64,000 nucleotides of DNA, taken from a bacterium. Its GTDB lineage: Bacteria > UBA8248. Below, piece after piece: positions 1 to 64,000 of this stretch. Below the pieces are notes generated by a model. That model had not been told where the DNA came from and did no database searches. It worked only from the letters and a program-made list of their open reading frames with translations. The position numbers were made by a program, and so were the translations under genes. The stretch covers positions 2,592,001 to 2,656,000 of the forward strand of contig CBDBBI010000010.1 of the NCBI GenBank assembly GCA_965202625.1, written 5' to 3'. Each line of letters begins with the position of its first letter. Position 1 is the stretch's first letter.

Positions 1-303
1 CACTTCAGGGTGTCCCCACGCAGACCGGAGCGCGCGCGAAGAGGCCGTCCACGCCCAGAAGCGCGACCGTGTAATCGCGCAGGACACCCGCGTCTGGACG
101 ATGAGCGTATTGACGACCGCGCAGTTCGGCGCCATGCGCTTCTCGTGTCCTTTCTCCTTCAAAAACGTCATCTCGAGAAACAGGCTTTCCGTGTAGCCCA
201 TCAGGTTGGCGTAGCTCACCATGTCTGTCTCGGTGATGGTTCTGCCCCGGAGGACGAACTTGCTTCCGGCCTCCCACTTTTCAAACGCGACGCCCTCGTC
301 CAT
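1..303 (-). pseudogene. MaoC-family dehydratase, frameshifted, runs off window edge
   Basis: AGGAGG RBS then ATG at 303 reads MDEGVAFEKWEAGSKFVLRGRTITETDMVSYANLMG (MaoC RTITE-D motif). The continuation GVLRDYTVALLGVDGLFARAPVCVG is in another frame, and PVxVGDTL needs one more G. Confidence 0.6.
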
Positions 304-615
304 GAAACCTCCTGAATAATTGCGCAATTCCTTAGGAGGGCGATTCTATGGGCGCGTGGCGAAACCCCAAAGCGCGGTCGGGTTTTCGCGAGCCGAGAAA
401 ATGTGTGTTCAAGCCCTGCGGCGAGAGAAGTAAGCCATGCATTCTAGGGTAGACTGAGATTGTCTGCGCAAATCCCTCCATAATTCCGAATATAAAAAAA
501 AGATGGAATCCGGATTTTCCGGATGGTATGATTCAAGAAGATGTCCATGAAGATATGAGTGAAGCGCGATGGGGAGTTGAAAAGGATCAAGAAACGCAAA
601 CGGGGGGATGGACAA

Positions 616-1299
616 ATGAGACGTTTTGGCGTCGTCCTGGTTCTAAGCGTTTTGGCCGTTGTCTTCTCAATGGGCGAGGCGGCGGAGGGCGGTCGTCGCC
701 ATCGGCATAAGCGCGACGGATGGTATGGACGCTACCACAAGGGTCATCGGCATCACCACCATAGGCGCTACCGGCATCGACGCCGGATTTTCCATAACGC
801 GTTCTGGTATAGCCCGACGATTATCTATCGCCACGATTCCCATCATCACCACGCGCGTCTTCACCCGAATGCGTATTGCTCTTATTCGCACGGGCTGGAT
901 CATGAGGAACTCTTGACGCTGGTAGGCGCGGTGGGCGGTGCCGCTGTCGGCTATCAAATCGGGGAAGGGGGCGGTCGGGCGTTGGCGATGTTTCTGGGGA
1001 CGCTCATCGGCGTAGGCGTGGGCTCGAGCGTCGGACGAGATCTGGACGAAGCCTCAAGGTTGCGCCTTGCGCACACCACGCAGTACGCCCTGGAGCGCCA
1101 ACGCTCCGGCACCCCAACCACCTGGAACGACCCCGACAGGCACTCATGTGGCGTCGTGGTTCCCAAGCCGGCCTTTCAGAACGAGATTGGCCAGTATTGT
1201 CGGGAGTTTCAGCAGACGGTCGTCATCGACGGACGGAAGGAGAGTGCCTACGGAACTGCCTGCCGGCAGCCCGACGGGCAGTGGCGGCTCGTCAATTAG
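616..1299 (+). CDS. Exported glycine-zipper / 17 kDa surface antigen-like protein (RT0821/Lpp0805 type) with His/Arg-rich N-region
   Basis: Signal peptide MRRFGVVLVLSVLAVVFSMGEAAEG, glycine zipper GAVGGAAVGYQIG..GTLIGVGVGSSVG, C-terminal YCREFQQTV..AYGTACRQPDGQW. Confidence 0.85.
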   Translation: MRRFGVVLVLSVLAVVFSMGEAAEGGRRHRHKRDGWYGRYHKGHRHHHHRRYRHRRRIFHNAFWYSPTIIYRHDSHHHHARLHPNAYCSYSHGLDHEELLTLVGAVGGAAVGYQIGEGGGRALAMFLGTLIGVGVGSSVGRDLDEASRLRLAHTTQYALERQRSGTPTTWNDPDRHSCGVVVPKPAFQNEIGQYCREFQQTVVIDGRKESAYGTACRQPDGQWRLVN

Positions 1300-1315
1300 A
1301 GGGCTCCGCTCTGCC

Positions 1316-2353
1316 TCATGTTAGAATGACGGCGCGGCCCGTCACGGCTCCTCCCTCGAGCCGTTCGTGGGCTTTTTCCACCTCATCGACACTGAACGAA
1401 TAGGTCTCCGTCACAACAGGCCAGACGTCACCGCGCGCCACGAGTTCGAGCGATTCCTTCACCTCTTGTTTCGTCGCGTATCTGCTTCCCAGGAGCTCCA
1501 GTTCCTTCTGGACCATGTCGCGCGAGGGGGTCTGAAACGGCTGGCCGGTGCCGCCTAGCGTGACGAGACGCCCTCCCCGGCCCAGCCCCTGGACGCCGGC
1601 CTCCAGTGTAGCGGCGGAGGAGACGAAATCGATCACCACGTCCACCCCCTTGCCGTTCGTCATCTCGAGAAGCGCTCCGGCGACGTTCCTTTCAGACGCG
1701 TTGATCACTTCGTCCGCTCCCACGTCCCGGCATTTGCCCAGCTTGTTCGCCGCGACGTCGACAGCGACGACGCGCGCGCGCGCCCACTTCGCCAGCATCA
1801 CCATGTGGATTCCCACGCCCCCGCCGGCGCCCATGACGGCCACGGTCTCCAGCGGCGCGATGCGCGCGCGCCTCGTTACCTTATACGGGGTGGCTATCGC
1901 GTCGCAGATGACGGACACCTCTGCGGCGTTGCTCTCATGGTCGAGCCCTGGGGGGAGTTTGAGGAAATTCCTCGCCGGCAGCTTGATGTATTCCGCGTAG
2001 GCGCCCTGTACCTGGCGGCCGACGTAGCCCGTGAAGTTCTCGCATAGCGTCTCCCGGTTAATGCAGCACCACTTGCACGTTCCACAGGTGACGTAGAAAT
2101 AGGCGGTCACCGCATCGCCCTCCCTGAGCGTCTCTACGCCCTCGCCCACGGCGGTGACGACTCCGGTGATCTCGTGGCCGATGACGAGGGGATAATTCAC
2201 GCCGGGCACTCGGCCCATGCGGGCGTGGTGAATCGTCAGCCCGGCGCCGCACGCCAACACTCGTGCGATGGCTTCCCCCCGACCGGGTGCGGGGTCTGGA
2301 TATTCCTCCTCGACAAAGGGTTTTCCCGGCTCCCTCAACACCATCGCCTTCAA
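1316..2353 (-). CDS. Zn-binding medium-chain alcohol dehydrogenase family protein
   Basis: GHEITG motif, structural Zn CGTCKWC..C, Rossmann GAGGGVG. Confidence 0.9.
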   Translation of the reverse strand: MKAMVLREPGKPFVEEEYPDPAPGRGEAIARVLACGAGLTIHHARMGRVPGVNYPLVIGHEITGVVTAVGEGVETLREGDAVTAYFYVTCGTCKWCCINRETLCENFTGYVGRQVQGAYAEYIKLPARNFLKLPPGLDHESNAAEVSVICDAIATPYKVTRRARIAPLETVAVMGAGGGVGIHMVMLAKWARARVVAVDVAANKLGKCRDVGADEVINASERNVAGALLEMTNGKGVDVVIDFVSSAATLEAGVQGLGRGGRLVTLGGTGQPFQTPSRDMVQKELELLGSRYATKQEVKESLELVARGDVWPVVTETYSFSVDEVEKAHERLEGGAVTGRAVILT

Positions 2354-2490
2354 GGCACGTCCTCCCTAGAAGATGTGAAATGCGCTCTCGACCTTCCAAT
2401 TACACCATGTAGATGAGCGTTAGGCAACGAGGAGCGGATGGCGTACCCTCCGGCGCGAAGCGGTATCCCCGTATCGAAGGTGAAAACGCG

Positions 2491-2874
2491 ATGAGTGAAT
2501 CCGGCGGGAGTCAAGGAAATACGTTCGACCCGGCACGCGCGGCCAAGACCACGCTGCTGGTCGCCTTTTTGATGCTCGCGTTCACTGCCTCGGCCCTCTA
2601 CGCGGGCGATCCGGGGCGGGTGGGCTACGGCTGGACAACGCTGGCGGGAGGCGTCGCCCTGATTCTGTGCGGGCTGGGGACGTGGCGCGGGTTCGCGTGG
2701 CTCTCTTATCTGTCGGCACTGGTTCTGGGCGCGTTTGACTTCATCTGGATGGTGCGGATATTGGAGGGTTTCGACGCGGGCCTCGCCATCTGGATAGGGA
2801 TATGTTTTTTCTCGATTCGGGAGATATGGCCGGGCCTGGACGAGAAGTTTCCGTGGCTGAAGCGCCACCCCTGA
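2491..2874 (+). CDS. Small membrane protein of unknown function
   Basis: About four hydrophobic segments; fills the gap between genes; start chosen at ATG 2491. Confidence 0.6.
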   Translation: MSESGGSQGNTFDPARAAKTTLLVAFLMLAFTASALYAGDPGRVGYGWTTLAGGVALILCGLGTWRGFAWLSYLSALVLGAFDFIWMVRILEGFDAGLAIWIGICFFSIREIWPGLDEKFPWLKRHP

Positions 2875-2962
2875 CGCGGCTTCGGCGACGTCTAGAAACG
2901 GGGGACGTCGCCCCTCGTCCAAAATGATCGGGGTTTCCCCGGCGGCCTCGGGCATCATGGCG

Positions 2963-4243
2963 TCATTCCGAGCGTCTGAGGGCCTTCGCGCCGATGTCTT
3001 TTCGGAAGTAGGCGTCTTCCCAGTGAATGAGGTCGCTCGCTTGATACGCGCGCCTCACCGCGTCGCCGATGTCGGCTCCGCGCGCGGTGACGCCCAGCAC
3101 GCGCCCGCCAGCGGTCGTCACGTCTCCGGAGTCGTTCAGAGCTGTGCCGGCGTGAAAGACGCGAACGCCGGCAAGAGCATCGGCGTCGTCGATTCCATGA
3201 ATCACATCCCCTTTTCGGTAGGCGTTCGGGTAGCCGCCCGCGGCCATGACGACACAGACTGCCGCGTCCTCTGCGTAGTGAATGGTCGTCTTGTGAAGCA
3301 CGCCTTGGGCGCACCCCATGAGGATGGGCAGCAAGTCCCCTTCCATGCGCATGAGGAGGGGTTGGCATTCGGGGTCGCCAAACCGGCAGTTGAATTCCAG
3401 CGCCTTGAGTTGGTTATCCTGTACCATGAGACCCGCGTAGAGAACGCCGCGATAGGGCGTCCCCTTTCTCGCCATAGCGTCGATGGCCGGCTGGACCACA
3501 GTGGTGAGCGCTTTTTGCTCCAGCGCGTCCGAGAGCACCGGAGCGGGGGAGTACGCACCCATGCCGCCCGTGTTGGGTCCGACGTCGCCCTCGCCGATGG
3601 TCTTGTGGTCCTGTGAAGAGGCCATGGGAAGGGCAGTATGGCCATCCACGAACGCGAGGAAGCTCGCCTCCTCGCCCTCGATGAATTCTTCCACCACGCA
3701 TCTAGCGCCCGCCTCGCCGAACGCCCTTTTTTCCATGATTTGCGATATGGCGTCCTGGGCGCTCGCAACGTCTGGGCACAGGAGCACACCCTTACCGGCG
3801 GCTAGACCGTCCGTCTTCACGGCCCATGCGCCGCCGCGTTCTGAGACGAAGCCTTTGGCTGCGCGCGCCTCTTCGAAAACCCCGTAGGCGGGAGTGGGTA
3901 TTCCTGCTTCGTCCATGAGCGTCTTTGCGAATGCCTTGCTCGCTTCAATGCGCGCAGCACCGGCCGTGGGACCGAACGCGTGGATTCCGATCGCCTCCAG
4001 TCGGTCCACGAGCCCGAGGGCAAGAGGAACTTCCGGGCCGATCACGACGAGGCCGGGCTCCTCCTCCTTCGCCAGCGTGATGAGACCTTCCACGTCCACT
4101 GCGCCCACTGGCGCGTTTCGCCCGACCTGCGGGGTGCCCGCGTTTCCGGGCGCACAGATTACCTCCTCCACGTCCGGACTCCGGCTGAGCTTCCAGGCCA
4201 GGGCGTGCTCTCGGCCACCCCCGCCCACGACGATGATCTTCAT
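2963..4243 (-). CDS. purD: Phosphoribosylamine--glycine ligase
   Basis: MKIIVVGGGGREHALAWKL, DGLAAGKGV, GPNTGGMGAYSP, EFNCRFGDPE. Confidence 0.97.
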   Translation of the reverse strand: MKIIVVGGGGREHALAWKLSRSPDVEEVICAPGNAGTPQVGRNAPVGAVDVEGLITLAKEEEPGLVVIGPEVPLALGLVDRLEAIGIHAFGPTAGAARIEASKAFAKTLMDEAGIPTPAYGVFEEARAAKGFVSERGGAWAVKTDGLAAGKGVLLCPDVASAQDAISQIMEKRAFGEAGARCVVEEFIEGEEASFLAFVDGHTALPMASSQDHKTIGEGDVGPNTGGMGAYSPAPVLSDALEQKALTTVVQPAIDAMARKGTPYRGVLYAGLMVQDNQLKALEFNCRFGDPECQPLLMRMEGDLLPILMGCAQGVLHKTTIHYAEDAAVCVVMAAGGYPNAYRKGDVIHGIDDADALAGVRVFHAGTALNDSGDVTTAGGRVLGVTARGADIGDAVRRAYQASDLIHWEDAYFRKDIGAKALRRSE

Positions 4244-4321
4244 CGTGAACGTGCGCTCCAAAGCGAGAAAGACCACAACTTAAGGCGGCGCGAGAAGGGC
4301 GTCAAGCGATGCGGGAAGGCG

Positions 4322-5092
4322 TCAGCCCATGTCGCCCAGCGTGTGCTGGACGATCGTGAGGAGTGAGAGGGGCGCCGTGTCCGCGCGCAGTATTCTCGGG
4401 CCCAGGGAGATCGGCGCGAAGTCGGCGTCAATCGCGCGCCGGGACTCTTCGTTCGAGAGGTCCCCCTCCGGGCCCGTCAGGATCGCGACGCGAAGCGGCG
4501 TGTCGCTCACGCGTTTATGCGCCCGCGCGAGGGTTTCCTTGACGGGGACCGCGCCTTCTTGCAGAGACCCCATCAACTTCAACCCGAAATCTCTCGTTTC
4601 TCTCAGGTAGTCGTCCAGCCCTCTAGGCGGATGTATCGTGGGCGGGGGGGCGCGGTCGCACTGTTTGGCTGCTTCAAGGGCGATTCGCCGCCAGCGCTCG
4701 CGTCGCCCGGCACTCTTTCTCTCGCTCAGTCTGACCTCGCGCTTCTCAAGGAGGAGCGGATGGAACGCGCTGGCCCCCAGTTCGCACCCTTTCTCAAGCA
4801 CCCGCTCGAATCCTTCCCCCTTGAGCAGCGGGACACCCAGGGAGATCCACAAGGGCGCGGGGGGTCTTTCGGGGAGGCGCTTGATGATTTCGGCAGCGAT
4901 TCCTTCACGGGATATTTCCGTCAGCCGCACCAGGTATTCCTCGCCTTCCTCGGTCGCCACGCGACAGACCGCGCCCGCCTTCATCTTGAGGACGCGGCGC
5001 GCGTGCGCGGATTCCTCCGCTCCGAGAAGGACGCGCCCGTCCTGGACCGCTTCGTCGTCGGCGTAGAAAAGGCGGAGTCCGTCCCGCGTCAT
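4322..5092 (-). CDS. rsmE: 16S rRNA m3U1498 methyltransferase
   Basis: HARRVLKM, KGCELG, EAAKQC, GPEGDLS, SLGPRILRADTA; next to prmA. Confidence 0.93.
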   Translation of the reverse strand: MTRDGLRLFYADDEAVQDGRVLLGAEESAHARRVLKMKAGAVCRVATEEGEEYLVRLTEISREGIAAEIIKRLPERPPAPLWISLGVPLLKGEGFERVLEKGCELGASAFHPLLLEKREVRLSERKSAGRRERWRRIALEAAKQCDRAPPPTIHPPRGLDDYLRETRDFGLKLMGSLQEGAVPVKETLARAHKRVSDTPLRVAILTGPEGDLSNEESRRAIDADFAPISLGPRILRADTAPLSLLTIVQHTLGDMG

Positions 5093-5967
5093 AGTTTTCT
5101 AATCTCAAGGCTCGCCCACTCCTCGAGACGATTTATCTTTTCCACCACGAGGCTGGCGTCCTTGCAGGCGCGGACTAGGGGGACCGTCTGCTCGTAGCCG
5201 ATTCCGGAGAGAACGCCCCGGCCGCCGCAAGCGAGGGCTTCGTGGATGAGCGGCGCGAGTCCGGCGAGAGCGTCCAGAAAGACGTTCGCCGCGATGAAAT
5301 CGACGACGCCCCACCATCCTTTCAGGACACAAGGGCCGAGAGACGCGTTATGCGCGGCGATTCGGCTCGATACTCCATTTTTCTTCGCGAGAGCGCGGGT
5401 CTCCTCCACAGCGCGCGGGTCGAGGTCGAGGGCGACTGCGCGGCGCGCGCCATATAGCAGCGCGGCGACGCCCAAAATACCCGAGCCGCAGCCAACGTCC
5501 ACTACCCGCCCGGGAGGTTTGTGCGTGCATTCGGCCTCGACCGCAAGCAGGGCCAGGCGGGTGGAGGGATGCTTGCCCGTGCCGAAAGCGAGCCCCGGCT
5601 CAAGGAGCAGGGCGACGCGCTCCTCCGGCGTCTCACTCTCATCCCACGGCGGTCTGATCCAGAGTTTCTTTCCGTGGGCCTCGCCCCGAAAATGACCACG
5701 CGCGCGGGCCACCCAATCTTCGTCCGCGATGTTTTTGAGCGTCATGGCGTTTTTGGGGACCCCGAGGGTGGCGAGGAGCGCCTCTATCGCGCGAAGTCTA
5801 CTCGTCGCGCCATCTTCAAGGGGAATGTGCGTGATGAGCAGGGATGCGCCTTTCACCCCGTCGCGTTGCTCGACGGCGGAGGTGCCCGCCTTCATGATGC
5901 GGTAGGAGACCTCCTCCGCCTGCTCCTCGGGGGTCTCAATGATGAGCTGGATCCATTTTTTTCTCAT
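5089..5967 (-). CDS. prmA: Ribosomal protein L11 methyltransferase
   Basis: EPGLAFGTGKHPST, DVGCGSGIL, AAN motif. Confidence 0.93.
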   Translation of the reverse strand: MRKKWIQLIIETPEEQAEEVSYRIMKAGTSAVEQRDGVKGASLLITHIPLEDGATSRLRAIEALLATLGVPKNAMTLKNIADEDWVARARGHFRGEAHGKKLWIRPPWDESETPEERVALLLEPGLAFGTGKHPSTRLALLAVEAECTHKPPGRVVDVGCGSGILGVAALLYGARRAVALDLDPRAVEETRALAKKNGVSSRIAAHNASLGPCVLKGWWGVVDFIAANVFLDALAGLAPLIHEALACGGRGVLSGIGYEQTVPLVRACKDASLVVEKINRLEEWASLEIRKL

Positions 5968-5980
5968 AGAGCATCTTGTC

Positions 5981-7066
5981 TCAAGCGGGAAGTTGCACCA
6001 CGGCGACGCCTGTCGTCGCCAGCTCGCCCTCCTGGTTCTTCCCCGTAATTTCGATTTTTACGGTGTTGTCCACCTCGTTTTTCTCGCTTACTCTTCCCGT
6101 GTGCCAGATGGTGTCGCCGTAGATCATCGGACGACGCACCTGCACGTAGAGGTTCCTGAGAAAACCGTCGTCCCCCATCCAGTTGGTGATGAAGGGACTC
6201 ACCCAAGCGAAGCGCATGACGCCGTTGTCGAACGGACCCGGCATTCCGCGCCCGGAGGCGAGGTTGAAATCCTCGTGTTGCTGGGAGTTTTTCACCCGCA
6301 TCCCAATCTGGGGGATGAGAACGGCGTTGTGTGGGGTTCTTCTGAGGTCCAGGTAGCCGCGCCTCCCTGCCTTGTAGGATGGGCCGTTGCCTGCGTTCCA
6401 GGCCACCATGTCGCCGATGGTGAGGGGTCCCCGCACCATCGGCGGAAGCGCATCCCCGATGGAGACGTCCCGCAAGCGTCGCGCCTCGCCCCCTCTCCTC
6501 TCCTCGGCCGCGTAGGCGTCTTCGATAGCCTCGAATTCCGCGGCGTCATATTTCTTGATCGGCCGCTCGTAGAGTAGTGCGTCGCCCTCCTGTAGTGTGC
6601 GGATCATCGTGCCGGTGGCCCTGGCGATGACTTCCTCGGCCTCGTTCCAGTAGACGCAATCGGAGATTATGAAGATGAGCGGGCGGCCCGCTTTGTTCGT
6701 CTTGACGTAGGAGTCTTTTTGAATGGACTTGGCGCAGAGCCTGCTCCCGAGGGGGATGGGCTTCTCCCATGTGAACTCCACTCCTCCAATGAGGGAGGAG
6801 AGGGGCGCGACCATGGGTTCTCCGTGCAGAATCGGGTAGAGGACAGATACCAGAAACGCCGGTGGTGCCAGAAGGGTTTGGTGGCGGGTACTGGCCGCGT
6901 ATTCCGGGTTCAGCCAAAGCGGGTTGTCGTCGTCGATGCCGTATGCGAAGTGGCGGATGGCGTCAGCGCTCGCCTCGTTGTTCCACGCCTCGCGCTCGCG
7001 CACCTCCTGGCCGTTTAATTCTTGTGTTTTCTCAATAAACTCTTTGATGATCGCCTGATTCGACAA
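5981..7066 (-). CDS. Double hot-dog (FAS1/MaoC-like) acyl dehydratase
   Basis: IRHFAYGIDDDNPLW..APPAF in the first domain; second domain with GDALPPMVRGP, GMPGPFDNG, NWMGDDG. Confidence 0.8.
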   Translation of the reverse strand: MSNQAIIKEFIEKTQELNGQEVREREAWNNEASADAIRHFAYGIDDDNPLWLNPEYAASTRHQTLLAPPAFLVSVLYPILHGEPMVAPLSSLIGGVEFTWEKPIPLGSRLCAKSIQKDSYVKTNKAGRPLIFIISDCVYWNEAEEVIARATGTMIRTLQEGDALLYERPIKKYDAAEFEAIEDAYAAEERRGGEARRLRDVSIGDALPPMVRGPLTIGDMVAWNAGNGPSYKAGRRGYLDLRRTPHNAVLIPQIGMRVKNSQQHEDFNLASGRGMPGPFDNGVMRFAWVSPFITNWMGDDGFLRNLYVQVRRPMIYGDTIWHTGRVSEKNEVDNTVKIEITGKNQEGELATTGVAVVQLPA

Positions 7067-7338
7067 TGCCCGACACTCCCCTGTCTATCCTGTATAGTGG
7101 ATAGTGTGAAATTGGCTGTGGAATTTCCAAAATATGTAGCAGGAATTCTCAGGTGCGACAAGGCGGACAAAACCAGAGCCGCCCACGTTGCTAGGGAGGC
7201 GTATAAGCGTTCCGAGTGGGTTTCGTCGCCAGCGCGGGGTTTCGGGGCCGGACCAGAAGACTACGCGCGGCGGACGCATCAATTTAGGGAAGAGGGGGGC
7301 GCCTCCGGTGGCTTGGGGGGGGAGCGCTTCGTCCTAGT

Positions 7339-8391
7339 TTATGATTTTCCCGAAGATAGGAATTTCGAGACGGAATCCGCCGTCCATTCCACGAGGGATA
7401 CGGCCCGATCGTAGCGCATGCGCTTGGGTCCGATGACGCCGATGCTGCCCAGAGGGCGGTCGTCCATGTAATAGCGCTGGGCGACGACGCTGCAATCCTT
7501 CATCTCGTCGAAGTCGTTCTCCGAGCCGATGAGAATGGTTATGTCGGAGGACTCTAGGCACTTGTCGAGTAGGCGAACGAGCTTCTCCCGCTCCTCAAAG
7601 GTGCGATAGAGGGAATGGAGCTTCTCCGCGTTGGTGGCGAAGTCAGGCTGCGAGAACACGCGCGAGGTCCCCTCCAGAAAGAGAGATTCCTGCGCACCCT
7701 CGTTCTCGGAGAGCGCCTCCTTGCTGAGATTGAGTGCCTGGCGGTGGAGGGCGTCGAGGCTGTCTCGCGCATGGGTCATCTTTTGGATAATCTTCTCTCG
7801 CGCTTCCCTGAGGGAGAGACCGCTGAACTCCTCGTTGAGGAGGTTGGAGATTTTGTTGAGCTCCTCCTGTTTCATGTGGATTTCCATCGGAATGACGCGG
7901 TTTTGCACCACCCCGCTCGCCGAGACGATGACGGCCAGGATTTTCTCCTTTGACATTCTGACGAAGCTGATGTGCTTGAAGTAGAGCTGCTCGCGCGCGG
8001 GTAGGAGCACGAAGCCCGCCGTGTTCGTCAGCTCCGAAAGCGCGCGCGTAGCTTGCGCGAGCACCTGTTCGATTTGGTTGGCCTGAGCGTAGCGTCCCAG
8101 GCGCATGGATTCCTCCTCCTCGCTCGTCAGGGTGTGGGCGTCCATCAGATCGTCCACGAAGACGCGGTAGCCCAGATCGGTGGGGAGTCTGCCGGAGGAG
8201 ACGTGGGATTTGGTGAGGAAGCCCGCGTCGGCCAAGTCGCTCATGATATTTCGGATGGTGGCGGGACTCAGGGATATGCTCGAATGCTTCGAGAGCGTGC
8301 GACTCCCCACGGGTTCGCCCGTATCGACGAAAATGTTGATGATGGCGCGAAGGATTTCCCAATTTCTCTCGGCAAGTTCCAGGGCGTCCAT
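7339..8391 (-). CDS. hrcA: Heat-inducible transcription repressor
   Basis: EPVGSRTL..LSPATIRNIMSDL, SSGRLPTDLGYRVFVD, GVIGPKRMRY. Confidence 0.96.
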   Translation of the reverse strand: MDALELAERNWEILRAIINIFVDTGEPVGSRTLSKHSSISLSPATIRNIMSDLADAGFLTKSHVSSGRLPTDLGYRVFVDDLMDAHTLTSEEEESMRLGRYAQANQIEQVLAQATRALSELTNTAGFVLLPAREQLYFKHISFVRMSKEKILAVIVSASGVVQNRVIPMEIHMKQEELNKISNLLNEEFSGLSLREAREKIIQKMTHARDSLDALHRQALNLSKEALSENEGAQESLFLEGTSRVFSQPDFATNAEKLHSLYRTFEEREKLVRLLDKCLESSDITILIGSENDFDEMKDCSVVAQRYYMDDRPLGSIGVIGPKRMRYDRAVSLVEWTADSVSKFLSSGKS

Positions 8392-8437
8392 TCTGGGCCC
8401 CTCATTTGGTTGGGCGCCTGCGCGCCGTCGCCGCCGT

Positions 8438-8464
8438 CTGGCACTCGTGCGAATTGAGTGCTAA
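8438..8464. promoter_or_regulatory. CIRCE element (HrcA operator) upstream of hrcA
   Basis: Minus strand TTAGCACTC-N9-GAGTGCCAG versus consensus TTAGCACTC-N9-GAGTGCTAA. Confidence 0.92.
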
Positions 8465-8471
8465 CTTGCAT

Positions 8472-8500
8472 AGGGTATGAGTGGGGCGAATACTTGTCAA
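8472..8500 (-). promoter_or_regulatory. Sigma-70-type promoter for hrcA
   Basis: TTGACA-17 nt-TACCCT on the minus strand, immediately upstream of CIRCE. Confidence 0.65.
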
Positions 8501-8606
8501 GTCCCTGGAGATGGGGAGAGGAGATGGTTTTCGGGCCCAGAGAACGCAGATCCCGAGGTGCTTGGCGCCGGAACGGATTGCAGATGCTGATCATTAGGGG
8601 ACGCTC

Positions 8607-10799
8607 ATGTCGGGCGCGTGGACGAGAGGCTTTGGAGGAATGATCGAGCGATGGAGCGGGCGGAGGACGCCGACGCGGGAGGGGAATGGCTCCACGCGCT
8701 CACGCATCGCCCAGTCGCGCCGGGCGAACCGCAAGTTCCAGTATTATACGATAGCCTGGACGTTCGTTTTGATCCTTATATTGGGTTTTCTCTCGTATCG
8801 AATCTACGTTGACGCCAAAGCAGAGATCGAGGAGAGGTTCAACCGCCAGCAGCTTCTTTACGTGGAGCAGGCTGGCGACCGAATCGCTTCCTTTCTGGAG
8901 GCACTCACAGCCTCTCTACGTTACAGCGCGGGTTTTCTGCGCACCATCGAACCCCATCACCCGGGCAGAATGGCGGCGATGGCGGGCTTGTATGAAAGGT
9001 TGGGCGGGAGATTTCGAGTGAGCGAGGTGGGCTACCTACAGGAGGGCGGTGAGCCAAGCACAGGCATGTCTGAAGAATATCTCGAAAAGTTGTCGCGCTG
9101 CGCCCGTCGGGAGGACGCCTGCCTCCTCATCGTTCGGAATGCGGCGGAAAGGGTCGTCTCCCTGTTCGCTGCGGCGCCCGTGGCGCCCGATAGGGACGGG
9201 CTAAAGCGCGATTGGCTCTACGCGCGGGTCTCCATGGCGGATCTGGCGCATTCCTTTGTTCGGCCCGCCCAATCGGGAAGCCGGGGCCGGGCGTGGCTCG
9301 TTGATGGCGGGGGGCGGATCATCCTCGCTCCGGACATCCCCCGGCTGGAGGGCATCAATCTTTCCGCTCTCGCGAGCGGGTTGGGGGATGAGCGGCTCGA
9401 AAGAATCGCCCAGCGGATGAGGAAAGAAGACGACGGGTTTGACTGGCACCTGGACCTCAGACCCGAACAGAAAAAGAAGGGCCGGCGATACATCACGGCG
9501 TTCAGCAACTTCTCGGCGGGAGAGGAGAAGTGGACTTTCGCTCTCACCGCGCCGTCTTCTGAGTTCGTCGGGCTGATCAGGCGCGGATTCCGAAAGGGTC
9601 TGCTCCTGACTGGTTTCGGTTTCATCGCTTTGATTCTGGCCGCCTTTTTGATACTCGATCGAGAGCGCAGACGCATACGCGCTGAAGATAGGATGCACTG
9701 GTCCGAGCAGGTCCTGCAGAGTAACAGGCGACTTGAGGCGCTGTTCGACGGCATCACGGACGCCATTTGCATTCTGGACAGGGATTTTCGCATTCGAACC
9801 CTCAACTGTTCGATGGCCCGGCTCTTCGGTCGCGAGATATCGGAGTTGCCGGATCAGAAATGGGAGGCGTCTCCACATACCAAGGTACCGGAGGCTTTCG
9901 TGGAGCGATCCTTGGTCAGCGATACGCTGGAGACCGGCGAGCCAGGCTTTCTCGAAAAATCAGTTTCCGGGTCCAATGGGAGACGAATGGATATGGAATA
10001 TTATACTTATCCAATTCTTGACGCTTCCGGTTCGACGCGGCAAGCCGTTTTGTATTTGAAGGACGTGACCGAGCGCAAGGCGCTTGAGAAGGAGGTTCTC
10101 CGACGTGACAGGCTCTCGATCGTCGGCAAGATGAGTGCCCAAGTAGCGCACGCGATACGCAATCCGCTTTCTGCCATCAACCTGAACGCGGAATTGCTCG
10201 GGGACGAGTTGTCACAATTCAAAGGGGTGGACGCCTCGGAGGCGTGGGCGCTGCTCAAGTCCGTCAAGGCGGAGGTTGACGTTCTCAGCCAAGTGACGGC
10301 GGATTACCTTAAATTCGTGCGGATGCCGTGTCAGGAGAGAACTCCGGTCGATTGCAACGAAATGATCGAGGATTTACTGCGCTTCCACGCTGAGGTGGCG
10401 GCGGGCCGAAAAATTCGGATCGAGAAGGAACTGGAGGAGGGCGTCCCCGAGGTCGTCCTGGACGAGGCGCAGATGCGCGTGGCGATTCAGAACCTGATCC
10501 TCAACGGGTTTGACGCGATGCCTGATGGTGGTCGTCTTCTAGTGAGGACCGAATCGGCAAATCAGCGTCTCGCCATCCAGATATCGGACAGCGGCACTGG
10601 AATCAGCGTAAAGAACCAGGCCTCTTTGTTCACGCCGTTTTTCACGACGAAGGCCAATGGCACCGGTCTCGGCCTTGTGCTGAGCCAACAGATCATCACA
10701 GAGCACGAAGGAACTATCCGCTTCGAGAGTGAAGAGGGGGGGGGCGCCGTTTTCATCGTTGAATTGCCGATCTCTGCCGCCCAGGGGACTAGAGCGTGA
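8607..10799 (+). CDS. Membrane sensor histidine kinase (periplasmic Cache-like, PAS, HisKA, HATPase)
   Basis: Two TM segments, PAS-like region, H-box AHAIRNPL, NLILNG, DSGTGI, FFTTK, GTGLGL. Confidence 0.92.
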   Translation: MSGAWTRGFGGMIERWSGRRTPTREGNGSTRSRIAQSRRANRKFQYYTIAWTFVLILILGFLSYRIYVDAKAEIEERFNRQQLLYVEQAGDRIASFLEALTASLRYSAGFLRTIEPHHPGRMAAMAGLYERLGGRFRVSEVGYLQEGGEPSTGMSEEYLEKLSRCARREDACLLIVRNAAERVVSLFAAAPVAPDRDGLKRDWLYARVSMADLAHSFVRPAQSGSRGRAWLVDGGGRIILAPDIPRLEGINLSALASGLGDERLERIAQRMRKEDDGFDWHLDLRPEQKKKGRRYITAFSNFSAGEEKWTFALTAPSSEFVGLIRRGFRKGLLLTGFGFIALILAAFLILDRERRRIRAEDRMHWSEQVLQSNRRLEALFDGITDAICILDRDFRIRTLNCSMARLFGREISELPDQKWEASPHTKVPEAFVERSLVSDTLETGEPGFLEKSVSGSNGRRMDMEYYTYPILDASGSTRQAVLYLKDVTERKALEKEVLRRDRLSIVGKMSAQVAHAIRNPLSAINLNAELLGDELSQFKGVDASEAWALLKSVKAEVDVLSQVTADYLKFVRMPCQERTPVDCNEMIEDLLRFHAEVAAGRKIRIEKELEEGVPEVVLDEAQMRVAIQNLILNGFDAMPDGGRLLVRTESANQRLAIQISDSGTGISVKNQASLFTPFFTTKANGTGLGLVLSQQIITEHEGTIRFESEEGGGAVFIVELPISAAQGTRA

Positions 10800-12175
10800 G
10801 CGGTGCGGATGGCGCGCGCGTCTTGGTGGTGGACGATAAGCGCGGCAGTCGGGAAGCCCTCCTGAAGATGATTGCCAAGGAGGGATTCGACGTCGCCATG
10901 GCCCATGACGCAGAAATCGCCGCCGAGATGTTCGCGGCAGAGCCGGCGAATCTTGTGATCACTGACCTCCGGATGCCCGGCATGGACGGCATCGGCTTGC
11001 TAAAGGAGATCAAGCGCGTTAGCCCGGACACGGAGGTGATTCTGATCTCTGGTGCCGGAAGCATCGAGTCAGCCGTCGAGGCGATGCGCGAAGGAGCGTA
11101 TGACTTTCTCACCAAGCCTCTGGAGCGTGTGGTCGTCCTCAAGGCGATAGACAAGGCCTTCGAAAAACAGGCGCTCAAGCGTGAGAACGCGGACCTGAGG
11201 GCGCAGCTGCAACGTCTCAAGGACGCTTCGGGCATGATGGGGAACCATCCCTCGATTCGCCGGGTGAAGGAGATGGTGCGCCAGGTAGCGCCCACGTCCG
11301 CCACGGTGCTCATTTTGGGCGAAAGCGGAACGGGCAAGGAACTGGTGGCGAGCGCCCTGCACGAGACGAGCGAAAGAGCGGCCAAGGCCATGGTGAAAGT
11401 TAACTGCGCCGCCCTTCCCGATACCCTTCTGGAGAGCGAGCTGTTTGGATACGAGCGCGGAGCGTTCACCGGCGCGACTGGCCGAAAGGAGGGCCGCTTC
11501 AAACTTGCGGACGAGGGTACGCTCTTTCTTGATGAGATCGGGGACATGCCCCTCCCCCTTCAGCCTAAAATTCTTCGTGTCCTCCAGGAGGGCGAGTTCG
11601 AGCGCGTCGGCGGAACGGAGACGCTGAAGGCGGATGTGCGAATCGTGGCTTCGACCAACGCCGACCTGCAAACTGCCGTGGCCGAGAGGAGGTTTCGGGA
11701 GGACCTTTACTATCGCCTGAACGTGATCACCATCCATCTCCCCCCACTGCGGGATCGTCGCAGCGACGTCCCCCTGCTCGCCGAACATTTCCTCCAGCGT
11801 TACGCGGCGAAGAATAATCGCCCCGTTCTCGCGTTCTCGCGCGAGGCGCTCGATGCGATGTCGAACTATGGTTGGCCGGGAAACGTACGCGAACTCGAAA
11901 ACGCCGTCGAACGCGCCGTGGTGTTGAGCCAGGGGGAAATTCTGTCGGTTGACGACCTCCCGGCGCGCGTTGCCCAGGATGGGCGTTTGGGAGAGGAGTA
12001 TCGAATGGCGTCGGACGCGCCAATCATCAACTTGGCGGTGGGTGCTTCACTCGCCGACGTGGAGCGGCAGGTGATTCTGGAGACCCTCCGATACACGGGT
12101 GGGGACAAAAGCGCCGCCGCCCGCCTCTTGGGAATCGCCACGCGCACTATTTACCGCAAGCTGGGCGGGGGGTGA
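10796..12175 (+). CDS. Sigma-54-dependent response regulator (NtrC/AtoC family)
   Basis: Receiver VVDD..TDLRMP, Walker A GESGTGKE, GAFTGA, WPGNVRELEN, C-terminal HTH. Confidence 0.95.
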   Translation: MSGADGARVLVVDDKRGSREALLKMIAKEGFDVAMAHDAEIAAEMFAAEPANLVITDLRMPGMDGIGLLKEIKRVSPDTEVILISGAGSIESAVEAMREGAYDFLTKPLERVVVLKAIDKAFEKQALKRENADLRAQLQRLKDASGMMGNHPSIRRVKEMVRQVAPTSATVLILGESGTGKELVASALHETSERAAKAMVKVNCAALPDTLLESELFGYERGAFTGATGRKEGRFKLADEGTLFLDEIGDMPLPLQPKILRVLQEGEFERVGGTETLKADVRIVASTNADLQTAVAERRFREDLYYRLNVITIHLPPLRDRRSDVPLLAEHFLQRYAAKNNRPVLAFSREALDAMSNYGWPGNVRELENAVERAVVLSQGEILSVDDLPARVAQDGRLGEEYRMASDAPIINLAVGASLADVERQVILETLRYTGGDKSAAARLLGIATRTIYRKLGGG

Positions 12176-12243
12176 TCTCCGCCTGCTTCATGTGTAGATT
12201 GTGGTAAGCTGCGTACGGAGACGCTTTCGTGGGGGTTTCGCCG

Positions 12244-12897
12244 ATGCGAGGTTGCTTCATCACGTTCGAAGGGGTGGAGGGTTGTGGAAAATCCACCCAG
12301 ATGGCGCGTCTGCGGGCGTGGATGGAGGAAGCGGGCCTTCCCGTCCTCGCCACGCGAGAGCCCGGGGGGACGCGGATAGGAGAGGGAATTCGGAGCCTGC
12401 TCCTCGCTCCGCGTGATGAGGTAATTGAGGCGGAGACGGAACTTCTGCTCTATGAGGCGGACAGGGCACAGCACGCAAGGGAGGTAATTCGGCCGGCGCT
12501 TTCGGCGGGACGCCATGTCCTTTGCGACAGGTTTTTTGACTCCACGACGGCCTACCAGGCGTATGGGCGAGGCTTGGATGCGCGGATGGTGCGGGAGTTG
12601 AACCAGCTGGCGAGCGGGGGGATCGTCCCCGACCTGACCCTGCTATTCTCTGTGTCGTTGAAGGAGGGCCTCGGGCGGGCGCGGAGGGGAGGCGCGGGGG
12701 ATCGGCTAGAGGACGAGAGCCTGGCATTTCACCGAAGAGTAGAGGCCGGCTTCGCCGCGCTCGCCGAACGGGAGCCGAAACGTTTTCGCGTGTTGGGCGA
12801 GGGTAAGGCACACGGAGTGCATGAGGAAGTCATAGCCATCTTGAAGGATAGGTTTGAATGGGTTGGAAATCCATCCGCGGCCAGAACGCGGCCTTAA
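12244..12897 (+). CDS. tmk: Thymidylate kinase
   Basis: FITFEGVEGCGKSTQ, TREPGGT, CDRFFDSTTAYQ. Confidence 0.95.
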   Translation: MRGCFITFEGVEGCGKSTQMARLRAWMEEAGLPVLATREPGGTRIGEGIRSLLLAPRDEVIEAETELLLYEADRAQHAREVIRPALSAGRHVLCDRFFDSTTAYQAYGRGLDARMVRELNQLASGGIVPDLTLLFSVSLKEGLGRARRGGAGDRLEDESLAFHRRVEAGFAALAEREPKRFRVLGEGKAHGVHEEVIAILKDRFEWVGNPSAARTRP

Positions 12898-13883
12898 GTC
12901 TGTTGCGAAGGGATGTCTCGTCCGGACGAGTGGCGGGCGCCTACCTTTTTCATGGCCCCGATGGGGTCGGTAAGGCGAGCGCGGCGCGTCTTTTCGCCCA
13001 GGCCCTACAATGCGGGGGGGGTGCCCCGCCCTGTGGGGATTGCCGTGCTTGCGAGAAGGTGGGCGCGAACGCGCATCCGGACGTTATCACCATCGGCCCG
13101 GCTGCGGAGTCGCGCTCCATCAAAGCGGAACTCGTCCGGGAGGAGGTGATATGGCGCGCCCACCAGCGTCCGCATGAGGGGATGCGACAGATTTTCATCG
13201 TCGAGGACGCGCACTTGCTGACGCGCGTGAGCCAAAACGCACTGCTCAAGACATTGGAGGAGCCGAGCACCGGGACGGTACTGATTCTCGTAACCCCCAA
13301 CTTCCATACGCTGTTGCCGACCGTCGTCTCGCGGTGTAGGAGGCTCAGGTTCCAGTCTCTCTCTCGCGCGGACCTGGTCGCTATCCTTGAGGAGCGGCGC
13401 GGGGGAGACACCGAGGATGCGGACAGGCTCGTCTCCCTTAGTATGGGAAGGTTGGGAGTTGCCATGTCTGCGGACGCCGGAATCCTCTCGGAGCGCAGAA
13501 ACGCGGCCATGGGGTTTCTTGAGGAGTTGAGCGCGCCTATGGCCCAGGCGGACGAAGCGGCCCTCATCACGCTTGCCTCCGAACGAGCGGGGAGCGGGGC
13601 TTCGGGGAGAAACGAGACGATTCTCTTTTTGGAAATGCTTCAAGGGCTGCTTCGCGATATACTTATCACCCAAGAGGCACCCGGGACGCTCAAGTTGTGG
13701 CATACGGACGTTCAGGCGGTTCTGGCGGAAATGGGAGCGTGTTGGGGGGGCGTTGGCCTCACGAGGGCCCTTGAAAGAGTGGGCCAGGCGGTTCGAGACG
13801 TGGGAGTTGGAAACACGAACCCATCCCTCACGCTTGAGACGTTGGTGTATTCACTGCGGGAGACGGTTCCCGCCAGAGTTTGA
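12858..13883 (+). CDS. holB: DNA polymerase III delta' subunit
   Basis: AYLFHGPDGVGK, Zn CGDCRAC, HPD, NALLKTLEEP, SRC; follows tmk. Confidence 0.92.
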   Translation: MGWKSIRGQNAALSLLRRDVSSGRVAGAYLFHGPDGVGKASAARLFAQALQCGGGAPPCGDCRACEKVGANAHPDVITIGPAAESRSIKAELVREEVIWRAHQRPHEGMRQIFIVEDAHLLTRVSQNALLKTLEEPSTGTVLILVTPNFHTLLPTVVSRCRRLRFQSLSRADLVAILEERRGGDTEDADRLVSLSMGRLGVAMSADAGILSERRNAAMGFLEELSAPMAQADEAALITLASERAGSGASGRNETILFLEMLQGLLRDILITQEAPGTLKLWHTDVQAVLAEMGACWGGVGLTRALERVGQAVRDVGVGNTNPSLTLETLVYSLRETVPARV

Positions 13884-13893
13884 GGACGAGGAG

Positions 13894-14826
13894 ATGACCG
13901 AGGCACCAAGCAGCGGGGTGGCGACGCCGCCGCGAAAAATTCGGGTGGTGGGGGTAAAAACGCGCCTCGGCGCCCGCCCTATACCCCACACTTATGGAGA
14001 TTTGCGCCTGCGGGTGGGCGTGAGGATCATGCGCAAGACTACTGGCGGGGATATGGAGTTCGGTGAGGTGTCCGAGAATCCCCGAATGATGGATGCGCGC
14101 TACTATCCAAACCCTCTTCCGGAGGTCGTGCGGGTAGCCACCGAGGAGGATGAGAAAAAAGTGGCGCGCGCCGAGGAGAGCGAGAGAGGTGCCTATGATT
14201 TTTGCAGGACGAAGATCCAGGAATTGCGGCTGCCGATGCGCCTCATTCGGGTTCGGTACCTTCATTCCAACTCGAACAAGAAGGCGACGTTTTATTTTTC
14301 CGCCGATGGGCGCGTGGATTTCAGAAAGCTCGTGAGGGTGCTCTCCGAGCGGCTCGCCGTTCGCGTGGAGATGCGCCAGATCGGCGTTCGGGACGAGGCG
14401 GGGATGAAGGGTGGCTGCGGAGATTGTGGACGCACTTATTGCTGTAGCTCCTTTCTCAAGTCGTTCGACCCCGTTTCCGTTCGCATGGCGAAGGATCAGA
14501 ATTTGAGCCTGAATCCCGTCAAACTCTCTGGCGGTTGTGGAAGACTCAAGTGCTGCCTGCGCTTCGAGCATTCCCATTACGTGTCGGTGAAGAAGAAGCT
14601 TCCCATGTGCAAGAAGAAGGTCGGCGGCTGCAGTTGCGGCGCGACGGTCGTCCGCCAGGACCTTCTGCGCGAGGAGGTGACCCTTGCCCTGGAAACCGGA
14701 GATTTTATGACGGTGGGCGCAGATGATTTGACGCGCTTGCCCACCGGCCAGTATTCTCTGAAAAACGTGGTCGAGAAAGACGAGGCCGGCGGCGCGCGTT
14801 CCGGAGGAGCCGGCCCGATAAAATGA
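13894..14826 (+). CDS. ricT: PSP1-domain Fe-S protein (RicT/YaaT family)
   Basis: FYFSADGRVDFRKLV, EMRQIGVRDEA, CGRTYCC, MAKDQNLSLNPVKLSGGCGRLKCCL; holB-ricT-metG synteny. Confidence 0.88.
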   Translation: MTEAPSSGVATPPRKIRVVGVKTRLGARPIPHTYGDLRLRVGVRIMRKTTGGDMEFGEVSENPRMMDARYYPNPLPEVVRVATEEDEKKVARAEESERGAYDFCRTKIQELRLPMRLIRVRYLHSNSNKKATFYFSADGRVDFRKLVRVLSERLAVRVEMRQIGVRDEAGMKGGCGDCGRTYCCSSFLKSFDPVSVRMAKDQNLSLNPVKLSGGCGRLKCCLRFEHSHYVSVKKKLPMCKKKVGGCSCGATVVRQDLLREEVTLALETGDFMTVGADDLTRLPTGQYSLKNVVEKDEAGGARSGGAGPIK

Positions 14827-16772
14827 GCAAAAAACCTTTCTACGTCTCCACACCTATTTATTACGTCAACGACAAGCCGCATTTGGGCCATGCTTATACG
14901 ACGGTGGCGTGCGACGCCAAGGCCCGCTTTCATAGGCTGAGGGGTGAGTCGATCCGGTTTTTGACCGGAACCGACGAGCACGGTCAGAAGCTCGAGCGCG
15001 CCGCGCGCGCAGCAGGCATGGACCCTCTCGCATTTTGTGACATGAACAGCGCGAAATTCCGCGAACTCTGGGAGAAACTCGACGTTTCCTATGACGATTA
15101 CATCCGCACGACCGAGGAGCGCCACGTTCTCGGTGTTCAGGAGCTTTGGCGGCGGGTGGAGGCGGCGGGCGACATCTACTTGGGCGTCTACGCCGGATGG
15201 TACGCCGTTCGAGACGAGGCGTTCTATGCGGAGGGCGAGTTGGTCGAAGCTCCTGGAGGCGCGAAGCTGGCGCCTACGGGGGCCGAGGTTGAATGGGTGG
15301 AGGAGCCGAGCTATTTTTTTCGACTCAGCAAGTTCAAGCGCCCACTGCTGGAGCATTACGAGAAAAATCCCCAGTTCATTCAGCCTGAGAGCCGAAGAAA
15401 CGAGGTGATGAGCTTCGTCCGGGGCGGTCTGAAGGACCTCTCCCTCTCGCGCACGAGCTTTCGTTGGGGAATCCCCGTGCCGGGGGACGAGAAGCACATA
15501 ATTTACGTGTGGTTCGACGCGCTGAGCAATTATCTCACCGCTCCGGGTTTTGATGAAAACGGGGTGCGGGAGGGAAGCCCCTGGCCGCCGGACCAGCATT
15601 TCATCGGAAAGGACATTCTGAGGTTTCACGCGGTATATTGGCCTGCTTTCCTGCTCTCCGCCGGAATTCCACTTCCCACGCAGGTTTATAGCCATGGATG
15701 GTGGACGGTCGAGGGACAGAAGATGTCGAAAAGTCTGGGCAACGCGGTCGACCCGCATTGGCTCATTGAGGAATACGGCGTTGACGCCATCCGCTATTTC
15801 CTGTTGCGGGAAGTACCCTTCGGCCTAGACGGCGACTTCTCGCACGACGCCCTGATCGACCGAATCAACAGCGATCTGGCGAATGACCTCGGAAACCTGC
15901 TATATCGAACCCTGAACATGGTGAAGCGCTACAGGAATGGTCGTCTGCGCCGTTGCGAATCCTGCGAGTCCAGGGAGGAGGACGCGTTTTGCGACTTCGT
16001 CGCCGAGGCGGCGTCGAAATATCAGAGCGCCATGTTGGCGACCCGCTTTCAGAATGGACTGAGAGCCGCCTGGGAGGTGATTTCTCGCACCAACAAATAT
16101 ATCGACGCGAACGCCCCCTGGGCGCTTGCGAAACAAAAGAACGAGGCCCGCCTGGACGCGGTGCTCTGGCACGCGGCGGCGGCGATTCGCGTCGTGGCGG
16201 TGATGATATCTCCCGTCATGCCCGCATCCGCCCGAGAGATGGCGGCGCAGCTCGGCCTCGCCGCCGACTGGACGCGCGCGCCTTTCTCGGAGTTGCTGGA
16301 TGCCCGCGCTCTGCCGCGCGAGTTGCGCGCCAGGCTTGGGCGTCCGCTGTTTCCGCGCATCGAGGATGAGGCGAAGGCGTCCATCAAGGAGAAGGTGGCC
16401 AGACGCATCGCCGGAGGGGAGGAGCCTGCGTTCGAAGAGGATGAGAGGGTGCAAATATCGCTTGCGGAATTTCAAAGGATAGATTTACGCGCGGCCCAGA
16501 TCGTAGAGGCGGAGCGCATCGCTGGGTCGAAGAACCTTCTAAAGCTCACGGTCTCCCTCGGGGAGGAAACCCGCACCGTCGTGGCCGGCCTAGCGAAACA
16601 TTACGCGCTCGATGCGCTACCGGGCCGAAAGGTGATACTCGTGGCTAACCTCAAGCCCGCCAAACTGATGGGGGTGGAGTCGAAGGGCATGGTGCTCGCC
16701 GTCTCGGCGGGCGAGAAACTCTTGCTCCTCGGCGTGGACGAGCGCGCCGCACCGGGCGCGGCGATAGAGTAG
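14823..16772 (+). CDS. metG: Methionine--tRNA ligase
   Basis: TPIYYVNDKPHLGHAY, GTDEHGQK, KMSKS, C-terminal tRNA-binding OB domain. Confidence 0.97.
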   Translation: MSKKPFYVSTPIYYVNDKPHLGHAYTTVACDAKARFHRLRGESIRFLTGTDEHGQKLERAARAAGMDPLAFCDMNSAKFRELWEKLDVSYDDYIRTTEERHVLGVQELWRRVEAAGDIYLGVYAGWYAVRDEAFYAEGELVEAPGGAKLAPTGAEVEWVEEPSYFFRLSKFKRPLLEHYEKNPQFIQPESRRNEVMSFVRGGLKDLSLSRTSFRWGIPVPGDEKHIIYVWFDALSNYLTAPGFDENGVREGSPWPPDQHFIGKDILRFHAVYWPAFLLSAGIPLPTQVYSHGWWTVEGQKMSKSLGNAVDPHWLIEEYGVDAIRYFLLREVPFGLDGDFSHDALIDRINSDLANDLGNLLYRTLNMVKRYRNGRLRRCESCESREEDAFCDFVAEAASKYQSAMLATRFQNGLRAAWEVISRTNKYIDANAPWALAKQKNEARLDAVLWHAAAAIRVVAVMISPVMPASAREMAAQLGLAADWTRAPFSELLDARALPRELRARLGRPLFPRIEDEAKASIKEKVARRIAGGEEPAFEEDERVQISLAEFQRIDLRAAQIVEAERIAGSKNLLKLTVSLGEETRTVVAGLAKHYALDALPGRKVILVANLKPAKLMGVESKGMVLAVSAGEKLLLLGVDERAAPGAAIE

Positions 16773-16812
16773 GGGATGGGCGCGTCTTGGAGAGGGGATA
16801 GGAGTTCGTGGA

Positions 16813-18513
16813 GTGAGTGAATCGCCGGGATCCGGGCCTGGTCCATCGGATTCGGAAGAATCCCGCTCGCGGCCGGAAAGGTCGGGACGCCCCAATCGCC
16901 GTCGGCGCAGGCGGGGCCGAAGGGGGGGGAGTCGTCCTGAATCGGTCCCTCGGCCGGATGTATCCGCGGGCGCGGGCGTGCCCTTGGCGCGCGAGGGAAA
17001 CGTTAGGGCGAGGGGCACGGACGTCCGGCGTCGGCATCCTGGCCGTAGGAGGGGAGGCCGACGGCGAGCGGAGGGCGGAGGAAGCCCAAGGCCGCAAACT
17101 ATCATTGCCGCGCTTCCCGACACGAACGGGCTGCCCGTTCTGGTGGACACCCACGCCCATCTCATCGACAAGGCCTTCGCGCGGGACCGCCAAGGGGTGG
17201 TGGAGCGCGCCATCGAGGAGAGGGTGCACTACGTCATCTCGATGGGTACCTGCCTAGAGTCGAGCAAGAAAACCCTGGCGCTCGCCGCCTCCTACGCAGG
17301 CGTCTATGCGGCTGTCGGCGTTCATCCGAGCGACGTGGCGGGGGTGGGCGAGAGAACCATCAAGGGCGTCGCCAGACTCCTCGAGAACCCAAAGGCGGTC
17401 GGGGTCGGCGAGATTGGCCTTGACTACTATCGAGACGGCGCGCCTCGCAAGGTTCAGCAAAGGTGGTTTCGCGCGCAAGTCCGGCTCGCCGTTGAGACGG
17501 GCAAGCCCATCGTGGCGCATTGCCGGGACGCGGCCGAAGACGTCTACGCGATTCTGCAGGAGGAAAAGGCGTGGCGCGCGGGCGGGGTCATTCATTGCTT
17601 CACAGGAGATGACGAGCAGGCGCGAAAATTTCTGGACATTGACTTTCACTTAGGCGCGGGGGGCGCCATCACGTTCTCGCGAGCCGAGGCGCTCAGAGAT
17701 GTTTTTGAGCGTGTGCCGATAGAGCGCGTCCTTCTCGAGACGGACAGCCCGTATCTGACGCCTCCGCCCCACCGGGGCAAGCGAAACGAGCCCGCCTACC
17801 TCGCTCGGGTGGCGGACGCCTTCGCCGAGATTCACGGGGTATCGGCTGAGGAGGCGGCGCGCATCACCACGGAAAACGCTCGCCGCCTGTTCCGTATGGG
17901 GCCCGGGCGCGAGGAGGGGAGCGTCGCCTACCCGCTCGGACGCTCTCTGTATCTGAACGTCACGAACCGTTGCCAGAATGCGTGCTTCTATTGCGGTCTT
18001 TTGAGCGATCGCGTCTATAAGGGCCACAATTTAACCCTAGAGCGCGAGCCCGACGCGGCGGAGGTGCTCGCCGCCGCCGGCGACCCCTCGCGTTTCGAGG
18101 AGGTCGTATTCAGCGGATTCGGGGAGCCGACCTTGCGGTTCGACCTCCTCAAGGAGGTGGCCGGCGAATTGAGGCGACGCGGCGCGAAGCGAATACGCCT
18201 GGCGACGAACGGGCTGGCGAACAAGACGCACGGCAGAAACGTCCTGCCCGAGCTCCAGGGGCTGGTGGACGCGATATCGATCAGCATTCAGGCGGGCGAC
18301 CCTGAGGCGTACGTGAAAATCTGCAAGACGAAGGATATGGAGGAGCCCTACGCGCATGTGAGGGAGTTCGTGCGCTGGGCGAAGAACTATATTCCCGAGG
18401 TGGAGGCGACGGCCGTACGCATGTCGGGCCTGGTCGATATCGAGGCGTGCGAGAGGGCGGCTAAGGAGCTGGATGTGCCCTTCCGCGCCCACGATTATGT
18501 GCCGATGGATTAG
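16813..18513 (+). CDS. TatD-family nuclease fused to TatD-associated radical SAM domain, with Arg-rich N-terminal extension
   Basis: DTHAHL, GVHP, GEIGLDYY, HCF, ETDSPYL, then LYLNVTNRCQNACFYC (CxxxCxxC) and FSGFGEP. Confidence 0.9.
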   Translation: MSESPGSGPGPSDSEESRSRPERSGRPNRRRRRRGRRGGSRPESVPRPDVSAGAGVPLAREGNVRARGTDVRRRHPGRRRGGRRRAEGGGSPRPQTIIAALPDTNGLPVLVDTHAHLIDKAFARDRQGVVERAIEERVHYVISMGTCLESSKKTLALAASYAGVYAAVGVHPSDVAGVGERTIKGVARLLENPKAVGVGEIGLDYYRDGAPRKVQQRWFRAQVRLAVETGKPIVAHCRDAAEDVYAILQEEKAWRAGGVIHCFTGDDEQARKFLDIDFHLGAGGAITFSRAEALRDVFERVPIERVLLETDSPYLTPPPHRGKRNEPAYLARVADAFAEIHGVSAEEAARITTENARRLFRMGPGREEGSVAYPLGRSLYLNVTNRCQNACFYCGLLSDRVYKGHNLTLEREPDAAEVLAAAGDPSRFEEVVFSGFGEPTLRFDLLKEVAGELRRRGAKRIRLATNGLANKTHGRNVLPELQGLVDAISISIQAGDPEAYVKICKTKDMEEPYAHVREFVRWAKNYIPEVEATAVRMSGLVDIEACERAAKELDVPFRAHDYVPMD

Positions 18514-18758
18514 GGGACCGCAAGGGCAATGCGCCATGCCGTTCAAGGAGCGCGTATAGAGGTTTTCCGTGGATGACATCCCCCGAAACTAGGCGCGCGG
18601 AAGCAAATGCGCGATTTACGCTACAATGCTCCCGCGAATAACAAAGGGAGTCGTATAGGAAAATTGAGAAAAGTCATCGTCATGGAAGCGATTGTGGACT
18701 TTATGAGAAAGTATGTGGGGATGAAAGCGCCCTGCGCGCGATTCAAGGGAGACGCCTC

Positions 18759-19637
18759 ATGCCTATAGGGAAACCAGAGGTGTATTACGCGGAAAAAAAT
18801 GCGAGGATTTTTAACGGGGACGCCGCGGAGGTTATGGCGAGCATTCCTGATGAGAGCGTGGATTTAATTTTTGCAGACCCTCCTTATAATCTTTCAAACG
18901 GTGGTTTTACCTGCCATGCGGGCAGGCGCGTAAGCGTGGACAAGGGAAAATGGGATGAAAGCAGAGGAATAGAGAAAGATTATGCGTTTCATTACAACTG
19001 GATCGAGACGTGTCGCAGAATCCTAAAAGAGAACGGCTCTTTTTGGGTTTCGGGAACCTATCATTCCATATACGCCTGTGGATTCGCGCTGCAAAATCAA
19101 GGATGGCATCTGCTGAATGAAATCTGTTGGTATAAGCCGAACGCGGCGCCCAATTTAGCTTGCAGAATGTTCGCCGCTAGCCATGAAACCTTGATTTGGG
19201 CCCGCAAGACAAAGAAGGCGAAGCATAAATTCAATTACGAATTGATGAAAAGAACAGAATGGGCGGGAGACCTAATAAAGAAACCTAACAGGCAGATGCG
19301 CAGCGTTTGGGCGATCAACACTCCGAAGAGCGGAGAAAAAAAATATGGGAAGCATCCCACGCAGAAGCCCGAGTCTCTTTTGGAAAGAATTATACTCGCT
19401 TGCACAAACGAGAACGACGTCGTTCTCGACCCCTTCTGTGGAAGTGCGACCACCGGAGTCGTCGCCATCAGAAACGACAGAAATTTCATCGGAATTGACT
19501 CCGAGAAAGAATATCTTTCAAAAATAGCGATCAAGAGACTTCAAGACGTGATGAAGCAGGAGAAATTGTCGAATCAAGATCATGGCCATGGCATCAAGTC
19601 TGCAACGTGTTTTGATAGCCTCTTCGACGATAAGTAG
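18759..19637 (+). CDS. Beta-class amino-DNA methyltransferase, DpnA/M2.DpnII-like
   Basis: FADPPYNLSNGG..VSVDKGKWD, HPTQKP, LDPFCGSATTG; AT-richer than the flanks. Confidence 0.9.
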   Translation: MPIGKPEVYYAEKNARIFNGDAAEVMASIPDESVDLIFADPPYNLSNGGFTCHAGRRVSVDKGKWDESRGIEKDYAFHYNWIETCRRILKENGSFWVSGTYHSIYACGFALQNQGWHLLNEICWYKPNAAPNLACRMFAASHETLIWARKTKKAKHKFNYELMKRTEWAGDLIKKPNRQMRSVWAINTPKSGEKKYGKHPTQKPESLLERIILACTNENDVVLDPFCGSATTGVVAIRNDRNFIGIDSEKEYLSKIAIKRLQDVMKQEKLSNQDHGHGIKSATCFDSLFDDK

Positions 19638-19648
19638 ATTTTCGCTTC

Positions 19649-20416
19649 ATGGCTTCTGATAGGGCATGGGAGAAGATTTTTGAAGATCACGAAATACATG
19701 AACACGATTTCGCAAATTCGCCGTTCATCATTACCAATACGCAAATTAAAGAATCCTGTCAAAATTTTACGCGGACCGCCGAGAAAGAAGTGCGAATTTT
19801 ATGCAAGCAGGATTCCCGTGAGAATCGTCCCAAAGTTTTCCGAGAAAATAATCTTTTCATCCTCCCGATCAGGAATGGGACCTACGCGATCATTGAGGGT
19901 GAAGGCTATGTGGATATTCCCGTCATCAAGAGTGAGATCGTAACTTATGCGTCAGGGCTATCGTTTTCTCTCGATACTTCAAAAGTCGGCAATTCGGAGA
20001 TGCAGCATTTGGACTACGCTTACGCTTCGAGTTTGATTCGCAGTTTCATGGATGACGACACTTTCGTCTTGACAATACGAGGCCGCAAATACGCTCCCGA
20101 GTTTTCATTTTCCGTAGGCACATACGAACAAAATCTCCGTGTGCAGAGCGTTCAGACGGAAGTTGACGCTGGCTACGAGGGGAAAAGCAAGGTTTTGCTG
20201 GTCGAGGCGAAGAATGCCTCCACGGACAACGTCATTATCCGGCAGATTTATTATCCGTTTCGCCAGTGGCAACAATATACGGAGAAGCCCGTCGAGTTGA
20301 TTTTCTTTGAAAGAAGAGATGAGGAATACGGTATTTGGAAATTCATATTCGAGTCCCTTCATAATTACAACAGCATTAAAATGATCGACTCCGCACGCTA
20401 TAGAATAGCGGAATAG
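19649..20416 (+). CDS. Putative Type II restriction endonuclease (PD-(D/E)xK-like)
   Basis: Directly after the MTase; EVDAGYEG..LLVEAKN and IIRQIYYPFRQW motifs. Confidence 0.65.
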   Translation: MASDRAWEKIFEDHEIHEHDFANSPFIITNTQIKESCQNFTRTAEKEVRILCKQDSRENRPKVFRENNLFILPIRNGTYAIIEGEGYVDIPVIKSEIVTYASGLSFSLDTSKVGNSEMQHLDYAYASSLIRSFMDDDTFVLTIRGRKYAPEFSFSVGTYEQNLRVQSVQTEVDAGYEGKSKVLLVEAKNASTDNVIIRQIYYPFRQWQQYTEKPVELIFFERRDEEYGIWKFIFESLHNYNSIKMIDSARYRIAE

Positions 20417-20426
20417 CGGAATAGCG
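20403..20426 (+). repeat. Tandem repeat (GAATAGCG)x3 over the endonuclease stop codon
   Basis: Read directly from the sequence. Confidence 0.85.
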
Positions 20427-20459
20427 GAGGGCGACAACTGTGAGGTTACGTCACAATAC

Positions 20460-20795
20460 TATCACACTCGGTGTTTGGAGCGTTTAGAATTAGATGATAC
20501 TGTAGTGCTGTTTCCTCCACCGCTCTTAGAATGTCGAACGTTTCTTCTTCAGTCCATTCTGGGTCCCTGAAATATATTCAGACTGGAGAGAAGCGATTTT
20601 TGTCCGATGCCCTATCTTTTCTTGAACACAATGTTCGGCTCAACGGATAAAGCTCCTTCATCATGGATAGTCTTGACATGGCGAAGGATTTCTCGTCGCA
20701 GCTTTCCTCAAAATCCCAACGCTTCGTTTGGACTCCATGTTTTTGGGCTTGTGCTGTGCCAGGCTTTTTCGCAAATCATCTGCTCTAGCCATCAT
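20460..20795 (-). pseudogene. Degraded nuclease-like gene remnant, possibly EcoRI-family
   Basis: Fragments in different frames: MMARADDLRKSLAQHKPKNMESK.. and ..RDPEWTEEETFDILRAVEETAL, with stops between; resemblance from memory only. Confidence 0.3.
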
Positions 20796-21225
20796 AGAAG
20801 TAATGTCCTTTCAATCCGTGAACGTCGAAAATCAACATCTCGCTATGAAATAGCACGCCTTTGTAGATGTCCTTGGGGGGTGAAACGACGAAGATTATCT
20901 CCGGATATGCGCCGTTGGCGAAGTTGCGCCAGCGGTGTCCAGATCGTGGAGTTTTTCCGGTCAGCATAAAATTTATTTCCGTCAACGCGATACATTACGC
21001 CACTGAAACGATAGCGCGCGGCGTTTTTTGAGGGGGCTGATAAGGGCTTTCGGGTGTGGGCGATTCAGCGTTTAGGCGTCCTTCATATCTCCCAGTCTAA
21101 GGTCGCTCCACATTTCCCGTATTCAGTCCTGGGCAGCCAATGGAGATGCGAGTTAGTTATACGTGCGGCCGCGTAGTATTTATGAGTTCGCAAGCGTTTT
21201 GAACCTGCGCTAGAATGTCCCTGCC

Positions 21226-24200
21226 ATGAGCGCGTACTCCTTTCATCCGTTGATAGCGCGCTGGTTCGGCGAGAAGTTCGGCGAGCCGAGCGCCCCGCAG
21301 GAGGCGGGCTGGCCGCAGATCGCGGCGGGGCGCGATGCGCTCATCACCGCGCCCACGGGAACGGGGAAGACGTTAGCCGCTTTTCTGTGGTCGCTCGACG
21401 ACCTCATTCAAAGGGCGCTCAGGGGCGCGCTTGCCGATGAGTGCCGCCTCATCTACGTTTCTCCCCTCAAGGCGCTCGGCAACGACATTCAGAGAAACTT
21501 GACGGCGCCCTTGAGCGAAATCCGTGCGCTCGCGCTACAGGGGGGCGTCAAACTGCCCGAGATCAGGGTGGCGGTTCGCTCGGGCGACACCTCGGCCCGT
21601 GAGCGTCGTCTCATGCTGAGGCGACGGCCCCATGTCCTTATCACCACGCCGGAGTCGCTTTACATCCTCTTGACGGCGGAGCGGAGCCGCGCGGTGCTCG
21701 AGACCGTGCGCGTCGTCATCGTCGATGAGATACACGCCGTCGCCGGAGATAAGCGGGGCGCGCATCTCGCTCTCTCTCTGGAGCGACTGGACGCGCTTTG
21801 TGGGCAGCGGCTTCAGCGCATTGGCTTGAGCGCCACGCAAAAGCCGATTGAGGAGGTCGCGCGCCTGCTCGTCGGCGCGGGAAGGAGCCGAGAGGACGGC
21901 GCCCCCGATTGCGCGATCGTGGATGTGGGGCATCTGCGGCGAATGGCGCTCTCCGTGGAGGTGCCTGATCAGGAAATCGGGCCCGTCGCCTCGCACGCGC
22001 TTTGGGGAGAGGTTTTCGACCGGCTCGCGGGCCACATCGAAGGACATCGGAGCACCATCGTGTTTGTTCACACGCGAAAGCTTGCCGAGCGCGTCGCCCA
22101 TCAGCTCACGGCGCGACTCGGAGAGGAGCGCGTCGCCGCCCATCACGGCTCCTTGTCCCGCAAAATCCGCCTCGACGCGGAGGAGAGGCTCAAATCAGGC
22201 GCGTTCTCCGCAATCGTCGCCACGGCGTCGCTCGAGCTGGGGATCGACATCGGCCACGTCGATCTTGTTTGCCATCTGGGCGCCCCGAGGACGCTCGCCT
22301 CCCTGTTGCAGCGCGTGGGCCGCTCTGGCCACTGGAAGGGCGCGACGCCCAAGGGAATCGTTTTTCCCCTGACGAGGGACGATCTTCTCCAGAGCGCGGC
22401 CGCGGTGCGCTCGGTGAGGGAGGGCGCCCTTGATCGCGTGATTTTCCCCGAAGCGCCGGTCGACGTCCTCGCCCAGCAGATCGTCGCCGAAGTCGCGGCG
22501 CGGGAAGAGGTGGAGGAGGAGGTGATCTGGGCACTCGTCAGGCGTGCGCAGCCCTACGCGCGGCTTGGGCGCTGCGTCTTCGAGGAAGTGCTAGAGATGC
22601 TCTCCGAGGGTGTCTCGACCAGTCGGGGCCGACGCGGCGTCCATCTGCACAGAGACCGCGTGAACGCCCTTTTGCGGCCGAGGCGCGGGGCGCGGCTCTG
22701 CGCCATCACCTCGGGCGGGGCGATTCCGGACACGGCGGACTACGATGTGATCGAGCACCCCGCGGAGACTTTCGTGGGCAAGGTGAACGAGGATTTTGCT
22801 GTAGAGTCGAACGCGGGCGACATCTTCTTGCTCGGCAATCATTCATGGCGGGTCAGGAGGGTGGAGCGCGACAAGGTGCGCGTGGAGGACGCGTGGGGGC
22901 TTCCGCCTAACATTCCTTTCTGGCTCGGGGAGGCGCCCGCACGCACGGCGGAACTCTCCGAGGCCGTCTCCCGCTTGCGGGCTACACTTGCGGAGCACCT
23001 GTGTGACGAGGATGGGGAGATTGGGTGGATGCGGGAGCAGTGCGGGTTGTGCGCCTCGGGCACGGCGCAGCTTCTTGCTTACGCGCGTGAGACGGCGCAG
23101 ATTTTGGGGCGCGTTCCCACGCAAGGCGAAATCGTGGCGGAGCGGTTTTTCGACGAGGCGGGCGGAATGCAGCTCGTGATTCACTCACCCTATGGCGGCC
23201 GCGTCAACCGGGCGTGGGCCCATACCCTCAGAAAGCGCTTTTGCCTCACGTTCGATTTCGAGCTTCAGGCCGCCGCGACCGACGACGGCATCGTGCTCTC
23301 GCTCTCCTCCCAGCACAGCTTTCCGCTGGAGTCGATTTTTGGTTTCACTCGCCTCGCCTCCTTGAGAAAGGACATGCTCCAGTCCGCCCTGCAATCGCCC
23401 ATGTTCGCTAACCGCTGGCGTTGGAACGCGACGCGCGCCCTCGCCCTGCCCCGATACGCTGGGGGGAAGAAGACACCGATCGCGCTTCAGAGGATGCGCG
23501 CGGAGGATTTGCTCGCGGCCGTTTTTCCGGCCCAGCTCGCCTGCCAGGACAACCACCATGGCCCAATCGAGCCTCCTGACCATCCCTTGGTGAACGAGAC
23601 GGTGGAGAATTGTCTGACCGAAGCGATGGACATCGACAATTTGAGAGAATTGATACGGGATATCGAAGGCGGAAGGGTGAAGACCTTCGCCGTGGAGACG
23701 CCTGCTCCCTCGCCCATGTCGCACGAGATACTGAACGCGAACCCCTACGCCTTCATCGACGATGCCCCGCTGGAGGAGCGCCGCTCGCGTGCCGTGCCGC
23801 TCAGGCGCGTCCTGCCCGAGAACGCGCAGAACGCTCAGCTGGACGCGGACGCCATTGAGGAGGTGCGCCGGGGAGCCTGGCCGGCTCCGAGAGACATGGA
23901 TGAGCTGCACGACGCCCTTCTCTCCTTGTGCGTGCTGCCTGATCAGGATGCGAGGGATTGGTTCGCCTGGGTGGGTGCGTTGCGTGCCCGGGGCCGCTTA
24001 GCCAGGGCGGTGTGGAGGGCGGGGGGCGCCATGTGCGAGGGATACGTTCCGGCTGAGCGGATGGCGTTTGTTCGTGCCGCGATTCCGGGCGTTGCGCTCA
24101 CGCCCGAGGAGATTCCCCTTCAGGTGGGAGAGACGAAAGCGGTTTCCAGGGAGACTGCGGCGCTCGTTCTCCTTCGGGGCTGGATGGAGTGCCTGGGGCC

Positions 24201-25557
24201 CGTGAGCGCGCAGGAGGTCGCCGCCCGCGTGGGGCTCGCATTGTCCGACGTCCATGTAGCCTTGGCCGCCCTTGAGGGAGAAGGCGCGGTTCTCAGAGGC
24301 CGCTTCGTGCGCCTCTCGCCCGATGCGCCAATTGAGTGGTGCGACCGCGCGCTGTTGAGCCGCATCCACCGGATGACGCTGGGAAAACTACGGCGCGAGA
24401 TCGAACCCGTCACGGCGGCGGACTTCATCCGGTATCTGCTCAGGTGGCAGCACCTGCATGAGGAGAGCCGGTTGCACGGGCGCGACGGCGTTCTGGAGGT
24501 GGTGCGCCAGCTCCAGGGCCTCGAACTACCCGCGCCCGCCTGGGAGGAGCGGATTCTCCCCGCCCGCATTCAGAATTACGACCCGGCTGACCTGGAGCAG
24601 CTGTGTCTCTCGGGTCTCGTCGTGTGGGGACGCCTGCGGCCGGGCGTCCCGCCCGATCCGCCTGAGCCTCCAACGGGCCGGATACGCCGCGCGACGTCCC
24701 AGAACGCGGGACCTACGCGCCGGGCGCTTCTGGCCTTTTTGCACAGAGAGGATATGGATATGTTCCTGAGTCCCCGGGGCGCGGGCGATGAATGGCGGCG
24801 AAATCTCTCGCGTCCGGCGCTTGAGGCGCTCGATTTTCTGGGCGCACGGGGAGCGTCTTTCCTTGCGGAGATCGCGCGGGCGACGGGCAGGCTGCGAACC
24901 GAGGTGGAGGAGGCGCTTTGGGAGCTCGTCTCGCGCGGTTTGGTGACAGGAGACGGCGTGGCGGGTCTCAGGGCGTTGATAATGAGCGAGAGGGAGAGGA
25001 AAAAGAGCGAACGAAGGCTCCGCGCTCTGCCGGGGGGCCGCGCCAAATCGCGCGAGGCGAAGAAGCGCTTCATGCCCGTGGGCCGCTGGTCACTCTGGGG
25101 GGTGGAGGACGTCCCCCTGGACGGTGAGGCCCGGCACGAAGCCCATGCGCGGCAGATGCTGAGAAGATACGGCGTCGTGATGCGCGAGCTCGCCGTCCGG
25201 GAATTCGCCGTTCCGCGTTGGCGCGAGCTCGTGGGAGTGTTTCGGCGTCTTGAGGCCAGGGGAGAGATTCGCGGCGGTCGCTTCGTCTCGGGCTTCACCG
25301 GCGAGCAGTTCGCCTTGCCGGAAGCCGTGGAGGCCCTGCGTGCCGTCCGCCGGATTCCGGCCCAAGGGAGGCCCACCATCGTTGACGCGAGCGACCCGAT
25401 GAATCTGTCGGGCATCATCACGCCGGGGCCCAAGGTTTCTATTCGTTCGCGCGACGTCATCCTCTATCGAGATGGTCTGGTGGCGGACTGCGGCCCGATC
25501 GGCGAGGTGCGAAGCCGCCTTGAGAACGAATCGCTCGGCTTGGGCCGAGGTGTATGA
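21226..25557 (+). CDS. lhr: Lhr-family large SF2 helicase with C-terminal domain
   Basis: APTGTGKT, SPLKAL, TTPESL, DEIH, SAT, HHGSLS, LELGIDIG, QRVGRSGH; full-length 1443 aa. Confidence 0.93.
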   Translation: MSAYSFHPLIARWFGEKFGEPSAPQEAGWPQIAAGRDALITAPTGTGKTLAAFLWSLDDLIQRALRGALADECRLIYVSPLKALGNDIQRNLTAPLSEIRALALQGGVKLPEIRVAVRSGDTSARERRLMLRRRPHVLITTPESLYILLTAERSRAVLETVRVVIVDEIHAVAGDKRGAHLALSLERLDALCGQRLQRIGLSATQKPIEEVARLLVGAGRSREDGAPDCAIVDVGHLRRMALSVEVPDQEIGPVASHALWGEVFDRLAGHIEGHRSTIVFVHTRKLAERVAHQLTARLGEERVAAHHGSLSRKIRLDAEERLKSGAFSAIVATASLELGIDIGHVDLVCHLGAPRTLASLLQRVGRSGHWKGATPKGIVFPLTRDDLLQSAAAVRSVREGALDRVIFPEAPVDVLAQQIVAEVAAREEVEEEVIWALVRRAQPYARLGRCVFEEVLEMLSEGVSTSRGRRGVHLHRDRVNALLRPRRGARLCAITSGGAIPDTADYDVIEHPAETFVGKVNEDFAVESNAGDIFLLGNHSWRVRRVERDKVRVEDAWGLPPNIPFWLGEAPARTAELSEAVSRLRATLAEHLCDEDGEIGWMREQCGLCASGTAQLLAYARETAQILGRVPTQGEIVAERFFDEAGGMQLVIHSPYGGRVNRAWAHTLRKRFCLTFDFELQAAATDDGIVLSLSSQHSFPLESIFGFTRLASLRKDMLQSALQSPMFANRWRWNATRALALPRYAGGKKTPIALQRMRAEDLLAAVFPAQLACQDNHHGPIEPPDHPLVNETVENCLTEAMDIDNLRELIRDIEGGRVKTFAVETPAPSPMSHEILNANPYAFIDDAPLEERRSRAVPLRRVLPENAQNAQLDADAIEEVRRGAWPAPRDMDELHDALLSLCVLPDQDARDWFAWVGALRARGRLARAVWRAGGAMCEGYVPAERMAFVRAAIPGVALTPEEIPLQVGETKAVSRETAALVLLRGWMECLGPVSAQEVAARVGLALSDVHVALAALEGEGAVLRGRFVRLSPDAPIEWCDRALLSRIHRMTLGKLRREIEPVTAADFIRYLLRWQHLHEESRLHGRDGVLEVVRQLQGLELPAPAWEERILPARIQNYDPADLEQLCLSGLVVWGRLRPGVPPDPPEPPTGRIRRATSQNAGPTRRALLAFLHREDMDMFLSPRGAGDEWRRNLSRPALEALDFLGARGASFLAEIARATGRLRTEVEEALWELVSRGLVTGDGVAGLRALIMSERERKKSERRLRALPGGRAKSREAKKRFMPVGRWSLWGVEDVPLDGEARHEAHARQMLRRYGVVMRELAVREFAVPRWRELVGVFRRLEARGEIRGGRFVSGFTGEQFALPEAVEALRAVRRIPAQGRPTIVDASDPMNLSGIITPGPKVSIRSRDVILYRDGLVADCGPIGEVRSRLENESLGLGRGV

Positions 25558-25886
25558 AATCCCTTGAAGCGCCTTGCGAGCACAGATTCAAGAATGCGCC
25601 GCCTGGCGCGCGAAGACGAATGGTTGCCTTCGCGCGGTCGGGCTTGCTGGGGGAGGAGCGCTCGGCGCCCCTGTGCTTGGCCGCCCCCTGCGAGCTCTCC
25701 GCGATTTGAAATAACTTACGGGTTTTGCCGGCGTCTCATCCTTGTCCGTTCACAAAGGGGCAGCCGAGGGGGAGAGGCGGAGACGTCGTGGGTCCGGAAC
25801 GCGAAATCCTGATCTTCAGGGGCACTCCACCTGAGCCGTTTTCGGGCGGGCGGCCTCCGTTTCCGAAAGACGAAAGAGAGGGGAAC

Positions 25887-26120
25887 ATGAGCGTATTCGT
25901 GGTCGGACACGTTGAGATCAAAAATGAGGAGGGATTCACCGACTACGCTGAGAAAGGGCTTGCGATCGTCCCCTCTTTCGGCGGCGAGTTCGTGATGTGT
26001 GGAGAGCTCACGAGGGTTCTGAGCGGCGCGCACGACAAGAGCACGTTCGCCATCCTGAAGTTCCCCGACCGCAACAAGGCGACGGACATCACGTTCCTAC
26101 CCTATGACGAGGCATTTTAG
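25887..26120 (+). CDS. DUF1330-family protein, apparently with an internal deletion
   Basis: MSVFVVGHVEIKNEEGFTDY..FGGEFV..ILKFP; only 77 aa, lacking the usual WYxSxEYQ helix. Confidence 0.6.
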   Translation: MSVFVVGHVEIKNEEGFTDYAEKGLAIVPSFGGEFVMCGELTRVLSGAHDKSTFAILKFPDRNKATDITFLPYDEAF

Positions 26121-26236
26121 GGGAGCAGCTGTTTCGTTGAAAAGCGTTCGTTGGGCACCCCCTTTGTGGAACAATCTGCTGACGTTTGCGACCCGGATGC
26201 GAGAATGCCAGACTATTTTGAAGGCGATTCGAGGCG

Positions 26237-27304
26237 ATGAACTCGCGTTTTATTCAGAGGACGCAAGTGGCTGACGCAGAGAGACGGAAATTTCCAGGTG
26301 GTTCTCGGCAGAGAGTTAATAAAGCCGGGCAGCAGGTTCGGAACAAGACTGCAGGAAATTCAGATTTTCAGGTTATTGATCACTGGCGTACTGCTCATTG
26401 GCGTGTGATAAATACATTCGGGTCTTTTCTTAGAATGCGGATAAGTCGCACAAGGCAAAGTGGAATCGTCGTGGCACAAAGACATAAACGTAAGCACACG
26501 ATTATCGATAAACTCAAACGATTTCCCAAGATGCAGTTAGCCCGCATGGATGATGTGGCGGGATGTCGTTTGATATTTGATAACATTCAGCAACTATACA
26601 AGTTTCGCAGTGACATTCACAAAGCAAAATTTAGGCACAAACTAAAGAATGAAATTGACAAATATGATTACATAAAGAGTCCCAAATTAAGTGGATATCG
26701 CGGAATTCACGATGTGTACGAGTACAATGTAAAGTCGCAAAACAGTCAAATTTCCAATGGGTTGTTGATTGAATTGCAGTATCGAACGCTTTCCCAACAT
26801 GCTTGGGCGACATGTGTTGAGTTGGTTGGTTTTTTGACTGATAACCAGCCGAAGTTTGAGCGGGGTGATGAGCGGTATCGGAATATTCTGCGCTTTTCAA
26901 GTGAAATCATTGCGCGCTCTGCCGAGAAGCGTTGTTCGAGCCTGAGGAATCTGGACGACAGAGAAGTAGTTAGGGGGTTTTTGGAACTTGATGACAAACT
27001 GAACTTTATGCAGATGTTGCGTGGTTTGAACACTGAGCAGGAATCGGATTCTCTCTATAAAAATATCATTTTGATTTTTCAAGAAATGGGAGATACCCCA
27101 CTTAAAATTCTCTCGTTTCGACATGCAACGGATGCATTGAAAAAGTTGTTCGAACTCGAAAATGAACCGTCCGGTAGGGATATTGTTTTGGTGAAAGGCG
27201 ATACCGCTGAAGGCATTCGTGAAGCATTCAAGAACTATTTTTCTGATGCGCGCAAATTCGTTGAGTTGATCAATCGTGGCTGTAGCGAACTTTCTGGGCA
27301 TTAA
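26237..27304 (+). CDS. RelA/SpoT synthetase-domain protein, fused CapRel-like toxin-antitoxin
   Basis: VAQRHKR..TIIDKL, RMDDVAGCR, SGYRGIH, IELQYRTLSQHAWA, and a C-terminal domain ending DIVLV..IREAFKNYFSDARKF. Confidence 0.82.
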   Translation: MNSRFIQRTQVADAERRKFPGGSRQRVNKAGQQVRNKTAGNSDFQVIDHWRTAHWRVINTFGSFLRMRISRTRQSGIVVAQRHKRKHTIIDKLKRFPKMQLARMDDVAGCRLIFDNIQQLYKFRSDIHKAKFRHKLKNEIDKYDYIKSPKLSGYRGIHDVYEYNVKSQNSQISNGLLIELQYRTLSQHAWATCVELVGFLTDNQPKFERGDERYRNILRFSSEIIARSAEKRCSSLRNLDDREVVRGFLELDDKLNFMQMLRGLNTEQESDSLYKNIILIFQEMGDTPLKILSFRHATDALKKLFELENEPSGRDIVLVKGDTAEGIREAFKNYFSDARKFVELINRGCSELSGH

Positions 27305-27399
27305 CGGTGTTGCTTCATGAGATCTGGAGATTTCGCCCTTAGGATTCCCATCAAGGATGTAACTCGATCTATTTCTTCGACGATTTTAGGACTTCACCC

Positions 27400-28005
27400 A
27401 TGCCTATCATCCGGCAGACGCCCGACGTTTCGAAATTCAACCCCGACATTGATTTGCCCTATCAACTTCGCCGGGAAGATTTTGCATTGGTCATGCAGGA
27501 CGTCTATGATTTCTTTTTCGACGTGAATACGCATCTGTTCAATAAAAGTCTCAAACGTCTGGATGAAATGCTGCGGCCCGCCGCGATGTCAGGGCTGGTC
27601 TCCGACATGGTTGCGGCGAGCATGGCGCAACATTCGCGAACCCTGGTCGAGAACCAGTACCACAACGGCCACCCGGACCTCATCGTGAACGGGATATACC
27701 CCAACGATGCAGTGAAGGCCGGAACAGAAGGCGTTGAAATCAAAAGCACTCGCAAATCAGGCGGAGCCGTCGATACGCATGGGGCGCGGAAGCAATGGAT
27801 GTGTGTTTTTGTTTATCAAGTTGATAACGAAACTGAACCCGCTGCAGATCGCGCCTCCATGAAATTCTCCGAAGTCTATCTCGGCTACGTCACTGTCAAT
27901 GATTTCCGTAGAAATGCGCGAAGCGAACTCGGAACGAGAACGGCTACCTTGAACAGAAGCGGCATTCAGAAGTTGCGGCGGAGTTGGGTATATCTGGACA
28001 CTTGA
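27400..28005 (+). CDS. Putative Type II restriction endonuclease
   Basis: GHPDL..GVEIKS (PD..ExK) motif; convergent with and overlapping an MTase. Confidence 0.6.
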   Translation: MPIIRQTPDVSKFNPDIDLPYQLRREDFALVMQDVYDFFFDVNTHLFNKSLKRLDEMLRPAAMSGLVSDMVAASMAQHSRTLVENQYHNGHPDLIVNGIYPNDAVKAGTEGVEIKSTRKSGGAVDTHGARKQWMCVFVYQVDNETEPAADRASMKFSEVYLGYVTVNDFRRNARSELGTRTATLNRSGIQKLRRSWVYLDT

Positions 28006-28900
28006 GCGCTTCTAGTTTTGGCATGGCCCGTTTCGCAAGTTGCACGTACCGTTTCGACACTTCGACGCCAACGCTTCGGTAGCCGATGTGATTGGCGGCG
28101 GCGAGCGTTGAGCCTGAACCCGCGAACGGATCGAGTATTACGCCCTTTTGGAGTGGAAGAGCCGCGCGGACCAGTTTCCGCAAAAACGACTGGGGTTTCA
28201 ACGATGGATGTGGCGCCAAACTCTTCTCCGTCGCCTTGGTCGTGTGCGACGGGATGACGTCACCGAACGGTTTGTCGTTCGATACGCGGCGAAGCCCGCC
28301 AGTTTCCCACTTGCGCAAATTGTCCTGAACGCGGCCGTCCAAGGGATTACGGAACAAAAGCCAGGGTTCGGCCATCGAGCGCGGCATCACCGTGACGTCG
28401 GAGAATTCTTTATGCGCGTTCTTCGGACGGTCGCCTCCCCGCATCGTCATGACGAGTCGGGTGATGACGCCCCGGTTTTCTAAACCGGCGGCGTCAAGTG
28501 CTGACGCGACGATATGAGAAACCAGGGGATTGGACGCCATGAATATATGAGCGCCGGGAACGAGGACGCGTGATACGCTACGACCGAAACGCCCGAAAAA
28601 TTCGCGCATGTTTTCGAGATCGGACGCGCTCAAAGTGGTGAAGCGTGGAAGCGGCGAACGCCGGTATCCGTCGAACGACGGAGGAATTCGCCAGACCCCA
28701 CCTCTGCCTTGACGAAGTTTGCGCTGCTCTTTTTCCGTGTATTCAACCAGGCCGTAAGGTGGGTCAGTCACAACCGCATGAATGGTGTTCTCTCGGCAAT
28801 TCTCCAACCACTCGAAACAGTCTGCCTGATACAAAACTGCTTCGCCGTGAATGCTCGCGGGCTTGGCAACTCTGCATGTTTTTTCTGGGACGACGGTCAT
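27944..28900 (-). CDS. Beta-class N4-C/N6-A DNA methyltransferase
   Basis: VVTDPPYG, HPSLKP, ILDPFAGSGST. Confidence 0.9.
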   Translation of the reverse strand: MTVVPEKTCRVAKPASIHGEAVLYQADCFEWLENCRENTIHAVVTDPPYGLVEYTEKEQRKLRQGRGGVWRIPPSFDGYRRSPLPRFTTLSASDLENMREFFGRFGRSVSRVLVPGAHIFMASNPLVSHIVASALDAAGLENRGVITRLVMTMRGGDRPKNAHKEFSDVTVMPRSMAEPWLLFRNPLDGRVQDNLRKWETGGLRRVSNDKPFGDVIPSHTTKATEKSLAPHPSLKPQSFLRKLVRAALPLQKGVILDPFAGSGSTLAAANHIGYRSVGVEVSKRYVQLAKRAMPKLEALKCPDIPNSAATSECRFCSR

Positions 28901-29495
28901 GCTTATTCCGTTTCGGGTTGAAAGTGGCGGCTATTGCTGATGCGCTTGAACTTATCGGAACATCGCCGCGAATGGGAACGGATGTAAAATCCAATAATAT
29001 CCGCTATCTTAATTTCCACTACCTCCTTATATCATCATCCTTTCATTCGGACAAGAAGCGGTCGTTTCCCGGACGGTTACGGTAGAGGTGCGTCTCCGGA
29101 AGGTGGGGAGAGTCCGCCTAACGCTAGAGTAAAATTTCAGGACGACGAGAGTCAGGGACATTCGGTCCCGCTATACTGCCGATTAGGGCGAACAATGGAC
29201 CTTTGCGTTTCCACTCTGAGTTGCGCGATGGACGTATTTAGGTCGATTTTCTTGGCGACTCTTACACTGAGAGGGTCCTTGAACGTGTTTCTACGCCTCG
29301 CCAAGGGGTTTCGCCTGGATGCGGAAACATTCTCTTCCACCGCCCTGACGCGAATGACGCAAACCACCTGAAGGTCGCGCGAGGCGGGCGTTTCGCCCGC
29401 CCCTTATGTTTACCCGTCCATCGGGAACGAGAGGACGTCGACGGCGTACTTCCGTCTGCCCCTCACCGAGAGGCGAAACGAATAGTTGCATTTGC

Positions 29496-30272
29496 TTATC
29501 TTCCCTGAAAATGGGCCGCTCTTTTTTCAAGGAACGCTGACGTTCCCTCGACTTTGTCCTCCGTGGTCATCAGGCAGGCCTGCCCCAGCCGCTCGGCGAT
29601 CATGCCCGCCTCCGGACCGAACTTGAGACCTGCGTTGATGGCGATTTTCGCCATGCGCACCGCCAGCGGCCCTTTGCGCATCATCTTTCGGGCACACTCG
29701 CGCGCGGCGTCCAATAGCCGCCTCCCCGAAACGACTTGGTTGACCAGACCGATGCGGTGGGCTTCATGCGCATCAATGACCTCTCCCGTCAGGATTAACT
29801 CCTTCGCTCTTCCGACGCCCACGAGGGCGGCGAGCCGCTGTGTGCCGCCCGCCCCCGGCATTATGCCGAGGTTCACCTCGGGCTGCCCGAACCTGGCGTT
29901 TTCACACGCTATGCGGATGTCGCAAGCCATAGCGAGCTCGCAACCTCCGCCGAGGGCGAAGCCGTTGACAGCGGCAATGATCGGCTTCTCCACGATCTCC
30001 AGCCGCGTTAGCGTCCGCTGAGAGGGAGCGGCGAGCCCGTCGATGAGATTTCGCTCCTTCATTTGGGCGATATCAGAGCCTGCAGCGAAGCATTTCTCCC
30101 CGGCGCCCGTGAAGATGACGACGTGAACCTCGCCGTCTGATTCGAGCGCCTCTACAACGGCACCGACCTCCCGCCACGTCTGGGGGTCGAGTGCATTTTT
30201 TTTCTCAGGGCGGTTGATGGTGATGAGCGCGATTCCCTCTGAGCGCTCGACCAATAAGTTCTCGTATGGCAT
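29496..30272 (-). CDS. Enoyl-CoA hydratase/isomerase (crotonase family)
   Basis: INRPEKKNAL, AAVNGFALGGGCELAMACDIR, GQPEVNLGIMPGAGGTQRL. Confidence 0.93.
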   Translation of the reverse strand: MPYENLLVERSEGIALITINRPEKKNALDPQTWREVGAVVEALESDGEVHVVIFTGAGEKCFAAGSDIAQMKERNLIDGLAAPSQRTLTRLEIVEKPIIAAVNGFALGGGCELAMACDIRIACENARFGQPEVNLGIMPGAGGTQRLAALVGVGRAKELILTGEVIDAHEAHRIGLVNQVVSGRRLLDAARECARKMMRKGPLAVRMAKIAINAGLKFGPEAGMIAERLGQACLMTTEDKVEGTSAFLEKRAAHFQGR

Positions 30273-30530
30273 TTCCGTCTCGCTCCTTTTGTGTGAGGTC
30301 CGCGTTGGTGACGCAACGGTGGAAATTCTCCCCGATGCGGGGAAGTCCTTGCGTCATTGTTAGACGGGAATATAGCCCATGGCGCGACGTTCGTCACCTG
30401 AGAGCACGACCGGTTCGGAGAGATTTTTTGTAAAAAAATTTAAGAATTTCGTGGTTATAGATTCCGTATCACATCAAAATATGTTGCTAAACATATAGAA
30501 ATTAGATAGTTAGGAAAAAAACCCACCTTG

Positions 30531-30557
30531 CTAGCAGCCAACTTGATTGAGTGCTAA
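30531..30557. promoter_or_regulatory. CIRCE element upstream of groES
   Basis: CTAGCAGCC-N9-GAGTGCTAA (right arm perfect), followed by TTGACA at 30564-30569. Confidence 0.82.
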
Positions 30558-30709
30558 TATCGCTTGACAAACCTTCGCACCTTGTCATATACATTTTGGC
30601 AGTAAGAAATTGTGTCGGGTTCGATTGGCGTTTCGCCCGTGTGATTTCGAGTATTTTCGATGCGTTTTTTTCACGAGAAAGCGGTATTCTCACCTACAAG
30701 GAGGAAGAG

Positions 30710-31012
30710 ATGGCAAAGGTCAAAACAAAGATACAGCCTCTTCAGGATCGCATTTTGGTGAAGCGCCTGGATGCGGAAGAGGAGCAGATCGGGGGCATCA
30801 TCATCCCGGATACTGCGAAAGAAAAGCCCCAGGAGGGGGAAGTCGTCGCCGTGGGCCCCGGCAAGGTGACCGACGATGGCAAAAGACAGGCCCCCGAAGT
30901 GAGTGAGGGCGACAAAATTCTTTTCGCTAAATACGCGGGCACCGAGGTGAAGTCCGAGGGCGTGGAGTATCTGATCATGCGCGAAGATGACGTGCTGGCG
31001 ATCATCAACTAG
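30710..31012 (+). CDS. groES: Co-chaperonin GroES
   Basis: [27 protein letters not shown]; RBS AGGAGG. Confidence 0.97.
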
Positions 31013-32686
<1,674 letters not shown>

Positions 32687-32707
32687 ATCGTCGTCTTTGA
32701 TGACGCG

Positions 32708-32739
32708 AGAGGGGGCCTCCCAGAGGCCCCCTCTTTTTT
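32708..32739 (+). terminator. Rho-independent terminator after groEL
   Basis: AGAGGGGGCCT-5 nt-AGGCCCCCTCT followed by a T run. Confidence 0.88.
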
Positions 32740-32886
32740 GCGCCATTTGTCTCTGAGGCTCATTGAAAATAAAGTCGTGCGTCTCATAGGATCAACGCGT
32801 GGAGGGTCGTTGAGCACTCACATCGCTAGTGGGGTTTCTCGCGCTGGCGCGGACGATGGACGATGTTGGCAGGTAGGGGAGGACAC

Positions 32887-34137
32887 ATGGCGATAAATAG
32901 GTCGAAAAATCTCCTCGTCCTCCTATTGTTCGTATCATTATTGTTGCACTTATTCGTATTTGTCGTATTGAGTCGAGAATATGTTTGGTCGAGGCGCGTC
33001 CAAGCGAGCCGTTCGCCTAGGTTTCACGTTGTATCTGTCGAGCAACCTAAGAAAGAACTCCCCTTTCGCTCTAAAAGTCGGTTTTTATCGGACGCTAACC
33101 GAAAAGAAAGCGGTGTTGGCAATCTTGGTAAAGCCCCACTTTTAAGGCGCGCGGATAGAAACTTCATTCCCTCTCGCAGGGGCGGGCTCAGCCCGGAGAC
33201 GAGGGTATTGCCGATTGCGATAAAACCCCTACTTTCTACCCCGGCCGTTCCTCGTCCGCCGCCGGTGCCCACAACGCCAGTGCCTAAATGGAGTGTGCTC
33301 TCCAAAGAGCCGAAACCTCCATCGGAAAAGACAACAGGCCCTAAGAAGCCACCGGCTCCAGAGAATTCGAGAGATTTCCTCCCTGAGAGGCTGAAGGCGA
33401 CGACGCCTGCTCCCTTGAAACCTCCCGAAGCCCTTGAACCAAAGGTCGCGCCGAAAGTGGAGAGGAAACCCGGTAAGAAAAGCCCAAAACCGAGGCCTGT
33501 CGTAACGAATGAGGTCAAACCTGAACTAGCGGTGAGGCGTCAGGCCAGGAGTAAATCCGAAGAGAAGGAACCTCCAAGGCAAAAAGGGAAAGTCGAGGCT
33601 AGGGAAAAGCCAAAGAAAAGCGCGGTAGCCGCGCTGCGACCGAATCCTCAGCCGAGGCGTCCACAGCGTCTCGCACCGAGGCGACCGCAACCGGAAGACC
33701 CCTTGGCGTTGTTCAGAGTAAAACCCCAGCCGAAGGGGAAACCCAACGCGCCTAGGCTTGCTCTCTCAGATGAGGAAGCGGACAGGATCGCCAAAGCGAG
33801 TTCGGAAAAAGACTTGGAGAAAGAGGCGGGTGAAATTATTTCGCTTGATACGCGCGATTTTCGGTATGCTGCTTATTTCGCCCATATCAAACGGAAAATC
33901 CAAAACGCGTGGGAATGGCCTTTGGAGGCCAGAAGATACGGAGGACGGCTGTCGTTGCGTTTTGTGTTGAGAGAAAATGGCGCTTTGGAGGAGGTGCGTT
34001 TGCTAAAGTCCTCGAGGGTTCCCATTCTCGATGATTTGGCGATGGCCGCTGTCACCAAGGCGGCGCCGTTCAGGCCGTTTCCGGCGGGCGTCAAGCGCAA
34101 GACAATAGAGGCAACCTTCATATATGCCCGTCCTTAA
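32887..34137 (+). CDS. TonB-family protein (N-terminal anchor, Pro/Lys-rich linker, TonB C-terminal domain)
   Basis: VSLLLH TM anchor, Pro/Lys linker, IKRKIQNAWEWP..SSRVPILDDLAMAAVTKAAPFRPFP. Confidence 0.8.
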   Translation: MAINRSKNLLVLLLFVSLLLHLFVFVVLSREYVWSRRVQASRSPRFHVVSVEQPKKELPFRSKSRFLSDANRKESGVGNLGKAPLLRRADRNFIPSRRGGLSPETRVLPIAIKPLLSTPAVPRPPPVPTTPVPKWSVLSKEPKPPSEKTTGPKKPPAPENSRDFLPERLKATTPAPLKPPEALEPKVAPKVERKPGKKSPKPRPVVTNEVKPELAVRRQARSKSEEKEPPRQKGKVEAREKPKKSAVAALRPNPQPRRPQRLAPRRPQPEDPLALFRVKPQPKGKPNAPRLALSDEEADRIAKASSEKDLEKEAGEIISLDTRDFRYAAYFAHIKRKIQNAWEWPLEARRYGGRLSLRFVLRENGALEEVRLLKSSRVPILDDLAMAAVTKAAPFRPFPAGVKRKTIEATFIYARP

Positions 34138-34199
34138 AAGCCGCGTTCGCTTATGAGTGAGCTTGGCCGGGCTGTTTGTCCTTTGGGGAATGTGATTGG

Positions 34200-34228
34200 T
34201 TGACACCTGAGAATATGGATTTTAGGAT
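34200..34228 (+). promoter_or_regulatory. Sigma-70-type promoter for the DtxR/MntR gene
   Basis: TTGACA-17 nt-TAGGAT. Confidence 0.6.
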
Positions 34229-34243
34229 TGCCCTCTTTTCGCT

Positions 34244-34942
34244 TTGAATCGCCAATCAGAGGATTGTCTTTTGTCCGAATCAGGGCTGCGCTTGAGCAAG
34301 CAAATCGAAGATTATTTGAAGAATATCTTCAAGCTGCAACAAGAGGTGTCCCCCGTCACGACGAACGCCATAGCGAAGTGCATGGAGATATCCACTGCGG
34401 CGGTGACGAGCATGATCAAAAAACTCAACCATCTGGATTTGCTTATGTATCGACCATACAAGGGTGTTGTCTTAAGCAAGAAAGGGGAGAAGGTCGCTTT
34501 AGAAATCATCAGACATCACCGGTTACTTGAACTGTATCTCAACCAGAAGATGGGAATCGACTGGGATAAGGTGGATGCCGAGGCTGAGGAATTGGAGCAC
34601 GTTTTGAGCGAGGAGCTGGAAGCTGTTTTGGACAAAGCGCTTGGCTATCCGACTCTTGATCCCCATGGAGATCCGATTCCCTCGAAAGACGGCACCATGG
34701 TGGACACGAGAGAGGTTGTTCTCATCGCTCTTGAAGAGGGCCGCGCCACGAAAATAACCCGCGTGTTGCAAGATGACCCGAAGATATTGCGGTATTTGGG
34801 AGAGCTTGGCTTTTTTCCGGAGATGCCGATAGAAATAATTAAACAATCGCCCCTTGCCGGCACAGTGACATTGTCGGTAAATGGCAACAAGCATACGTTG
34901 GGCCGCGATATCGCATCTCGAGTTTTTGCCCTGAACGATTAG
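34244..34942 (+). CDS. DtxR/MntR-family metal-dependent repressor with FeoA-like domain (start may be 34292)
   Basis: EDYLKNIF, RHHRLLELYL, EAEELEHVLS, DPHGDPIP. Confidence 0.93.
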   Translation: MNRQSEDCLLSESGLRLSKQIEDYLKNIFKLQQEVSPVTTNAIAKCMEISTAAVTSMIKKLNHLDLLMYRPYKGVVLSKKGEKVALEIIRHHRLLELYLNQKMGIDWDKVDAEAEELEHVLSEELEAVLDKALGYPTLDPHGDPIPSKDGTMVDTREVVLIALEEGRATKITRVLQDDPKILRYLGELGFFPEMPIEIIKQSPLAGTVTLSVNGNKHTLGRDIASRVFALND

Positions 34943-35183
34943 GCTCGTTATATTCTCGCATCGTCAGCTTCTTGTTTCTGGTCTCTTTCACATCAAAGAA
35001 TACTCTCGTATATTTATATTTCTGGCGTTTGGGGAGCGGCTCATGCCGGATGGATGCATTGGAGGCGTTTGCGCAGAAGAGTGCGGCATTGGTTTTGAGA
35101 GCGAAGAAGGTCATTTTGTCAGGGAAAAACTTTTTACCGCTTTCGTCATGGGGATTTTTTGAGAATCCGTATCGGGAGAAAAT

Positions 35184-35741
35184 ATGCCAGCGAAAAGAAA
35201 AACGACTGTAAAAAAAGATTTTGACCACCGCTTTTGCGCCATTCATGACAAGGACGTTGAGTGGCGAGAAGATGTGAGCACCGACCTCCTCACTTTGCCC
35301 AAAGGGGTGAAAGTGAAAGTTTTCGCTCATGATCCGGTGATGAAACGCATTGACATGAAGGTGAAATTTCCGAAGGGGTACGTGGAGCCTCGCCATACAC
35401 ACAAGAGTTGGCATTCCATTTTGGTGACCCGAGGCAGGATGTGCGTAGCGGGTAAGGATTTGAGACCGGGCGACTATGTTTTTGGGTGGGATTTGCCGCA
35501 TGGCCCTTATGAATACCCAGATGGCTGCGAAGTTTTTGTCGTGTTTATGGGCGAGGGGACGCAGCATGTTTGGGAAGAGGACGCATTGTTGAAGCACCAG
35601 TTGAAATGGGAGGCGAACACGGACGCGGGCAAAAAAGCTGTTGCTAAGGGCGATGTGGCTAGAAAGCAGGCATTGAAGGAAAAAAGAGCGGCCGCGTCCG
35701 GGAAAAAGGCACTGAAGAGAAAAGTAGGTCGCCCGGAATAA
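35184..35741 (+). CDS. Cupin-domain protein
   Basis: PRHTH..GDYVFG..PHGP cupin motifs; Lys/Ala-rich tail. Confidence 0.7.
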   Translation: MPAKRKTTVKKDFDHRFCAIHDKDVEWREDVSTDLLTLPKGVKVKVFAHDPVMKRIDMKVKFPKGYVEPRHTHKSWHSILVTRGRMCVAGKDLRPGDYVFGWDLPHGPYEYPDGCEVFVVFMGEGTQHVWEEDALLKHQLKWEANTDAGKKAVAKGDVARKQALKEKRAAASGKKALKRKVGRPE

Positions 35742-36760
35742 TGCCGCCGCAGCGAATTTCTGTGATAGGCGCCGGCGCCTGGGGGACGGCGCTGGCGGAT
35801 TTGTTTTCTGAAATGGGCCACGAAGTGACGCTTTGGATTTTTGAGGCGGACCTTTGCCGTCGCATGAAGTCGCACCATGAGAATGACGTATATCTTCCGG
35901 ACGTTGCCCTACGCGAGAATTTGCGATTTACGTCCGATTTGGCTGAGGCGGCCTCGGCGGGCCAGGACGTTCTCGTGAGCGTCATGCCGAGCCATGTGGT
36001 CCGAAGCGTCTGGATGCAACTGGCGCCCTCAATTCATGAGGAAGCGATTCTCGCAAGCGCCACCAAAGGCGTAGAGGAGAAAACCCTTTGCCTGCCCACT
36101 CAGGTTATCTCTGAATGTATTGATGAAGTGGGCAGTGAACAGCACGCGCTCGCCTGTCTTTCCGGTCCTACGTTCGCTCGAGAAGTTGCCGAAAGAAAGC
36201 CTACGGCCATCACGATAGCGTCTGATGACTCCGATACTGCGCACGCGCTCCAAGAAGCGTTTTCCGCGTCTCATTTCAGGATTTACACGGGCGATGACCC
36301 CATCGGGGCCCAACTTAGCGGGGCGCTCAAGAATGTCATCGCTTTGGCGGCAGGTATATCCGACGGCATGAAACTTGGGCATAACGCGAGGGCGGCGCTT
36401 ATCGTGCGCGGCTTGTCGGAAATTGGACGCTTGGGCGCGGCGATGGGTGGCAGGGTGGAAACATTTTCTGGTCTTGCGGGAATGGGCGATCTGGTGCTCA
36501 CCTGCACCGGAGAGCTGAGCAGGAACAGAACGGTGGGCCTGCGGTTGGGACAAGGTGAGACCCTACAAAAAATCCTGGAATCAATGAAGGCCGTCGCCGA
36601 GGGCGTGTCCACGGCACCCGCCGCCGTGGGGCTGGCTGATAAATATGGCGTGGACATGCCTATATGTCGAGAAGTCCATGCCATATTGTTTGAGGGTCAT
36701 CATCCGAAAGATGCGGTAAGTGCCCTGATGTCGAGGCCCCTGAAAGCCGAGGACGCATAG
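35741..36760 (+). CDS. gpsA: NAD(P)H-dependent glycerol-3-phosphate dehydrogenase
   Basis: GAGAWGTALA, SGPTFA, GALKNVIALAAG, GDLVLTC..SRNR. Confidence 0.96.
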   Translation: MPPQRISVIGAGAWGTALADLFSEMGHEVTLWIFEADLCRRMKSHHENDVYLPDVALRENLRFTSDLAEAASAGQDVLVSVMPSHVVRSVWMQLAPSIHEEAILASATKGVEEKTLCLPTQVISECIDEVGSEQHALACLSGPTFAREVAERKPTAITIASDDSDTAHALQEAFSASHFRIYTGDDPIGAQLSGALKNVIALAAGISDGMKLGHNARAALIVRGLSEIGRLGAAMGGRVETFSGLAGMGDLVLTCTGELSRNRTVGLRLGQGETLQKILESMKAVAEGVSTAPAAVGLADKYGVDMPICREVHAILFEGHHPKDAVSALMSRPLKAEDA

Positions 36761-36921
36761 GCAGGGATGTATTCCCTAGAGGAACGCGCGTCATTTTGCG
36801 AGAACGCCCGGTCTCACTCTGAGCGCCGCACTTTCCTTTGCGTTTTGAAATATCCTCTCTGGGGTCAGCCCTGCGTCTGTATTCGTTGAGGAGGCAATGA
36901 AACTAAACTTCTCTCTGCGCA

Positions 36922-37365
36922 TCACGCGCTCTCCAGGTAATTGAGGAGAGAATCAAGGCACTCGCCCCAGCCTTCTTCATGCTCATCGCACATGTTCTCG
37001 TCCGGGAATCCCTCATGGGTAAGTATCAGTTCCGTTCCGTTTTCTCGCTCAAGAAATTCCAGCGTCCCCAAGGTTTTTGGATAATTCCAATTCCCTCTCC
37101 CATTGGAACGTATAGACAAGTCGCTCCGGGGGGTGTATCTTGACGAACTCTCCATTCAGGTAAAACGATTCTCCCTCAAATGGCCGCATCTTGATCCGGT
37201 ACCCCCCCCCCCGATTTTGAAATCCATCTCTATTCGGGGTGTTGTTAACCCCTCTGGGGCCCACCATTTTTTCAAAGCTTCTTGTTGCGTCCATGCGGCG
37301 AAGAGTTTTTCCCTCGGGACTCGAAAGATTCGCGCGAGCCGAAGCGAGTGTTTTGACAGGCGCAT
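36922..37365 (-). pseudogene. SRPBCC/AHSA1-family protein with two frameshifts
   Basis: RIFRVPREKLFAAWT..WW..DFKIGG / GGYRIKM..PPERLVYTFQW / TLEFLERENGTELILTHEGF..HEEGWGECL lie in three successive ORFs; the first break is at a G11 tract (37202-37212). Confidence 0.85.
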
Positions 37366-37369
37366 TTTT

Positions 37370-37702
37370 TCACTCCTTCCCGGAGGTTTCGTCCAGGTAT
37401 CTAGCGAGACTCTCGAATTGCTCCTCCCAGAATGGCTGATAAAAGTCGATCCATTCGGAGGCTTTTTTCATCGGTTTGGCCTCCAGGCGGAGGTGATGGG
37501 CGCGCCCTCTTTTTTCTCGATGAATAAGGCCGGCACTCTCTAATACGGCCAAATGCTTGGAAACTGCTGGCAGTGAGATGTGAAAAGGAGCGGCCAGGCT
37601 TGTGACGGTGGTTTCTCCTCGAGAGAGTCGGCGCAAAATAGCCCGTCTCTTGGGGTCTGAGAGTGCTGAAAAAGTAGCGTCGAGACTGGATGATGGACTC
37701 AT
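37370..37702 (-). CDS. ArsR/SmtB-family regulator (SRPBCC-associated type)
   Basis: FSALSDPKRRAIL, SLPAVSKHLAVLESAGLI, FWEEQFESL. Confidence 0.92.
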   Translation of the reverse strand: MSPSSSLDATFSALSDPKRRAILRRLSRGETTVTSLAAPFHISLPAVSKHLAVLESAGLIHREKRGRAHHLRLEAKPMKKASEWIDFYQPFWEEQFESLARYLDETSGKE

Positions 37703-37711
37703 GGAAACGCT

Positions 37712-38040
37712 TTATCCGGTGATGAATCCCCGCAGGTAGCAGATCTGCCACTGTGTTGGAGATTGTCGACGGTCATTCTTCCGAGATAGGCTCCTATTTT
37801 TATGGTGTTGCCAACGCTATCGGGAATTTCTTTTTCGAAATCATCGGAGGCGAGTATTTGGAGGACAGAAAGCGTATTCGCTTGAACGGTGTCGGCGTAA
37901 CTGACTACATATTCTTTTGCGCATTTGAATTTGAGCACCTGTTCAGGCGAGTTTCCGAATCCTATTTATTGTGGGTTTGCGTCCATGTCAAATTTTCCGC
38001 CTCATTTGCCAGAAATTCAAAGTTGCCTGTTTCCGGAAAC
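37712..38040 (-). pseudogene. DinB-family gene remnant, 5'-truncated
   Basis: RQL*ISGK*GGKFDMDANPQ*IGFGNSPEQV..; a frameshift near 37745 restores QHSGQICYLRG. Confidence 0.6.
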
Positions 38041-38047
38041 AAGTTTC

Positions 38048-38095
38048 ATATTTAACTATATGGTTAAATATATGTTTCCCTTGACCTGCTGTCAA
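38048..38095 (-). promoter_or_regulatory. Promoter with overlapping palindromic operator, likely ArsR autoregulation
   Basis: Perfect inverted repeat ATATTTAAC-N6-GTTAAATAT (38048-38071) overlapping the -10 of minus-strand TTGACA-17 nt-TATATT. Confidence 0.7.
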
Positions 38096-38213
38096 CCCTT
38101 TTGTGATGACGGAGTTTCTGGTTTGCTCTTTGTTGTTCTTGGGGGAGAGGTATGGGTAATGTTGAGGCAGCGCCTTAGTGTGGCGACGAAAGCCCTAGTG
38201 TAGGGTCGTTATC

Positions 38214-38930
38214 ATGGAATTTGTGAAATTCATTTTCCTTCGATCTTTGTGCTGGGTGATCTCTATATTCTTAGTACCCGTTTGCTGGGTGGCGGCGCTT
38301 TCCTTTTGCCGGAACCTTCTGTCCGCTTTTCTCATACAGGGTTCAGGAGCTAGCGCTTATCTTCCCACACATCAGGGCGGGGCTTTTCTCATCGGTGTTG
38401 TGGTCTACGCTTTATGGCATCGATTTTGGCCGCCTGAGTTCCTATACGCTTTCGTTCATGAGTTTACGCATCTCACGTTTGCTCTGATCACCGGCAAAAA
38501 GGTGCGTCGCTTTGAGGTGACGCGAGGGAGCGGGAAAGTGGTTTTGAGCGGTACGAACCCCATCATCGTCTTGGCGCCTTATTTTTTCCCTCTTTTGACA
38601 ATCATGGTGCTGATTCTGGGCACCCTCATCAGTTGGGGGTTGGGGTATGGAAAAGTTCACTGGGCGACGGCGTTTTTCTCTGGCCTAACGCTTTGTTTGC
38701 ACGTCCTTATGACTATCAAGGTGCTGGGCGTGCCGCAGCCCGATATTGCGCGCAGCGGGCGAATTTCCTCTTTGGTGCTCATCTTCTTGTTGGGGGTGGT
38801 TTTTGTTGGCGGCGCGGCGCTCGCCTCCATGGGGGGTTGGAGTATACTCGTTTCGTATCTCACGTCTATTTGGCATGAAAGTTGGGATACGTATGCATTT
38901 TTGTTTGGCTTGATGAAGCGCGTTTTATGA
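38214..38930 (+). CDS. Membrane metalloprotease-like protein (M50-like)
   Basis: HEFTH (HExxH) within a TM region, LAPYFFP, several TM helices. Confidence 0.7.
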   Translation: MEFVKFIFLRSLCWVISIFLVPVCWVAALSFCRNLLSAFLIQGSGASAYLPTHQGGAFLIGVVVYALWHRFWPPEFLYAFVHEFTHLTFALITGKKVRRFEVTRGSGKVVLSGTNPIIVLAPYFFPLLTIMVLILGTLISWGLGYGKVHWATAFFSGLTLCLHVLMTIKVLGVPQPDIARSGRISSLVLIFLLGVVFVGGAALASMGGWSILVSYLTSIWHESWDTYAFLFGLMKRVL

Positions 38931-39559
38931 GGTGGGAATCTGGACGCATGGCTTTTGCATCTTGGCGATGCCGATTTTGTTTGATGATTTTTTTGAGCGC
39001 GTTGAGCACAGGCTGTGCCTATGAAGTTTTTAGAACGCAAAACATTTCTCAGCCGACAAAAATACGCGCCCTCCGGCGTATTGCCGTCACCCCTTTTCGT
39101 TATTCGAGTGACTGGACGGGACTTTTCCGCAAGATCTACAGGCAAGCAGGTTTAGCAATACCCAAAGGAAAGAAGGTCGAGTCGGTGGAGGGGACGTTTT
39201 TGATTCGGGACGCTATCACCTCCAAAGGATATGAGGCTGTTTCATTCCCCAAAGAATTGCGGATAAAAAAAACAGGTGGTTCACTGCGCTCGGAGGGGAA
39301 AACTGCGCAAACCTACCCATTAATACCCAGAAATTCGGGCGCCCAAGCCATCATATTTGCTAGAGGCAGCCACCTCTGCAGCGATATGGAATCGTGCGTC
39401 GCCAAAGTGGAAATACTTTTGGTGGATGCCAGCTCTGGCGAAGAACTATGGAAATCGCGGGCGAGAGGAACGACGGGACTGTCCCAGGGGGATGAAATGA
39501 AAGCCGCCGTTCAGGGCGCGCTCGAAGAATTTCCCGACAATTTTCCGGTTTCTGGTTGA
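38927..39559 (+). CDS. Putative lipoprotein
   Basis: Lipobox LSTGC; RRIAVTPF and LLVDASSGEELW motifs; ATGA overlap with the upstream gene. Confidence 0.65.
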   Translation: MRWESGRMAFASWRCRFCLMIFLSALSTGCAYEVFRTQNISQPTKIRALRRIAVTPFRYSSDWTGLFRKIYRQAGLAIPKGKKVESVEGTFLIRDAITSKGYEAVSFPKELRIKKTGGSLRSEGKTAQTYPLIPRNSGAQAIIFARGSHLCSDMESCVAKVEILLVDASSGEELWKSRARGTTGLSQGDEMKAAVQGALEEFPDNFPVSG

Positions 39560-39712
39560 AGTCAAGAAATTTCATCCATATCCATGCCCGATACCAGGCG
39601 GCCATGACGATTTGTCGTTTTTGATGCGGACGTATATGACAAAATGACAATTTCATTCATGTTTTTTCTTTCTATCTCATTGATATAGAAGTTGTTATAG
39701 AATAGAGAAAAA

Positions 39713-39728
39713 TGGCATAACGTTTGCA
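39713..39728 (+). promoter_or_regulatory. Sigma-54 (-24/-12) promoter
   Basis: TGGCAT-AACGT-TTGCA with canonical GG-N10-GC spacing. Confidence 0.8.
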
Positions 39729-39739
39729 TTAAAGATCAG

Positions 39740-39893
39740 AAGCGCTAATCAGGGCGTTCATAGGCGGCACGCCTTGGGTAGCCGGCGAGAGGAGTTGCCG
39801 ATTGGGTCGGCGCTCCTCCGCCACGCTATTATTTCTCTCACGTTTCTCCTCCCTTCGTGAGAGCCTCCTCCCGGAGACGGGAGGAGGTTTTTT
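39740..39893 (+). ncRNA. Candidate sigma-54-dependent small regulatory RNA
   Basis: Non-coding stretch between the sigma-54 promoter and an intrinsic terminator, with four hairpins, one exposing TTTCTCCTCCCTT; 5' end estimated. Confidence 0.62.
39864..39893 (+). terminator. Rho-independent terminator
   Basis: CCTCCTCCCG-GAGA-CGGGAGGAGG-TTTTTT. Confidence 0.9.
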
Positions 39894-40029
39894 ATTTGCT
39901 TCTCGGCGACATGATTTTCCCCTGCGTGGTTTGCAATCGGGGGATGTTGGTTTATAGTGCATTTTGCATGAAATCATGCGGCGTTGATTAGGTGTTGAGA
40001 ACTCATCCATTAAAAGTGAGGAATCGGAA

Positions 40030-41028
40030 ATGGTTACAGGCAAAGTGCGCCTCGCCTCTATCGGGCTTGGGTGGTGGGCTGGTGTGTTAGCGGATGCTTT
40101 GAATCGAAGTGGTTCCGGCGAAGTAGTTTCAGGTTTCGCGCGGAGTGCAGACGCCCGAAAGATGTTTTCCGAGAAATACAGTTGCCGAGCGGCGGGCAGA
40201 CTAGACGATATATGGAAAGACCCGGAGGTAGACGGCGTTCTCATCGCGACGCCTCATTCCACGCACCTTGACATGATCTCCCAAGCCGCATCGGCCGGCA
40301 AGCACGTATTCGTCGAGAAACCTCTTACCTTGACGGCCGAAGAGGCAAAAAAGGCGATTGAGGTGACGTCAAGCGCGAATGTGACTCTACAAGTGGGACA
40401 TCATCGCCGCCGATTCGGTGCCAATCGCAAGATCAGGGAAATGATAGACGGCGGCGAGCTGGGTATGCTGCACCAGCTGGAAGCTAATCTCTCGCTTCCT
40501 ATGGGGTTTGAACCCAGACAAGGTTGGCGCAACGATGCGGAAGAATGCCCGGTGGGATCCATGACGGGTCTCGGCGTGCATATGGTCGATAATCTGCAAT
40601 ACTTGGCTGGTCCCGCAAAAAAAGTATGTGCGTTTAGTAAAAAATTATTGGGCAAAACGAATCTCGACGACACGACGAGCATTATCATTGAATATGAGCG
40701 CGGCCCGTTGGGCTATATTGGAACCACTTTTGTTATTCCCAAAATTTGTGATACCGCGGCTTTTGGTACGAAAATGAGAGCATACAGTCTTGAGGAAGGC
40801 GGAAAACTTCATGTGGCCAAGGTAGGCGAAGAGGTGTTGACGGAGGTTGCTGTCGTAGGCGGAGACGCCTTGGCGGATGAGATGGATGAATTTTGCAAGT
40901 GCATCCGGGGAGAGGCGACTCCTGAAACGGGCGGACACGAGGGGCTCGAAGTCGTCTCGGTGCTTGAGGCGGTTGTCAAGAGCGTGAACACAGGCCAGGT
41001 CGTGGAGGTGGCGTCCGTTCGGGGATAA
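40030..41028 (+). CDS. Gfo/Idh/MocA-family oxidoreductase
   Basis: IGLGWW, IATPHSTH, GKHVFVEKP, GVHMVD. Confidence 0.92.
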   Translation: MVTGKVRLASIGLGWWAGVLADALNRSGSGEVVSGFARSADARKMFSEKYSCRAAGRLDDIWKDPEVDGVLIATPHSTHLDMISQAASAGKHVFVEKPLTLTAEEAKKAIEVTSSANVTLQVGHHRRRFGANRKIREMIDGGELGMLHQLEANLSLPMGFEPRQGWRNDAEECPVGSMTGLGVHMVDNLQYLAGPAKKVCAFSKKLLGKTNLDDTTSIIIEYERGPLGYIGTTFVIPKICDTAAFGTKMRAYSLEEGGKLHVAKVGEEVLTEVAVVGGDALADEMDEFCKCIRGEATPETGGHEGLEVVSVLEAVVKSVNTGQVVEVASVRG

Positions 41029-41055
41029 GTCTTGAGCGTTGTTTTGGAGGGAAAA

Positions 41056-43302
41056 ATGTCTCGGATGACTTATGTTGGCGCGTCGCCGACCAAAGCTGAC
41101 GCCCTGGCGAAAGCGGTTGGTGACACCATCTATGGCGATGATTTCCATATGCCGGGGGAGATATACGGCAAAGTTGTTCGCGCCCCAATGGCTCCGGCAA
41201 GAATCAAAAAGATAGACGCGAGCAAGGCGCTTGCACTGCCGGGTGTGCATTGTGTTTTAAGCGCGCAGGACATTCCTGGCAAAAATGCCGGCCGTTATCC
41301 TGATTTTCCTGTACTCGTAGATAATGTTGTCACCGGTATCGGCGATGCTGTTGCCCTCGTGGCTGCGGACACCAGGGATTTGGCGGATGAGGCGGCCACG
41401 CTCGTAAATGTCGTTTATGAAAGGATTTCGGGCGTTTATGACTTCACTAGTCTTGCGCAAGGCGAGGTGATCTGCGACTGGAAAACGGAGAAGGGGAATG
41501 TGGCTGCTGGGTTCGAAAAAGCGGACATGGTGGTAGAGAATATCTATTTTTCCGCTTGTCTTGATCACGCGTTCATTGAACCTGAAGGTGGCGTCGCCTG
41601 GATCGATGAGCGTGGCGTGGTGAACATTCGAGTCCCCACCCAAATGATAGAGAATTATCAAAACGTGGCGAGAATTTTAGGTTTGCCATTGAGCCGCGTT
41701 CGATATGATTGTCCGATGTTGGGCGGGGCCTTTGGCGGGAAAGAACATCCGCTTTTGGGTGCCTTTATGGCGTTGTTGGCGATGGAAACGGGACGTCCGG
41801 TGCACATGGCCTATTCCCGAGAGGAAACCATGAACACCGGTAGTAAAAAACACCCTTTCCTTATGAAATACAAGACCGGTGCCACGAAAGATGGAAAACT
41901 CACAGCACTTGAGGTGGATATCATCGGCGATGCGGGGGGGTATGCGGCCAACAGCAAGGGTCTGCTTTTAGGGGCGCTTGTGTTGAGCGGCGGACCCTAT
42001 GAGATCCCCAACGCAAGAGGCCGTTCGCGTGCGGTCAAGACGAACAACCCCTTTACCGAGGCGATGCGCGGCGTGGGGGCGAACCAAGTATGTTTCGCCT
42101 ATGAGGCCCAAATGGATGAGCTGGCGTGTCAATTAGGGATGGACCCCTTGGAGTTTCGCGAGAGGAATTTTATCAAAAAAGGCGCGACGCTCATGCAAAA
42201 ACAACCCGTGCCCTCACGAGTGATGTTGCCCGAGTTGGCTGAGAAAATCAAAAAGCTCGTCGGTCGCTCGGTAGGACGCACGCCCGAGAAAGATCATGGC
42301 CCATGGCGCGTGGGTGTCGGGATTATCGCAAATATCGGGGGATATGGGAGACCCAGGAACGAGGGGGAAGTCTATGTGTCCATTGATGCCGACGGCAGCG
42401 TCAACGTGCGCACGGGTGCTTCTGACGTGGGAGCTGGCCAAACCCAGACGAATCGCCAAATCGCGGCCGAAGCCCTAGGCGTTTCTTTAGAAAACGTGAC
42501 GGTGACCATGTCGGATTCTCACGTTACTCCCCTTGTGGGCGTGACGGCTGGTAGTCGGCAGACGATGATCTCGGGCGGTTCTTGTTATCGGGCATCAACG
42601 CAGTTGCGGGAGAGGGTGCTTAGGGGCGCAGCGGAGCTGCTCGAAGCCGCGCCCGAGGATTTGGAGATGAAAGATGGAAGGATTTCTGTGAAAGCCGCCC
42701 AGGAGCGTGCTGTCGGTTTCACCGAGGCTATCGCCCAGTGCGGGAGGATGGGAATCGACCTTCACACAGTGGGAAAAATGAAAATCGGCGTTCATGAGTA
42801 TGAGGGGAATGAACGATATGGCGATGCCGGTGGCTGGATGGATTATGTTTTTGGCGTTCACGCCGCCGAAGTGGAAGTGAACGTCGATACGGGGGAGCTT
42901 CGCGTGCTGAACTACTGGTCGGGGCATGACGTTGGCCAGGCCATTAACCTGCAGCATGTGGAGGGGCAGTTTGAGGGCGGCGCGATGATGGGAGTCGGCC
43001 ATGCCTTGACTGAGGAGGTTCTTACGCAAAAAGGTACGCTTCTCAACAATGAATTTCATGGCTATCTCATTCCCACCTCGGTAGATGCGCCTGAGTGGGA
43101 CAACGTCATACTGGAGTCAGGCGAGGGGCTTGGACCTTATGGGGCGAAAGGGATTGGAGAGCCCCCCTGCACCGCGGGCGCCGCGGCTGTAGCCTGTGCG
43201 GTTGGCCAGGCGATTGGCGCGCGCATTACGCGCATCCCCATCACGCCAGATCACGTGATGGAGACGTTGGGCCGTCTGAACAAAAATGGAAGCCAAAACT
43301 AA
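41056..43302 (+). CDS. Xanthine dehydrogenase-family molybdopterin-binding (large) subunit
   Basis: HAFIEPE, GGAFGGK, AMRGVG, DVGAGQ, TAGSRQT, KGIGEPP. Confidence 0.92.
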   Translation: MSRMTYVGASPTKADALAKAVGDTIYGDDFHMPGEIYGKVVRAPMAPARIKKIDASKALALPGVHCVLSAQDIPGKNAGRYPDFPVLVDNVVTGIGDAVALVAADTRDLADEAATLVNVVYERISGVYDFTSLAQGEVICDWKTEKGNVAAGFEKADMVVENIYFSACLDHAFIEPEGGVAWIDERGVVNIRVPTQMIENYQNVARILGLPLSRVRYDCPMLGGAFGGKEHPLLGAFMALLAMETGRPVHMAYSREETMNTGSKKHPFLMKYKTGATKDGKLTALEVDIIGDAGGYAANSKGLLLGALVLSGGPYEIPNARGRSRAVKTNNPFTEAMRGVGANQVCFAYEAQMDELACQLGMDPLEFRERNFIKKGATLMQKQPVPSRVMLPELAEKIKKLVGRSVGRTPEKDHGPWRVGVGIIANIGGYGRPRNEGEVYVSIDADGSVNVRTGASDVGAGQTQTNRQIAAEALGVSLENVTVTMSDSHVTPLVGVTAGSRQTMISGGSCYRASTQLRERVLRGAAELLEAAPEDLEMKDGRISVKAAQERAVGFTEAIAQCGRMGIDLHTVGKMKIGVHEYEGNERYGDAGGWMDYVFGVHAAEVEVNVDTGELRVLNYWSGHDVGQAINLQHVEGQFEGGAMMGVGHALTEEVLTQKGTLLNNEFHGYLIPTSVDAPEWDNVILESGEGLGPYGAKGIGEPPCTAGAAAVACAVGQAIGARITRIPITPDHVMETLGRLNKNGSQN

Positions 43303-43701
43303 GCGAGCGTCCCCTATAATACTAAAGGTTCTTGTTGAATGAAGTGCCCCGCACTCGTTATGGGGCTTGTCTACGTCATAAAGCGCGGCGGTGCCCCTAT
43401 CGTATTTTTTTCTCTAGGGTGTATTTGAATCTCGCCCACTCTGGCTAGATAAAGATCTATGCTCTCGCCTTTAGACTGGCCGCTCGTCCTTGTTGACATT
43501 ACGTTTGCCTTAGGGGCTGGAGTTCTCATTTGCAAATCGGTTCTAAAACCATGGCTTCATATTTTATGGCGGAGCGCATTTTGCCCTAGGTGTGGGTGTT
43601 CGTTGGTACTTGGATGCAGATGAGCGGGTTGGGAATCCTGTTGATTTCTCTGTTTGCATGGCATGGGGAATTGATTTGTTTGTCTGAGAAGACTTGGGTG
43701 T

Positions 43702-43736
43702 AAAAACCCCGGGAAGAACGGAAATTCCCGGGGTTT
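43702..43736 (-). terminator. Terminator after the OsmC-like gene
   Basis: AAACCCCGGGAA..TTCCCGGGGTTT stem ending in a T run on the minus strand. Confidence 0.75.
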
Positions 43737-43750
43737 CGATGACGAACTTC

Positions 43751-44227
43751 TTATTCGTCGACTTCTTCGAACTCCGCCGTGTGTTCTACGATGATTCCGC
43801 GCTGCACGCTTTGGCTGGCTGGGCAGCCTTTGTCGTGAACGGCGAGTGCGCGTTCGGCGTATTCTCGCTTTCCTTTCGGAATTTTGCACCTGTAGTGGAC
43901 CTTGATCTTGGTGACCAAGGCCGTCCCGTCTATGTTCTCAATGACGCCCTCGACTTCCGCCACGAGGTTATCTGGACTGCTCTTGATTCCGCGCGCCTCC
44001 AGCGCGCCGCCCATGTTACCAGTCAGTCAGCCTGCGACGGCGGCGGCCAGGTGATCCAGAGTGGCCGGCCGTTCTTCCACGGGTTCCGCCTTGTAGAAAT
44101 TTTTGATCCCCCCGTGGATGCCATAGGGAATCGGCTGATCCGGAAATGCGTCCAAATACGCCGTTTTCATTCCCTTACCTGGTTCTTTGACGATCCGGGC
44201 TTTGGTGACGTGAATGATTTCGCCCAT
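43751..44227 (-). CDS. OsmC-family protein, probable selenoprotein (UGA at 44027-44029)
   Basis: ORFs 44027..44227 and 43751..44014 are in frame: LDHLAAAVAG-TGA-LTGNMGGALEARG..HDKGCPASQS. UGA occupies the first catalytic Cys site and is followed by a hairpin. Confidence 0.82.
43991..44007 (-). promoter_or_regulatory. Candidate bacterial SECIS hairpin
   Basis: GCGCGCT-GGA-GGCGCGC, with the G-led loop starting 26 nt after UGA. Confidence 0.6.
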
Positions 44228-44340
44228 CGATGTTCTCCTTCAGAGGATAAGGCATGAAGAATCTCTATAAAATGACGCCTGCGCGCCAAGGATAGCATGC
44301 TGATGAATTCGAGAAAACCGGCATTTCACGCCCGGAGTTT

Positions 44341-45255
44341 TTACGCGATAACGAATATTGTGCCTGTTACGGTGAGCAGCGATCCAAAAATGAGTCGAGG
44401 CGTAATGTTTTCCGCCTCGCGCATGAAGAACCAACCGATGAGGATGACGATAAGCGGCTGGGCGGAAACGATGGCCGTAACACGTACGGCCATGGTGTGT
44501 ATGAATGCGAAATTATAAAGCGGCACCGCGATGGTCTGGCAGGCGCCTGCGGCAAAAAGCCATGGCCATGATGAGGAGGGAATCGCCCCCTGTGATTCTT
44601 CGCCTTTGTTAAATAGGACGAGGAGAGAAGCCGTAGCAGCTCCCACCCAAAGAGCGATGGAAGCGGTGGCGAGCGGGTGAAGATTCAAGGACGCTTTTTT
44701 GAAGAACACGGCCGCTACGCCCCACAGAATAGACGTGATGCCGGCTGAAAGCCAACCGAACAGCTCCCATTTGGCTCCGTGGGCTTTCGACGCAGTGGGC
44801 GGTGGCGGTTCAGCTTGAACGATCAACGTTATTCCGCCAAGTAAAATCAAAAGACCGAAGATAATGGAAAGCGTTGGTGCCTCCCCTAGGAAAAAGGAGG
44901 CCGTAATTGCTGTGACGACAGGATATGTCATGGCGATAGGTATGGAGCGGTTTGGGCCTATTCGGTGAATGGAGCGGTAGAAAAAAGAGCGTGATATGCC
45001 AATGTGGAAGAAGCCCGCCAGGAAGCTAAAAAGCAGAGCGGTCGTGTTGGTGTTCGATAGGTCATCGATTGATATAAGATAGATGGCGATGAGCGTTACG
45101 AGTGCGGCGTTGATGGTTGTGACGGCCGCGGTGACTTTGAGGATGGGGGCGTTCGTCAGCCCTTTCTTGATGAAATACGTGAATACCGCCCAGGATATAG
45201 AAGCGATTGAAGCCAACAACACGCCATAGGTATTGGATTCGATGTTCATTTCCAT
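44341..45255 (-). CDS. DMT/EamA-family transporter
   Basis: About 10 TM helices in two repeats; FFLGEAPT..IIFGLLILLGG and REAENITPRLIFG. Confidence 0.85.
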   Translation of the reverse strand: MEMNIESNTYGVLLASIASISWAVFTYFIKKGLTNAPILKVTAAVTTINAALVTLIAIYLISIDDLSNTNTTALLFSFLAGFFHIGISRSFFYRSIHRIGPNRSIPIAMTYPVVTAITASFFLGEAPTLSIIFGLLILLGGITLIVQAEPPPPTASKAHGAKWELFGWLSAGITSILWGVAAVFFKKASLNLHPLATASIALWVGAATASLLVLFNKGEESQGAIPSSSWPWLFAAGACQTIAVPLYNFAFIHTMAVRVTAIVSAQPLIVILIGWFFMREAENITPRLIFGSLLTVTGTIFVIA

Positions 45256-45314
45256 GGAAATACGCGGGGAGGTGCGGCACGGAGGGAGGTTGTGGGGGGT
45301 ATAGGCAATGAAAG

Positions 45315-45938
45315 TTATTTGTCGGGGTTGACGCAAAGTACCGCGCGCCAATAATCAAAGACGTTGACGCGCTCTTGGCGTTTGAGAATAAGGTTGTTCG
45401 CTTCGAGGAGGGGTTCGAGATCCAAGGTGGTCTCCCATCCAAATTTCTTGCAAACGTCGTTGATGAGCTCCTCGAACTTAGACAACAAAAGATGATTGCT
45501 TTTGAAATGGTTGATAAATACGATGCGTCCCCCTGGCTTGCATACGCGAGAAATTTCCGAAACGACTTTGTGTGGATCGGGAGCTGCACTCACCACATAG
45601 CAGGCTGTGACGCAGTCGAAGCTGTTGTCCTCATAGCCCATATTTTGCGCGTCCATCACACGGAGTTCGACATTGCCAAGCCCCATTCTGTCCACTTTTT
45701 GTTTTGCCTTTTCGAGCATTTTAGAGGAGATGTCGATGGCGACAATCTCAGAGGTGGGCGGATAAAGCGGCAAGGAAAGTCCGGTGCCCACGCCTACTTC
45801 AAGTAGTTTTTCACTCGGTTTCAGGTCGAGCAAATCGACGCCAACGTTTCTGCCTTCGTGAAATACGTGTTTAAAGACGAAATCGTAGAATTTCCCCCAG
45901 CGATCGTATATCTTTATTACGGTGTCCGACGATTGCAC
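45315..45938 (-). CDS. Class I SAM methyltransferase, Rhodobacter-type phospholipid N-methyltransferase-like
   Basis: YDRWGKFYDFVF, LEVGVGTGLSLPLY, MDAQ, YVVSAAPDP, RVCKPGG..NHF. Confidence 0.78.
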   Translation of the reverse strand: MQSSDTVIKIYDRWGKFYDFVFKHVFHEGRNVGVDLLDLKPSEKLLEVGVGTGLSLPLYPPTSEIVAIDISSKMLEKAKQKVDRMGLGNVELRVMDAQNMGYEDNSFDCVTACYVVSAAPDPHKVVSEISRVCKPGGRIVFINHFKSNHLLLSKFEELINDVCKKFGWETTLDLEPLLEANNLILKRQERVNVFDYWRAVLCVNPDK

Positions 45939-46142
45939 TTTAGGGCTCCTCGGCTAGACTTCTCATCCTCGTGGCTACTCGGTGAATCTAGTGGGCGAGC
46001 GTCGTTCCGTTGACTAATATACGGGGACGCTCCCTAGTTTGGGTAATTTTTATTCAATTCTAACTTCTCCTTTTCACTTTTCATTATATGACATATTTTA
46101 AGGTAAAGGGAAATCTTTTACCAATCATGGGAGAATAGCATA

Positions 46143-46727
46143 ATGCCTTCGAATACCATAGGCTTTGAAGAAGACGGCTTGGCCCTCGTGCGATTGAATC
46201 GTCCCAAGGCGCTAAACGCTCTCAACAGTGAATGAAATGGCCCAAGAGCTGTGCGAAGCGTGCGAACGATGTAATGCGTCTGACGTCCGCGCGATGGTTT
46301 TAACGGGAGAGGGACGCGCTTTCTCCGCAGGTGGAGACCCCAAGGAGATCGAAGCGCGCGTGGATATGGGTGAAAAAATGGAGGAATTTCTTTGGCCTGG
46401 CTATCAAGAAGTTCGATGCCCGACGGTGGCGGCGGTCAATGATCTTGCCGTAGGCGCAGGCGGCGCTGTCCATCGGCCTTGTTCGCTCCCTTCACCCCGA
46501 TGAGTCGCTCATGGAGGCGGAGATGGCACTGGGGCGGAAACTTGTCGATGGGCCATCCATTGCTCTGCGTGCGGCAAGAAGCTCGTTCATCAATCAAGCG
46601 GCCTGGATGTGGCCGCCGCGCTTCGTTCGGAGGCGGAAGCGCTAGCTTGGATTTTCAGGAGGGAATTTCCGCTTTTTTGGAGAAACGCAAACCTTCGATT
46701 CCAGGGCAAATGATCGGTTGCCTTTGA
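46143..46727 (+). pseudogene. Enoyl-CoA hydratase pseudogene
   Basis: LNRPKALNALNSE* (TGAA duplication near 46229), then LTGEGRAFSAGGD..PTVAAVND.AVGAG, an apparent internal deletion, and DFQEGISAFLEKRKP in another ORF. Confidence 0.85.
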
Positions 46728-46758
46728 TTGGTGACTCGGTCCCTATAAGGGACGCTTT

Positions 46759-47742
46759 TTGAGTATGGAAGCCTATCTTGCAAGTTTGCCTGTTTGGGCA
46801 AATCTCGTTTTATTTTCTGTGAGTATTTTCATCATCACGAAAGGCGCCGATTGGTTTACCGGCGGAGCGGTTGGCGTCGCGCAAATAACAGGGATTCCCA
46901 AAGTGGTAGTTGGCGCCACCTTGGTGAGTTTAGGGACGACGGCTCCCGAATTCAGCGTTTCCGCCATTGCGGCCTATTGGGGTCACCCGGCCACGTCCGT
47001 CGGAAACGCGCTGGGGTCCACCATTTGCAACATTGGGCTCATTTTAGCGGTCGCGTCCTTGATTGCGCCTGTTTCTCTATCCAGAGGAGACATTTTACCG
47101 AAGGGCGCCTTTATGCTGACGCTAGGCGTATTGATGATTCTCTTGGCCTGGGACGCGCAACTCGGCAGGGCGGAAGGATTGGTTTTGCTCGTATTGGTGT
47201 TTTTCTACCTGGGGTTTATCTATTTATGGGGCAAGAAGAGAGCGAAATGGTCGAATTTGGAGAACGCCGAGAATACGCCCATGACTCCCCAGGCGTATCG
47301 CGTCGGGCTGCGATTCATAACTGGCGCGATTTCAGTCGTCTTTGGGAGCATTTTACTCGTGCAAAATGCGGCGCATTTTGCACGAGCGATGGGCATTCCT
47401 GAACTCGTCATAGGTCTCACTCTCGTAGCGCTTGGCACTTCGTTGCCTGAGTTGGTCACAGCGATTGCCGCCTCCTGGCGTGGACACGGGGACATCGCAG
47501 TCGGCAATGTGATGGGGGCGAATGTTTTGAATCTCGCGTGGGTTCTTGGTGGAGCGTCCATGATTACTCCGCTGCATTTTCAGCGGCAATCCTTTGTTTT
47601 GGATTTCCCTTTCATGCTCATGATGATGGCTCTGTTTTTGTTTCTCGCTTTATGGCAATGTGGCGTCGGACGCAGGGAGGGATTTGCGCTTCTTTCTGTG
47701 TATGTATGCTATCTGGGGCTGATGTTCGCGTATTTTGTCTGA
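46759..47742 (+). CDS. Calcium/sodium antiporter (YrbG/CaCA family)
   Basis: Alpha repeats GTTAPE..GNALGSTICN and GTSLPE..GNVMGANVLN. Confidence 0.92.
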   Translation: MSMEAYLASLPVWANLVLFSVSIFIITKGADWFTGGAVGVAQITGIPKVVVGATLVSLGTTAPEFSVSAIAAYWGHPATSVGNALGSTICNIGLILAVASLIAPVSLSRGDILPKGAFMLTLGVLMILLAWDAQLGRAEGLVLLVLVFFYLGFIYLWGKKRAKWSNLENAENTPMTPQAYRVGLRFITGAISVVFGSILLVQNAAHFARAMGIPELVIGLTLVALGTSLPELVTAIAASWRGHGDIAVGNVMGANVLNLAWVLGGASMITPLHFQRQSFVLDFPFMLMMMALFLFLALWQCGVGRREGFALLSVYVCYLGLMFAYFV

Positions 47743-48000
47743 ACAGGTCCGTGTCTGGGAGGGATTTTGTTCTGAATGATACGTCTTCCCAGGATCGGGC
47801 CGCAGCCAAGCCGGGCGGGCAACGTGGCCATCCGAAAGGTTTTCTTTAGGAGACGTTCTTCTCAGGTTCGAGGACGCGTCATGGCGTTTTGAGAGGGAGG
47901 ATTAATTTTTTTCGCCCTTTTGCGTCCATATGTTGAGCGGTTCGCTTTGGTTTTAGCTCGTTTCTCGCTCTTGCGGCCAGTGAGGGAAATGGAGATGAAC

Positions 48001-48849
48001 ATGAAAGAAATATCCACGCTCATCATAGCGGTTTTGCTGTTTGGCGGCACCCCTGCTGAAGGGGCGGAGGGGGGAAACGATGAATCAGTGAGCAATATGA
48101 ACCAGATTGTCATCGAGGTGAATGACAAGAAAATCACTTTAGGAGAAATAGAGCAGAGACTGAAATTGATGGCTCCGGCCGTTCGAATTCGTATTCGGGA
48201 AAATAGGGAGCAGTTTCTGGAGGGCTTGGTGCAGGCGGAGCTCTTATATCAAGAGGCGATTCGGCAAAGGGTTGACGAATTGCCTCAGATTCAAAAAAGG
48301 GTCGAACGTTTGAAGCGCAGACTCATCATCGAGCAGTTCTTGAGGCGAGACGTGGAAGTGGTAGGCATACCTGAGCAGCAATACCGGGATTTTTTTCTCG
48401 TCAACAAAGAGCGATTTCGCCGCGAGGAATCGGTGACCCTCGGCCACGTCGTGCTGAAAACTGAAAAAGAGGCATGGGATGCGGTCGCGCAACTCAGGCG
48501 AGGAATTCCCTTTTCGCAGGTGGCGAGGCGGCGCTCCATCTTCGAGTCCACGCGCGATTCGGGCGGAATGATGGGGACGGCCGAGCGGGGGGAGCTGGAG
48601 AAGGTGTTGGAGGATTTGGCGTTCAGCCTTCCGATCGGGCAGCCCAGCGATCCGATAAAGACATCGGTCGGCTGGCAGATCATAAGGGTTATGGAGCGCG
48701 TCGGAGCGCAGGATGCGAAATATGAGGACGTCAAGGACGACGTAAAGCTCCTTTACTCGGAGCTGAAGCGTCGGGAGAGGTATGAGGCGCTGCTGAGGGA
48801 TTTGCGAGAGAAATCCAGAATCCAGGTGCACGCGGATCGCTTCAGGTAA
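48001..48849 (+). CDS. Exported PpiC/parvulin-type peptidyl-prolyl isomerase
   Basis: Signal peptide, HVVL..FSQVARRRS..GG..AFSLPIGQPSDPIKTSVGWQII; start uncertain (47989-48001). Confidence 0.85.
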   Translation: MKEISTLIIAVLLFGGTPAEGAEGGNDESVSNMNQIVIEVNDKKITLGEIEQRLKLMAPAVRIRIRENREQFLEGLVQAELLYQEAIRQRVDELPQIQKRVERLKRRLIIEQFLRRDVEVVGIPEQQYRDFFLVNKERFRREESVTLGHVVLKTEKEAWDAVAQLRRGIPFSQVARRRSIFESTRDSGGMMGTAERGELEKVLEDLAFSLPIGQPSDPIKTSVGWQIIRVMERVGAQDAKYEDVKDDVKLLYSELKRRERYEALLRDLREKSRIQVHADRFR

Positions 48850-48889
48850 GCGGACGATCCATCGGCCGCCGCGACCCCCTCGTCCACGT

Positions 48890-48999
48890 TTTTCCACAAG
48901 TTCTGCCCGCGTATCCCCGATCCGCGCACGGTCTATCCACAACAAATTGTATTTTTCGTATACGTATAAAAAGCGTTGACATGACGCTATATGTTGTGG
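48890..48999. promoter_or_regulatory. DnaA-box-like and NrdR-box-like sites upstream of dcd
   Basis: TTTTCCACA (48890) and CTATCCACA (48933); CCACAACAAATTGTAT (48937) and ACGCTATATGTTGTGG (48984) flank TTGACA (48976). Confidence 0.55.
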
Positions 49000-49308
49000 T
49001 GATAATACTTTTGTTCCAGTTGAATTTCAAAGTGCGGTATTCAGACGTATGCGTTCTAGCGAGGAGAAAGCCTCTCCCGTTTCGGGCGGATGGGAGTGGC
49101 GTCTGGGGGTGAGAGGAGTCGGCCTTCTCTTACCCCCAGATATTTTCACTTGATTTTCGGAAAATTTACTGAAAAACGCCGTGAATTTAGTGAAATTGAC
49201 GGTATGAAAGCGGGGCGATGGGTGGCTAGGAGGCGCCTGAGTCGATGAGACCCGGATAGCGTCAGGGGGCGGGCCGCACAGCGCGCTCGGGAAAGTGGAA
49301 TTCGCAAG

Positions 49309-49863
49309 ATGTCGATCAAACCGGATAAGTGGATATCCAGAATGGCGCGCGAGCATGGCATGATAGCGCCCTTTGAGGACAGGCAGGTGCGGGAGGGTGC
49401 CATCTCCTACGGCGTCTCCTCCTATGGCTATGACATTCGCATCGCCGATGAGTTCATGATCTTCACGAACGTGAATTCCACCATCGTGGACCCGAAGAAT
49501 TTCGATGAGCGTTCGCTCGTCTGTGTGAAGGCCGAAACCTGCGTCATTCCGCCCAACTCTTTCGCCCTCGCCAAGACGGTGGAGTATTTTAGGATTCCCC
49601 GAAGCGTGCTCACCGTCTGCGTCGGCAAGAGCACCTACGCGCGCTGCGGGATCATCGTCAACGTCACGCCCTTTGAACCCGAGTGGGAGGGTTTCGTCAC
49701 TCTCGAGATTTCCAACACCACGCCCCTGCCCGCCAAGATATATGCGAACGAGGGCATCGCTCAGGTGCTGTTCTTCGAGAGCGACGAGGAGTGCGAGACC
49801 TCCTACGCCGACAAGAAGGGCAAATACCAAAAACAGCGGGGCCTCACGCTCGCGAAGCTCTAG
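49309..49863 (+). CDS. dcd: dCTP deaminase
   Basis: [42 protein letters not shown]. Confidence 0.96.
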
Positions 49864-50008
49864 CGGGCACGCACCGCCGTTTCCCTTTCGCCCGCCCGTC
49901 GTTTTCTTTGATGGGCGCAGGTGCGCCGGAGAGAGACGCGGCGACCTGCCGCAGATCTCGAGAGCCGTCGCCTCCGGTAGGGTTGCCGTAACTATGGCCG
50001 CGCAGCTC

Positions 50009-52534
50009 TCAGAAGCCGGCGTTCAGTCCGGTCGTCGTCGCTGAGAAGTCCTCATCGCTGAACACCAGGTGGAACATGCCTTTGGCCGGGCCGTCGCTCA
50101 CCGTCATTGTTCCGCAGTTGAAGGCGTTTTGCAGGGTCTCCAGCACTTTGCGCTTGTAGTCGGTGTCATCGTTTCCGCGCAGGTGCGCGCCCTTGGTCTC
50201 GATGACCAAGATGTGCGACTTGCCGTCGGGCTCTCCGCCCATCGCCACGAAGTCGGGCCAGATGCGCTGCTGCCTCCAGCCCCGCAGGTAGTAATCCCCC
50301 CGCTGGCGCACGGCCACCCGGTGCCACCATCGCAACGCCTTTTGCTCGTCAAGATAACGGGCGAACTTGCGCTCCAGCTCGGTGTCGAATTGCTGCGCGA
50401 ACACCGGCTCGAAAAGGCTGAGTTGCGCTGGTTGGCCGTCGTTCCTCGCCAGCAGCCCCCACTCCTCCGATACGGAGATTTTATAGCTCTCCGCCATGCG
50501 GAAGTTGGGCGGCCCCGTTTTGAGGTCGAAGCGGATTTCGCCCTCGCGCAGTTTGCGGCGAAACGCCTCTTCCGCCTGTCGCTCCACGAGAGTGGTCACG
50601 TGTTCGCGCAGCGTGAAAGCGAGGGAGGAGCGCCGATCGTGAATGTCCGCGTCCGTCTCGCCCTTGTTCCGTAATCGGTCAATCAGTTTCTGGACGACGC
50701 GCGCCGCTTGCCACGGGTTGGGGATGACGTCGGACAGGCGACGGGCATACCATGATATTTTCACCGTCTTGTCGATATACGGTTCGTGCGCATCATGAAA
50801 AACGGGAGGAGCGTCGCCGAGGTCGACGGTCGCCGATTGCCAGCTGGCCGGTTGGGGAAGAGCTTCTCCCGGGTTCGGGGCGTCAACGGCGTCCCAGTCG
50901 ATGGCGGGCAGGATATGCCGTTGGTAGTCCAGCTCAATCCATCCCTTTCCGTCCTTGTGCTGCACGAGTGGCAGGAAAATGTCCTCCCCCCGAAACCGCT
51001 CCCGCCGCTGCGCGGGAACGGGCGGCAACTCCCCGGACGCGCCCATCACCTCGTCCATGAGACCCGTCAAGCCCTCCTGTTCCAGTCCCTTCTTGACGTT
51101 GCCGACCGCCGCGCCCACGTCGGCGTTCCAGCAATACACGTAGCACTGATCCAGCCGCTCCCGCCCCGTGCGCCGCGCATGGGGCTGGCGCATCACCCGC
51201 CCCACCAGTTGGGTGATCGCGCGCTGGGCTTGGGTGTTGTCCAGCATCACCAACAGATAGGCGAAGGGGCAGTCCCATCCTTCCATCAACGCCGCCTTGG
51301 TGATTATCCACCGCACCGGCGAGGATTCGGAGAGCAGATTCTCGCGGCCCAATTCGTCGTTCTCCGCCGACTTCACGCGCACCGCCTCGGGGGAGACGCC
51401 CAGGTTGTGAACCAGATAATCGCGCGCGTCCTCGGCGTGAACGCGCTCTCCGTCGCGCTGATCCTTACCCGTGCGTTCCACGCGCACCACCGAGATGGGA
51501 CGCACGTAGCGGCCCTCGCCGTGCTGGAGCGATTCCGCCTCCGCCGCCAGCCTCTCCAGCTCCTCGTGGGCTTGCGCCAAGGCGTATTGCCATTCGACGT
51601 TCTTGAACGAGGTCACCTGCACCGGCAGCTTTATCATCTCCTCCTCTTTCAGGGCGACGCCGGAGACGTCCGCCAGCAGGTTGCTGACGCCCCGGTTCGG
51701 CGTGGCGGACAGTTCGAGCACCAGCCTGGGATTCAGGCGATTCACGGAGCGGACGAACTCATCGTTTGCTTCTTTCCTTGGTCCGTAGGCCTTGTGCGCC
51801 TCGTCCAACACCACCACAGGGCGCAGCGTCTTGAATACGTTGAACAGGCTGTGCTTGACGGGCCCGTTTTTCGAGGCGCGTTCAAGATACGGATGGTCGC
51901 GCAGCAGGCGGCCTTCCCCCAGCGCGTCGTCCGCATCCGGAAAGAGCGTGGGATACCGCCCGGAATCCCGAAACATCCGGAGGAATTCCCTGCCCTTTCG
52001 CCGGTTGGCGGCGGGCAGCATCAGCAGCATCACGCACAGATAATGGGCGACGTCGGAGGCGGTGAACGGGTCGTCCTTCTCCAGCAGTTTGACGCGCCCG
52101 CCGCTGGCGCGCTCCAGCATCTGCCGGTAGGGATGCTCCCTGCTCCAAAGAGCAGTCTTGGTCTGTTCGTAGATGGCGCGGGTCGGCGTTATCCAGAGCG
52201 TGAGCCCGGCTTGTCGGTTCAGCCGCTCCAGGGCGGCGGCGGCGAGCAGCGTCTTGCCCCCGCCGGTTGGCACCTTGAAGCAGACGTGCGGAATGGGGCG
52301 TCCTGCCCCGTCCGTGCGGCTCACGTAGTCGCCTGCGGTTTCCGCCACGCCGCCGATTTTCGCCAGTTTTTGCCAAGCGGTTTTGGGGTGGTTGCGCACG
52401 TCGTCGGGAACGTCGGCGTTGGCGTCCCGCAACGCTTTGGCGGCTTGCGCGGATCTGATCCGCTGCTCCTCCAGCGCGTTGTGCCAGCGGACGAAAGCCT
52501 TTAGGACGGCCACCTGGTATTCTTTCAGCTCCAT
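50009..52534 (-). CDS. Type III restriction enzyme Res subunit
   Basis: VPTGGGKT, DEAH, SAT, EGWD, QLVGRVMR, C-terminal WPDF..IETKG nuclease motif. Confidence 0.92.
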   Translation of the reverse strand: MELKEYQVAVLKAFVRWHNALEEQRIRSAQAAKALRDANADVPDDVRNHPKTAWQKLAKIGGVAETAGDYVSRTDGAGRPIPHVCFKVPTGGGKTLLAAAALERLNRQAGLTLWITPTRAIYEQTKTALWSREHPYRQMLERASGGRVKLLEKDDPFTASDVAHYLCVMLLMLPAANRRKGREFLRMFRDSGRYPTLFPDADDALGEGRLLRDHPYLERASKNGPVKHSLFNVFKTLRPVVVLDEAHKAYGPRKEANDEFVRSVNRLNPRLVLELSATPNRGVSNLLADVSGVALKEEEMIKLPVQVTSFKNVEWQYALAQAHEELERLAAEAESLQHGEGRYVRPISVVRVERTGKDQRDGERVHAEDARDYLVHNLGVSPEAVRVKSAENDELGRENLLSESSPVRWIITKAALMEGWDCPFAYLLVMLDNTQAQRAITQLVGRVMRQPHARRTGRERLDQCYVYCWNADVGAAVGNVKKGLEQEGLTGLMDEVMGASGELPPVPAQRRERFRGEDIFLPLVQHKDGKGWIELDYQRHILPAIDWDAVDAPNPGEALPQPASWQSATVDLGDAPPVFHDAHEPYIDKTVKISWYARRLSDVIPNPWQAARVVQKLIDRLRNKGETDADIHDRRSSLAFTLREHVTTLVERQAEEAFRRKLREGEIRFDLKTGPPNFRMAESYKISVSEEWGLLARNDGQPAQLSLFEPVFAQQFDTELERKFARYLDEQKALRWWHRVAVRQRGDYYLRGWRQQRIWPDFVAMGGEPDGKSHILVIETKGAHLRGNDDTDYKRKVLETLQNAFNCGTMTVSDGPAKGMFHLVFSDEDFSATTTGLNAGF

Positions 52535-52540
52535 CGTCCG

Positions 52541-54369
52541 CTATCCCGCCTGGTGCAGTTCATAAGGCAGTTGGCAGAAGGTGACGCCCATGTGCGTGAG
52601 CGCGCGCTGGCCGACGTATTTGCCCGCTCCGAAGACGATGGCCGTTTTCTCGTCTCGCCGGCTGGCCTCGCCGATGCGCTCCGCCCGTTCCTCGTTCAGT
52701 ATCGCCTCGTTGCCGCGCAGGTAATCCGCGTCGGGTTCGTAGAGAAGGTAGTAGTCGGTCGCGTCGCCTCGATGAAACAGGCCGTCCTCGTTCAGACGCT
52801 CCAGGGCGTTCGCGCCGCTGGATGCTCCGCAAGCCGTGTGCAGAAGCCAGGCGGCCAGGGCGGAGTAGGTCGGCAGGGCGTCTCCCCTGAGCATCCCCTC
52901 AATCGTTATCGGCGCGCCCAAAGTGCAATAGGTGAACGCGCCGCCCAGACCCTCTCTGAGGGATTCGTCCTTCGCCCCCGGCACGCCCCTGATGACGCGC
53001 CGCACCCGCTCGGCGGTGATGGAATCCGCGTAATCCTCGCATTCGATGAGAATGAACCTGCGGTTTCCGCCGTCCTCCTTGTTCAGGGCGAGAACGGCGT
53101 GGGCCGTCGTGCCCGAACCGGCGAAGGAGTCTAGGACGATGTCGCCGGGGCCAACGTTCGCGAATCGAAGTAGATCCGCCACAAATGGAACTGCTTTAGG
53201 GAAGTCAAACAACCTTTGTCCATCGAATATGGTCTTGATGGTGTTGGTTCCGTTCGCCGCTGAGTATTGCGTTTTGTTCCATAGCGAGGTGGGTTTTTCT
53301 CTGAAATTGCCGTCCGCGTCACTTGGACGAATTTTTATGGTGAACTGATATCCCATCCTTTTGTGCGGCTTGATCAGCAGATTATGCGGCTCTCTTTCTA
53401 TTTTTTGCTTTCCCCACCGCCAAACGGCCGCTTTCCCCTGCCCGTCCGTAGGATAAATTTCCGTGTTTGAAGACGAGCGCCGCTTGGTAGATATGGAAAG
53501 GTCAGTTCCTATAAAGATCGGAAAATGCAGATTGGGGCGGTCCTCGGGAGTTCCGCTCATTCCTATTCGGACGAGCCCGCTTCCCAAGCGATAATCGCCT
53601 CTTTTGTCCTTGTACCATCCTTCTTTCGGCGGGGTTTTTATGAACGTCCCCATATTTACTCGGGATGCGTCTTTTGCAAAAATGTGAACGTGTTCATTCA
53701 CTTCCCGCAGCCATTTTCCCGACACCGCCCCAAGATTCTGAATCAGGACAAGCGTGTCCAGAAAGTTATTCTCCCCGAATATCTCCTCCATAATACCCAG
53801 GAGTCGCCATTGTTCATGATCGTCAATGGAGACGAAAATCACGCCGTCATCTGCCAATAGTTCCTTGAGCAGATGCAGTCTTGGCCACATCATGCAGAGC
53901 CATTTGTCGTGGCGTTCGAGGTCTTCTCCGTCAACGGGGCTGTTCTGGGCGAACCACGCTTGCATCAGCGGGCTGTTCACGCGGTCGTTATACACCCAGG
54001 CTTGGCTTCCCGTGTTGTAGGGCGGGTCGATATAGACGCACTTGATTTTGCCGGCGTAGCGGGGAAGGAGCGCCTTCAGGGCGTGCAGATTGTCCCCGTG
54101 GATGATATAATTATTTTCTGGCTCTCTGCTCTCTGCTCTCTGCTCTCTGCTCTCTGCTCTCTGCTCTCTGCTCTCTGCTCTCTGCTCTCTGCTCTCTGCT
54201 CTCTGCTCTCTGCTCTCTGCTCTCTGCTCTCTGCTCTCTGCTCTCTGCTATGAGACAGTGCGTCGCCGCATTCTGCGGATTTGGCTTCGTCGGAAACCAG
54301 CGGTCGGTAGGGAACGGTGAGGTGGTGGGCGTAAACGTGCTGCTTGCCCTTGAAGTCAATCGTGGGCAT
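52541..54369 (-). CDS. mod: Type III Mod methyltransferase, phase-variable, out of frame (OFF) in this sequence
   Basis: MPTIDFKGKQ start, repeat tract, then IIHGDNLHALKALLP..YIDPPYNTG and LDSFAGSGTT in a different frame; span is 1829 nt. Confidence 0.88.
54121..54249 (+). repeat. Simple sequence repeat (GCTCTCT)x18 plus GCT inside the mod 5' region
   Basis: Counted directly: 129 nt perfect run. Confidence 0.97.
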
Positions 54370-54564
54370 CGCGCGGAATCTCCCCTTGAAGTGAGCGCGC
54401 AAGGTAGCAGAGTCGGAAGAAGCGGGCAACGCCCGGCGGCTTAGGAGGACCGCAGACACCTTCGCCCGTCTTGATATTTCGCGCGCCTGTTGTATGATGA
54501 TGTGGGTGAGGAAGAGAAACCGCCCATTTCAGCAGGCGCATTAAGCGCACGCGGAGACGTTCCG

Positions 54565-55047
54565 GTGGCGCGTCAACTCTCTCATGTGGATGGGCAAGGT
54601 CGCGCCCGAATGGTGGACGTAGGCGAGAAGCCGCTCACCCATAGGGAGGCTGTGGCCCGCGGCCGGTTGGAGATGGCACCCGATACGTTGCGCCTCATCA
54701 TGACCGGCGGCGTCCCCAAGGGCGACGTCCTGGGCGTGGCGCGCGTCGCCGGCGTCATGGCGGCGAAGGGGTGCGCGAACCTCATTCCGATGTGCCACCC
54801 GCTGCGCATATCGAGCGTGGAGATCGATTTCTCCGCCGATGCGCCGGCCGGCGCGCTCCGCATTGAAGCCGCCGTGCGCGCCGAGGACAGGACGGGTGTG
54901 GAGATGGAAGCCTTGACGGCTGTGAGCGTGGCAGGCCTGACCGTCTACGATATGTGCAAGGCGGTGGACAGGGGAATGACGCTCGCAGAAGTCCGGCTGG
55001 TGCGGAAAACAGGCGGAAAAAGTGGAGATTACGTTGTCGATCCATAG
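54565..55047 (+). CDS. moaC: Cyclic pyranopterin monophosphate synthase
   Basis: LSHVD..ARMVDVGEK, KGDVL, LIPMCHP, TGVEMEAL, YDMCKAVD, KTGGKSG. Confidence 0.96.
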   Translation: MARQLSHVDGQGRARMVDVGEKPLTHREAVARGRLEMAPDTLRLIMTGGVPKGDVLGVARVAGVMAAKGCANLIPMCHPLRISSVEIDFSADAPAGALRIEAAVRAEDRTGVEMEALTAVSVAGLTVYDMCKAVDRGMTLAEVRLVRKTGGKSGDYVVDP

Positions 55048-55095
55048 CGTTCGCGCATTCTTTGTTTTGCATACGACGTCGCGGGAGGGGGGCGC

Positions 55096-56166
55096 ATGAA
55101 CAAGAAATCCATGCGGAAGGCGCCGCCTGAGAAGAGTGCGAGGCCGCGTTTGTTGACTTTGGCCTCGGGCGTTCTTTTCATTCTCCTTTGCGGAGGCTTG
55201 GGCGCGGCGCTCGGCGCGGTGCTCATCGCGCCCGGGTGGGCGGCTGCGGCTGGTCTTGCAACCGGCGTCTTGGCGGGCGTCCTTGTCCTCGCCCTCGCCA
55301 GAGAACTCGCCAAGGCCGGCGTCGGCGCGCTGGCAGGAGGGGCGGCCGGCCTGCTCCTCGGCCTTGCGGCCTCCTTGCTGCTCATCGCTGTCGTTGGGGA
55401 GGCGCTTCCGCGCGGCGTCCGTCCCCTGGCCGGCGCCTCCTTCGGCTTGCTTCTCGCCTATCTGGGCGCTTTCCTCGGTGCGGTGGCGGGAGGGGGGTAT
55501 GACCATCCCGCCCGGCGCGAAAAGGGGGCGGCCGAGAAGAAGCGCGACCGGGCGAAGATTCTCGATACCAGCGTCATCATCGACGGGCGCGTCGCGGATG
55601 TTTGCGAGGCGGGCTTCGTCGAGGGCCCCTTGGTGCTGCCTCAGTTTGTGCTCAAGGAATTACAGCAGATCGCGGATTCGTCCGATTCCCTCAAGCGCAA
55701 CCGCGGCCGTCGCGGTCTCGACGTCCTCCAACGCATGCAAAAAAACCAGGACCTCGACATTCAGATTCTGGAGACGGATTTTCCCCGCGTGAAAGAGGTG
55801 GACACCAAGCTCGTGCTCCTGGGCAAGGAGATATGCGGCATGGTGATGACCAACGATTTCAACCTGAACAAGGTGGCGGAGCTGCAGGGGGTGCGGGTTC
55901 TGAACATCAACGAGCTGGCGAACGCTGTGCGGCCCGTCGTTCTGCCCGGCGAGGAAATGAGTGTGTTCGTGGTCAAGGAGGGAAAGGAGCACAACCAGGG
56001 CGTCGGCTATCTGGACGATGGAACCATGGTGGTGGTGGATCACGCGCGCGCTCGGATTGGCCAGCAAGTCTCCGTCTCTGTGACGAGCGTCTTGCAGACG
56101 ACCGCTGGACGGATGATTTTCACGAAAATACGAGATGAAGCCAAAACCTCACGAAACGGCGCCTGA
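55096..56166 (+). CDS. Membrane PIN/TRAM-domain protein (YacL family)
   Basis: TM region, [42 protein letters not shown]; precedes ispD. Confidence 0.92.
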
Positions 56167-56181
56167 ACGCGCCCCGCGCCC

Positions 56182-56901
56182 GTGTTGCCGCATCCCGATC
56201 AGGTAGCGGCTATCGTTCCCGCCGCGGGGCAGAGCGCGCGCCTGCCCGGAACGGCAGCAAAGCAGTTCCGAAACCTCGCGGGAGTCCCCCTGTTTCATCA
56301 CGCCCTCTCTCGCGTTGCGTGCTCGGGCCTGGTCGGTGCGATCGTCCTAGTGGTCCCCCCCTCTTTGAACCCGCCGGCTCTTCCCGACGGAATGGGCGTG
56401 GACGTGAAAATTGTGGAAGGTGGCGCGCGCCGGCAGGATTCCGTGCGCAACGGGCTGGCCGCACTCCGTGACGACGCAGCGTGGGTGGTCGTGCACGACG
56501 GGGCGCGGCCTCTTTTGCCGCAGGGCCTCGTGGAGCGATGCCTGCTCGCCGCAGCCGAAACGGGAGCGAGCGCGGCCGCTTTGCGCGTGGTGGACACGGT
56601 GAAGGTGGGCGACGCTGAGGGTTACGTCGAGAGGACGCGCCCGCGCGAGGGACTCTGGCTCGCCCAGACGCCCCAGGTGGCGCGTCGGGAGTTGCTCGCT
56701 CGCGCGTTGACGTGGGCCGAGGCAAACCGCTTCAACGGGACGGACGAGGCGGCGTTGTTGGAGGCGACGGGCGTCCGTGTGAAGCTTGTGGAGAGCTGCG
56801 CGGAGAACCTCAAGGTGACGATGCCCCAAGACCTGCAGTGTGCGGAGTGGTTGCTAGGTGCGGAAAAACGCTTTGGGCGGCGGCGATTTTCTTGGATATG
56901 A
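56182..56901 (+). CDS. ispD: 2-C-methyl-D-erythritol 4-phosphate cytidylyltransferase
   Basis: AAGQSAR..KQF, GGARRQDSV, VHDGARP, AQTPQ, NLKVT. Confidence 0.93.
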   Translation: MLPHPDQVAAIVPAAGQSARLPGTAAKQFRNLAGVPLFHHALSRVACSGLVGAIVLVVPPSLNPPALPDGMGVDVKIVEGGARRQDSVRNGLAALRDDAAWVVVHDGARPLLPQGLVERCLLAAAETGASAAALRVVDTVKVGDAEGYVERTRPREGLWLAQTPQVARRELLARALTWAEANRFNGTDEAALLEATGVRVKLVESCAENLKVTMPQDLQCAEWLLGAEKRFGRRRFSWI

Positions 56902-56980
56902 GGCTCGGTTGAGCACAGGTTCTGAGATCGCGTCTTTCAAGGAGTGCACCGCGCGTGAACGACATTGGGAGGAGATTCTC

Positions 56981-57463
56981 TTGATCCGCATCGGTGTGGG
57001 CTACGATGTCCATCGTTTCGAGGTGGGCCGTAATCTCATACTCGGCGGCGTTGAAATTTCCCATGAGCGGGGCCTGGGCGGGCACTCCGACGCCGATGTG
57101 CTCACCCACGCGATTTGCGACGCGCTGCTGGGCGCGGCGGCTCTGGGCGACATTGGCGTCCACTTTCCCGACACGGACGAGGCGTATCGGGGCGCGGACA
57201 GCCAGATGCTTCTAGCGCGCGTGGTGGAGCTTCTGGCGAAATCCGGTATGAGACCCCAGAACGTGGACGCCGTGGTCGTGGCGCAAAGGCCGAATCTGGC
57301 TCCGCACGTCCCCGCGATACGAGAAGTTCTCTCCGCCACGCTGGGCCTCTCCCTTGGCCTAGTGAGCGTCAAGGCGACCACGAGTGAGGGCCTGGGTTTT
57401 GCTGGGCGCGAGGAGGGGGTGGCGGCCCAGGCGGTTTGCACGATAAGGACGGATTCTCCTTGA
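56981..57463 (+). CDS. ispF: 2-C-methyl-D-erythritol 2,4-cyclodiphosphate synthase
   Basis: RIGVGYDVHRF, HSDADV, GDIGVHFPD, KATTSEGLGF.GREEG. Confidence 0.96.
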   Translation: MIRIGVGYDVHRFEVGRNLILGGVEISHERGLGGHSDADVLTHAICDALLGAAALGDIGVHFPDTDEAYRGADSQMLLARVVELLAKSGMRPQNVDAVVVAQRPNLAPHVPAIREVLSATLGLSLGLVSVKATTSEGLGFAGREEGVAAQAVCTIRTDSP

Positions 57464-57558
57464 CGCCCTTCCCCAGGACATGACAAGTTTCTGCCCGAAC
57501 CCGGCCCCGTAGAGCCGTCTTTATCCCGCGCGCCGCCGCGGATCTTGGAGAGAGTCGC

Positions 57559-59019
57559 TTGGGTGTTCGTCTATACAATACGCTGACGCGGAAAAAGGAG
57601 CCCTTTGAGCCCCGAGAGGCCGGCCGCGTGGGGATGTACGTGTGCGGAGTGACGGTGTATGACCATTGCCATCTCGGACACGCGCGCGCGTCCATCGTCT
57701 TCGACGTCATTCGCCGCTACCTCGAATATCGGGGCTACGAGGTGCGCTTCGTGTGCAACTTCACGGACGTGGACGACAAGATCATCGCGCGCGCCAGGCG
57801 CCTGAAGGTCTCCATCGGCGAGCTGACCGAGAAATTTATCGGCGAATACTACGCCGACATGGACGCCCTTGGCGTCCGGCGGGCGGACGTCGCGCCCCGC
57901 GCCACGGAAAACGTCGAAGGTATGATTGACATGATCTCCAAACTGCTCGACAAGGGCGTCGCCTACGAGGCGGCGGGCAACGTGTATTACAAGGTGGATA
58001 AATTTTTGGACTACGGGAAGCTGTCGGGTCGGAACACCGAGGAACTGGAGGCGGGCTACCGGATAGAGATTGGCGCGGGCAAGCGCGACCCGCTCGACTT
58101 CGCCCTTTGGAAGGCGGCGAAGCCCGGCGAGCCGGAGTGGGAGAGTCCCTGGGGGAGGGGGCGGCCGGGCTGGCACATCGAATGTTCCGTCATGTCGAGC
58201 CGCTACCTAGGCGAGCGGTTCGACGTGCATGGCGGCGGCGAGGACTTGATATTTCCCCACCATGAGAACGAGATAGCCCAGAGCGAGGGCTGTTTCGGCC
58301 ACGACTGGGTGCGCTATTGGGTGCACAACGGCTTCGTTCGAATCAATCACGAGAAGATGAGCAAGTCGAAAGGGAATTTCTTCACCGTCAAGGCGATTCT
58401 CAAGGACTACCCCCCCGAGGTGATTCGATATTTCTTGCTCGGGACGCACTACCGCCATCCGGTGGATTATTCGGATCAGGTGGTGGGAGAGGCGCGAAAG
58501 GGGCTGGACCGCCTTTACAACGTGCGGCTGCGGCTCACCCGAAGCGGCGGGGAGAAAGCCGGGGACTGGCGCGAAAGGGTAGAGGAGGCCGTCGCCTCGT
58601 TTCGCGCCCGCTTCATCGAGGCTATGGACGATGACTTCAACACCGCGCGCGCCCTCGGGTATTTTTTTGACTTCGCGCGACGGATAAACGGCCTCATCAA
58701 CGAGGCGGGGATGTTGCCGGAGGAGGCGGCCGTGCCCGCGCGCGAGGTTTTCGAGGAGGTGGGCGCCGTCGTGGGACTTTTCTCCCACGCCCCGCATGAT
58801 TGGTTTCGAAGCGCCGCAGACGCCGCGCTCGCCGAACGAGACGGCTCTTTAAACGGCGCCTTGTGCAACGAGGAGATCGAGGAGTTGTTGTCTAGACGCG
58901 CGCGCGCGCGCGCGAACAAGGATTTTCCGGAGGCTGACAGAATCAGGGCGGAGCTCGCCCAGGCCGGCGTCATTCTCGAGGATGGCCCCCAAGGCACCTT
59001 GTGGAAGCGAAGAACTTGA
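57559..59019 (+). CDS. cysS: Cysteine--tRNA ligase
   Basis: CGVTVYDHCHLGH, GRPGWHIECS, FPHHENE, KMSKS. Confidence 0.97.
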   Translation: MGVRLYNTLTRKKEPFEPREAGRVGMYVCGVTVYDHCHLGHARASIVFDVIRRYLEYRGYEVRFVCNFTDVDDKIIARARRLKVSIGELTEKFIGEYYADMDALGVRRADVAPRATENVEGMIDMISKLLDKGVAYEAAGNVYYKVDKFLDYGKLSGRNTEELEAGYRIEIGAGKRDPLDFALWKAAKPGEPEWESPWGRGRPGWHIECSVMSSRYLGERFDVHGGGEDLIFPHHENEIAQSEGCFGHDWVRYWVHNGFVRINHEKMSKSKGNFFTVKAILKDYPPEVIRYFLLGTHYRHPVDYSDQVVGEARKGLDRLYNVRLRLTRSGGEKAGDWRERVEEAVASFRARFIEAMDDDFNTARALGYFFDFARRINGLINEAGMLPEEAAVPAREVFEEVGAVVGLFSHAPHDWFRSAADAALAERDGSLNGALCNEEIEELLSRRARARANKDFPEADRIRAELAQAGVILEDGPQGTLWKRRT

Positions 59020-59179
59020 CTATGAGGATGATGCAAAGCTAGGCGGCGGGAGCGGTCGTTGGGTGTCCAGTCTCTCGTTCGCGTGAACATCACGGAGTCC
59101 GCAGGCGCGCGGGCGGAGGCGTCGAGAAAAGGCGCGGGCCATGCTCCGCGCCGTCTCCTGCCCAGTAGAAGGGCGTAAA

Positions 59180-59962
59180 ATGGGATCCGCTCCGGAGCAC
59201 GTGTGTGGAGTGCACAGCGTGCTGGCGGCTTTGGAGCGAGGGCCGCAGCGCGTCAGGTGCTTGTTCGTCGCCGGAGGGCGAAGAGGCCGCAGAGTGGCCG
59301 AGGCGGTGCGGATCGCCGAGGCGCGCCGCGTTCCCGTCGAATCGCTTTCACCTGAGCGGCTTGCCCGCAAAGCCGCTACCGTCAAGCACCAAAACTTGGT
59401 CGCGGAGGTGTGCCCCACGCCACTGCTCGCGCTTGATGCGTTGCTCTCGGCGCAGCCGGCGCCGGCCCCTCCCATCCTGCTGCTCGATCGGGTGCAGGAC
59501 CCGAGAAATTTTGGTGCCATCTTGCGGAGCGCGGCGGCTCTGGGCGCAGGCGGCGTCGTCTGGTCGAAGGACGGTGCCGTGGGCCTCACGCCCATCGCGG
59601 CGAAAGCGGCCTCGGGTGCCATCGAGATTTTGCCGCTCGCTCGCGTGGCGAATTTGGCCCGCGCGGTCTCGCGCCTCAAGGAGGCCGGCTACTGGACTCT
59701 GGCGGCGGATGCGCGTGGCGAGAAGTCTCTGGGCGTTGACGCGCCCCCCTTGCCGTGCGGGTTGGTGATTGGATCGGAGGGCGGGGGAGTGCGGCCGCTT
59801 GTGCGCAAGAATTGCGATGCGCGCGTGAGGATACCTATGGATCAGGGAGCGGTATCTTCCCTGAACGCCTCGGTTGCCGCGGCAATTCTGCTGTATGACC
59901 TCCGCCGCGCGGCCGAATCGACGAAGGATAGTAGAATATGTGCGCAAGGCGACGAAAAATAA
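59180..59962 (+). CDS. rlmB: 23S rRNA Gm2251 methyltransferase (TrmH family)
   Basis: QDPRNFGAILRSA, IGSEGGG, SSLNASVAA; follows cysS. Confidence 0.88.
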   Translation: MGSAPEHVCGVHSVLAALERGPQRVRCLFVAGGRRGRRVAEAVRIAEARRVPVESLSPERLARKAATVKHQNLVAEVCPTPLLALDALLSAQPAPAPPILLLDRVQDPRNFGAILRSAAALGAGGVVWSKDGAVGLTPIAAKAASGAIEILPLARVANLARAVSRLKEAGYWTLAADARGEKSLGVDAPPLPCGLVIGSEGGGVRPLVRKNCDARVRIPMDQGAVSSLNASVAAAILLYDLRRAAESTKDSRICAQGDEK

Positions 59963-60215
59963 CCTAGGGAGCGATTTCGGCATCGAGCTTGTGAGGCGCT
60001 GGCTGAGTTCCTCTGTTAGGACGACCGCCTGCTCGCCGATTTGTGGCTTGTGAGGGAGCGGAAACGCCATGGCGATTTGCAGGAACTTGCTAAAACCCTG
60101 GGTGTTGCGCAAATTGTTTCCCCGACGTGAGGCGGCGCGGCGATTCTCTCCACCAACCCTGAAAATGCGCTCTTTCCTTGCCTGCGCCTTCCGACTCAAG
60201 GGGATAAAAAGGGGG

Positions 60216-60244
60216 TTGACAAGGCGGGCTTTGGCGCCTATCTT
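60216..60244 (+). promoter_or_regulatory. Sigma-70 promoter of the tRNA-tuf operon
   Basis: TTGACA-17 nt-TATCTT, 15 nt before tRNA-Thr. Confidence 0.75.
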
Positions 60245-60259
60245 AATTTGCCTTTGTCG

Positions 60260-60335
60260 GCTGGCGTAGCTCAGTGGGTAGAGCGGCTGATTTGTAATCA
60301 GTAGGTCGGAGGTTCGAGTCCTCTCGCCAGCTCCA
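60260..60335 (+). tRNA. tRNA-Thr(TGT)
   Basis: GCTGGCG/CGCCAGC acceptor stem, anticodon loop TTTGTAA, GTTCGAG, CCA. Confidence 0.97.
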
Positions 60336-60470
60336 TGGCGGAGTGGATTCCCGAAAGCCCCAAAGGGCGATCCGCCCCCTGGACCTTTGTCCCGTCTCTC
60401 CCCTCTTCGCGTTTTTGGGGCGCGGCGGATTCGACGAAGGTTTGGTTTTTTGACGAACGGCGGGTTTCGG

Positions 60471-60555
60471 GGGGAGGTTCCCGAGTGGCCAAAGGGATCA
60501 GACTGTAAATCTGACGGCTCAGCCTTCGGAGGTTCGAATCCTCCCCTCCCCACCA
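60471..60555 (+). tRNA. tRNA-Tyr(GTA)
   Basis: GGGGAGG/CCTCCCC, loop CTGTAAA, long variable arm, CCA. Confidence 0.97.
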
Positions 60556-60602
60556 ACTGACACATCGTTGCGGCGGCAGGGAAGAGCGTTTTCGATTCAG
60601 AG

Positions 60603-60678
60603 GCGGGAATAGCTCAGTTGGTAGAGCATCAGCCTTCCAAGCTGAGGGTCGCGGGTTCGAGCCCCGTTTCCCGCTCCA
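60603..60678 (+). tRNA. tRNA-Gly(TCC)
   Basis: GCGGGAA/TTCCCGC, loop CTTCCAA, CCA. Confidence 0.97.
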
Positions 60679-60863
60679 AGACTATTCGAGGCTTTATCTG
60701 CACCTTTTTTTCGATAGATCGAACATTTATTTTTCGCGGCTCCGGGTTGCTCTGGTTGAAGTTGGTTGTATCATCCGTTGAGGGAGAACCTTCGTGCTCA
60801 TCATCCATGAGAGGTTCTTCTGGGTAAAATAAAATGTATTCTTCGCGACTGTGACGTAAGCCA

Positions 60864-60936
60864 GCCCACGTAGCTCAGCCGGCAGAGCACTTCCTTGGTA
60901 AGGAAGAGGTCACCGGTTCAAGTCCGGTCGTGGGCT
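60864..60936 (+). tRNA. tRNA-Thr(GGT)
   Basis: GCCCACG/CGTGGGC, loop TTGGTAA; CCA not encoded. Confidence 0.95.
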
Positions 60937-61160
60937 CAATGGCGTGGAATTCATTGAAATTTTGAAACCCCGACGTTATTTTGGGGGCACAGCGAATTTT
61001 TGAGATTCGCGGGTTCTGCTGTTCCGGATAGACAAAGTTTCGATGCAGCGTGTATAAAGCAAGCGCGTTTTCGAGGAGTCCTGAATTAGGGGGGGAATGG
61101 CTTCCTCGCCCCGTCGCTGAAGATTATTCTTGGAAGTTCAAACAAGAGGGGAGCAGCTCC

Positions 61161-62339
61161 ATGGCGAAGGCGAAGTTTGAGCGGACGAAGCCGCACGTGA
61201 ACGTAGGGACGATAGGTCACGTTGATCACGGGAAGACGACTCTGACGGCGGCGATCACGCGGCATTTGTCTGGGAAGGGGATGGCGCAGGAGGTAGGGTT
61301 TGACGAGATAGACAAGGCGCCGGAGGAGCGCGAGCGAGGGATAACGATAGCGACGGCGCATGTGGAGTATGAGACGGAGCGTCGGCACTACGCGCACGTG
61401 GATTGTCCTGGTCATGCGGATTATGTGAAGAACATGATAACGGGCGCGGCGCAGATGGATGGTGCGATTTTAGTGGTTTCTGCTGCGGATGGTCCGATGC
61501 CGCAGACGCGGGAGCACATTCTGTTGGCGCGCCAGGTGGGGGTTCCGTATATTTGCGTGTATTTGAACAAGGTGGACATGGTGGACGACGAGGAGTTGCT
61601 GGAGTTGGTGGAGTTGGAGGTTCGGGAGTTGCTCTCGACGTATGAGTTTCCTGGAGACGACATACCAGTGGTTCGCGGCTCTGCGCTTCGGGCTTTGGAG
61701 GGGAGCGATACGGGTTCGATAGATGATTTGATGGAAGCGGTGGACGAGTATATTCCTGAGCCTGTTCGGGACGTTGACAAGCCGTTTTTGATGCCTGTGG
61801 AGGATGTGTTCTCGATATCGGGTCGAGGGACGGTGGCGACGGGTCGGGTGGAGCGCGGGGTTGTGAACGTGGGGGACGATGTAGAGATAGTGGGGATAAC
61901 GGATACGCGGAAGACGGTGGCGACGGGCGTGGAGATGTTTCGCAAGTTGCTGGATCAGGGTCGTGCGGGCGACAACGTGGGAGTTTTGCTTCGGGGTGTG
62001 AAGAAAGACGAGATAGAGCGGGGGCAGGTTTTGTCGGCGCCCACGTCAATACTGCCGCATCTGAAGTTCAAGGGCGAGGTGTATATTCTGACGAAGGAGG
62101 AAGGGGGTCGTCACACGCCGTTTTTTAACGGGTATCGTCCACAGTTTTATTTTCGGACGACGGATGTGACGGGTCTGGTGACGTTGCCGGAGGGTCGAGA
62201 GATGGTGATGCCCGGAGACAACGTGTCTCTGGACGTGGAGTTGATAACGCCGATAGCGATGGAGCGCGAGTTGCGGTTCGCGATACGCGAGGGTGGGCGC
62301 ACGGTGGGTGCCGGCGTCGTCACCGAAGTCCTCCAGTAG
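61161..62339 (+). CDS. tuf: Elongation factor Tu
   Basis: [36 protein letters not shown]. Confidence 0.99.
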
Positions 62340-62387
62340 CCGTGAAAAAAAGGTAGCGTTTGGAGTCGTTTGTCAGGTTTTTATTAA

Positions 62388-62463
62388 AGGCCAGTGGCTC
62401 AATTGGTAGAGCACCGGACTCCAAATCCGGCGGTTGGGGGTTCGAGTCCCTCCTGGCCTGCCA
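62388..62463 (+). tRNA. tRNA-Trp(CCA)
   Basis: AGGCCAG/CTGGCCT, loop CTCCAAA, CCA. Confidence 0.97.
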
Positions 62464-62503
62464 TGCGCCCGAAGGCGAAGTCTCGGCTACGGAGAGTGGA
62501 TGA

Positions 62504-62719
62504 ATGCATAATAAGGTAGTGGGCTGGATTCACGAGGGGCGCTCCTTTCTGAGAGACGTGCAAAGCGAGGCGAAGCGCGTGACGTGGCTGGACAGACGCC
62601 AGACGGCGGCGCAAACCGCGGTTGCGCTCGTCTTCGTCTTTATCATAGCGATATATTTGGGCCTCGTCGATTTGGGTTTGTCCCGATTCGTCAGCTATAT
62701 CCTTAACTTTGGTTTCTAA
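62504..62719 (+). CDS. secE: Preprotein translocase subunit SecE
   Basis: FLRDVQSEAKRVTW plus a single TM; between tRNA-Trp and nusG. Confidence 0.88.
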   Translation: MHNKVVGWIHEGRSFLRDVQSEAKRVTWLDRRQTAAQTAVALVFVFIIAIYLGLVDLGLSRFVSYILNFGF

Positions 62720-62732
62720 TCAGGGTTCGGTC

Positions 62733-63281
62733 ATGTCTGAAAAAAAGTGGTATGTGGTCCACACCTATTCGGGTTTCGAGAACAAGGTGAAGCACTCTAT
62801 TGAGGAGCAGTTTCGCGGAAAGCCGTATGAGGAGCAACTCGGCGACATCGTGGTGCCCACCGAGCAGGTGGTGAAGGTGCAGGGTGGAAAGAAGCGGACG
62901 AGCTCCCGAAAATTTTTTCCCGGCTATGTCCTGATTCAGATGGAGTGCGGCGAGGGAGGGCAACTGCCCACGGAGACCTGGTATGTTGTCAAGAACACCC
63001 CGAAGGTGACCGGTTTTCTCGGCGGAACCGCTCCGAGCCCCATTTCGGACGAGGAGATGGAGAACATTCTCAAGCAGATGAGAGGAGAGGTCGAAAAGCC
63101 CAAGCCCAAAATCGATTTTGAAAAGGGAGAGAACATTCGGGTGATAGACGGACCTTTCGTGAATTTCACGGGCGAGATTGACGAGGTTCACCCCGACAGA
63201 GGGAAGCTGAAGGTTATGGTCAGTATTTTTGGCCGTGCGACGCCGGTGGAACTTGAGATGCTCCAGGTGGAGAAGGTCTAG
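62733..63281 (+). CDS. nusG: Transcription antitermination factor NusG
   Basis: KWYVVHTYSGFENKV, FFPGYVL, KOW motif DGPFVNF.G, IFGRATPVEL. Confidence 0.97.
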   Translation: MSEKKWYVVHTYSGFENKVKHSIEEQFRGKPYEEQLGDIVVPTEQVVKVQGGKKRTSSRKFFPGYVLIQMECGEGGQLPTETWYVVKNTPKVTGFLGGTAPSPISDEEMENILKQMRGEVEKPKPKIDFEKGENIRVIDGPFVNFTGEIDEVHPDRGKLKVMVSIFGRATPVELEMLQVEKV

Positions 63282-63398
63282 GCGAGGTGTGCGCGTCCGC
63301 GGGATGCCTGGCAATGGTTCGGAACGTTCGACAGAGGAAAAACCCAGGAGAGGTTTGAAGTATCAAAACCCGCGCCTTGTGAGGGAGAAAATGCCTAA

Positions 63399-63824
63399 AT
63401 GGCTAGAGAAGTAGTGGGCATCATTAAACTTCAGATACCGGCTGGTCAGGCGAACCCCGCCCCTCCTGTGGGCCCTGCCCTCGGCCAGCGGGGCGTGAAT
63501 ATCATGGAATTTTGCAAGACCTTCAACGCACAGACCCAGGGGAAGGAAGGCACGATCATTCCGGTCGTGCTCTCTGTGTACACGGACAAAAGCTTTACTT
63601 TTATCATGAAAAGTCCGCCCGCCTCCGCTCTCTTGAAGCGGGCGGCCGCCTTGGCGAAAGGCTCCTCTGAGCCCGGCCGCGACGGCGTGGGCAGCGTGAC
63701 GCGCAAGCAAGTCGAGGAAATAGCGGAGATCAAAAAAGAGGATTTGAACAGCGTTGACCTTGATGGTGCCGTCAGGATCATTGAGGGCACGGCCCGGAGC
63801 ATGGGAATTGAGGTGAGCGGATAG
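63399..63824 (+). CDS. rplK: 50S ribosomal protein L11
   Basis: [31 protein letters not shown]. Confidence 0.98.
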
Positions 63825-63844
63825 TTATTGGTTTTTGGCCCAAA

Positions 63845-63878
63845 GTGGGAGGTGCTCCTTGAGCACCGCGTGGACCAC
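63845..63878 (+). promoter_or_regulatory. L1-binding autoregulatory RNA leader before rplA
   Basis: GTGGGAG-GTGCTC-CTT-GAGCAC-CGCGTGGACCAC: hairpin with a GGGAG internal loop like the L1 site, next to the RBS. Confidence 0.65.
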
Positions 63879-63894
63879 GATGAAGGAGGCGGAA

Positions 63895-64000
63895 ATGCCG
63901 AGGCGGGGAAAGAAATATCGAGTCGCTCGAGAGCGGATCGAGAAGGAGGGCTTTCGTGAACTCTCAGATGCCGTGGATTTGGTGAAGGAGGTATCCCCGG
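63895..64000 (+). CDS. rplA: 50S ribosomal protein L1, 5' part (truncated by window end)
   Basis: AAGGAGG RBS, MPRRGKKYR..LSDAVDLVKE; follows rplK. Confidence 0.9.
   Translation, partial: MPRRGKKYRVARERIEKEGFRELSDAVDLVKEVSP

Follow-up and report, generated by a model that had tools for sequence, protein, structure and literature searches.

A divergent member of the CapRel anti-phage family in a variable chromosomal hotspot

The window analysed here, a stretch of 64,000 nucleotides of contig CBDBBI010000010.1, contains an insertion of low G+C content that carries the genes described in Table 1. In the related genome G007 the same flanking genes are about 100 nt apart, and in G001 the positions 26126-27397 of the window are replaced by 132 nt. 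The G+C content is 0.39-0.46 over the CapRel gene compared with 0.63-0.69 in the flanks. The island showed neither a tRNA gene nor an integrase-type boundary; five tRNAs are located at 60-62 kb. The initial annotation had placed the gene directly upstream of a restriction-modification pair. This was borne out, for the methyltransferase by its PADLOC and Pfam matches and for the 201-aa product by its endonuclease-like predicted fold. The AF2 model of the latter (pLDDT 83.4) had restriction endonucleases as its top 9 matches among 48,161 chains, the best being NaeI (Z 9.7), and the sequence contains an invariant P92-D93...E113-x-K115 arrangement. PADLOC gave a weak match to REase_II (5.8e-4), Foldseek found nothing for this protein at E <= 0.001, and a sequence search of the PDB was unrevealing, with a subtilisin at E 0.83 as its best hit. 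The methyltransferase gene is convergent with the putative endonuclease gene and overlaps it by 62 nt. Three genomes (G001, G008 and G011) have both genes side by side, with a nucleotide identity of 81-82%. They represent a type II restriction-modification pair inherited as a unit, in which the 201-aa protein is the putative endonuclease.

Table 1. Features of the insertion (positions of the window; aa, residues of the 355-aa protein)
Feature	Position	Strand	Basis
Low-GC insertion, 3.4 kb, hotspot cargo, between DUF1330 gene and enoyl-CoA hydratase-like gene	26112..29502	.	comparison with G007 and G001
CapRel gene, 355 aa plus stop, ATG start	26237..27304	+	open reading frame
N-terminal basic helical extension, aa 20-75	26294..26461	+	model helices 24-35 and 41-72
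toxSYNTH catalytic core, aa 76-200	26462..26836	+	Pfam RelA_SpoT 81-192
Anchor-1 helices, toxin-sensor link, aa 201-263	26837..27025	+	model helices 212-229, 241-255 and 257-262; high-entropy
Pseudo-zinc-finger-like sensor/antitoxin core, beta-beta-alpha-beta, aa 264-322	27026..27202	+	model strands 276-281, 289-294 and 315-320; helix 297-309
F331-K-N-Y334, [Y/F]xxY neutralisation motif	27227..27238	+	alignments to SJ46; short model helix 332-335
Putative type II restriction endonuclease, 201 aa, PD-(D/E)xK-like	27400..28005	+	invariant columns, predicted fold
DNA methyltransferase (N6_N4_Mtase)	27944..28900	-	Pfam PF01555, 1.1e-19; PADLOC MTase_II, 5.6e-108

The sole domain that Pfam recognised in the 355-aa protein was RelA_SpoT (PF04607; E 6.5e-14, 52.6 bits with a cut-off of 27), and no HD or hydrolase family was present at E <= 0.01, in agreement with the earlier description of a synthetase domain that lacks a hydrolase domain. 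The PADLOC model PDC-S33 matched the protein over its full length (9.5e-98, 325.8 bits). The same model covered nearly the full length of CapRel-SJ46 (7e-87, 290.1 bits), which matched no other PADLOC model. CapRel-SJ46 from the Salmonella phage SJ46 (PDB 7ZTB, 9ERV) is a characterised fused toxin-antitoxin of the toxic small alarmone synthetase (toxSAS) type. PDC-S33 itself is a model that we take to stand for a single-gene 'phage defence candidate'; a literature search for this name found nothing. Identity to CapRel-SJ46 was only 26% over 361 columns (BLASTP, E 4e-30). A phmmer search of the PDB with the protein retrieved 7ZTB at E 4.5e-25, and a profile of its relatives retrieved the same structure at E 5e-80 (272.6 bits, profile positions 5-336), compared with 83.5 bits for the best plain small alarmone synthetase (SAS). 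Because of these two E values a chance resemblance to 7ZTB can be dismissed.

The predicted structure points in the same direction. The AF2 model (pLDDT 92.0, pTM 0.89) matched 7ztb_B in Foldseek at E 3.9e-19 over 349 columns, and VIA-align superimposed model residues 19..351 on 7ZTB with a Z score of 24.5 and an rmsd of 3.2 A for 277 aligned residues. The comparison with CapRel-SJ46 by HMM and structure, which the initial annotation had proposed, thus yielded a common PADLOC model and a fold match over both domains. The runner-up, 5ded_C (Z 15.8), is a plain SAS and was restricted to the N-domain (model 44..232). The parts of the protein follow each other as in CapRel-SJ46: N-terminal extension, toxSYNTH, anchor-1, beta-beta-alpha-beta domain and anchor-2. 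In the extension R51 is invariant and W50 and H54 are at least 90% conserved; plain SAS structures lack most of this region, their alignments beginning at model residues 38-45. The core residues R82, R111, Y154 of the G-loop, H158, E179, Q181 and R183 were found in 98-99 of 99 family representatives. R82 (99/99), R111 (98/99) and Y154 (98/99) align to R79, R116 and Y155 of CapRel-SJ46, and the equivalents of its A77, V338, L339, A351, N354 and Y355 are conserved as well. As in CapRel-SJ46, variability is greatest in the middle and C-terminal part.

Near the C-terminus the protein reads ...IREAFKNYFSDARKF..., and its C-terminal part contains ...GIREAFKNYFSDARKFVELINRGCSELSGH. The string with which the protein had been said to end is indeed found in the translation but sits 15 residues before the true end. 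The tail carries a conserved V-L...A-[Y/F]-x-N-Y-F segment, in which V317 was present in 90, L318 in 74, A330 in 74, N333 in 94 and Y334 in 94 of the 99 representatives. In the alignment A330-F331-K332-N333-Y334-F335 is paired with A351-Y352-P353-N354-Y355-F356 of CapRel-SJ46 (PDB 7ZTB; also L001 from KU760857). Since F331 and Y334 align to Y352 and Y355, the motif reads FxxY where CapRel-SJ46 has YxxY, just as the initial annotation had read it. It had also taken this for a variant of the autoinhibitory motif, which needs qualifying because the variant is not unusual. Among the 99 representatives the first motif position held Y in 64 cases and F in 31 (the fourth held Y in 94), F was fixed in the clade of the protein itself (119 of 119 close relatives), and the two residues were interchanged at least 18 times. 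Phenylalanine instead of the first tyrosine is normal in this family and would keep the aromatic stacking. The neutralisation motif known as 'YXXY' is therefore really [Y/F]-x-N-Y-F family-wide, which is useful for motif-based definitions. In the literature, alignments of diverse CapRel homologues may already contain F at the first position. Zhang 2022 (PMC9712102) treats the YXXY motif of CapRel-SJ46, the residues of its interface and the part played by Y155, and for the antitoxin ATfaRel2 the account in Nat Chem Biol 2024 (PMC11782079) reports that Y51A causes only a modest defect while Y54A abolishes neutralisation. A change of the pocket that compensates for the F/Y state was considered and dropped: the top mutual information was 0.36 bits, and this weak covariation, scattered over surface positions, was read as phylogenetic signal.

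How far the resemblance to CapRel-SJ46 extends into the C-terminal half depends on the segment. A profile of the C-domain alone scored 52.9 bits against CapRel-SJ46 (E 3.3e-13), the maximum over 1000 shuffles being 9.5. With the sensor core the profile reached 7.7 bits against the core of CapRel-SJ46 and the shuffle maximum was 8.0, which is noise; similarity in sequence was not detectable between the two cores. The C-terminal 124 residues, used as a single sequence against the PDB, gave no match to 7ZTB or another CapRel at E <= 10; designed proteins appeared at E about 0.007, and the profile of the C-domain takes precedence over this result. Variability peaked at residues 226-315 and dropped again at 316-345, so that the sensor core is the most variable part of the family; within the close clade identity to the 355-aa protein was 69% for toxSYNTH and 49% for the sensor core. 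The core is also about 19 residues shorter than that of CapRel-SJ46 (residues 270-290 align with 270-309 of the latter) and it is acidic. The pI of the sensor core is about 5.1-5.2 here, and for the C-domain a pI of 5.1 and a net charge of -4 contrast with pI 9.9 and net +9 in CapRel-SJ46. A core that is shorter, acidic and without similarity to that of CapRel-SJ46 makes a different trigger plausible, either another protein or another surface. The known triggers of CapRel-SJ46 are the HK97-type capsid protein and a Gp54-like protein. One might go further and suppose that the large, mostly environmental clade with fixed F and a short acidic sensor recognises a phage protein class other than HK97-type capsid or Gp54-like proteins, and that loss of the tyrosine hydroxyl tunes the closed state towards easier opening, but we regard this as a rather unlikely speculation.

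When the C-domain was docked on the N-domain, the prediction reached an ipSAE of 0.83 compared with 0.00 for the best control. Of 157 solved complexes 116 attained this mark, as did 2 of 215 mismatched pairs; contact agreement between runs was at least 93% and the pLDDT of the partner at least 73. The predicted interface joins toxin residues 78-83, 111 and 113, on the ATP-donor strands, to residues 315-322 and 329-333 of the C-domain, and anchor-1 contacts the anchor-2 helix. Y334 was absent from the confidently touching residues. The success of docking may reflect the model's memory of the solved CapRel and FaRel2:ATfaRel2 structures. K320 aligns with A341 of CapRel-SJ46, another difference between the two proteins. 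According to PMC9712102 the mutation A341K renders CapRel-SJ46 constitutively toxic; however, R or K occupied this position in 39 of the 99 representatives.

At rest, the C-terminal domain is thus predicted to fold back onto the toxin. Its last strand (315-322) would pair with strand beta1 of the toxin (78-83) and the A-F-K-N-Y turn would be placed between R82 and R111, so that the site for ATP, the pyrophosphate donor, would be blocked. By homology, a phage protein made in infection would bind the variable sensor and keep it off the active site. The freed enzyme would then pyrophosphorylate the 3' CCA ends of tRNA, and the resulting halt of translation would abort the infection. That the protein is toxic, inhibits itself, targets tRNA and defends against phage is thus proposed by homology and prediction. 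The same neutralisation logic is found in FaRel2:ATfaRel2 (PDB 8PU3), where, as described in PMC11782079, a strand of the pZFD adds to the beta-sheet of the toxin at beta1 and the 3-10 turn of YXXY stacks on the two donor-site arginines; the contacts predicted here are of this kind. In contrast, FaRel2 and ATfaRel2 are separate proteins that form a heterotetramer, whereas here both functions would reside in one chain, and the two folds match only weakly (8pu3_C, Z 7.0). Taking these lines together (the HMM shared with CapRel-SJ46, profile and fold matches over the full length, catalytic and scaffold residues, the lack of a conserved partner gene and the predicted docking), the earlier proposal of a fused CapRel-like toxSAS toxin-antitoxin is upheld. 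That the gene encodes a single-polypeptide toxin-antitoxin of the CapRel branch which works by the whole mechanism outlined above is, in our judgement, likely. Its place in the family is clear: it is a genuine yet ordinary addition to the known CapRel anti-phage proteins.

One alternative, which we consider improbable, keeps the same fused and autoinhibited layout but directs the enzyme against metabolism, so that it would deplete ATP or produce a toxic alarmone, for instance (pp)pApp, and leave tRNA unmodified. The G-loop residue Y154 as well as the donor-site arginines are common to all SAS types, and the weaker fold matches include enzymes of the FaRel and Tas1 type (6ox6, Z 9.5; 8pu1, Z 6.3). 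However, 7ZTB/9ERV, the only full-length relatives whose activity is known, act as tRNA pyrophosphokinases. Moreover, the pI of the N-domain is 10.3 and its net charge +20, hence strongly basic (pI > 9 in 94 of 98 representatives), and the predicted contacts fall on the donor-site strands. As presented in PMC11782079, neutralisation by a pZFD at the donor site goes with tRNA-targeting toxSAS, whereas Tis1-like occlusion of the acceptor site goes with producers of (pp)pApp. It is very improbable that the protein is an ordinary SAS of the RelQ/RelP type (YjbM/YwaC) which makes (p)ppGpp under stress and whose C-terminal part is a regulatory appendage rather than an antitoxin. The relatives are labelled 'putative GTP pyrophosphokinase' in their sources and the top NCBIfam match was the YjbM model, but the score with this equivalog (NF053588) was 50.1 bits, far under the cut-off of 320. 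Housekeeping enzymes have the catalytic core in common with our protein (Z 15-16, E about 1e-8); their structures cover residues 44-232 only and lack the whole C-terminal antitoxin half. Moreover, a long RSH (a 785-aa open frame) is encoded separately in the genome, the family HMM is the one matched by CapRel-SJ46, and the gene is patchy, of low G+C content and inserted relative to congeners.

Likewise improbable is that the gene, although of the CapRel family, no longer defends its host and persists as a selfish, addiction-type stabiliser of the island or as a decaying, unexpressed remnant. A scan of 25800-29600 gave 5 promoter-like sites (2.3 +/- 1.5 expected) with no sigma-70-like promoter on the + strand upstream of the gene. 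The copy of one congener holds an internal TAG, which shows that the gene can decay, and defence genes are few near the relatives, as 5 of 35 neighbouring proteins, at 4 of 8 loci, matched a PADLOC model (E <= 1e-5). Against this, the frame is intact and of full length, all 14 invariant columns of the family and the scaffold residues are retained, and purifying selection can be argued because the orthologue of G031 in the same hotspot is intact at 72% identity. The least probable reading, which we hardly credit, makes the protein the effector of a PANGU-type two-gene system in which the toxSAS is switched on by a partner, for example a nucleoid-associated protein. Effectors of this kind exist: type I PANGU (Pag1B/GRel with a NAP activator), as outlined in a preprint (10.64898/2026.04.06.716658), likewise uses a toxSAS with a C-terminal regulatory domain that binds the partner. 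In that account, however, the system is bicistronic, its isolated toxSYNTH is inactive and (pp)pGpp is made. Here the C-domain is CapRel-like with a [Y/F]xxY tail and is predicted to dock on its own toxin domain. The gene is flanked by one for a DUF1330 protein and by the endonuclease-fold ORF with its methyltransferase, so there is no separate cognate antitoxin gene in the flanks, and across 8 genome loci no neighbouring gene was conserved except between two near-identical genomes.

The distribution of the gene is that of an accessory gene. Relatives are encoded on 252 phage or prophage contig stretches, and CapRel-SJ46 itself is located on a P1-like prophage, unlike the chromosomal gene described here. 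A single-protein search of genome contigs, which reaches close relatives only, gave 15 loci, and 3 of the family's 42 genomes had the gene. Related genomes carry either the CapRel gene or the restriction-modification pair, one without the other. The CapRel gene is horizontally acquired cargo of a variable chromosomal hotspot, with the pair alongside but functionally not tied to it. While no new mechanism is revealed and the gene is already caught by existing models for defence annotation, it adds a securely assigned CapRel that is divergent from the only structurally characterised one and resides in a non-enterobacterial genome of about 60% G+C. In addition, a single hotspot shows the piecemeal assembly of small defence genes, since it occurs empty, with the restriction-modification pair only, with the CapRel gene only, and with both.

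The initial annotation of the CapRel-like gene had described a complete synthetase domain without a hydrolase domain, followed by a C-terminal domain, and both elements were borne out. RelA_SpoT was the sole Pfam domain of the window protein (residues 81-192, E 6.5e-14), so a Pfam search found no hydrolase domain in it, and the quoted C-terminal string IREAFKNYFSDARKF is present in the 355-aa protein, 15 residues short of the C-terminal end. The best NCBIfam match was the YjbM small-alarmone-synthetase equivalog, at 50.1 bits, well below its cut-off of 320. The PADLOC model PDC-S33 covered residues 20-349 (9.5e-98, 325.8 bits). A literature search found no mention of 'PDC-S33' by name, and its meaning was probed by scoring the characterised CapRel of Salmonella phage SJ46 (KU760857; hereafter SJ46) against the PADLOC models. 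SJ46 matched PDC-S33 and no other model, over its full length (7e-87, 290.1 bits). The two proteins therefore fall into one family model, in which the window protein scores higher than SJ46 itself.

Other comparisons led to the same relative. Among PDB sequences phmmer retrieved 7ZTB/9ERV, both CapRel-SJ46 (E 4.5e-25, query 23-347), and BLASTP gave 26% identity to SJ46 (E 4e-30). A profile built from 108 relatives (A1) matched 7ZTB in the PDB with 5e-80 and 272.6 bits over profile positions 5-336, while the top plain small alarmone synthetase reached 83.5 bits, confined to the core. With family HMM, profile and fold (see below) all matching CapRel-SJ46, the protein is a genuine fused CapRel-family toxin-antitoxin, as had been proposed. 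Its family is large: 2329 of 3838 word-sharing candidates were relatives at E <= 0.001, and an exhaustive search of 50%-identity representatives gave 3707 at E <= 0.001, of which 2292 reached 1e-10 and 467 reached 1e-30. No discussion of its clade was found in the text consulted from published CapRel/toxSAS accounts.

Features of the window and their coordinates
Feature	Position	Strand	Details
Lhr-type helicase	21226-25557	+	1443 aa; DEAD, DEAD_assoc and Lhr winged-helix domains
DUF1330 gene	25887-26120	+	77 aa
Insertion	26112-29502		between DUF1330 gene and enoyl-CoA hydratase-like gene
CapRel-family ORF	26237..27304	+	ATG start, 355 aa
201-aa endonuclease-fold ORF	27400..28005	+	convergent with methyltransferase, 62-nt overlap
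Methyltransferase	27944..28900	-	PF01555 1.1e-19; PADLOC MTase_II 5.6e-108

An AF2 model based on A1 (mean pLDDT 92.0, pTM 0.89) showed, past the synthetase core, helices 212-229, 241-255 and 257-262, then strands 276-281 and 289-294, helix 297-309 and strand 315-320, and finally C-terminal helices 324-330, 332-335 and 339-352. The CapRel pseudo-zinc-finger domain has been described as a beta-beta-alpha-beta unit with flanking anchors (PMC9712102), and the C-terminal half of the window protein is predicted to be a unit of this type. The top Foldseek match was 7ztb_B (E 3.9e-19, 349 columns, TM 0.66, rmsd 10.3 A); the remaining matches spanned only about 220-230 columns. VIA-align fitted 7ztb_B over both halves (Z 24.5, rmsd 3.2 A, 277 residues aligned, model 19..351) and 9erv_A with Z 23.5, the next entry being 5ded_C (Z 15.8, model 44..232). 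Because the full-length rmsd is large while the local fit is good, the model suggests a hinge different from that in the open crystal form of SJ46.

The sequence relationship of the C-terminal halves is more restricted. Residues 232-355 as a single sequence did not retrieve 7ZTB from the PDB at E <= 10. Scored against the C-terminal fragment of SJ46, the corresponding A1 columns reached 52.9 bits (in a PDB-sized search, E 3.3e-13), whereas 1000 shuffles of that fragment gave at most 9.5 bits; columns 264-355 reached 42.9 bits. The sensor core (residues 264-322) gave 7.7 bits at the profile level, no better than shuffles (maximum 8.0). Detectable homology thus lies in the last strand and in anchor-2, the C-terminal helical segment with the [Y/F]xxY motif, and the likeness of the sensor core to that of SJ46 is limited to predicted topology. 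Relative to SJ46 the core is shorter by about 19 residues (window 270-290 aligns with SJ46 270-309), and the C-domain, with pI 5.1 and net -4, is acidic, whereas that of SJ46 is basic (pI 9.9, net +9). Across the family the pI of the C-domain ranges from 4.35 to 10.25; that of the N-domain exceeds 9 in 94 of 98 representatives. Column entropy peaks at residues 226-315 (2.9-3.1 bits) and is lower at 316-345 (1.9-2.3), and within the close clade the catalytic domain (toxSYNTH) averages 69% identity to the window protein, compared with 49% in the sensor core. The family thus shows the same pattern of conserved toxin and diversifying sensor as published for CapRel (PMC9712102). Given the distinct sensor domain, a trigger different from that of SJ46 is likely but unproven.

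Residues were counted in an alignment of 99 full-length representatives, the window protein and SJ46. The representatives were taken from the 150 relatives listed in the exhaustive search, keeping lengths of 320-420 aa; the other 51 (fragments or longer forms) were dropped.

Key residues of the window protein, their SJ46 counterparts and their occurrence in the 99 representatives
Window	SJ46	Representatives
R82	R79	R 99
R111	R116	R 98
Y154 (G-loop)	Y155	Y 98
V317	V338	V 90
L318	L339	L 74
K320	A341	S 32, R 27, K 12, A 8
A330	A351	A 74
F331	Y352	Y 64, F 31, gap 3, A 1
N333	N354	N 94
Y334	Y355	Y 94

Zhang et al. 2022 (PMC9712102) reported that SJ46 becomes constitutively toxic with any one of Y352A, Y355A, A77K, R116A, V338A, L339A, A341K and A351K, and that it no longer defends with Y155A. 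All of these mutation-sensitive positions are kept in the window protein save two, with F for Y352 and K for A341. Since R or K occupies the A341 position in 39 of the 99 representatives, the toxicity of A341K seems specific to the SJ46 context. The autoinhibitory motif had been called a variant; its reading as FxxY is correct, but its unusual status did not hold up. Apart from the 31 representatives with F, phenylalanine is fixed in the protein's own clade (all 119 full-length sequences among the 120 best matches of the relative search, window protein counted), and at least 18 F/Y interchanges were counted by the Fitch method on a 101-tip FastTree. The consensus of the segment is A-[Y/F]-x-N-Y-F, and judging from these sequences FxxY is a normal state of the CapRel family. 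In the related antitoxin ATfaRel2 both motif tyrosines pi-stack on donor-site arginines, and Y51A (first Y) caused only a modest defect while Y54A (second Y) abolished neutralisation (PMC11782079). Phenylalanine can maintain such stacking.

Autoinhibition was addressed by predicting, in three runs with controls, the complex of the two parts of the protein split at 263/264. The ipSAE was 0.83 (runs 0.82-0.83) versus 0.00 for the best control; 116 of 157 solved complexes but just 2 of 215 mismatched pairs reach the mark applied. Contact agreement between runs was at least 93% and partner pLDDT at least 73. In the predicted complex the confident interface joins toxin residues 78-83, 111 and 113, on strands bearing A80, R82 and R111, to residues 315-322 and 329-333 (A-F-K-N) of the C-part. 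The anchor-2 helix packs on residues 185-199 and 221-262, and Y334 is absent from the confident contact list. Since both parts come from a single protein whose relatives have been solved, the result may reflect likeness. The predicted geometry is the same as the closed one proposed for SJ46 and seen in FaRel2:ATfaRel2.

As to activity, CapRel-SJ46, the only characterised full-length relative, pyrophosphorylates tRNA (PMC9712102). A clean split has been reported, in which pZFD-type elements neutralise tRNA-targeting toxSAS at the donor site and Tis1-like domains neutralise (pp)pApp-producing toxSAS at the acceptor site (PMC11782079). In the window protein tRNA targeting is favoured by the contacts predicted at the donor site, by a strongly basic N-domain and by the conservation of the N-terminal extension, where R51 is invariant in A1. 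By analogy, the protein is most likely an abortive-infection sensor-effector: a phage protein engaging its sensor domain would elicit tRNA pyrophosphorylation, which would block translation and abort the infection. A long RSH (785-aa frame) is encoded separately in the genome.

Relatives are also encoded in 252 of 361 candidate stretches of IMG/VR contigs. Fifteen named genome loci belonged to alpha- and gammaproteobacteria, Phycisphaerales and Thermodesulfobacteriota; around eight of them no conserved neighbour was found, two near-identical Thermodesulfobacteriota genomes excepted. Of 35 neighbouring proteins only 5, from 4 of the 8 loci, matched PADLOC models at E <= 1e-5, and the defence-island context of the family at large is therefore weak. 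One metagenome protein of 1173 aa (P0241) has a complete CapRel-like module at 8-337, 56% identical to the window protein; the same predicted protein continues with a TIR domain at 355-458 and with AAA/STAND-NTPase matches. Either two defence modules are truly fused here or the gene call has merged separate genes.

The gene had been placed directly upstream of a restriction-modification (R-M) pair, and this arrangement was confirmed. The methyltransferase matches PF01555 and PADLOC MTase_II. For its 201-aa partner no Pfam family was found, and at least 7985 of 8000 candidates scored were homologues; the 120 best are 70-87% identical, the few names given all being 'hypothetical protein'. Its invariant columns are P92-D93...E113-x-K115. 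Foldseek with the AF2 model (pLDDT 83.4) gave no match at E <= 0.001, the weak matches being for the most part type II endonucleases. Restriction endonucleases took the first nine places in an unbiased search of 48,161 chains, led by NaeI (Z 9.7, rmsd 3.8 A, 144 aligned) and then falling to Z 7.0-5.2. With moderate confidence the ORF is taken to encode a probable type II endonuclease, and its family seems to consist of widespread type II restriction enzymes that lack annotation.

Comparison with 20 related genomes and local blastn defined the insertion that carries these genes. GC rises from 0.39-0.46 in the CapRel gene to 0.50-0.60 in the two genes after it, and the flanks have 0.63-0.69. The DUF1330/hydratase intergenic site is a cargo hotspot in the genus (loci L003, L004, L005, L007, L008 and L108). 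In G007, where about 100 nt separate the flanking genes, it is empty; in G001 it holds an R-M pair (81% nucleotide identity), and 132 nt replaces window 26126-27397. G008 has an MBL-fold ORF and an R-M pair, G004 the MBL-fold ORF alone, and G011 a RidA-like ORF and an inverted R-M pair. G031 carries a CapRel homologue (72% identity, also AFKNYF), an MBL-fold gene and a GIY-YIG-like ORF, and no R-M DNA match was found in its 4-kb locus. Since hotspot contents vary in this way, the CapRel gene and the R-M pair are gained and lost independently, and their adjacency in the window reflects a shared hotspot and not a coupled system.

Of 42 genomes from the taxonomic family, 3 have the gene at the protein level, the window's own counted: in 2 of 22 other congeners and in none of 19 genomes of eight other genera. 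The G009 copy (L109, G009:C4:62267-63319, minus strand; 66% identity), possibly a pseudogene, lies outside the hotspot and has one internal TAG. The window gene and its G031 orthologue (L108 1486-2589) share 75% DNA identity and both have about 0.41-0.45 GC in host genomes of about 0.6, so the low GC has persisted through substantial divergence.

Upstream of the island, the Lhr-type helicase matched the PADLOC DpdJ model (E = 0, 1353 bits) and is probably a housekeeping Lhr. The adjoining DUF1330 copy is shorter than the 97-99 aa of congeners, about 20 internal residues being absent in frame, and may therefore be impaired.

Follow-up and report, generated by a model that had tools for sequence, protein, structure and literature searches.

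Among the small RNAs (sRNAs) driven by sigma-54, the Qrr siblings are mutually homologous, about 100 nt long and Hfq-dependent and share a seed; GlmY/GlmZ act as RapZ decoys, NrsZ through processed repeats and CrcZ as an Hfq/Crc sponge, sponge types being defined by repeated GGA or A-rich motifs. For GlmY/GlmZ-GlrR, NrsZ-NtrC and CrcZ-CbrB, the described chain runs from a two-component system through sigma-54 to an sRNA (PMC7602753; for NrsZ, PMC4253122), and the table in PMC7602753 also lists Vibrio LuxO with Qrr1-4 as sigma-54-driven sRNAs, a system that is likewise the subject of bioRxiv 10.1101/2021.07.01.450815. A different group, the alpha-r14 or "cuckoo" family (NfeR1), is described as having two to four hairpins with CCUCCUCCC in each loop and variable stems (PMC4615179; PMC10746234), and the promoter given for NfeR1 is a sigma-70 promoter (PMC10746234).

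The window, by which we mean the whole 64,000-nt stretch of DNA analysed here, holds a locus (Table 1) that is best explained as a regulator-driven sigma-54 sRNA gene whose product acts in trans through a C/U-rich pairing element, a reading to which we assign a probability of roughly 0.6. As with Qrr1-5 and LuxO, a response-regulator-type enhancer-binding protein and sigma-54 would drive small terminator-ended RNAs, and one regulator would serve more than a single sRNA gene, here two with matching tandem sites upstream. Unlike the Qrr siblings, the two RNAs show no homology; a search of the genome found no Hfq gene, and the comparison with Rfam gave no Qrr match. The RNA has no sequence or Rfam relationship to GlmY/GlmZ, NrsZ or CrcZ, and no counterpart of the RapZ-decoy, processed-repeat or Hfq/Crc-sponge modes was detected for it.

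The novelty proposed in an earlier, sequence-only reading of this DNA is borne out by Rfam 15, in which no family reaches its gathering score with the RNA. The weak resemblances that were seen are to two families of sRNAs with CUCCUCCC loops. The best Rfam E-value, 0.0054, is that of Burkholderia anti-hemB (RF02837), with 22.7 bits (gathering score 49.5) and an alignment limited to 39836-39895 in which 26 model positions are skipped. Anti-hemB resembles the window RNA in that its terminator is preceded by a hairpin whose loop is UCUCCUCCCU, but it has no counterpart of hairpins 1 and 2. The alpha-r14/cuckoo model (RF02344) gives 20.6 bits (E 0.12) against a gathering score of 58.8. In contrast to that family, the window RNA has the CUCCUCCC motif in one loop only, and in this genome only; its exact 9-mer CCUCCUCCC sits in the terminator stem, its conserved part is the stems of hairpins 1 and 2, and its promoter is of the sigma-54 type. 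A literature search on Nitrospina, small RNA and sigma-54 yielded no report of a regulatory RNA for this uncultured lineage.

Table 1 Features of the RNA locus and its candidate partners (positions in the window)
Feature	Position	Strand	Details
Candidate signalling pair	8607-12175	+	PAS histidine kinase 8607-10796; NtrC-family response regulator/enhancer-binding protein 10796-12175
Upstream activator site 1 (putative)	39605-39617	+	TGACGATTTGTCG; 13-bp palindrome of type TGAC-N5-GTCR; about -128 from the inferred start
Upstream activator site 2 (putative)	39637-39649	+	TGACAAAATGACA; 13-bp palindrome; about -96; consensus among relatives TGACAAAATGTCAATTT
IHF-like site (predicted)	39673-39685	-	TATCAATGAGATA (plus strand TATCTCATTGATA); in AT-rich spacer 39655-39712
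Sigma-54 promoter, -24/-12	39713-39728	+	TGGCATAACGTTTGCA; TGGCAT-N5-TTGCA, exact match
Small RNA, about 155 nt	39739-39893	+	Start from promoter geometry (+/-2 nt), end from U-tract
Hairpin 1	39744-39782	+	Covarying basal stem, apical AGGCGGCAC
Hairpin 2	39784-39822	+	SD-like GAGAGGAG paired to CUCCUCC; loop AUUGGGU; most conserved part
Hairpin 3	39835-39863	+	Loop UUUCUCCUCCCUU at 39843-39855
Intrinsic terminator	39864-39893	+	10-bp G+C-rich stem 39864-39887, 5' arm CCUCCUCCCG, GAGA loop, U6 39888-39893
Sigma-70-like promoter of downstream operon	39931-39958	+	TTGCAA-16-TATAGT; between terminator and next gene
Downstream operon	40030-41028; 41032-43302	+	Gfo/Idh/MocA oxidoreductase; xanthine-dehydrogenase-family molybdopterin subunit

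Fold and conservation of the RNA

The segment 39738-39895 folds at -82.7 kcal/mol (z -6.23), a value that 0 of 200 shuffles matched. The three hairpins and strong terminator of the sequence-only reading are all present, although the first of them, placed at 39751-39775, is only the inner part of hairpin 1. Conservation was assessed in a genus set of 28 sequences (23 primary and 5 extra copies) and in 15 distant homologues, and covariation in a set of 43 sequences from seven genera. The RNA unit occurs in 22 of 22 genus genomes, where the spacer is 72-77% identical over the whole 300 nt. A covariance model, now usable for annotation, finds the RNA in 37 of the 51 genomes of the phylum sample; it is present in 36 of 41 family genomes and in 0 of 9 genomes from other families of the phylum, and the matches in six other genera have E-values of 1e-11 to 1e-30. 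A loose motif scan of the genome-contig collection returned 112 loci, mostly chance matches, with the RNA core (by regular expression) in 15. Five of the public records that hold the RNA are titled Nitrospinota, Nitrospinaceae or Candidatus Tectomicrobia.

Of the cells of the alignment, 96.2% are paired, compared to 43-53% for slid controls, and 24 of 49 base pairs show double (compensatory) changes; none of 500 shuffles reaches these values. The structure proposed from a single sequence is thus conserved in relatives, with covariation. Both-side changes are found in 9 of the 16 pairs of hairpin 1, the apical AGGCGGCAC of which is invariant in 43 of 43 sequences, and double changes affect 7 of the 9 terminator pairs across the family. 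Hairpin 2 has 7 of 17 pairs that never vary and 3 with double changes; its GGAG:CUCC pairs are near-invariant across the seven genera (43, 43, 40 plus 3 G-U, and 42 of 43 cells paired), and the pairs that flank them do change among relatives. In the hairpin-3 stem, the window's own change from G-C to A-U is compensatory (alignment columns 106/128). On this comparative evidence, the locus is probably a real sRNA gene that had not been catalogued before and is shared within a family of uncultured bacteria labelled Nitrospinota.

A 51-aa frame at 39802-39957 was considered as a small protein and rejected, as its start is not conserved, the TTG codon reading TCG in 8 of 28 genus sequences, and the frame crosses the terminator. 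The roughly 155 nt therefore contain no convincing sense ORF, as had been read at first.

Promoter, upstream sites and candidate activator

The canonical -24/-12 promoter reported from the sequence stands. Measured against the sigma-54 reference consensus for the -24 GG and -12 GC elements (TGGCAC-N5-TTGCW), TGGCATAACGTTTGCA is the sole exact match to TGGCAY-N5-TTGCW in the window, and the 3.09-Mb genome holds four exact matches to TGGYAY-N5-TTGCW, two of them intergenic, this one included. All 23 primary genus copies and all 15 distant homologues keep the element, which is not recognisable in the 5 extra genus copies of the RNA.

Upstream, an imperfect inverted repeat had been described at about 39612-39650. 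It is present, but is better read as two separate 13-bp palindromes, 32 bp apart centre to centre and within the ~80-150 bp range expected of sigma-54 activator sites. Both sites are kept, as is the promoter, in the genus and in 15 of 15 distant homologues; the site-1 block ATGACGATTTGTCG is retained in the genus alignment, and related sites are visible in distant genera. When the whole genome was scanned for tandem sites spaced 31-33 bp, four pairs were found, and only two of them lie between genes with a sigma-54 promoter after them: the window pair and that of a second conserved non-coding unit elsewhere in the genome, a candidate sRNA that we call RNA-2. Both site types precede the sigma-54 promoter of RNA-2 as well, again spaced 32 bp apart. 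The covariance model of the window RNA (RNA-1) has one match in the genome, indicating that RNA-2 is not homologous to it. The AT-rich, IHF-like stretch was also found as described, one mismatch from the consensus WATCAANNNNTTR, but the pattern alone is no better than chance, the window having 29 matches where 23.5 are expected. A block of the form TATC-N4-TTGATA is kept in relatives of the RNA locus and recurs at the RNA-2 promoter, and the genome has four genes of the HU/IHF family.

The genome contains rpoN (201 bits) and two proteins with a full Sigma54_activat domain (246 and 241 bits), its only two true enhancer-binding proteins. One is the NtrC-family regulator of the window, which together with its kinase gives AtoS/AtoC-, ZraS/ZraR- and NtrC-like matches, all below equivalog cut-offs. 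The other, of the GAF type, lies 2.6 kb from the sole other intergenic consensus promoter, and the repeats upstream of that promoter differ from those of the RNA promoter. Of the 36 family genomes with the RNA, 35 have an orthologue of the window regulator (at least 70% identity, full length), and the four genomes of genus g22 have neither regulator nor RNA. The exceptions are G024 (87% complete), which has an orthologue and no RNA match, and G041 (91% complete), which has the RNA and no orthologue. Elimination and co-occurrence both favour the NtrC-like protein at 10796-12175, which had been put forward as a speculative activator, and this regulator most likely activates the RNA; we infer its identity as activator, as we do the exact 5' end of the RNA, from these patterns and from promoter geometry, respectively.

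In the mechanism that we propose, the PAS histidine kinase would phosphorylate the NtrC-family response regulator, which would bind as two dimers to the palindromes ~96 and ~128 bp upstream, and an IHF-type bend between these sites and the promoter would assist activation of sigma-54 RNA polymerase at 39713-39728. Transcription would start near 39739 and end with the intrinsic terminator, at 39893, so that a four-hairpin RNA of ~155 nt results. The minimal sigma-54 system of this genome consists of rpoN, two activators and some three promoters. Small RNAs are apparently the product of two of these promoters, and the system offers a compact, testable example of a two-component system with riboregulation as its output.

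The C/U-rich element and the hairpin 1-2 core

The sequence-only reading saw the defining seed of the RNA in an anti-Shine-Dalgarno (anti-SD) loop in hairpin 3. In the window RNA, this loop has an unpaired probability of 0.93, and the remaining CUCCUCC copies are base-paired, in the 3' arm of hairpin 2 and the 5' arm of the terminator. Among the 28 genus sequences, CUCCUCC occurs in the hairpin-3 loop of one, the window's own, and in most relatives the loop is the C-rich ACUACCCCC. By this comparison, the CUCCUCCC anti-SD loop is a recent, lineage-specific feature. What survives of the original claim is an accessible C/U-rich stretch before the terminator: 26 of the 28 genus sequences have it, with unpaired probabilities of 0.56-0.93, and it also occurs in 8 of the 15 distant homologues. 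The other 7 of the 15 have no C/U run outside the terminator, and a family-wide function must therefore rest on hairpins 1 and 2, for which a pairing element in hairpin 3 does not account. The eye-catching loop thus calls for caution.

Most likely, the RNA acts in trans and without Hfq. The exposed C/U-rich element would pair with purine-rich ribosome-binding regions of mRNAs, the hairpin-3 loop UUUCUCCUCCCUU being the pairing element in the window genome, and the invariant hairpins 1 and 2 would form a structural or partner-binding core. We infer the action in trans; the pairing element and the targets are guesses, and occlusion of ribosome-binding sites through the C/U-rich element is a tentative proposal, with the odds somewhat against it. 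The complement of the loop matched the genome unspecifically, at 205 places with up to two mismatches, the sole exact match being the locus itself. A ranking of duplexes between three RNA segments and 2517 guessed translation-start regions singled out nothing convincing, and because it is crude, having no accessibility term and guessed starts, it is used neither for nor against any reading. In this ranking, the oxidoreductase gene came 1542, 2455 and 1391 of 2517, so that the adjoining genes are not enriched, and the kinase gene came 30 for one segment and 1847 and 272 for the others.

The same sigma-54-dependent RNA could instead work through its hairpin 1-2 core rather than through an anti-SD seed. 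Its surfaces would then be the AGGCGGCAC loop, the GGAG:CUCC helix and a GAUYGGNUC loop, through which the core would bind or sequester a partner, either a protein or a second RNA, or else recognise a small ligand, and hairpin 3 would be a lineage-limited accessory. This agrees with the finding that hairpins 1 and 2 and their linker are the sole parts present in all 43 sequences from the seven genera, that three of the seven genera with the RNA (g19, g21 and g2) have no hairpin 3, and that the loops and the central GGAG:CUCC vary little or not at all, beyond the needs of pairing, while the flanking pairs covary. It is also consistent with known protein-sequestering sigma-54 sRNAs, of which CbrB-CrcZ is tabulated in PMC7602753. 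However, no candidate partner was found, and CsrA, the partner of a CsrB/RsmZ-type sponge, had no match in this 99.7% complete genome. The loops, moreover, lack the repeated GGA or A-rich motifs of known sponge types, and conserved loops could equally serve as pairing seeds. Taken together, we regard action through the core in place of the C/U-rich element as unlikely.

A broader proposal, which we hold to be doubtful, is that the PAS-kinase/NtrC-type pair signals only through RNA, by means of two unrelated Hfq-independent sRNAs, with the hairpin 1-2 core as a new functional RNA module. Such a module would comprise the invariant AGGCGGCAC loop and the SD:anti-SD helix, with its nearly invariant central GGAG:CUCC, and, instead of being a simple antisense seed, may have a protein, a ligand or the ribosome as its binding partner.

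Relation to the downstream operon

The operon, whose proteins have Pfam domain matches and NCBIfam matches below cut-offs, lies 137 nt 3' of the RNA and is co-oriented with it, a synteny that is kept by every primary genus copy and by 14 of the 15 distant loci. Such an arrangement would suit a cis-acting leader, in which the sigma-54 promoter is a second operon promoter and the RNA a conditional terminator (attenuator or riboswitch) with signal-released read-through. The extra genus copies likewise precede a co-oriented gene, that of a sodium:solute symporter, and the 5' arm of hairpin 2, GAGAGGAG, could by eye pair with CCUCCUCC of the terminator 5' arm as an antiterminator. Arguing against a leader, a conserved sigma-70-like promoter that belongs to the operon itself lies 3' of the terminator, which is not the arrangement of an attenuator; this promoter is kept in the genus as TTTTCAAGCG...TTGGGTTATGGTG, and a TTG-N3-TAT-N2-T-like box is seen by eye in most of 14 distant loci. 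In addition, the terminator, with its 10-bp G+C stem and U6, covaries as an independent helix, and the alternative pairing beyond GGAG:CUCC/UUCC is, by eye, not kept in genera g17 and g2. Full or partial copies of the RNA also adjoin unrelated genes: five genus genomes have an extra structured copy between unrelated genes, and in G043 a second complete copy, together with its upstream sites and its sigma-54 promoter, lies in a different context. The genes upstream of the RNA are syntenic as well, so the linkage of RNA and operon may be plain conserved gene order.

Metatranscriptome data bear on the same question. One of four RNA runs contained a 153-nt contig that covers 39755-39907, the RNA alone, with 0 differences; it is a single contig from one study, carries no strand or end information and may reflect DNA carry-over. 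This contig extends 14 nt past the U-tract, as a leader with read-through might. Contigs of the operon begin at 39993-40039, with the proviso that contigs cannot show true ends, and no contig joining the RNA to the operon was found in the four runs, in which 39300-39750 and 39908-39992 have no cover, a gap that counts neither way. With the operon's own promoter, the extra copies elsewhere and the RNA-only contig, the description of the RNA as a stand-alone unit and not merely an oxidoreductase leader is upheld. A cis-acting leader is thus very unlikely, and the RNA is probably an independently transcribed sigma-54-dependent sRNA.

That the locus is a spacer without function, rich in hairpins by chance and matching a promoter fortuitously, can practically be dismissed, since the lack of enrichment of the -24/-12 pattern with up to one mismatch (4 in the window against 3.0 expected) and the chance level of the IHF pattern are outweighed by the identity over 300 nt in every genus genome, the model matches in six other genera and compensatory changes beyond all 500 shuffles and all slid controls.

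For the sigma-54-dependent sRNA that we favour, a functional link to the oxidoreductase operon is possible given the tight synteny across seven genera; by gene order, the oxidoreductase/XDH operon is a syntenic neighbour and at most a putative target.

Architecture, fold and distribution of the candidate RNA

The sequence-only reading had described 39600-39893 as an inverted repeat, an AT-rich stretch, a sigma-54 promoter and a series of hairpins closed by a terminator, and on re-reading these elements matched the sequence exactly. The two upstream palindromes are separated by 32 bp from center to center, while the IHF-like pattern occurs in the window at chance level (29 matches vs 23.5 expected). 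The window has no exact match to TGGCAY-N5-TTGCW other than this promoter. Across the 3.09-Mb genome, TGGYAY-N5-TTGCW is matched exactly four times, this promoter included, and only two of the four sites are intergenic. Judged from the promoter geometry, the RNA (RNA-1) should start near 39739. Elsewhere in the window, TGGCATCAAGTCTGCA at 19589-19604 differs from the sigma-54 consensus at one position; it sits where a methylase gene ends (3′ end), directly ahead of the DUF6996/6997 gene, and is probably a chance match.

Coordinates of the candidate RNAs, their control elements and the candidate activators (window positions unless a genome or locus is named)
Feature	Position	Strand	Sequence or remark
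Upstream palindromic site 1	39605-39617		TGACGATTTGTCG, 13 bp
Upstream palindromic site 2	39637-39649		TGACAAAATGACA, 13 bp
IHF-like element	39673-39685		TATCTCATTGATA, in AT-rich spacer; one mismatch to consensus
Sigma-54 promoter	39713-39728		TGGCATAACGTTTGCA, exact consensus match
Hairpin 1	39744-39782		
Hairpin 2	39784-39822		
Hairpin 3	39835-39863		13-nt loop UUUCUCCUCCCUU
Intrinsic terminator	39864-39887 (stem)		U6 to 39893
RNA-2 unit (second candidate)	G000:C10 ~1744820-1745210, outside window	minus	RNA part L181:1525-1712:-
Extra RNA-1 copies	L032:1492-1643, L033, L034, L035, L036		in genomes G016, G002, G011, G012, G010
Receiver-AAA+-HTH_8 regulator	10796-12172		downstream of PAS histidine kinase, 8607-10796
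GAF-AAA+-HTH protein	G000 (window's own genome), outside window		second enhancer-binding candidate

The segment 39738-39895 folded at -82.7 kcal/mol (z -6.23), a stability reached by none of 200 shuffled sequences. Four parts were present in all 43 aligned sequences: hairpin 1, whose stem covaries and whose apical AGGCGGCAC never changes; hairpin 2, of the form GGCG-N3-GGAG...CGAUYGGNUCG...CUCC-N2-CGCC; the linker CCACG-NN-AUYAU; and the terminator with its C-rich 5′ arm. The central GGAG:CUCC pairs of hairpin 2 are nearly invariant (43, 43, 40 plus 3 G-U, and 42 of 43 cells paired) and its flanks covary. Standard pairs filled 96.2% of cells in this alignment, compared to 43-53% with slid partners, and both sides had changed in 24 of 49 pairs, values that none of 500 shuffles reached, though the alignment was fitted to the covariance model and is hence biased in its favor. 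An independent MAFFT/RNAalifold analysis of the window's own genus recovered all four helices as well, and 9 of its pairs were compensatory. No conserved reading frame was found in RNA-1, the TTG of a 51-aa frame at 39802 being TCG in 8 of 28 genus sequences.

The whole 300-nt unit, including upstream sites and promoter, was kept at 72-77% identity in 22 of 22 same-genus genomes. A covariance model built from 28 genus sequences and run on a 51-genome phylum sample detected RNA-1 in 37 genomes, covering 36 of 41 genomes and 7 of 9 genera of the family. The same model did not find it in genus g3 (one genome, 87% complete), in genus g22 (four genomes of 2.0-2.2 Mb) or in the nine sampled genomes of the other three families. 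Scanning named records with a loose motif gave 112 loci, 15 of which held the RNA core, all in metagenome-assembled genomes; by title, 13 of these were 'Nitrospinota bacterium' (3), 'uncultured Nitrospinaceae bacterium' (1), 'Candidatus Tectomicrobia bacterium' (1) and 'bacterium' (8). One genus genome (G014; L037:1432-1500, same in L027) has ~69 extra bases between sigma-54 promoter and RNA that start like the RNA's 5′ end, as if by partial duplication; the transcript would then be 5′-extended. The two G014 matches sit on separate contigs whose flanks are nearly identical, possibly through duplication in the assembly.

Separate gene or operon leader

The gene order membrane protein, lipoprotein, RNA, Gfo/Idh/MocA oxidoreductase and XDH-family molybdoenzyme was constant in all primary genus copies and at 14 of 15 distant loci, and therefore the possibility that RNA-1 is a leader of the downstream oxidoreductase operon had to be weighed. 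Several findings speak against this. Downstream of the terminator and ahead of the oxidoreductase gene is a sigma-70-like promoter at 39931-39958, which the genus keeps as TTTTCAAGCG...TTGGGTTATGGTG; a related TTG-N3-TAT-N2-T box was recognized by eye at most distant loci. The terminator behaves in the alignment as a helix in its own right, with covariation in 7 of 9 pairs. The RNA also occurs apart from the operon. Genome G043 carries the complete unit a second time (upstream sites, promoter of the sigma-54 type and RNA), adjoining unrelated genes, and five genus genomes hold an extra RNA copy 5-7 kb away, between ARPP-1-domain and sodium:solute symporter genes. These extra copies have an intact, compensated structure, a degenerate -24/-12 element and no upstream sites.

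Four metatranscriptomic runs from one study, examined as contigs, hold parts of the region. One run gave a 153-nt contig over 39755-39907 with no differences, and all four had oxidoreductase mRNA contigs, with first positions from 39993 to 40039. No contig in the four runs joined RNA-1 to this mRNA, uncovered stretches carrying no weight. This is a weak hint that RNA-1 is transcribed as a separate unit, as the contigs lack strand and true ends and DNA carry-over is possible. The presumed oxidoreductase 5′ leader contains a small, palindromic, genus-conserved hairpin of its own, GCATG-AAAT-CATGC at 39966-39979, whose GAAATCAT/GCAATCAT loop region resembles the RNA-1 linker GCAAUCAU in the same sense.

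A second unit and the candidate activator

A genome-wide scan for tandem sites returned four pairs, and only those of RNA-1 and a second candidate, RNA-2, were intergenic with a sigma-54 promoter downstream. The RNA-2 sites, TGACATTTTGTCA and CGAAAAATAGTCA, are of the two types found at RNA-1, have the same 32-bp spacing and are followed by an IHF-like TATC-N4-TGATA block, the promoter TGGCACGTTTCGTGCA and a body of ~188 nt ending in a hairpin, directly preceded by an invariant single-stranded AUUCCUUCC. The search for this unit covered 18 genus genomes and found it conserved in 17; its consensus fold, from 10 sequences, has 46 pairs, only 3 of them compensatory. RNA-2 had no Rfam match and no reading frame that stays intact in the window's genome, and it is not homologous to RNA-1, since the RNA-1 covariance model gives one match in that genome. 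The shared arrangement suggests a single activator serving two small-RNA genes, RNA-2 being a candidate.

The genome is 99.7% complete and encodes rpoN, and only two of its proteins, the regulator in the window and the GAF-type protein, have a full sigma-54 interaction domain. The window's kinase/regulator pair matched AtoS/AtoC-, ZraS/ZraR- and NtrC-like models, in no case reaching the equivalog cut-off. Full-length orthologues of the regulator (70-88% identity) were found in 36 of 37 family genomes outside g22, while the four g22 genomes, which also lack RNA-1, have only a 48-49% match to its AAA+ part; this joint absence is weak evidence because those genomes are reduced. The misfits, G041 (RNA with no orthologue found) and G024 (orthologue with no RNA match), are both fragmented assemblies. 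By elimination and co-occurrence across the family, we put the odds that the window's regulator activates RNA-1 at about two to one. The only other intergenic exact sigma-54 promoter in the genome (G000:C10:2088895-2088910, plus strand; L179:4896-4911) lies 2.6 kb downstream of the GAF-type gene and precedes a 73-aa ORF and genes for Usp and a RimK-like protein; the repeats upstream of it are of CGATAAATCG type and differ from the sites of RNA-1.

Known RNAs and possible mode of action

The sequence-only reading had proposed a novel RNA, and Rfam 15 indeed gave no known family at gathering score for RNA-1, the window matches being five tRNAs only. The best sub-threshold matches under permissive thresholds were anti-hemB (22.7 bits, cut-off 49.5) and alpha-r14 (20.6 bits, cut-off 58.8), both of them families of sRNAs whose loops carry CUCCUCCC. 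Members of the cuckoo/alpha-r14 family have, by definition, CCUCCUCCC in all their hairpin loops (PMC4615179), and one of them, NfeR1, has a sigma-70 promoter (PMC10746234); RNA-1 differs in both respects and was rejected as a member. Circuits running from a two-component system through sigma-54 to an sRNA are known, including LuxO-Qrr, GlrR-GlmY/GlmZ, NtrC-NrsZ and CbrB-CrcZ (PMC7602753; for NrsZ also PMC4253122). Given this known logic and the mismatch with cuckoo/alpha-r14, RNA-1 was classed as a new RNA family in a type of system already known; a literature search on Nitrospina, small RNA and sigma-54 listed no report of such an RNA.

The anti-Shine-Dalgarno loop that had been singled out is real in the window's genome. 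Hairpin 3 is essentially confined to the genus, and its CUCCUCC-type loop occurs in one of 28 genus sequences, the window's own, most relatives having ACUACCCCC; the other two CUCCUCC copies in RNA-1 are base-paired. When each sequence was folded individually, the hairpin-3 loop held a run of five or more pyrimidines, three or more of them C, in 26 of 28 genus sequences (unpaired probability 0.56-0.93). A separate C/U run precedes the terminator in 8 of 15 distant sequences (g17, g18, g20), and the other seven (g19, g21, g2) have none outside the terminator. Given this variation, the loop is a lineage-specific version of a recurrent, non-universal feature.

Genes for Hfq and CsrA were not found in the genome. 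The best reading is that RNA-1 would act in trans as an Hfq-independent pairing RNA, through its exposed C/U-rich element. Its serious competitor is a reading in which hairpins 1 and 2, the invariant core, do the work via a protein, RNA or ligand partner. As a guide to targets of the pairing RNA, the loop complement is too SD-like, with 205 near-matches in the genome, and a crude duplex ranking gave nothing usable.

Two further regions of the window, 18759-28900 and 50012-53995, hold DNA methylase clusters (three N6_N4_Mtase), a DUF6996/DUF6997 protein, an Lhr-type helicase, a RelA/SpoT-domain protein and a ResIII helicase, and are possibly restriction-modification or defence islands. The arrangement at 60260-62460 is ordinary, with five tRNA genes flanking the elongation factor Tu gene and a ribosomal protein L11 gene after them.
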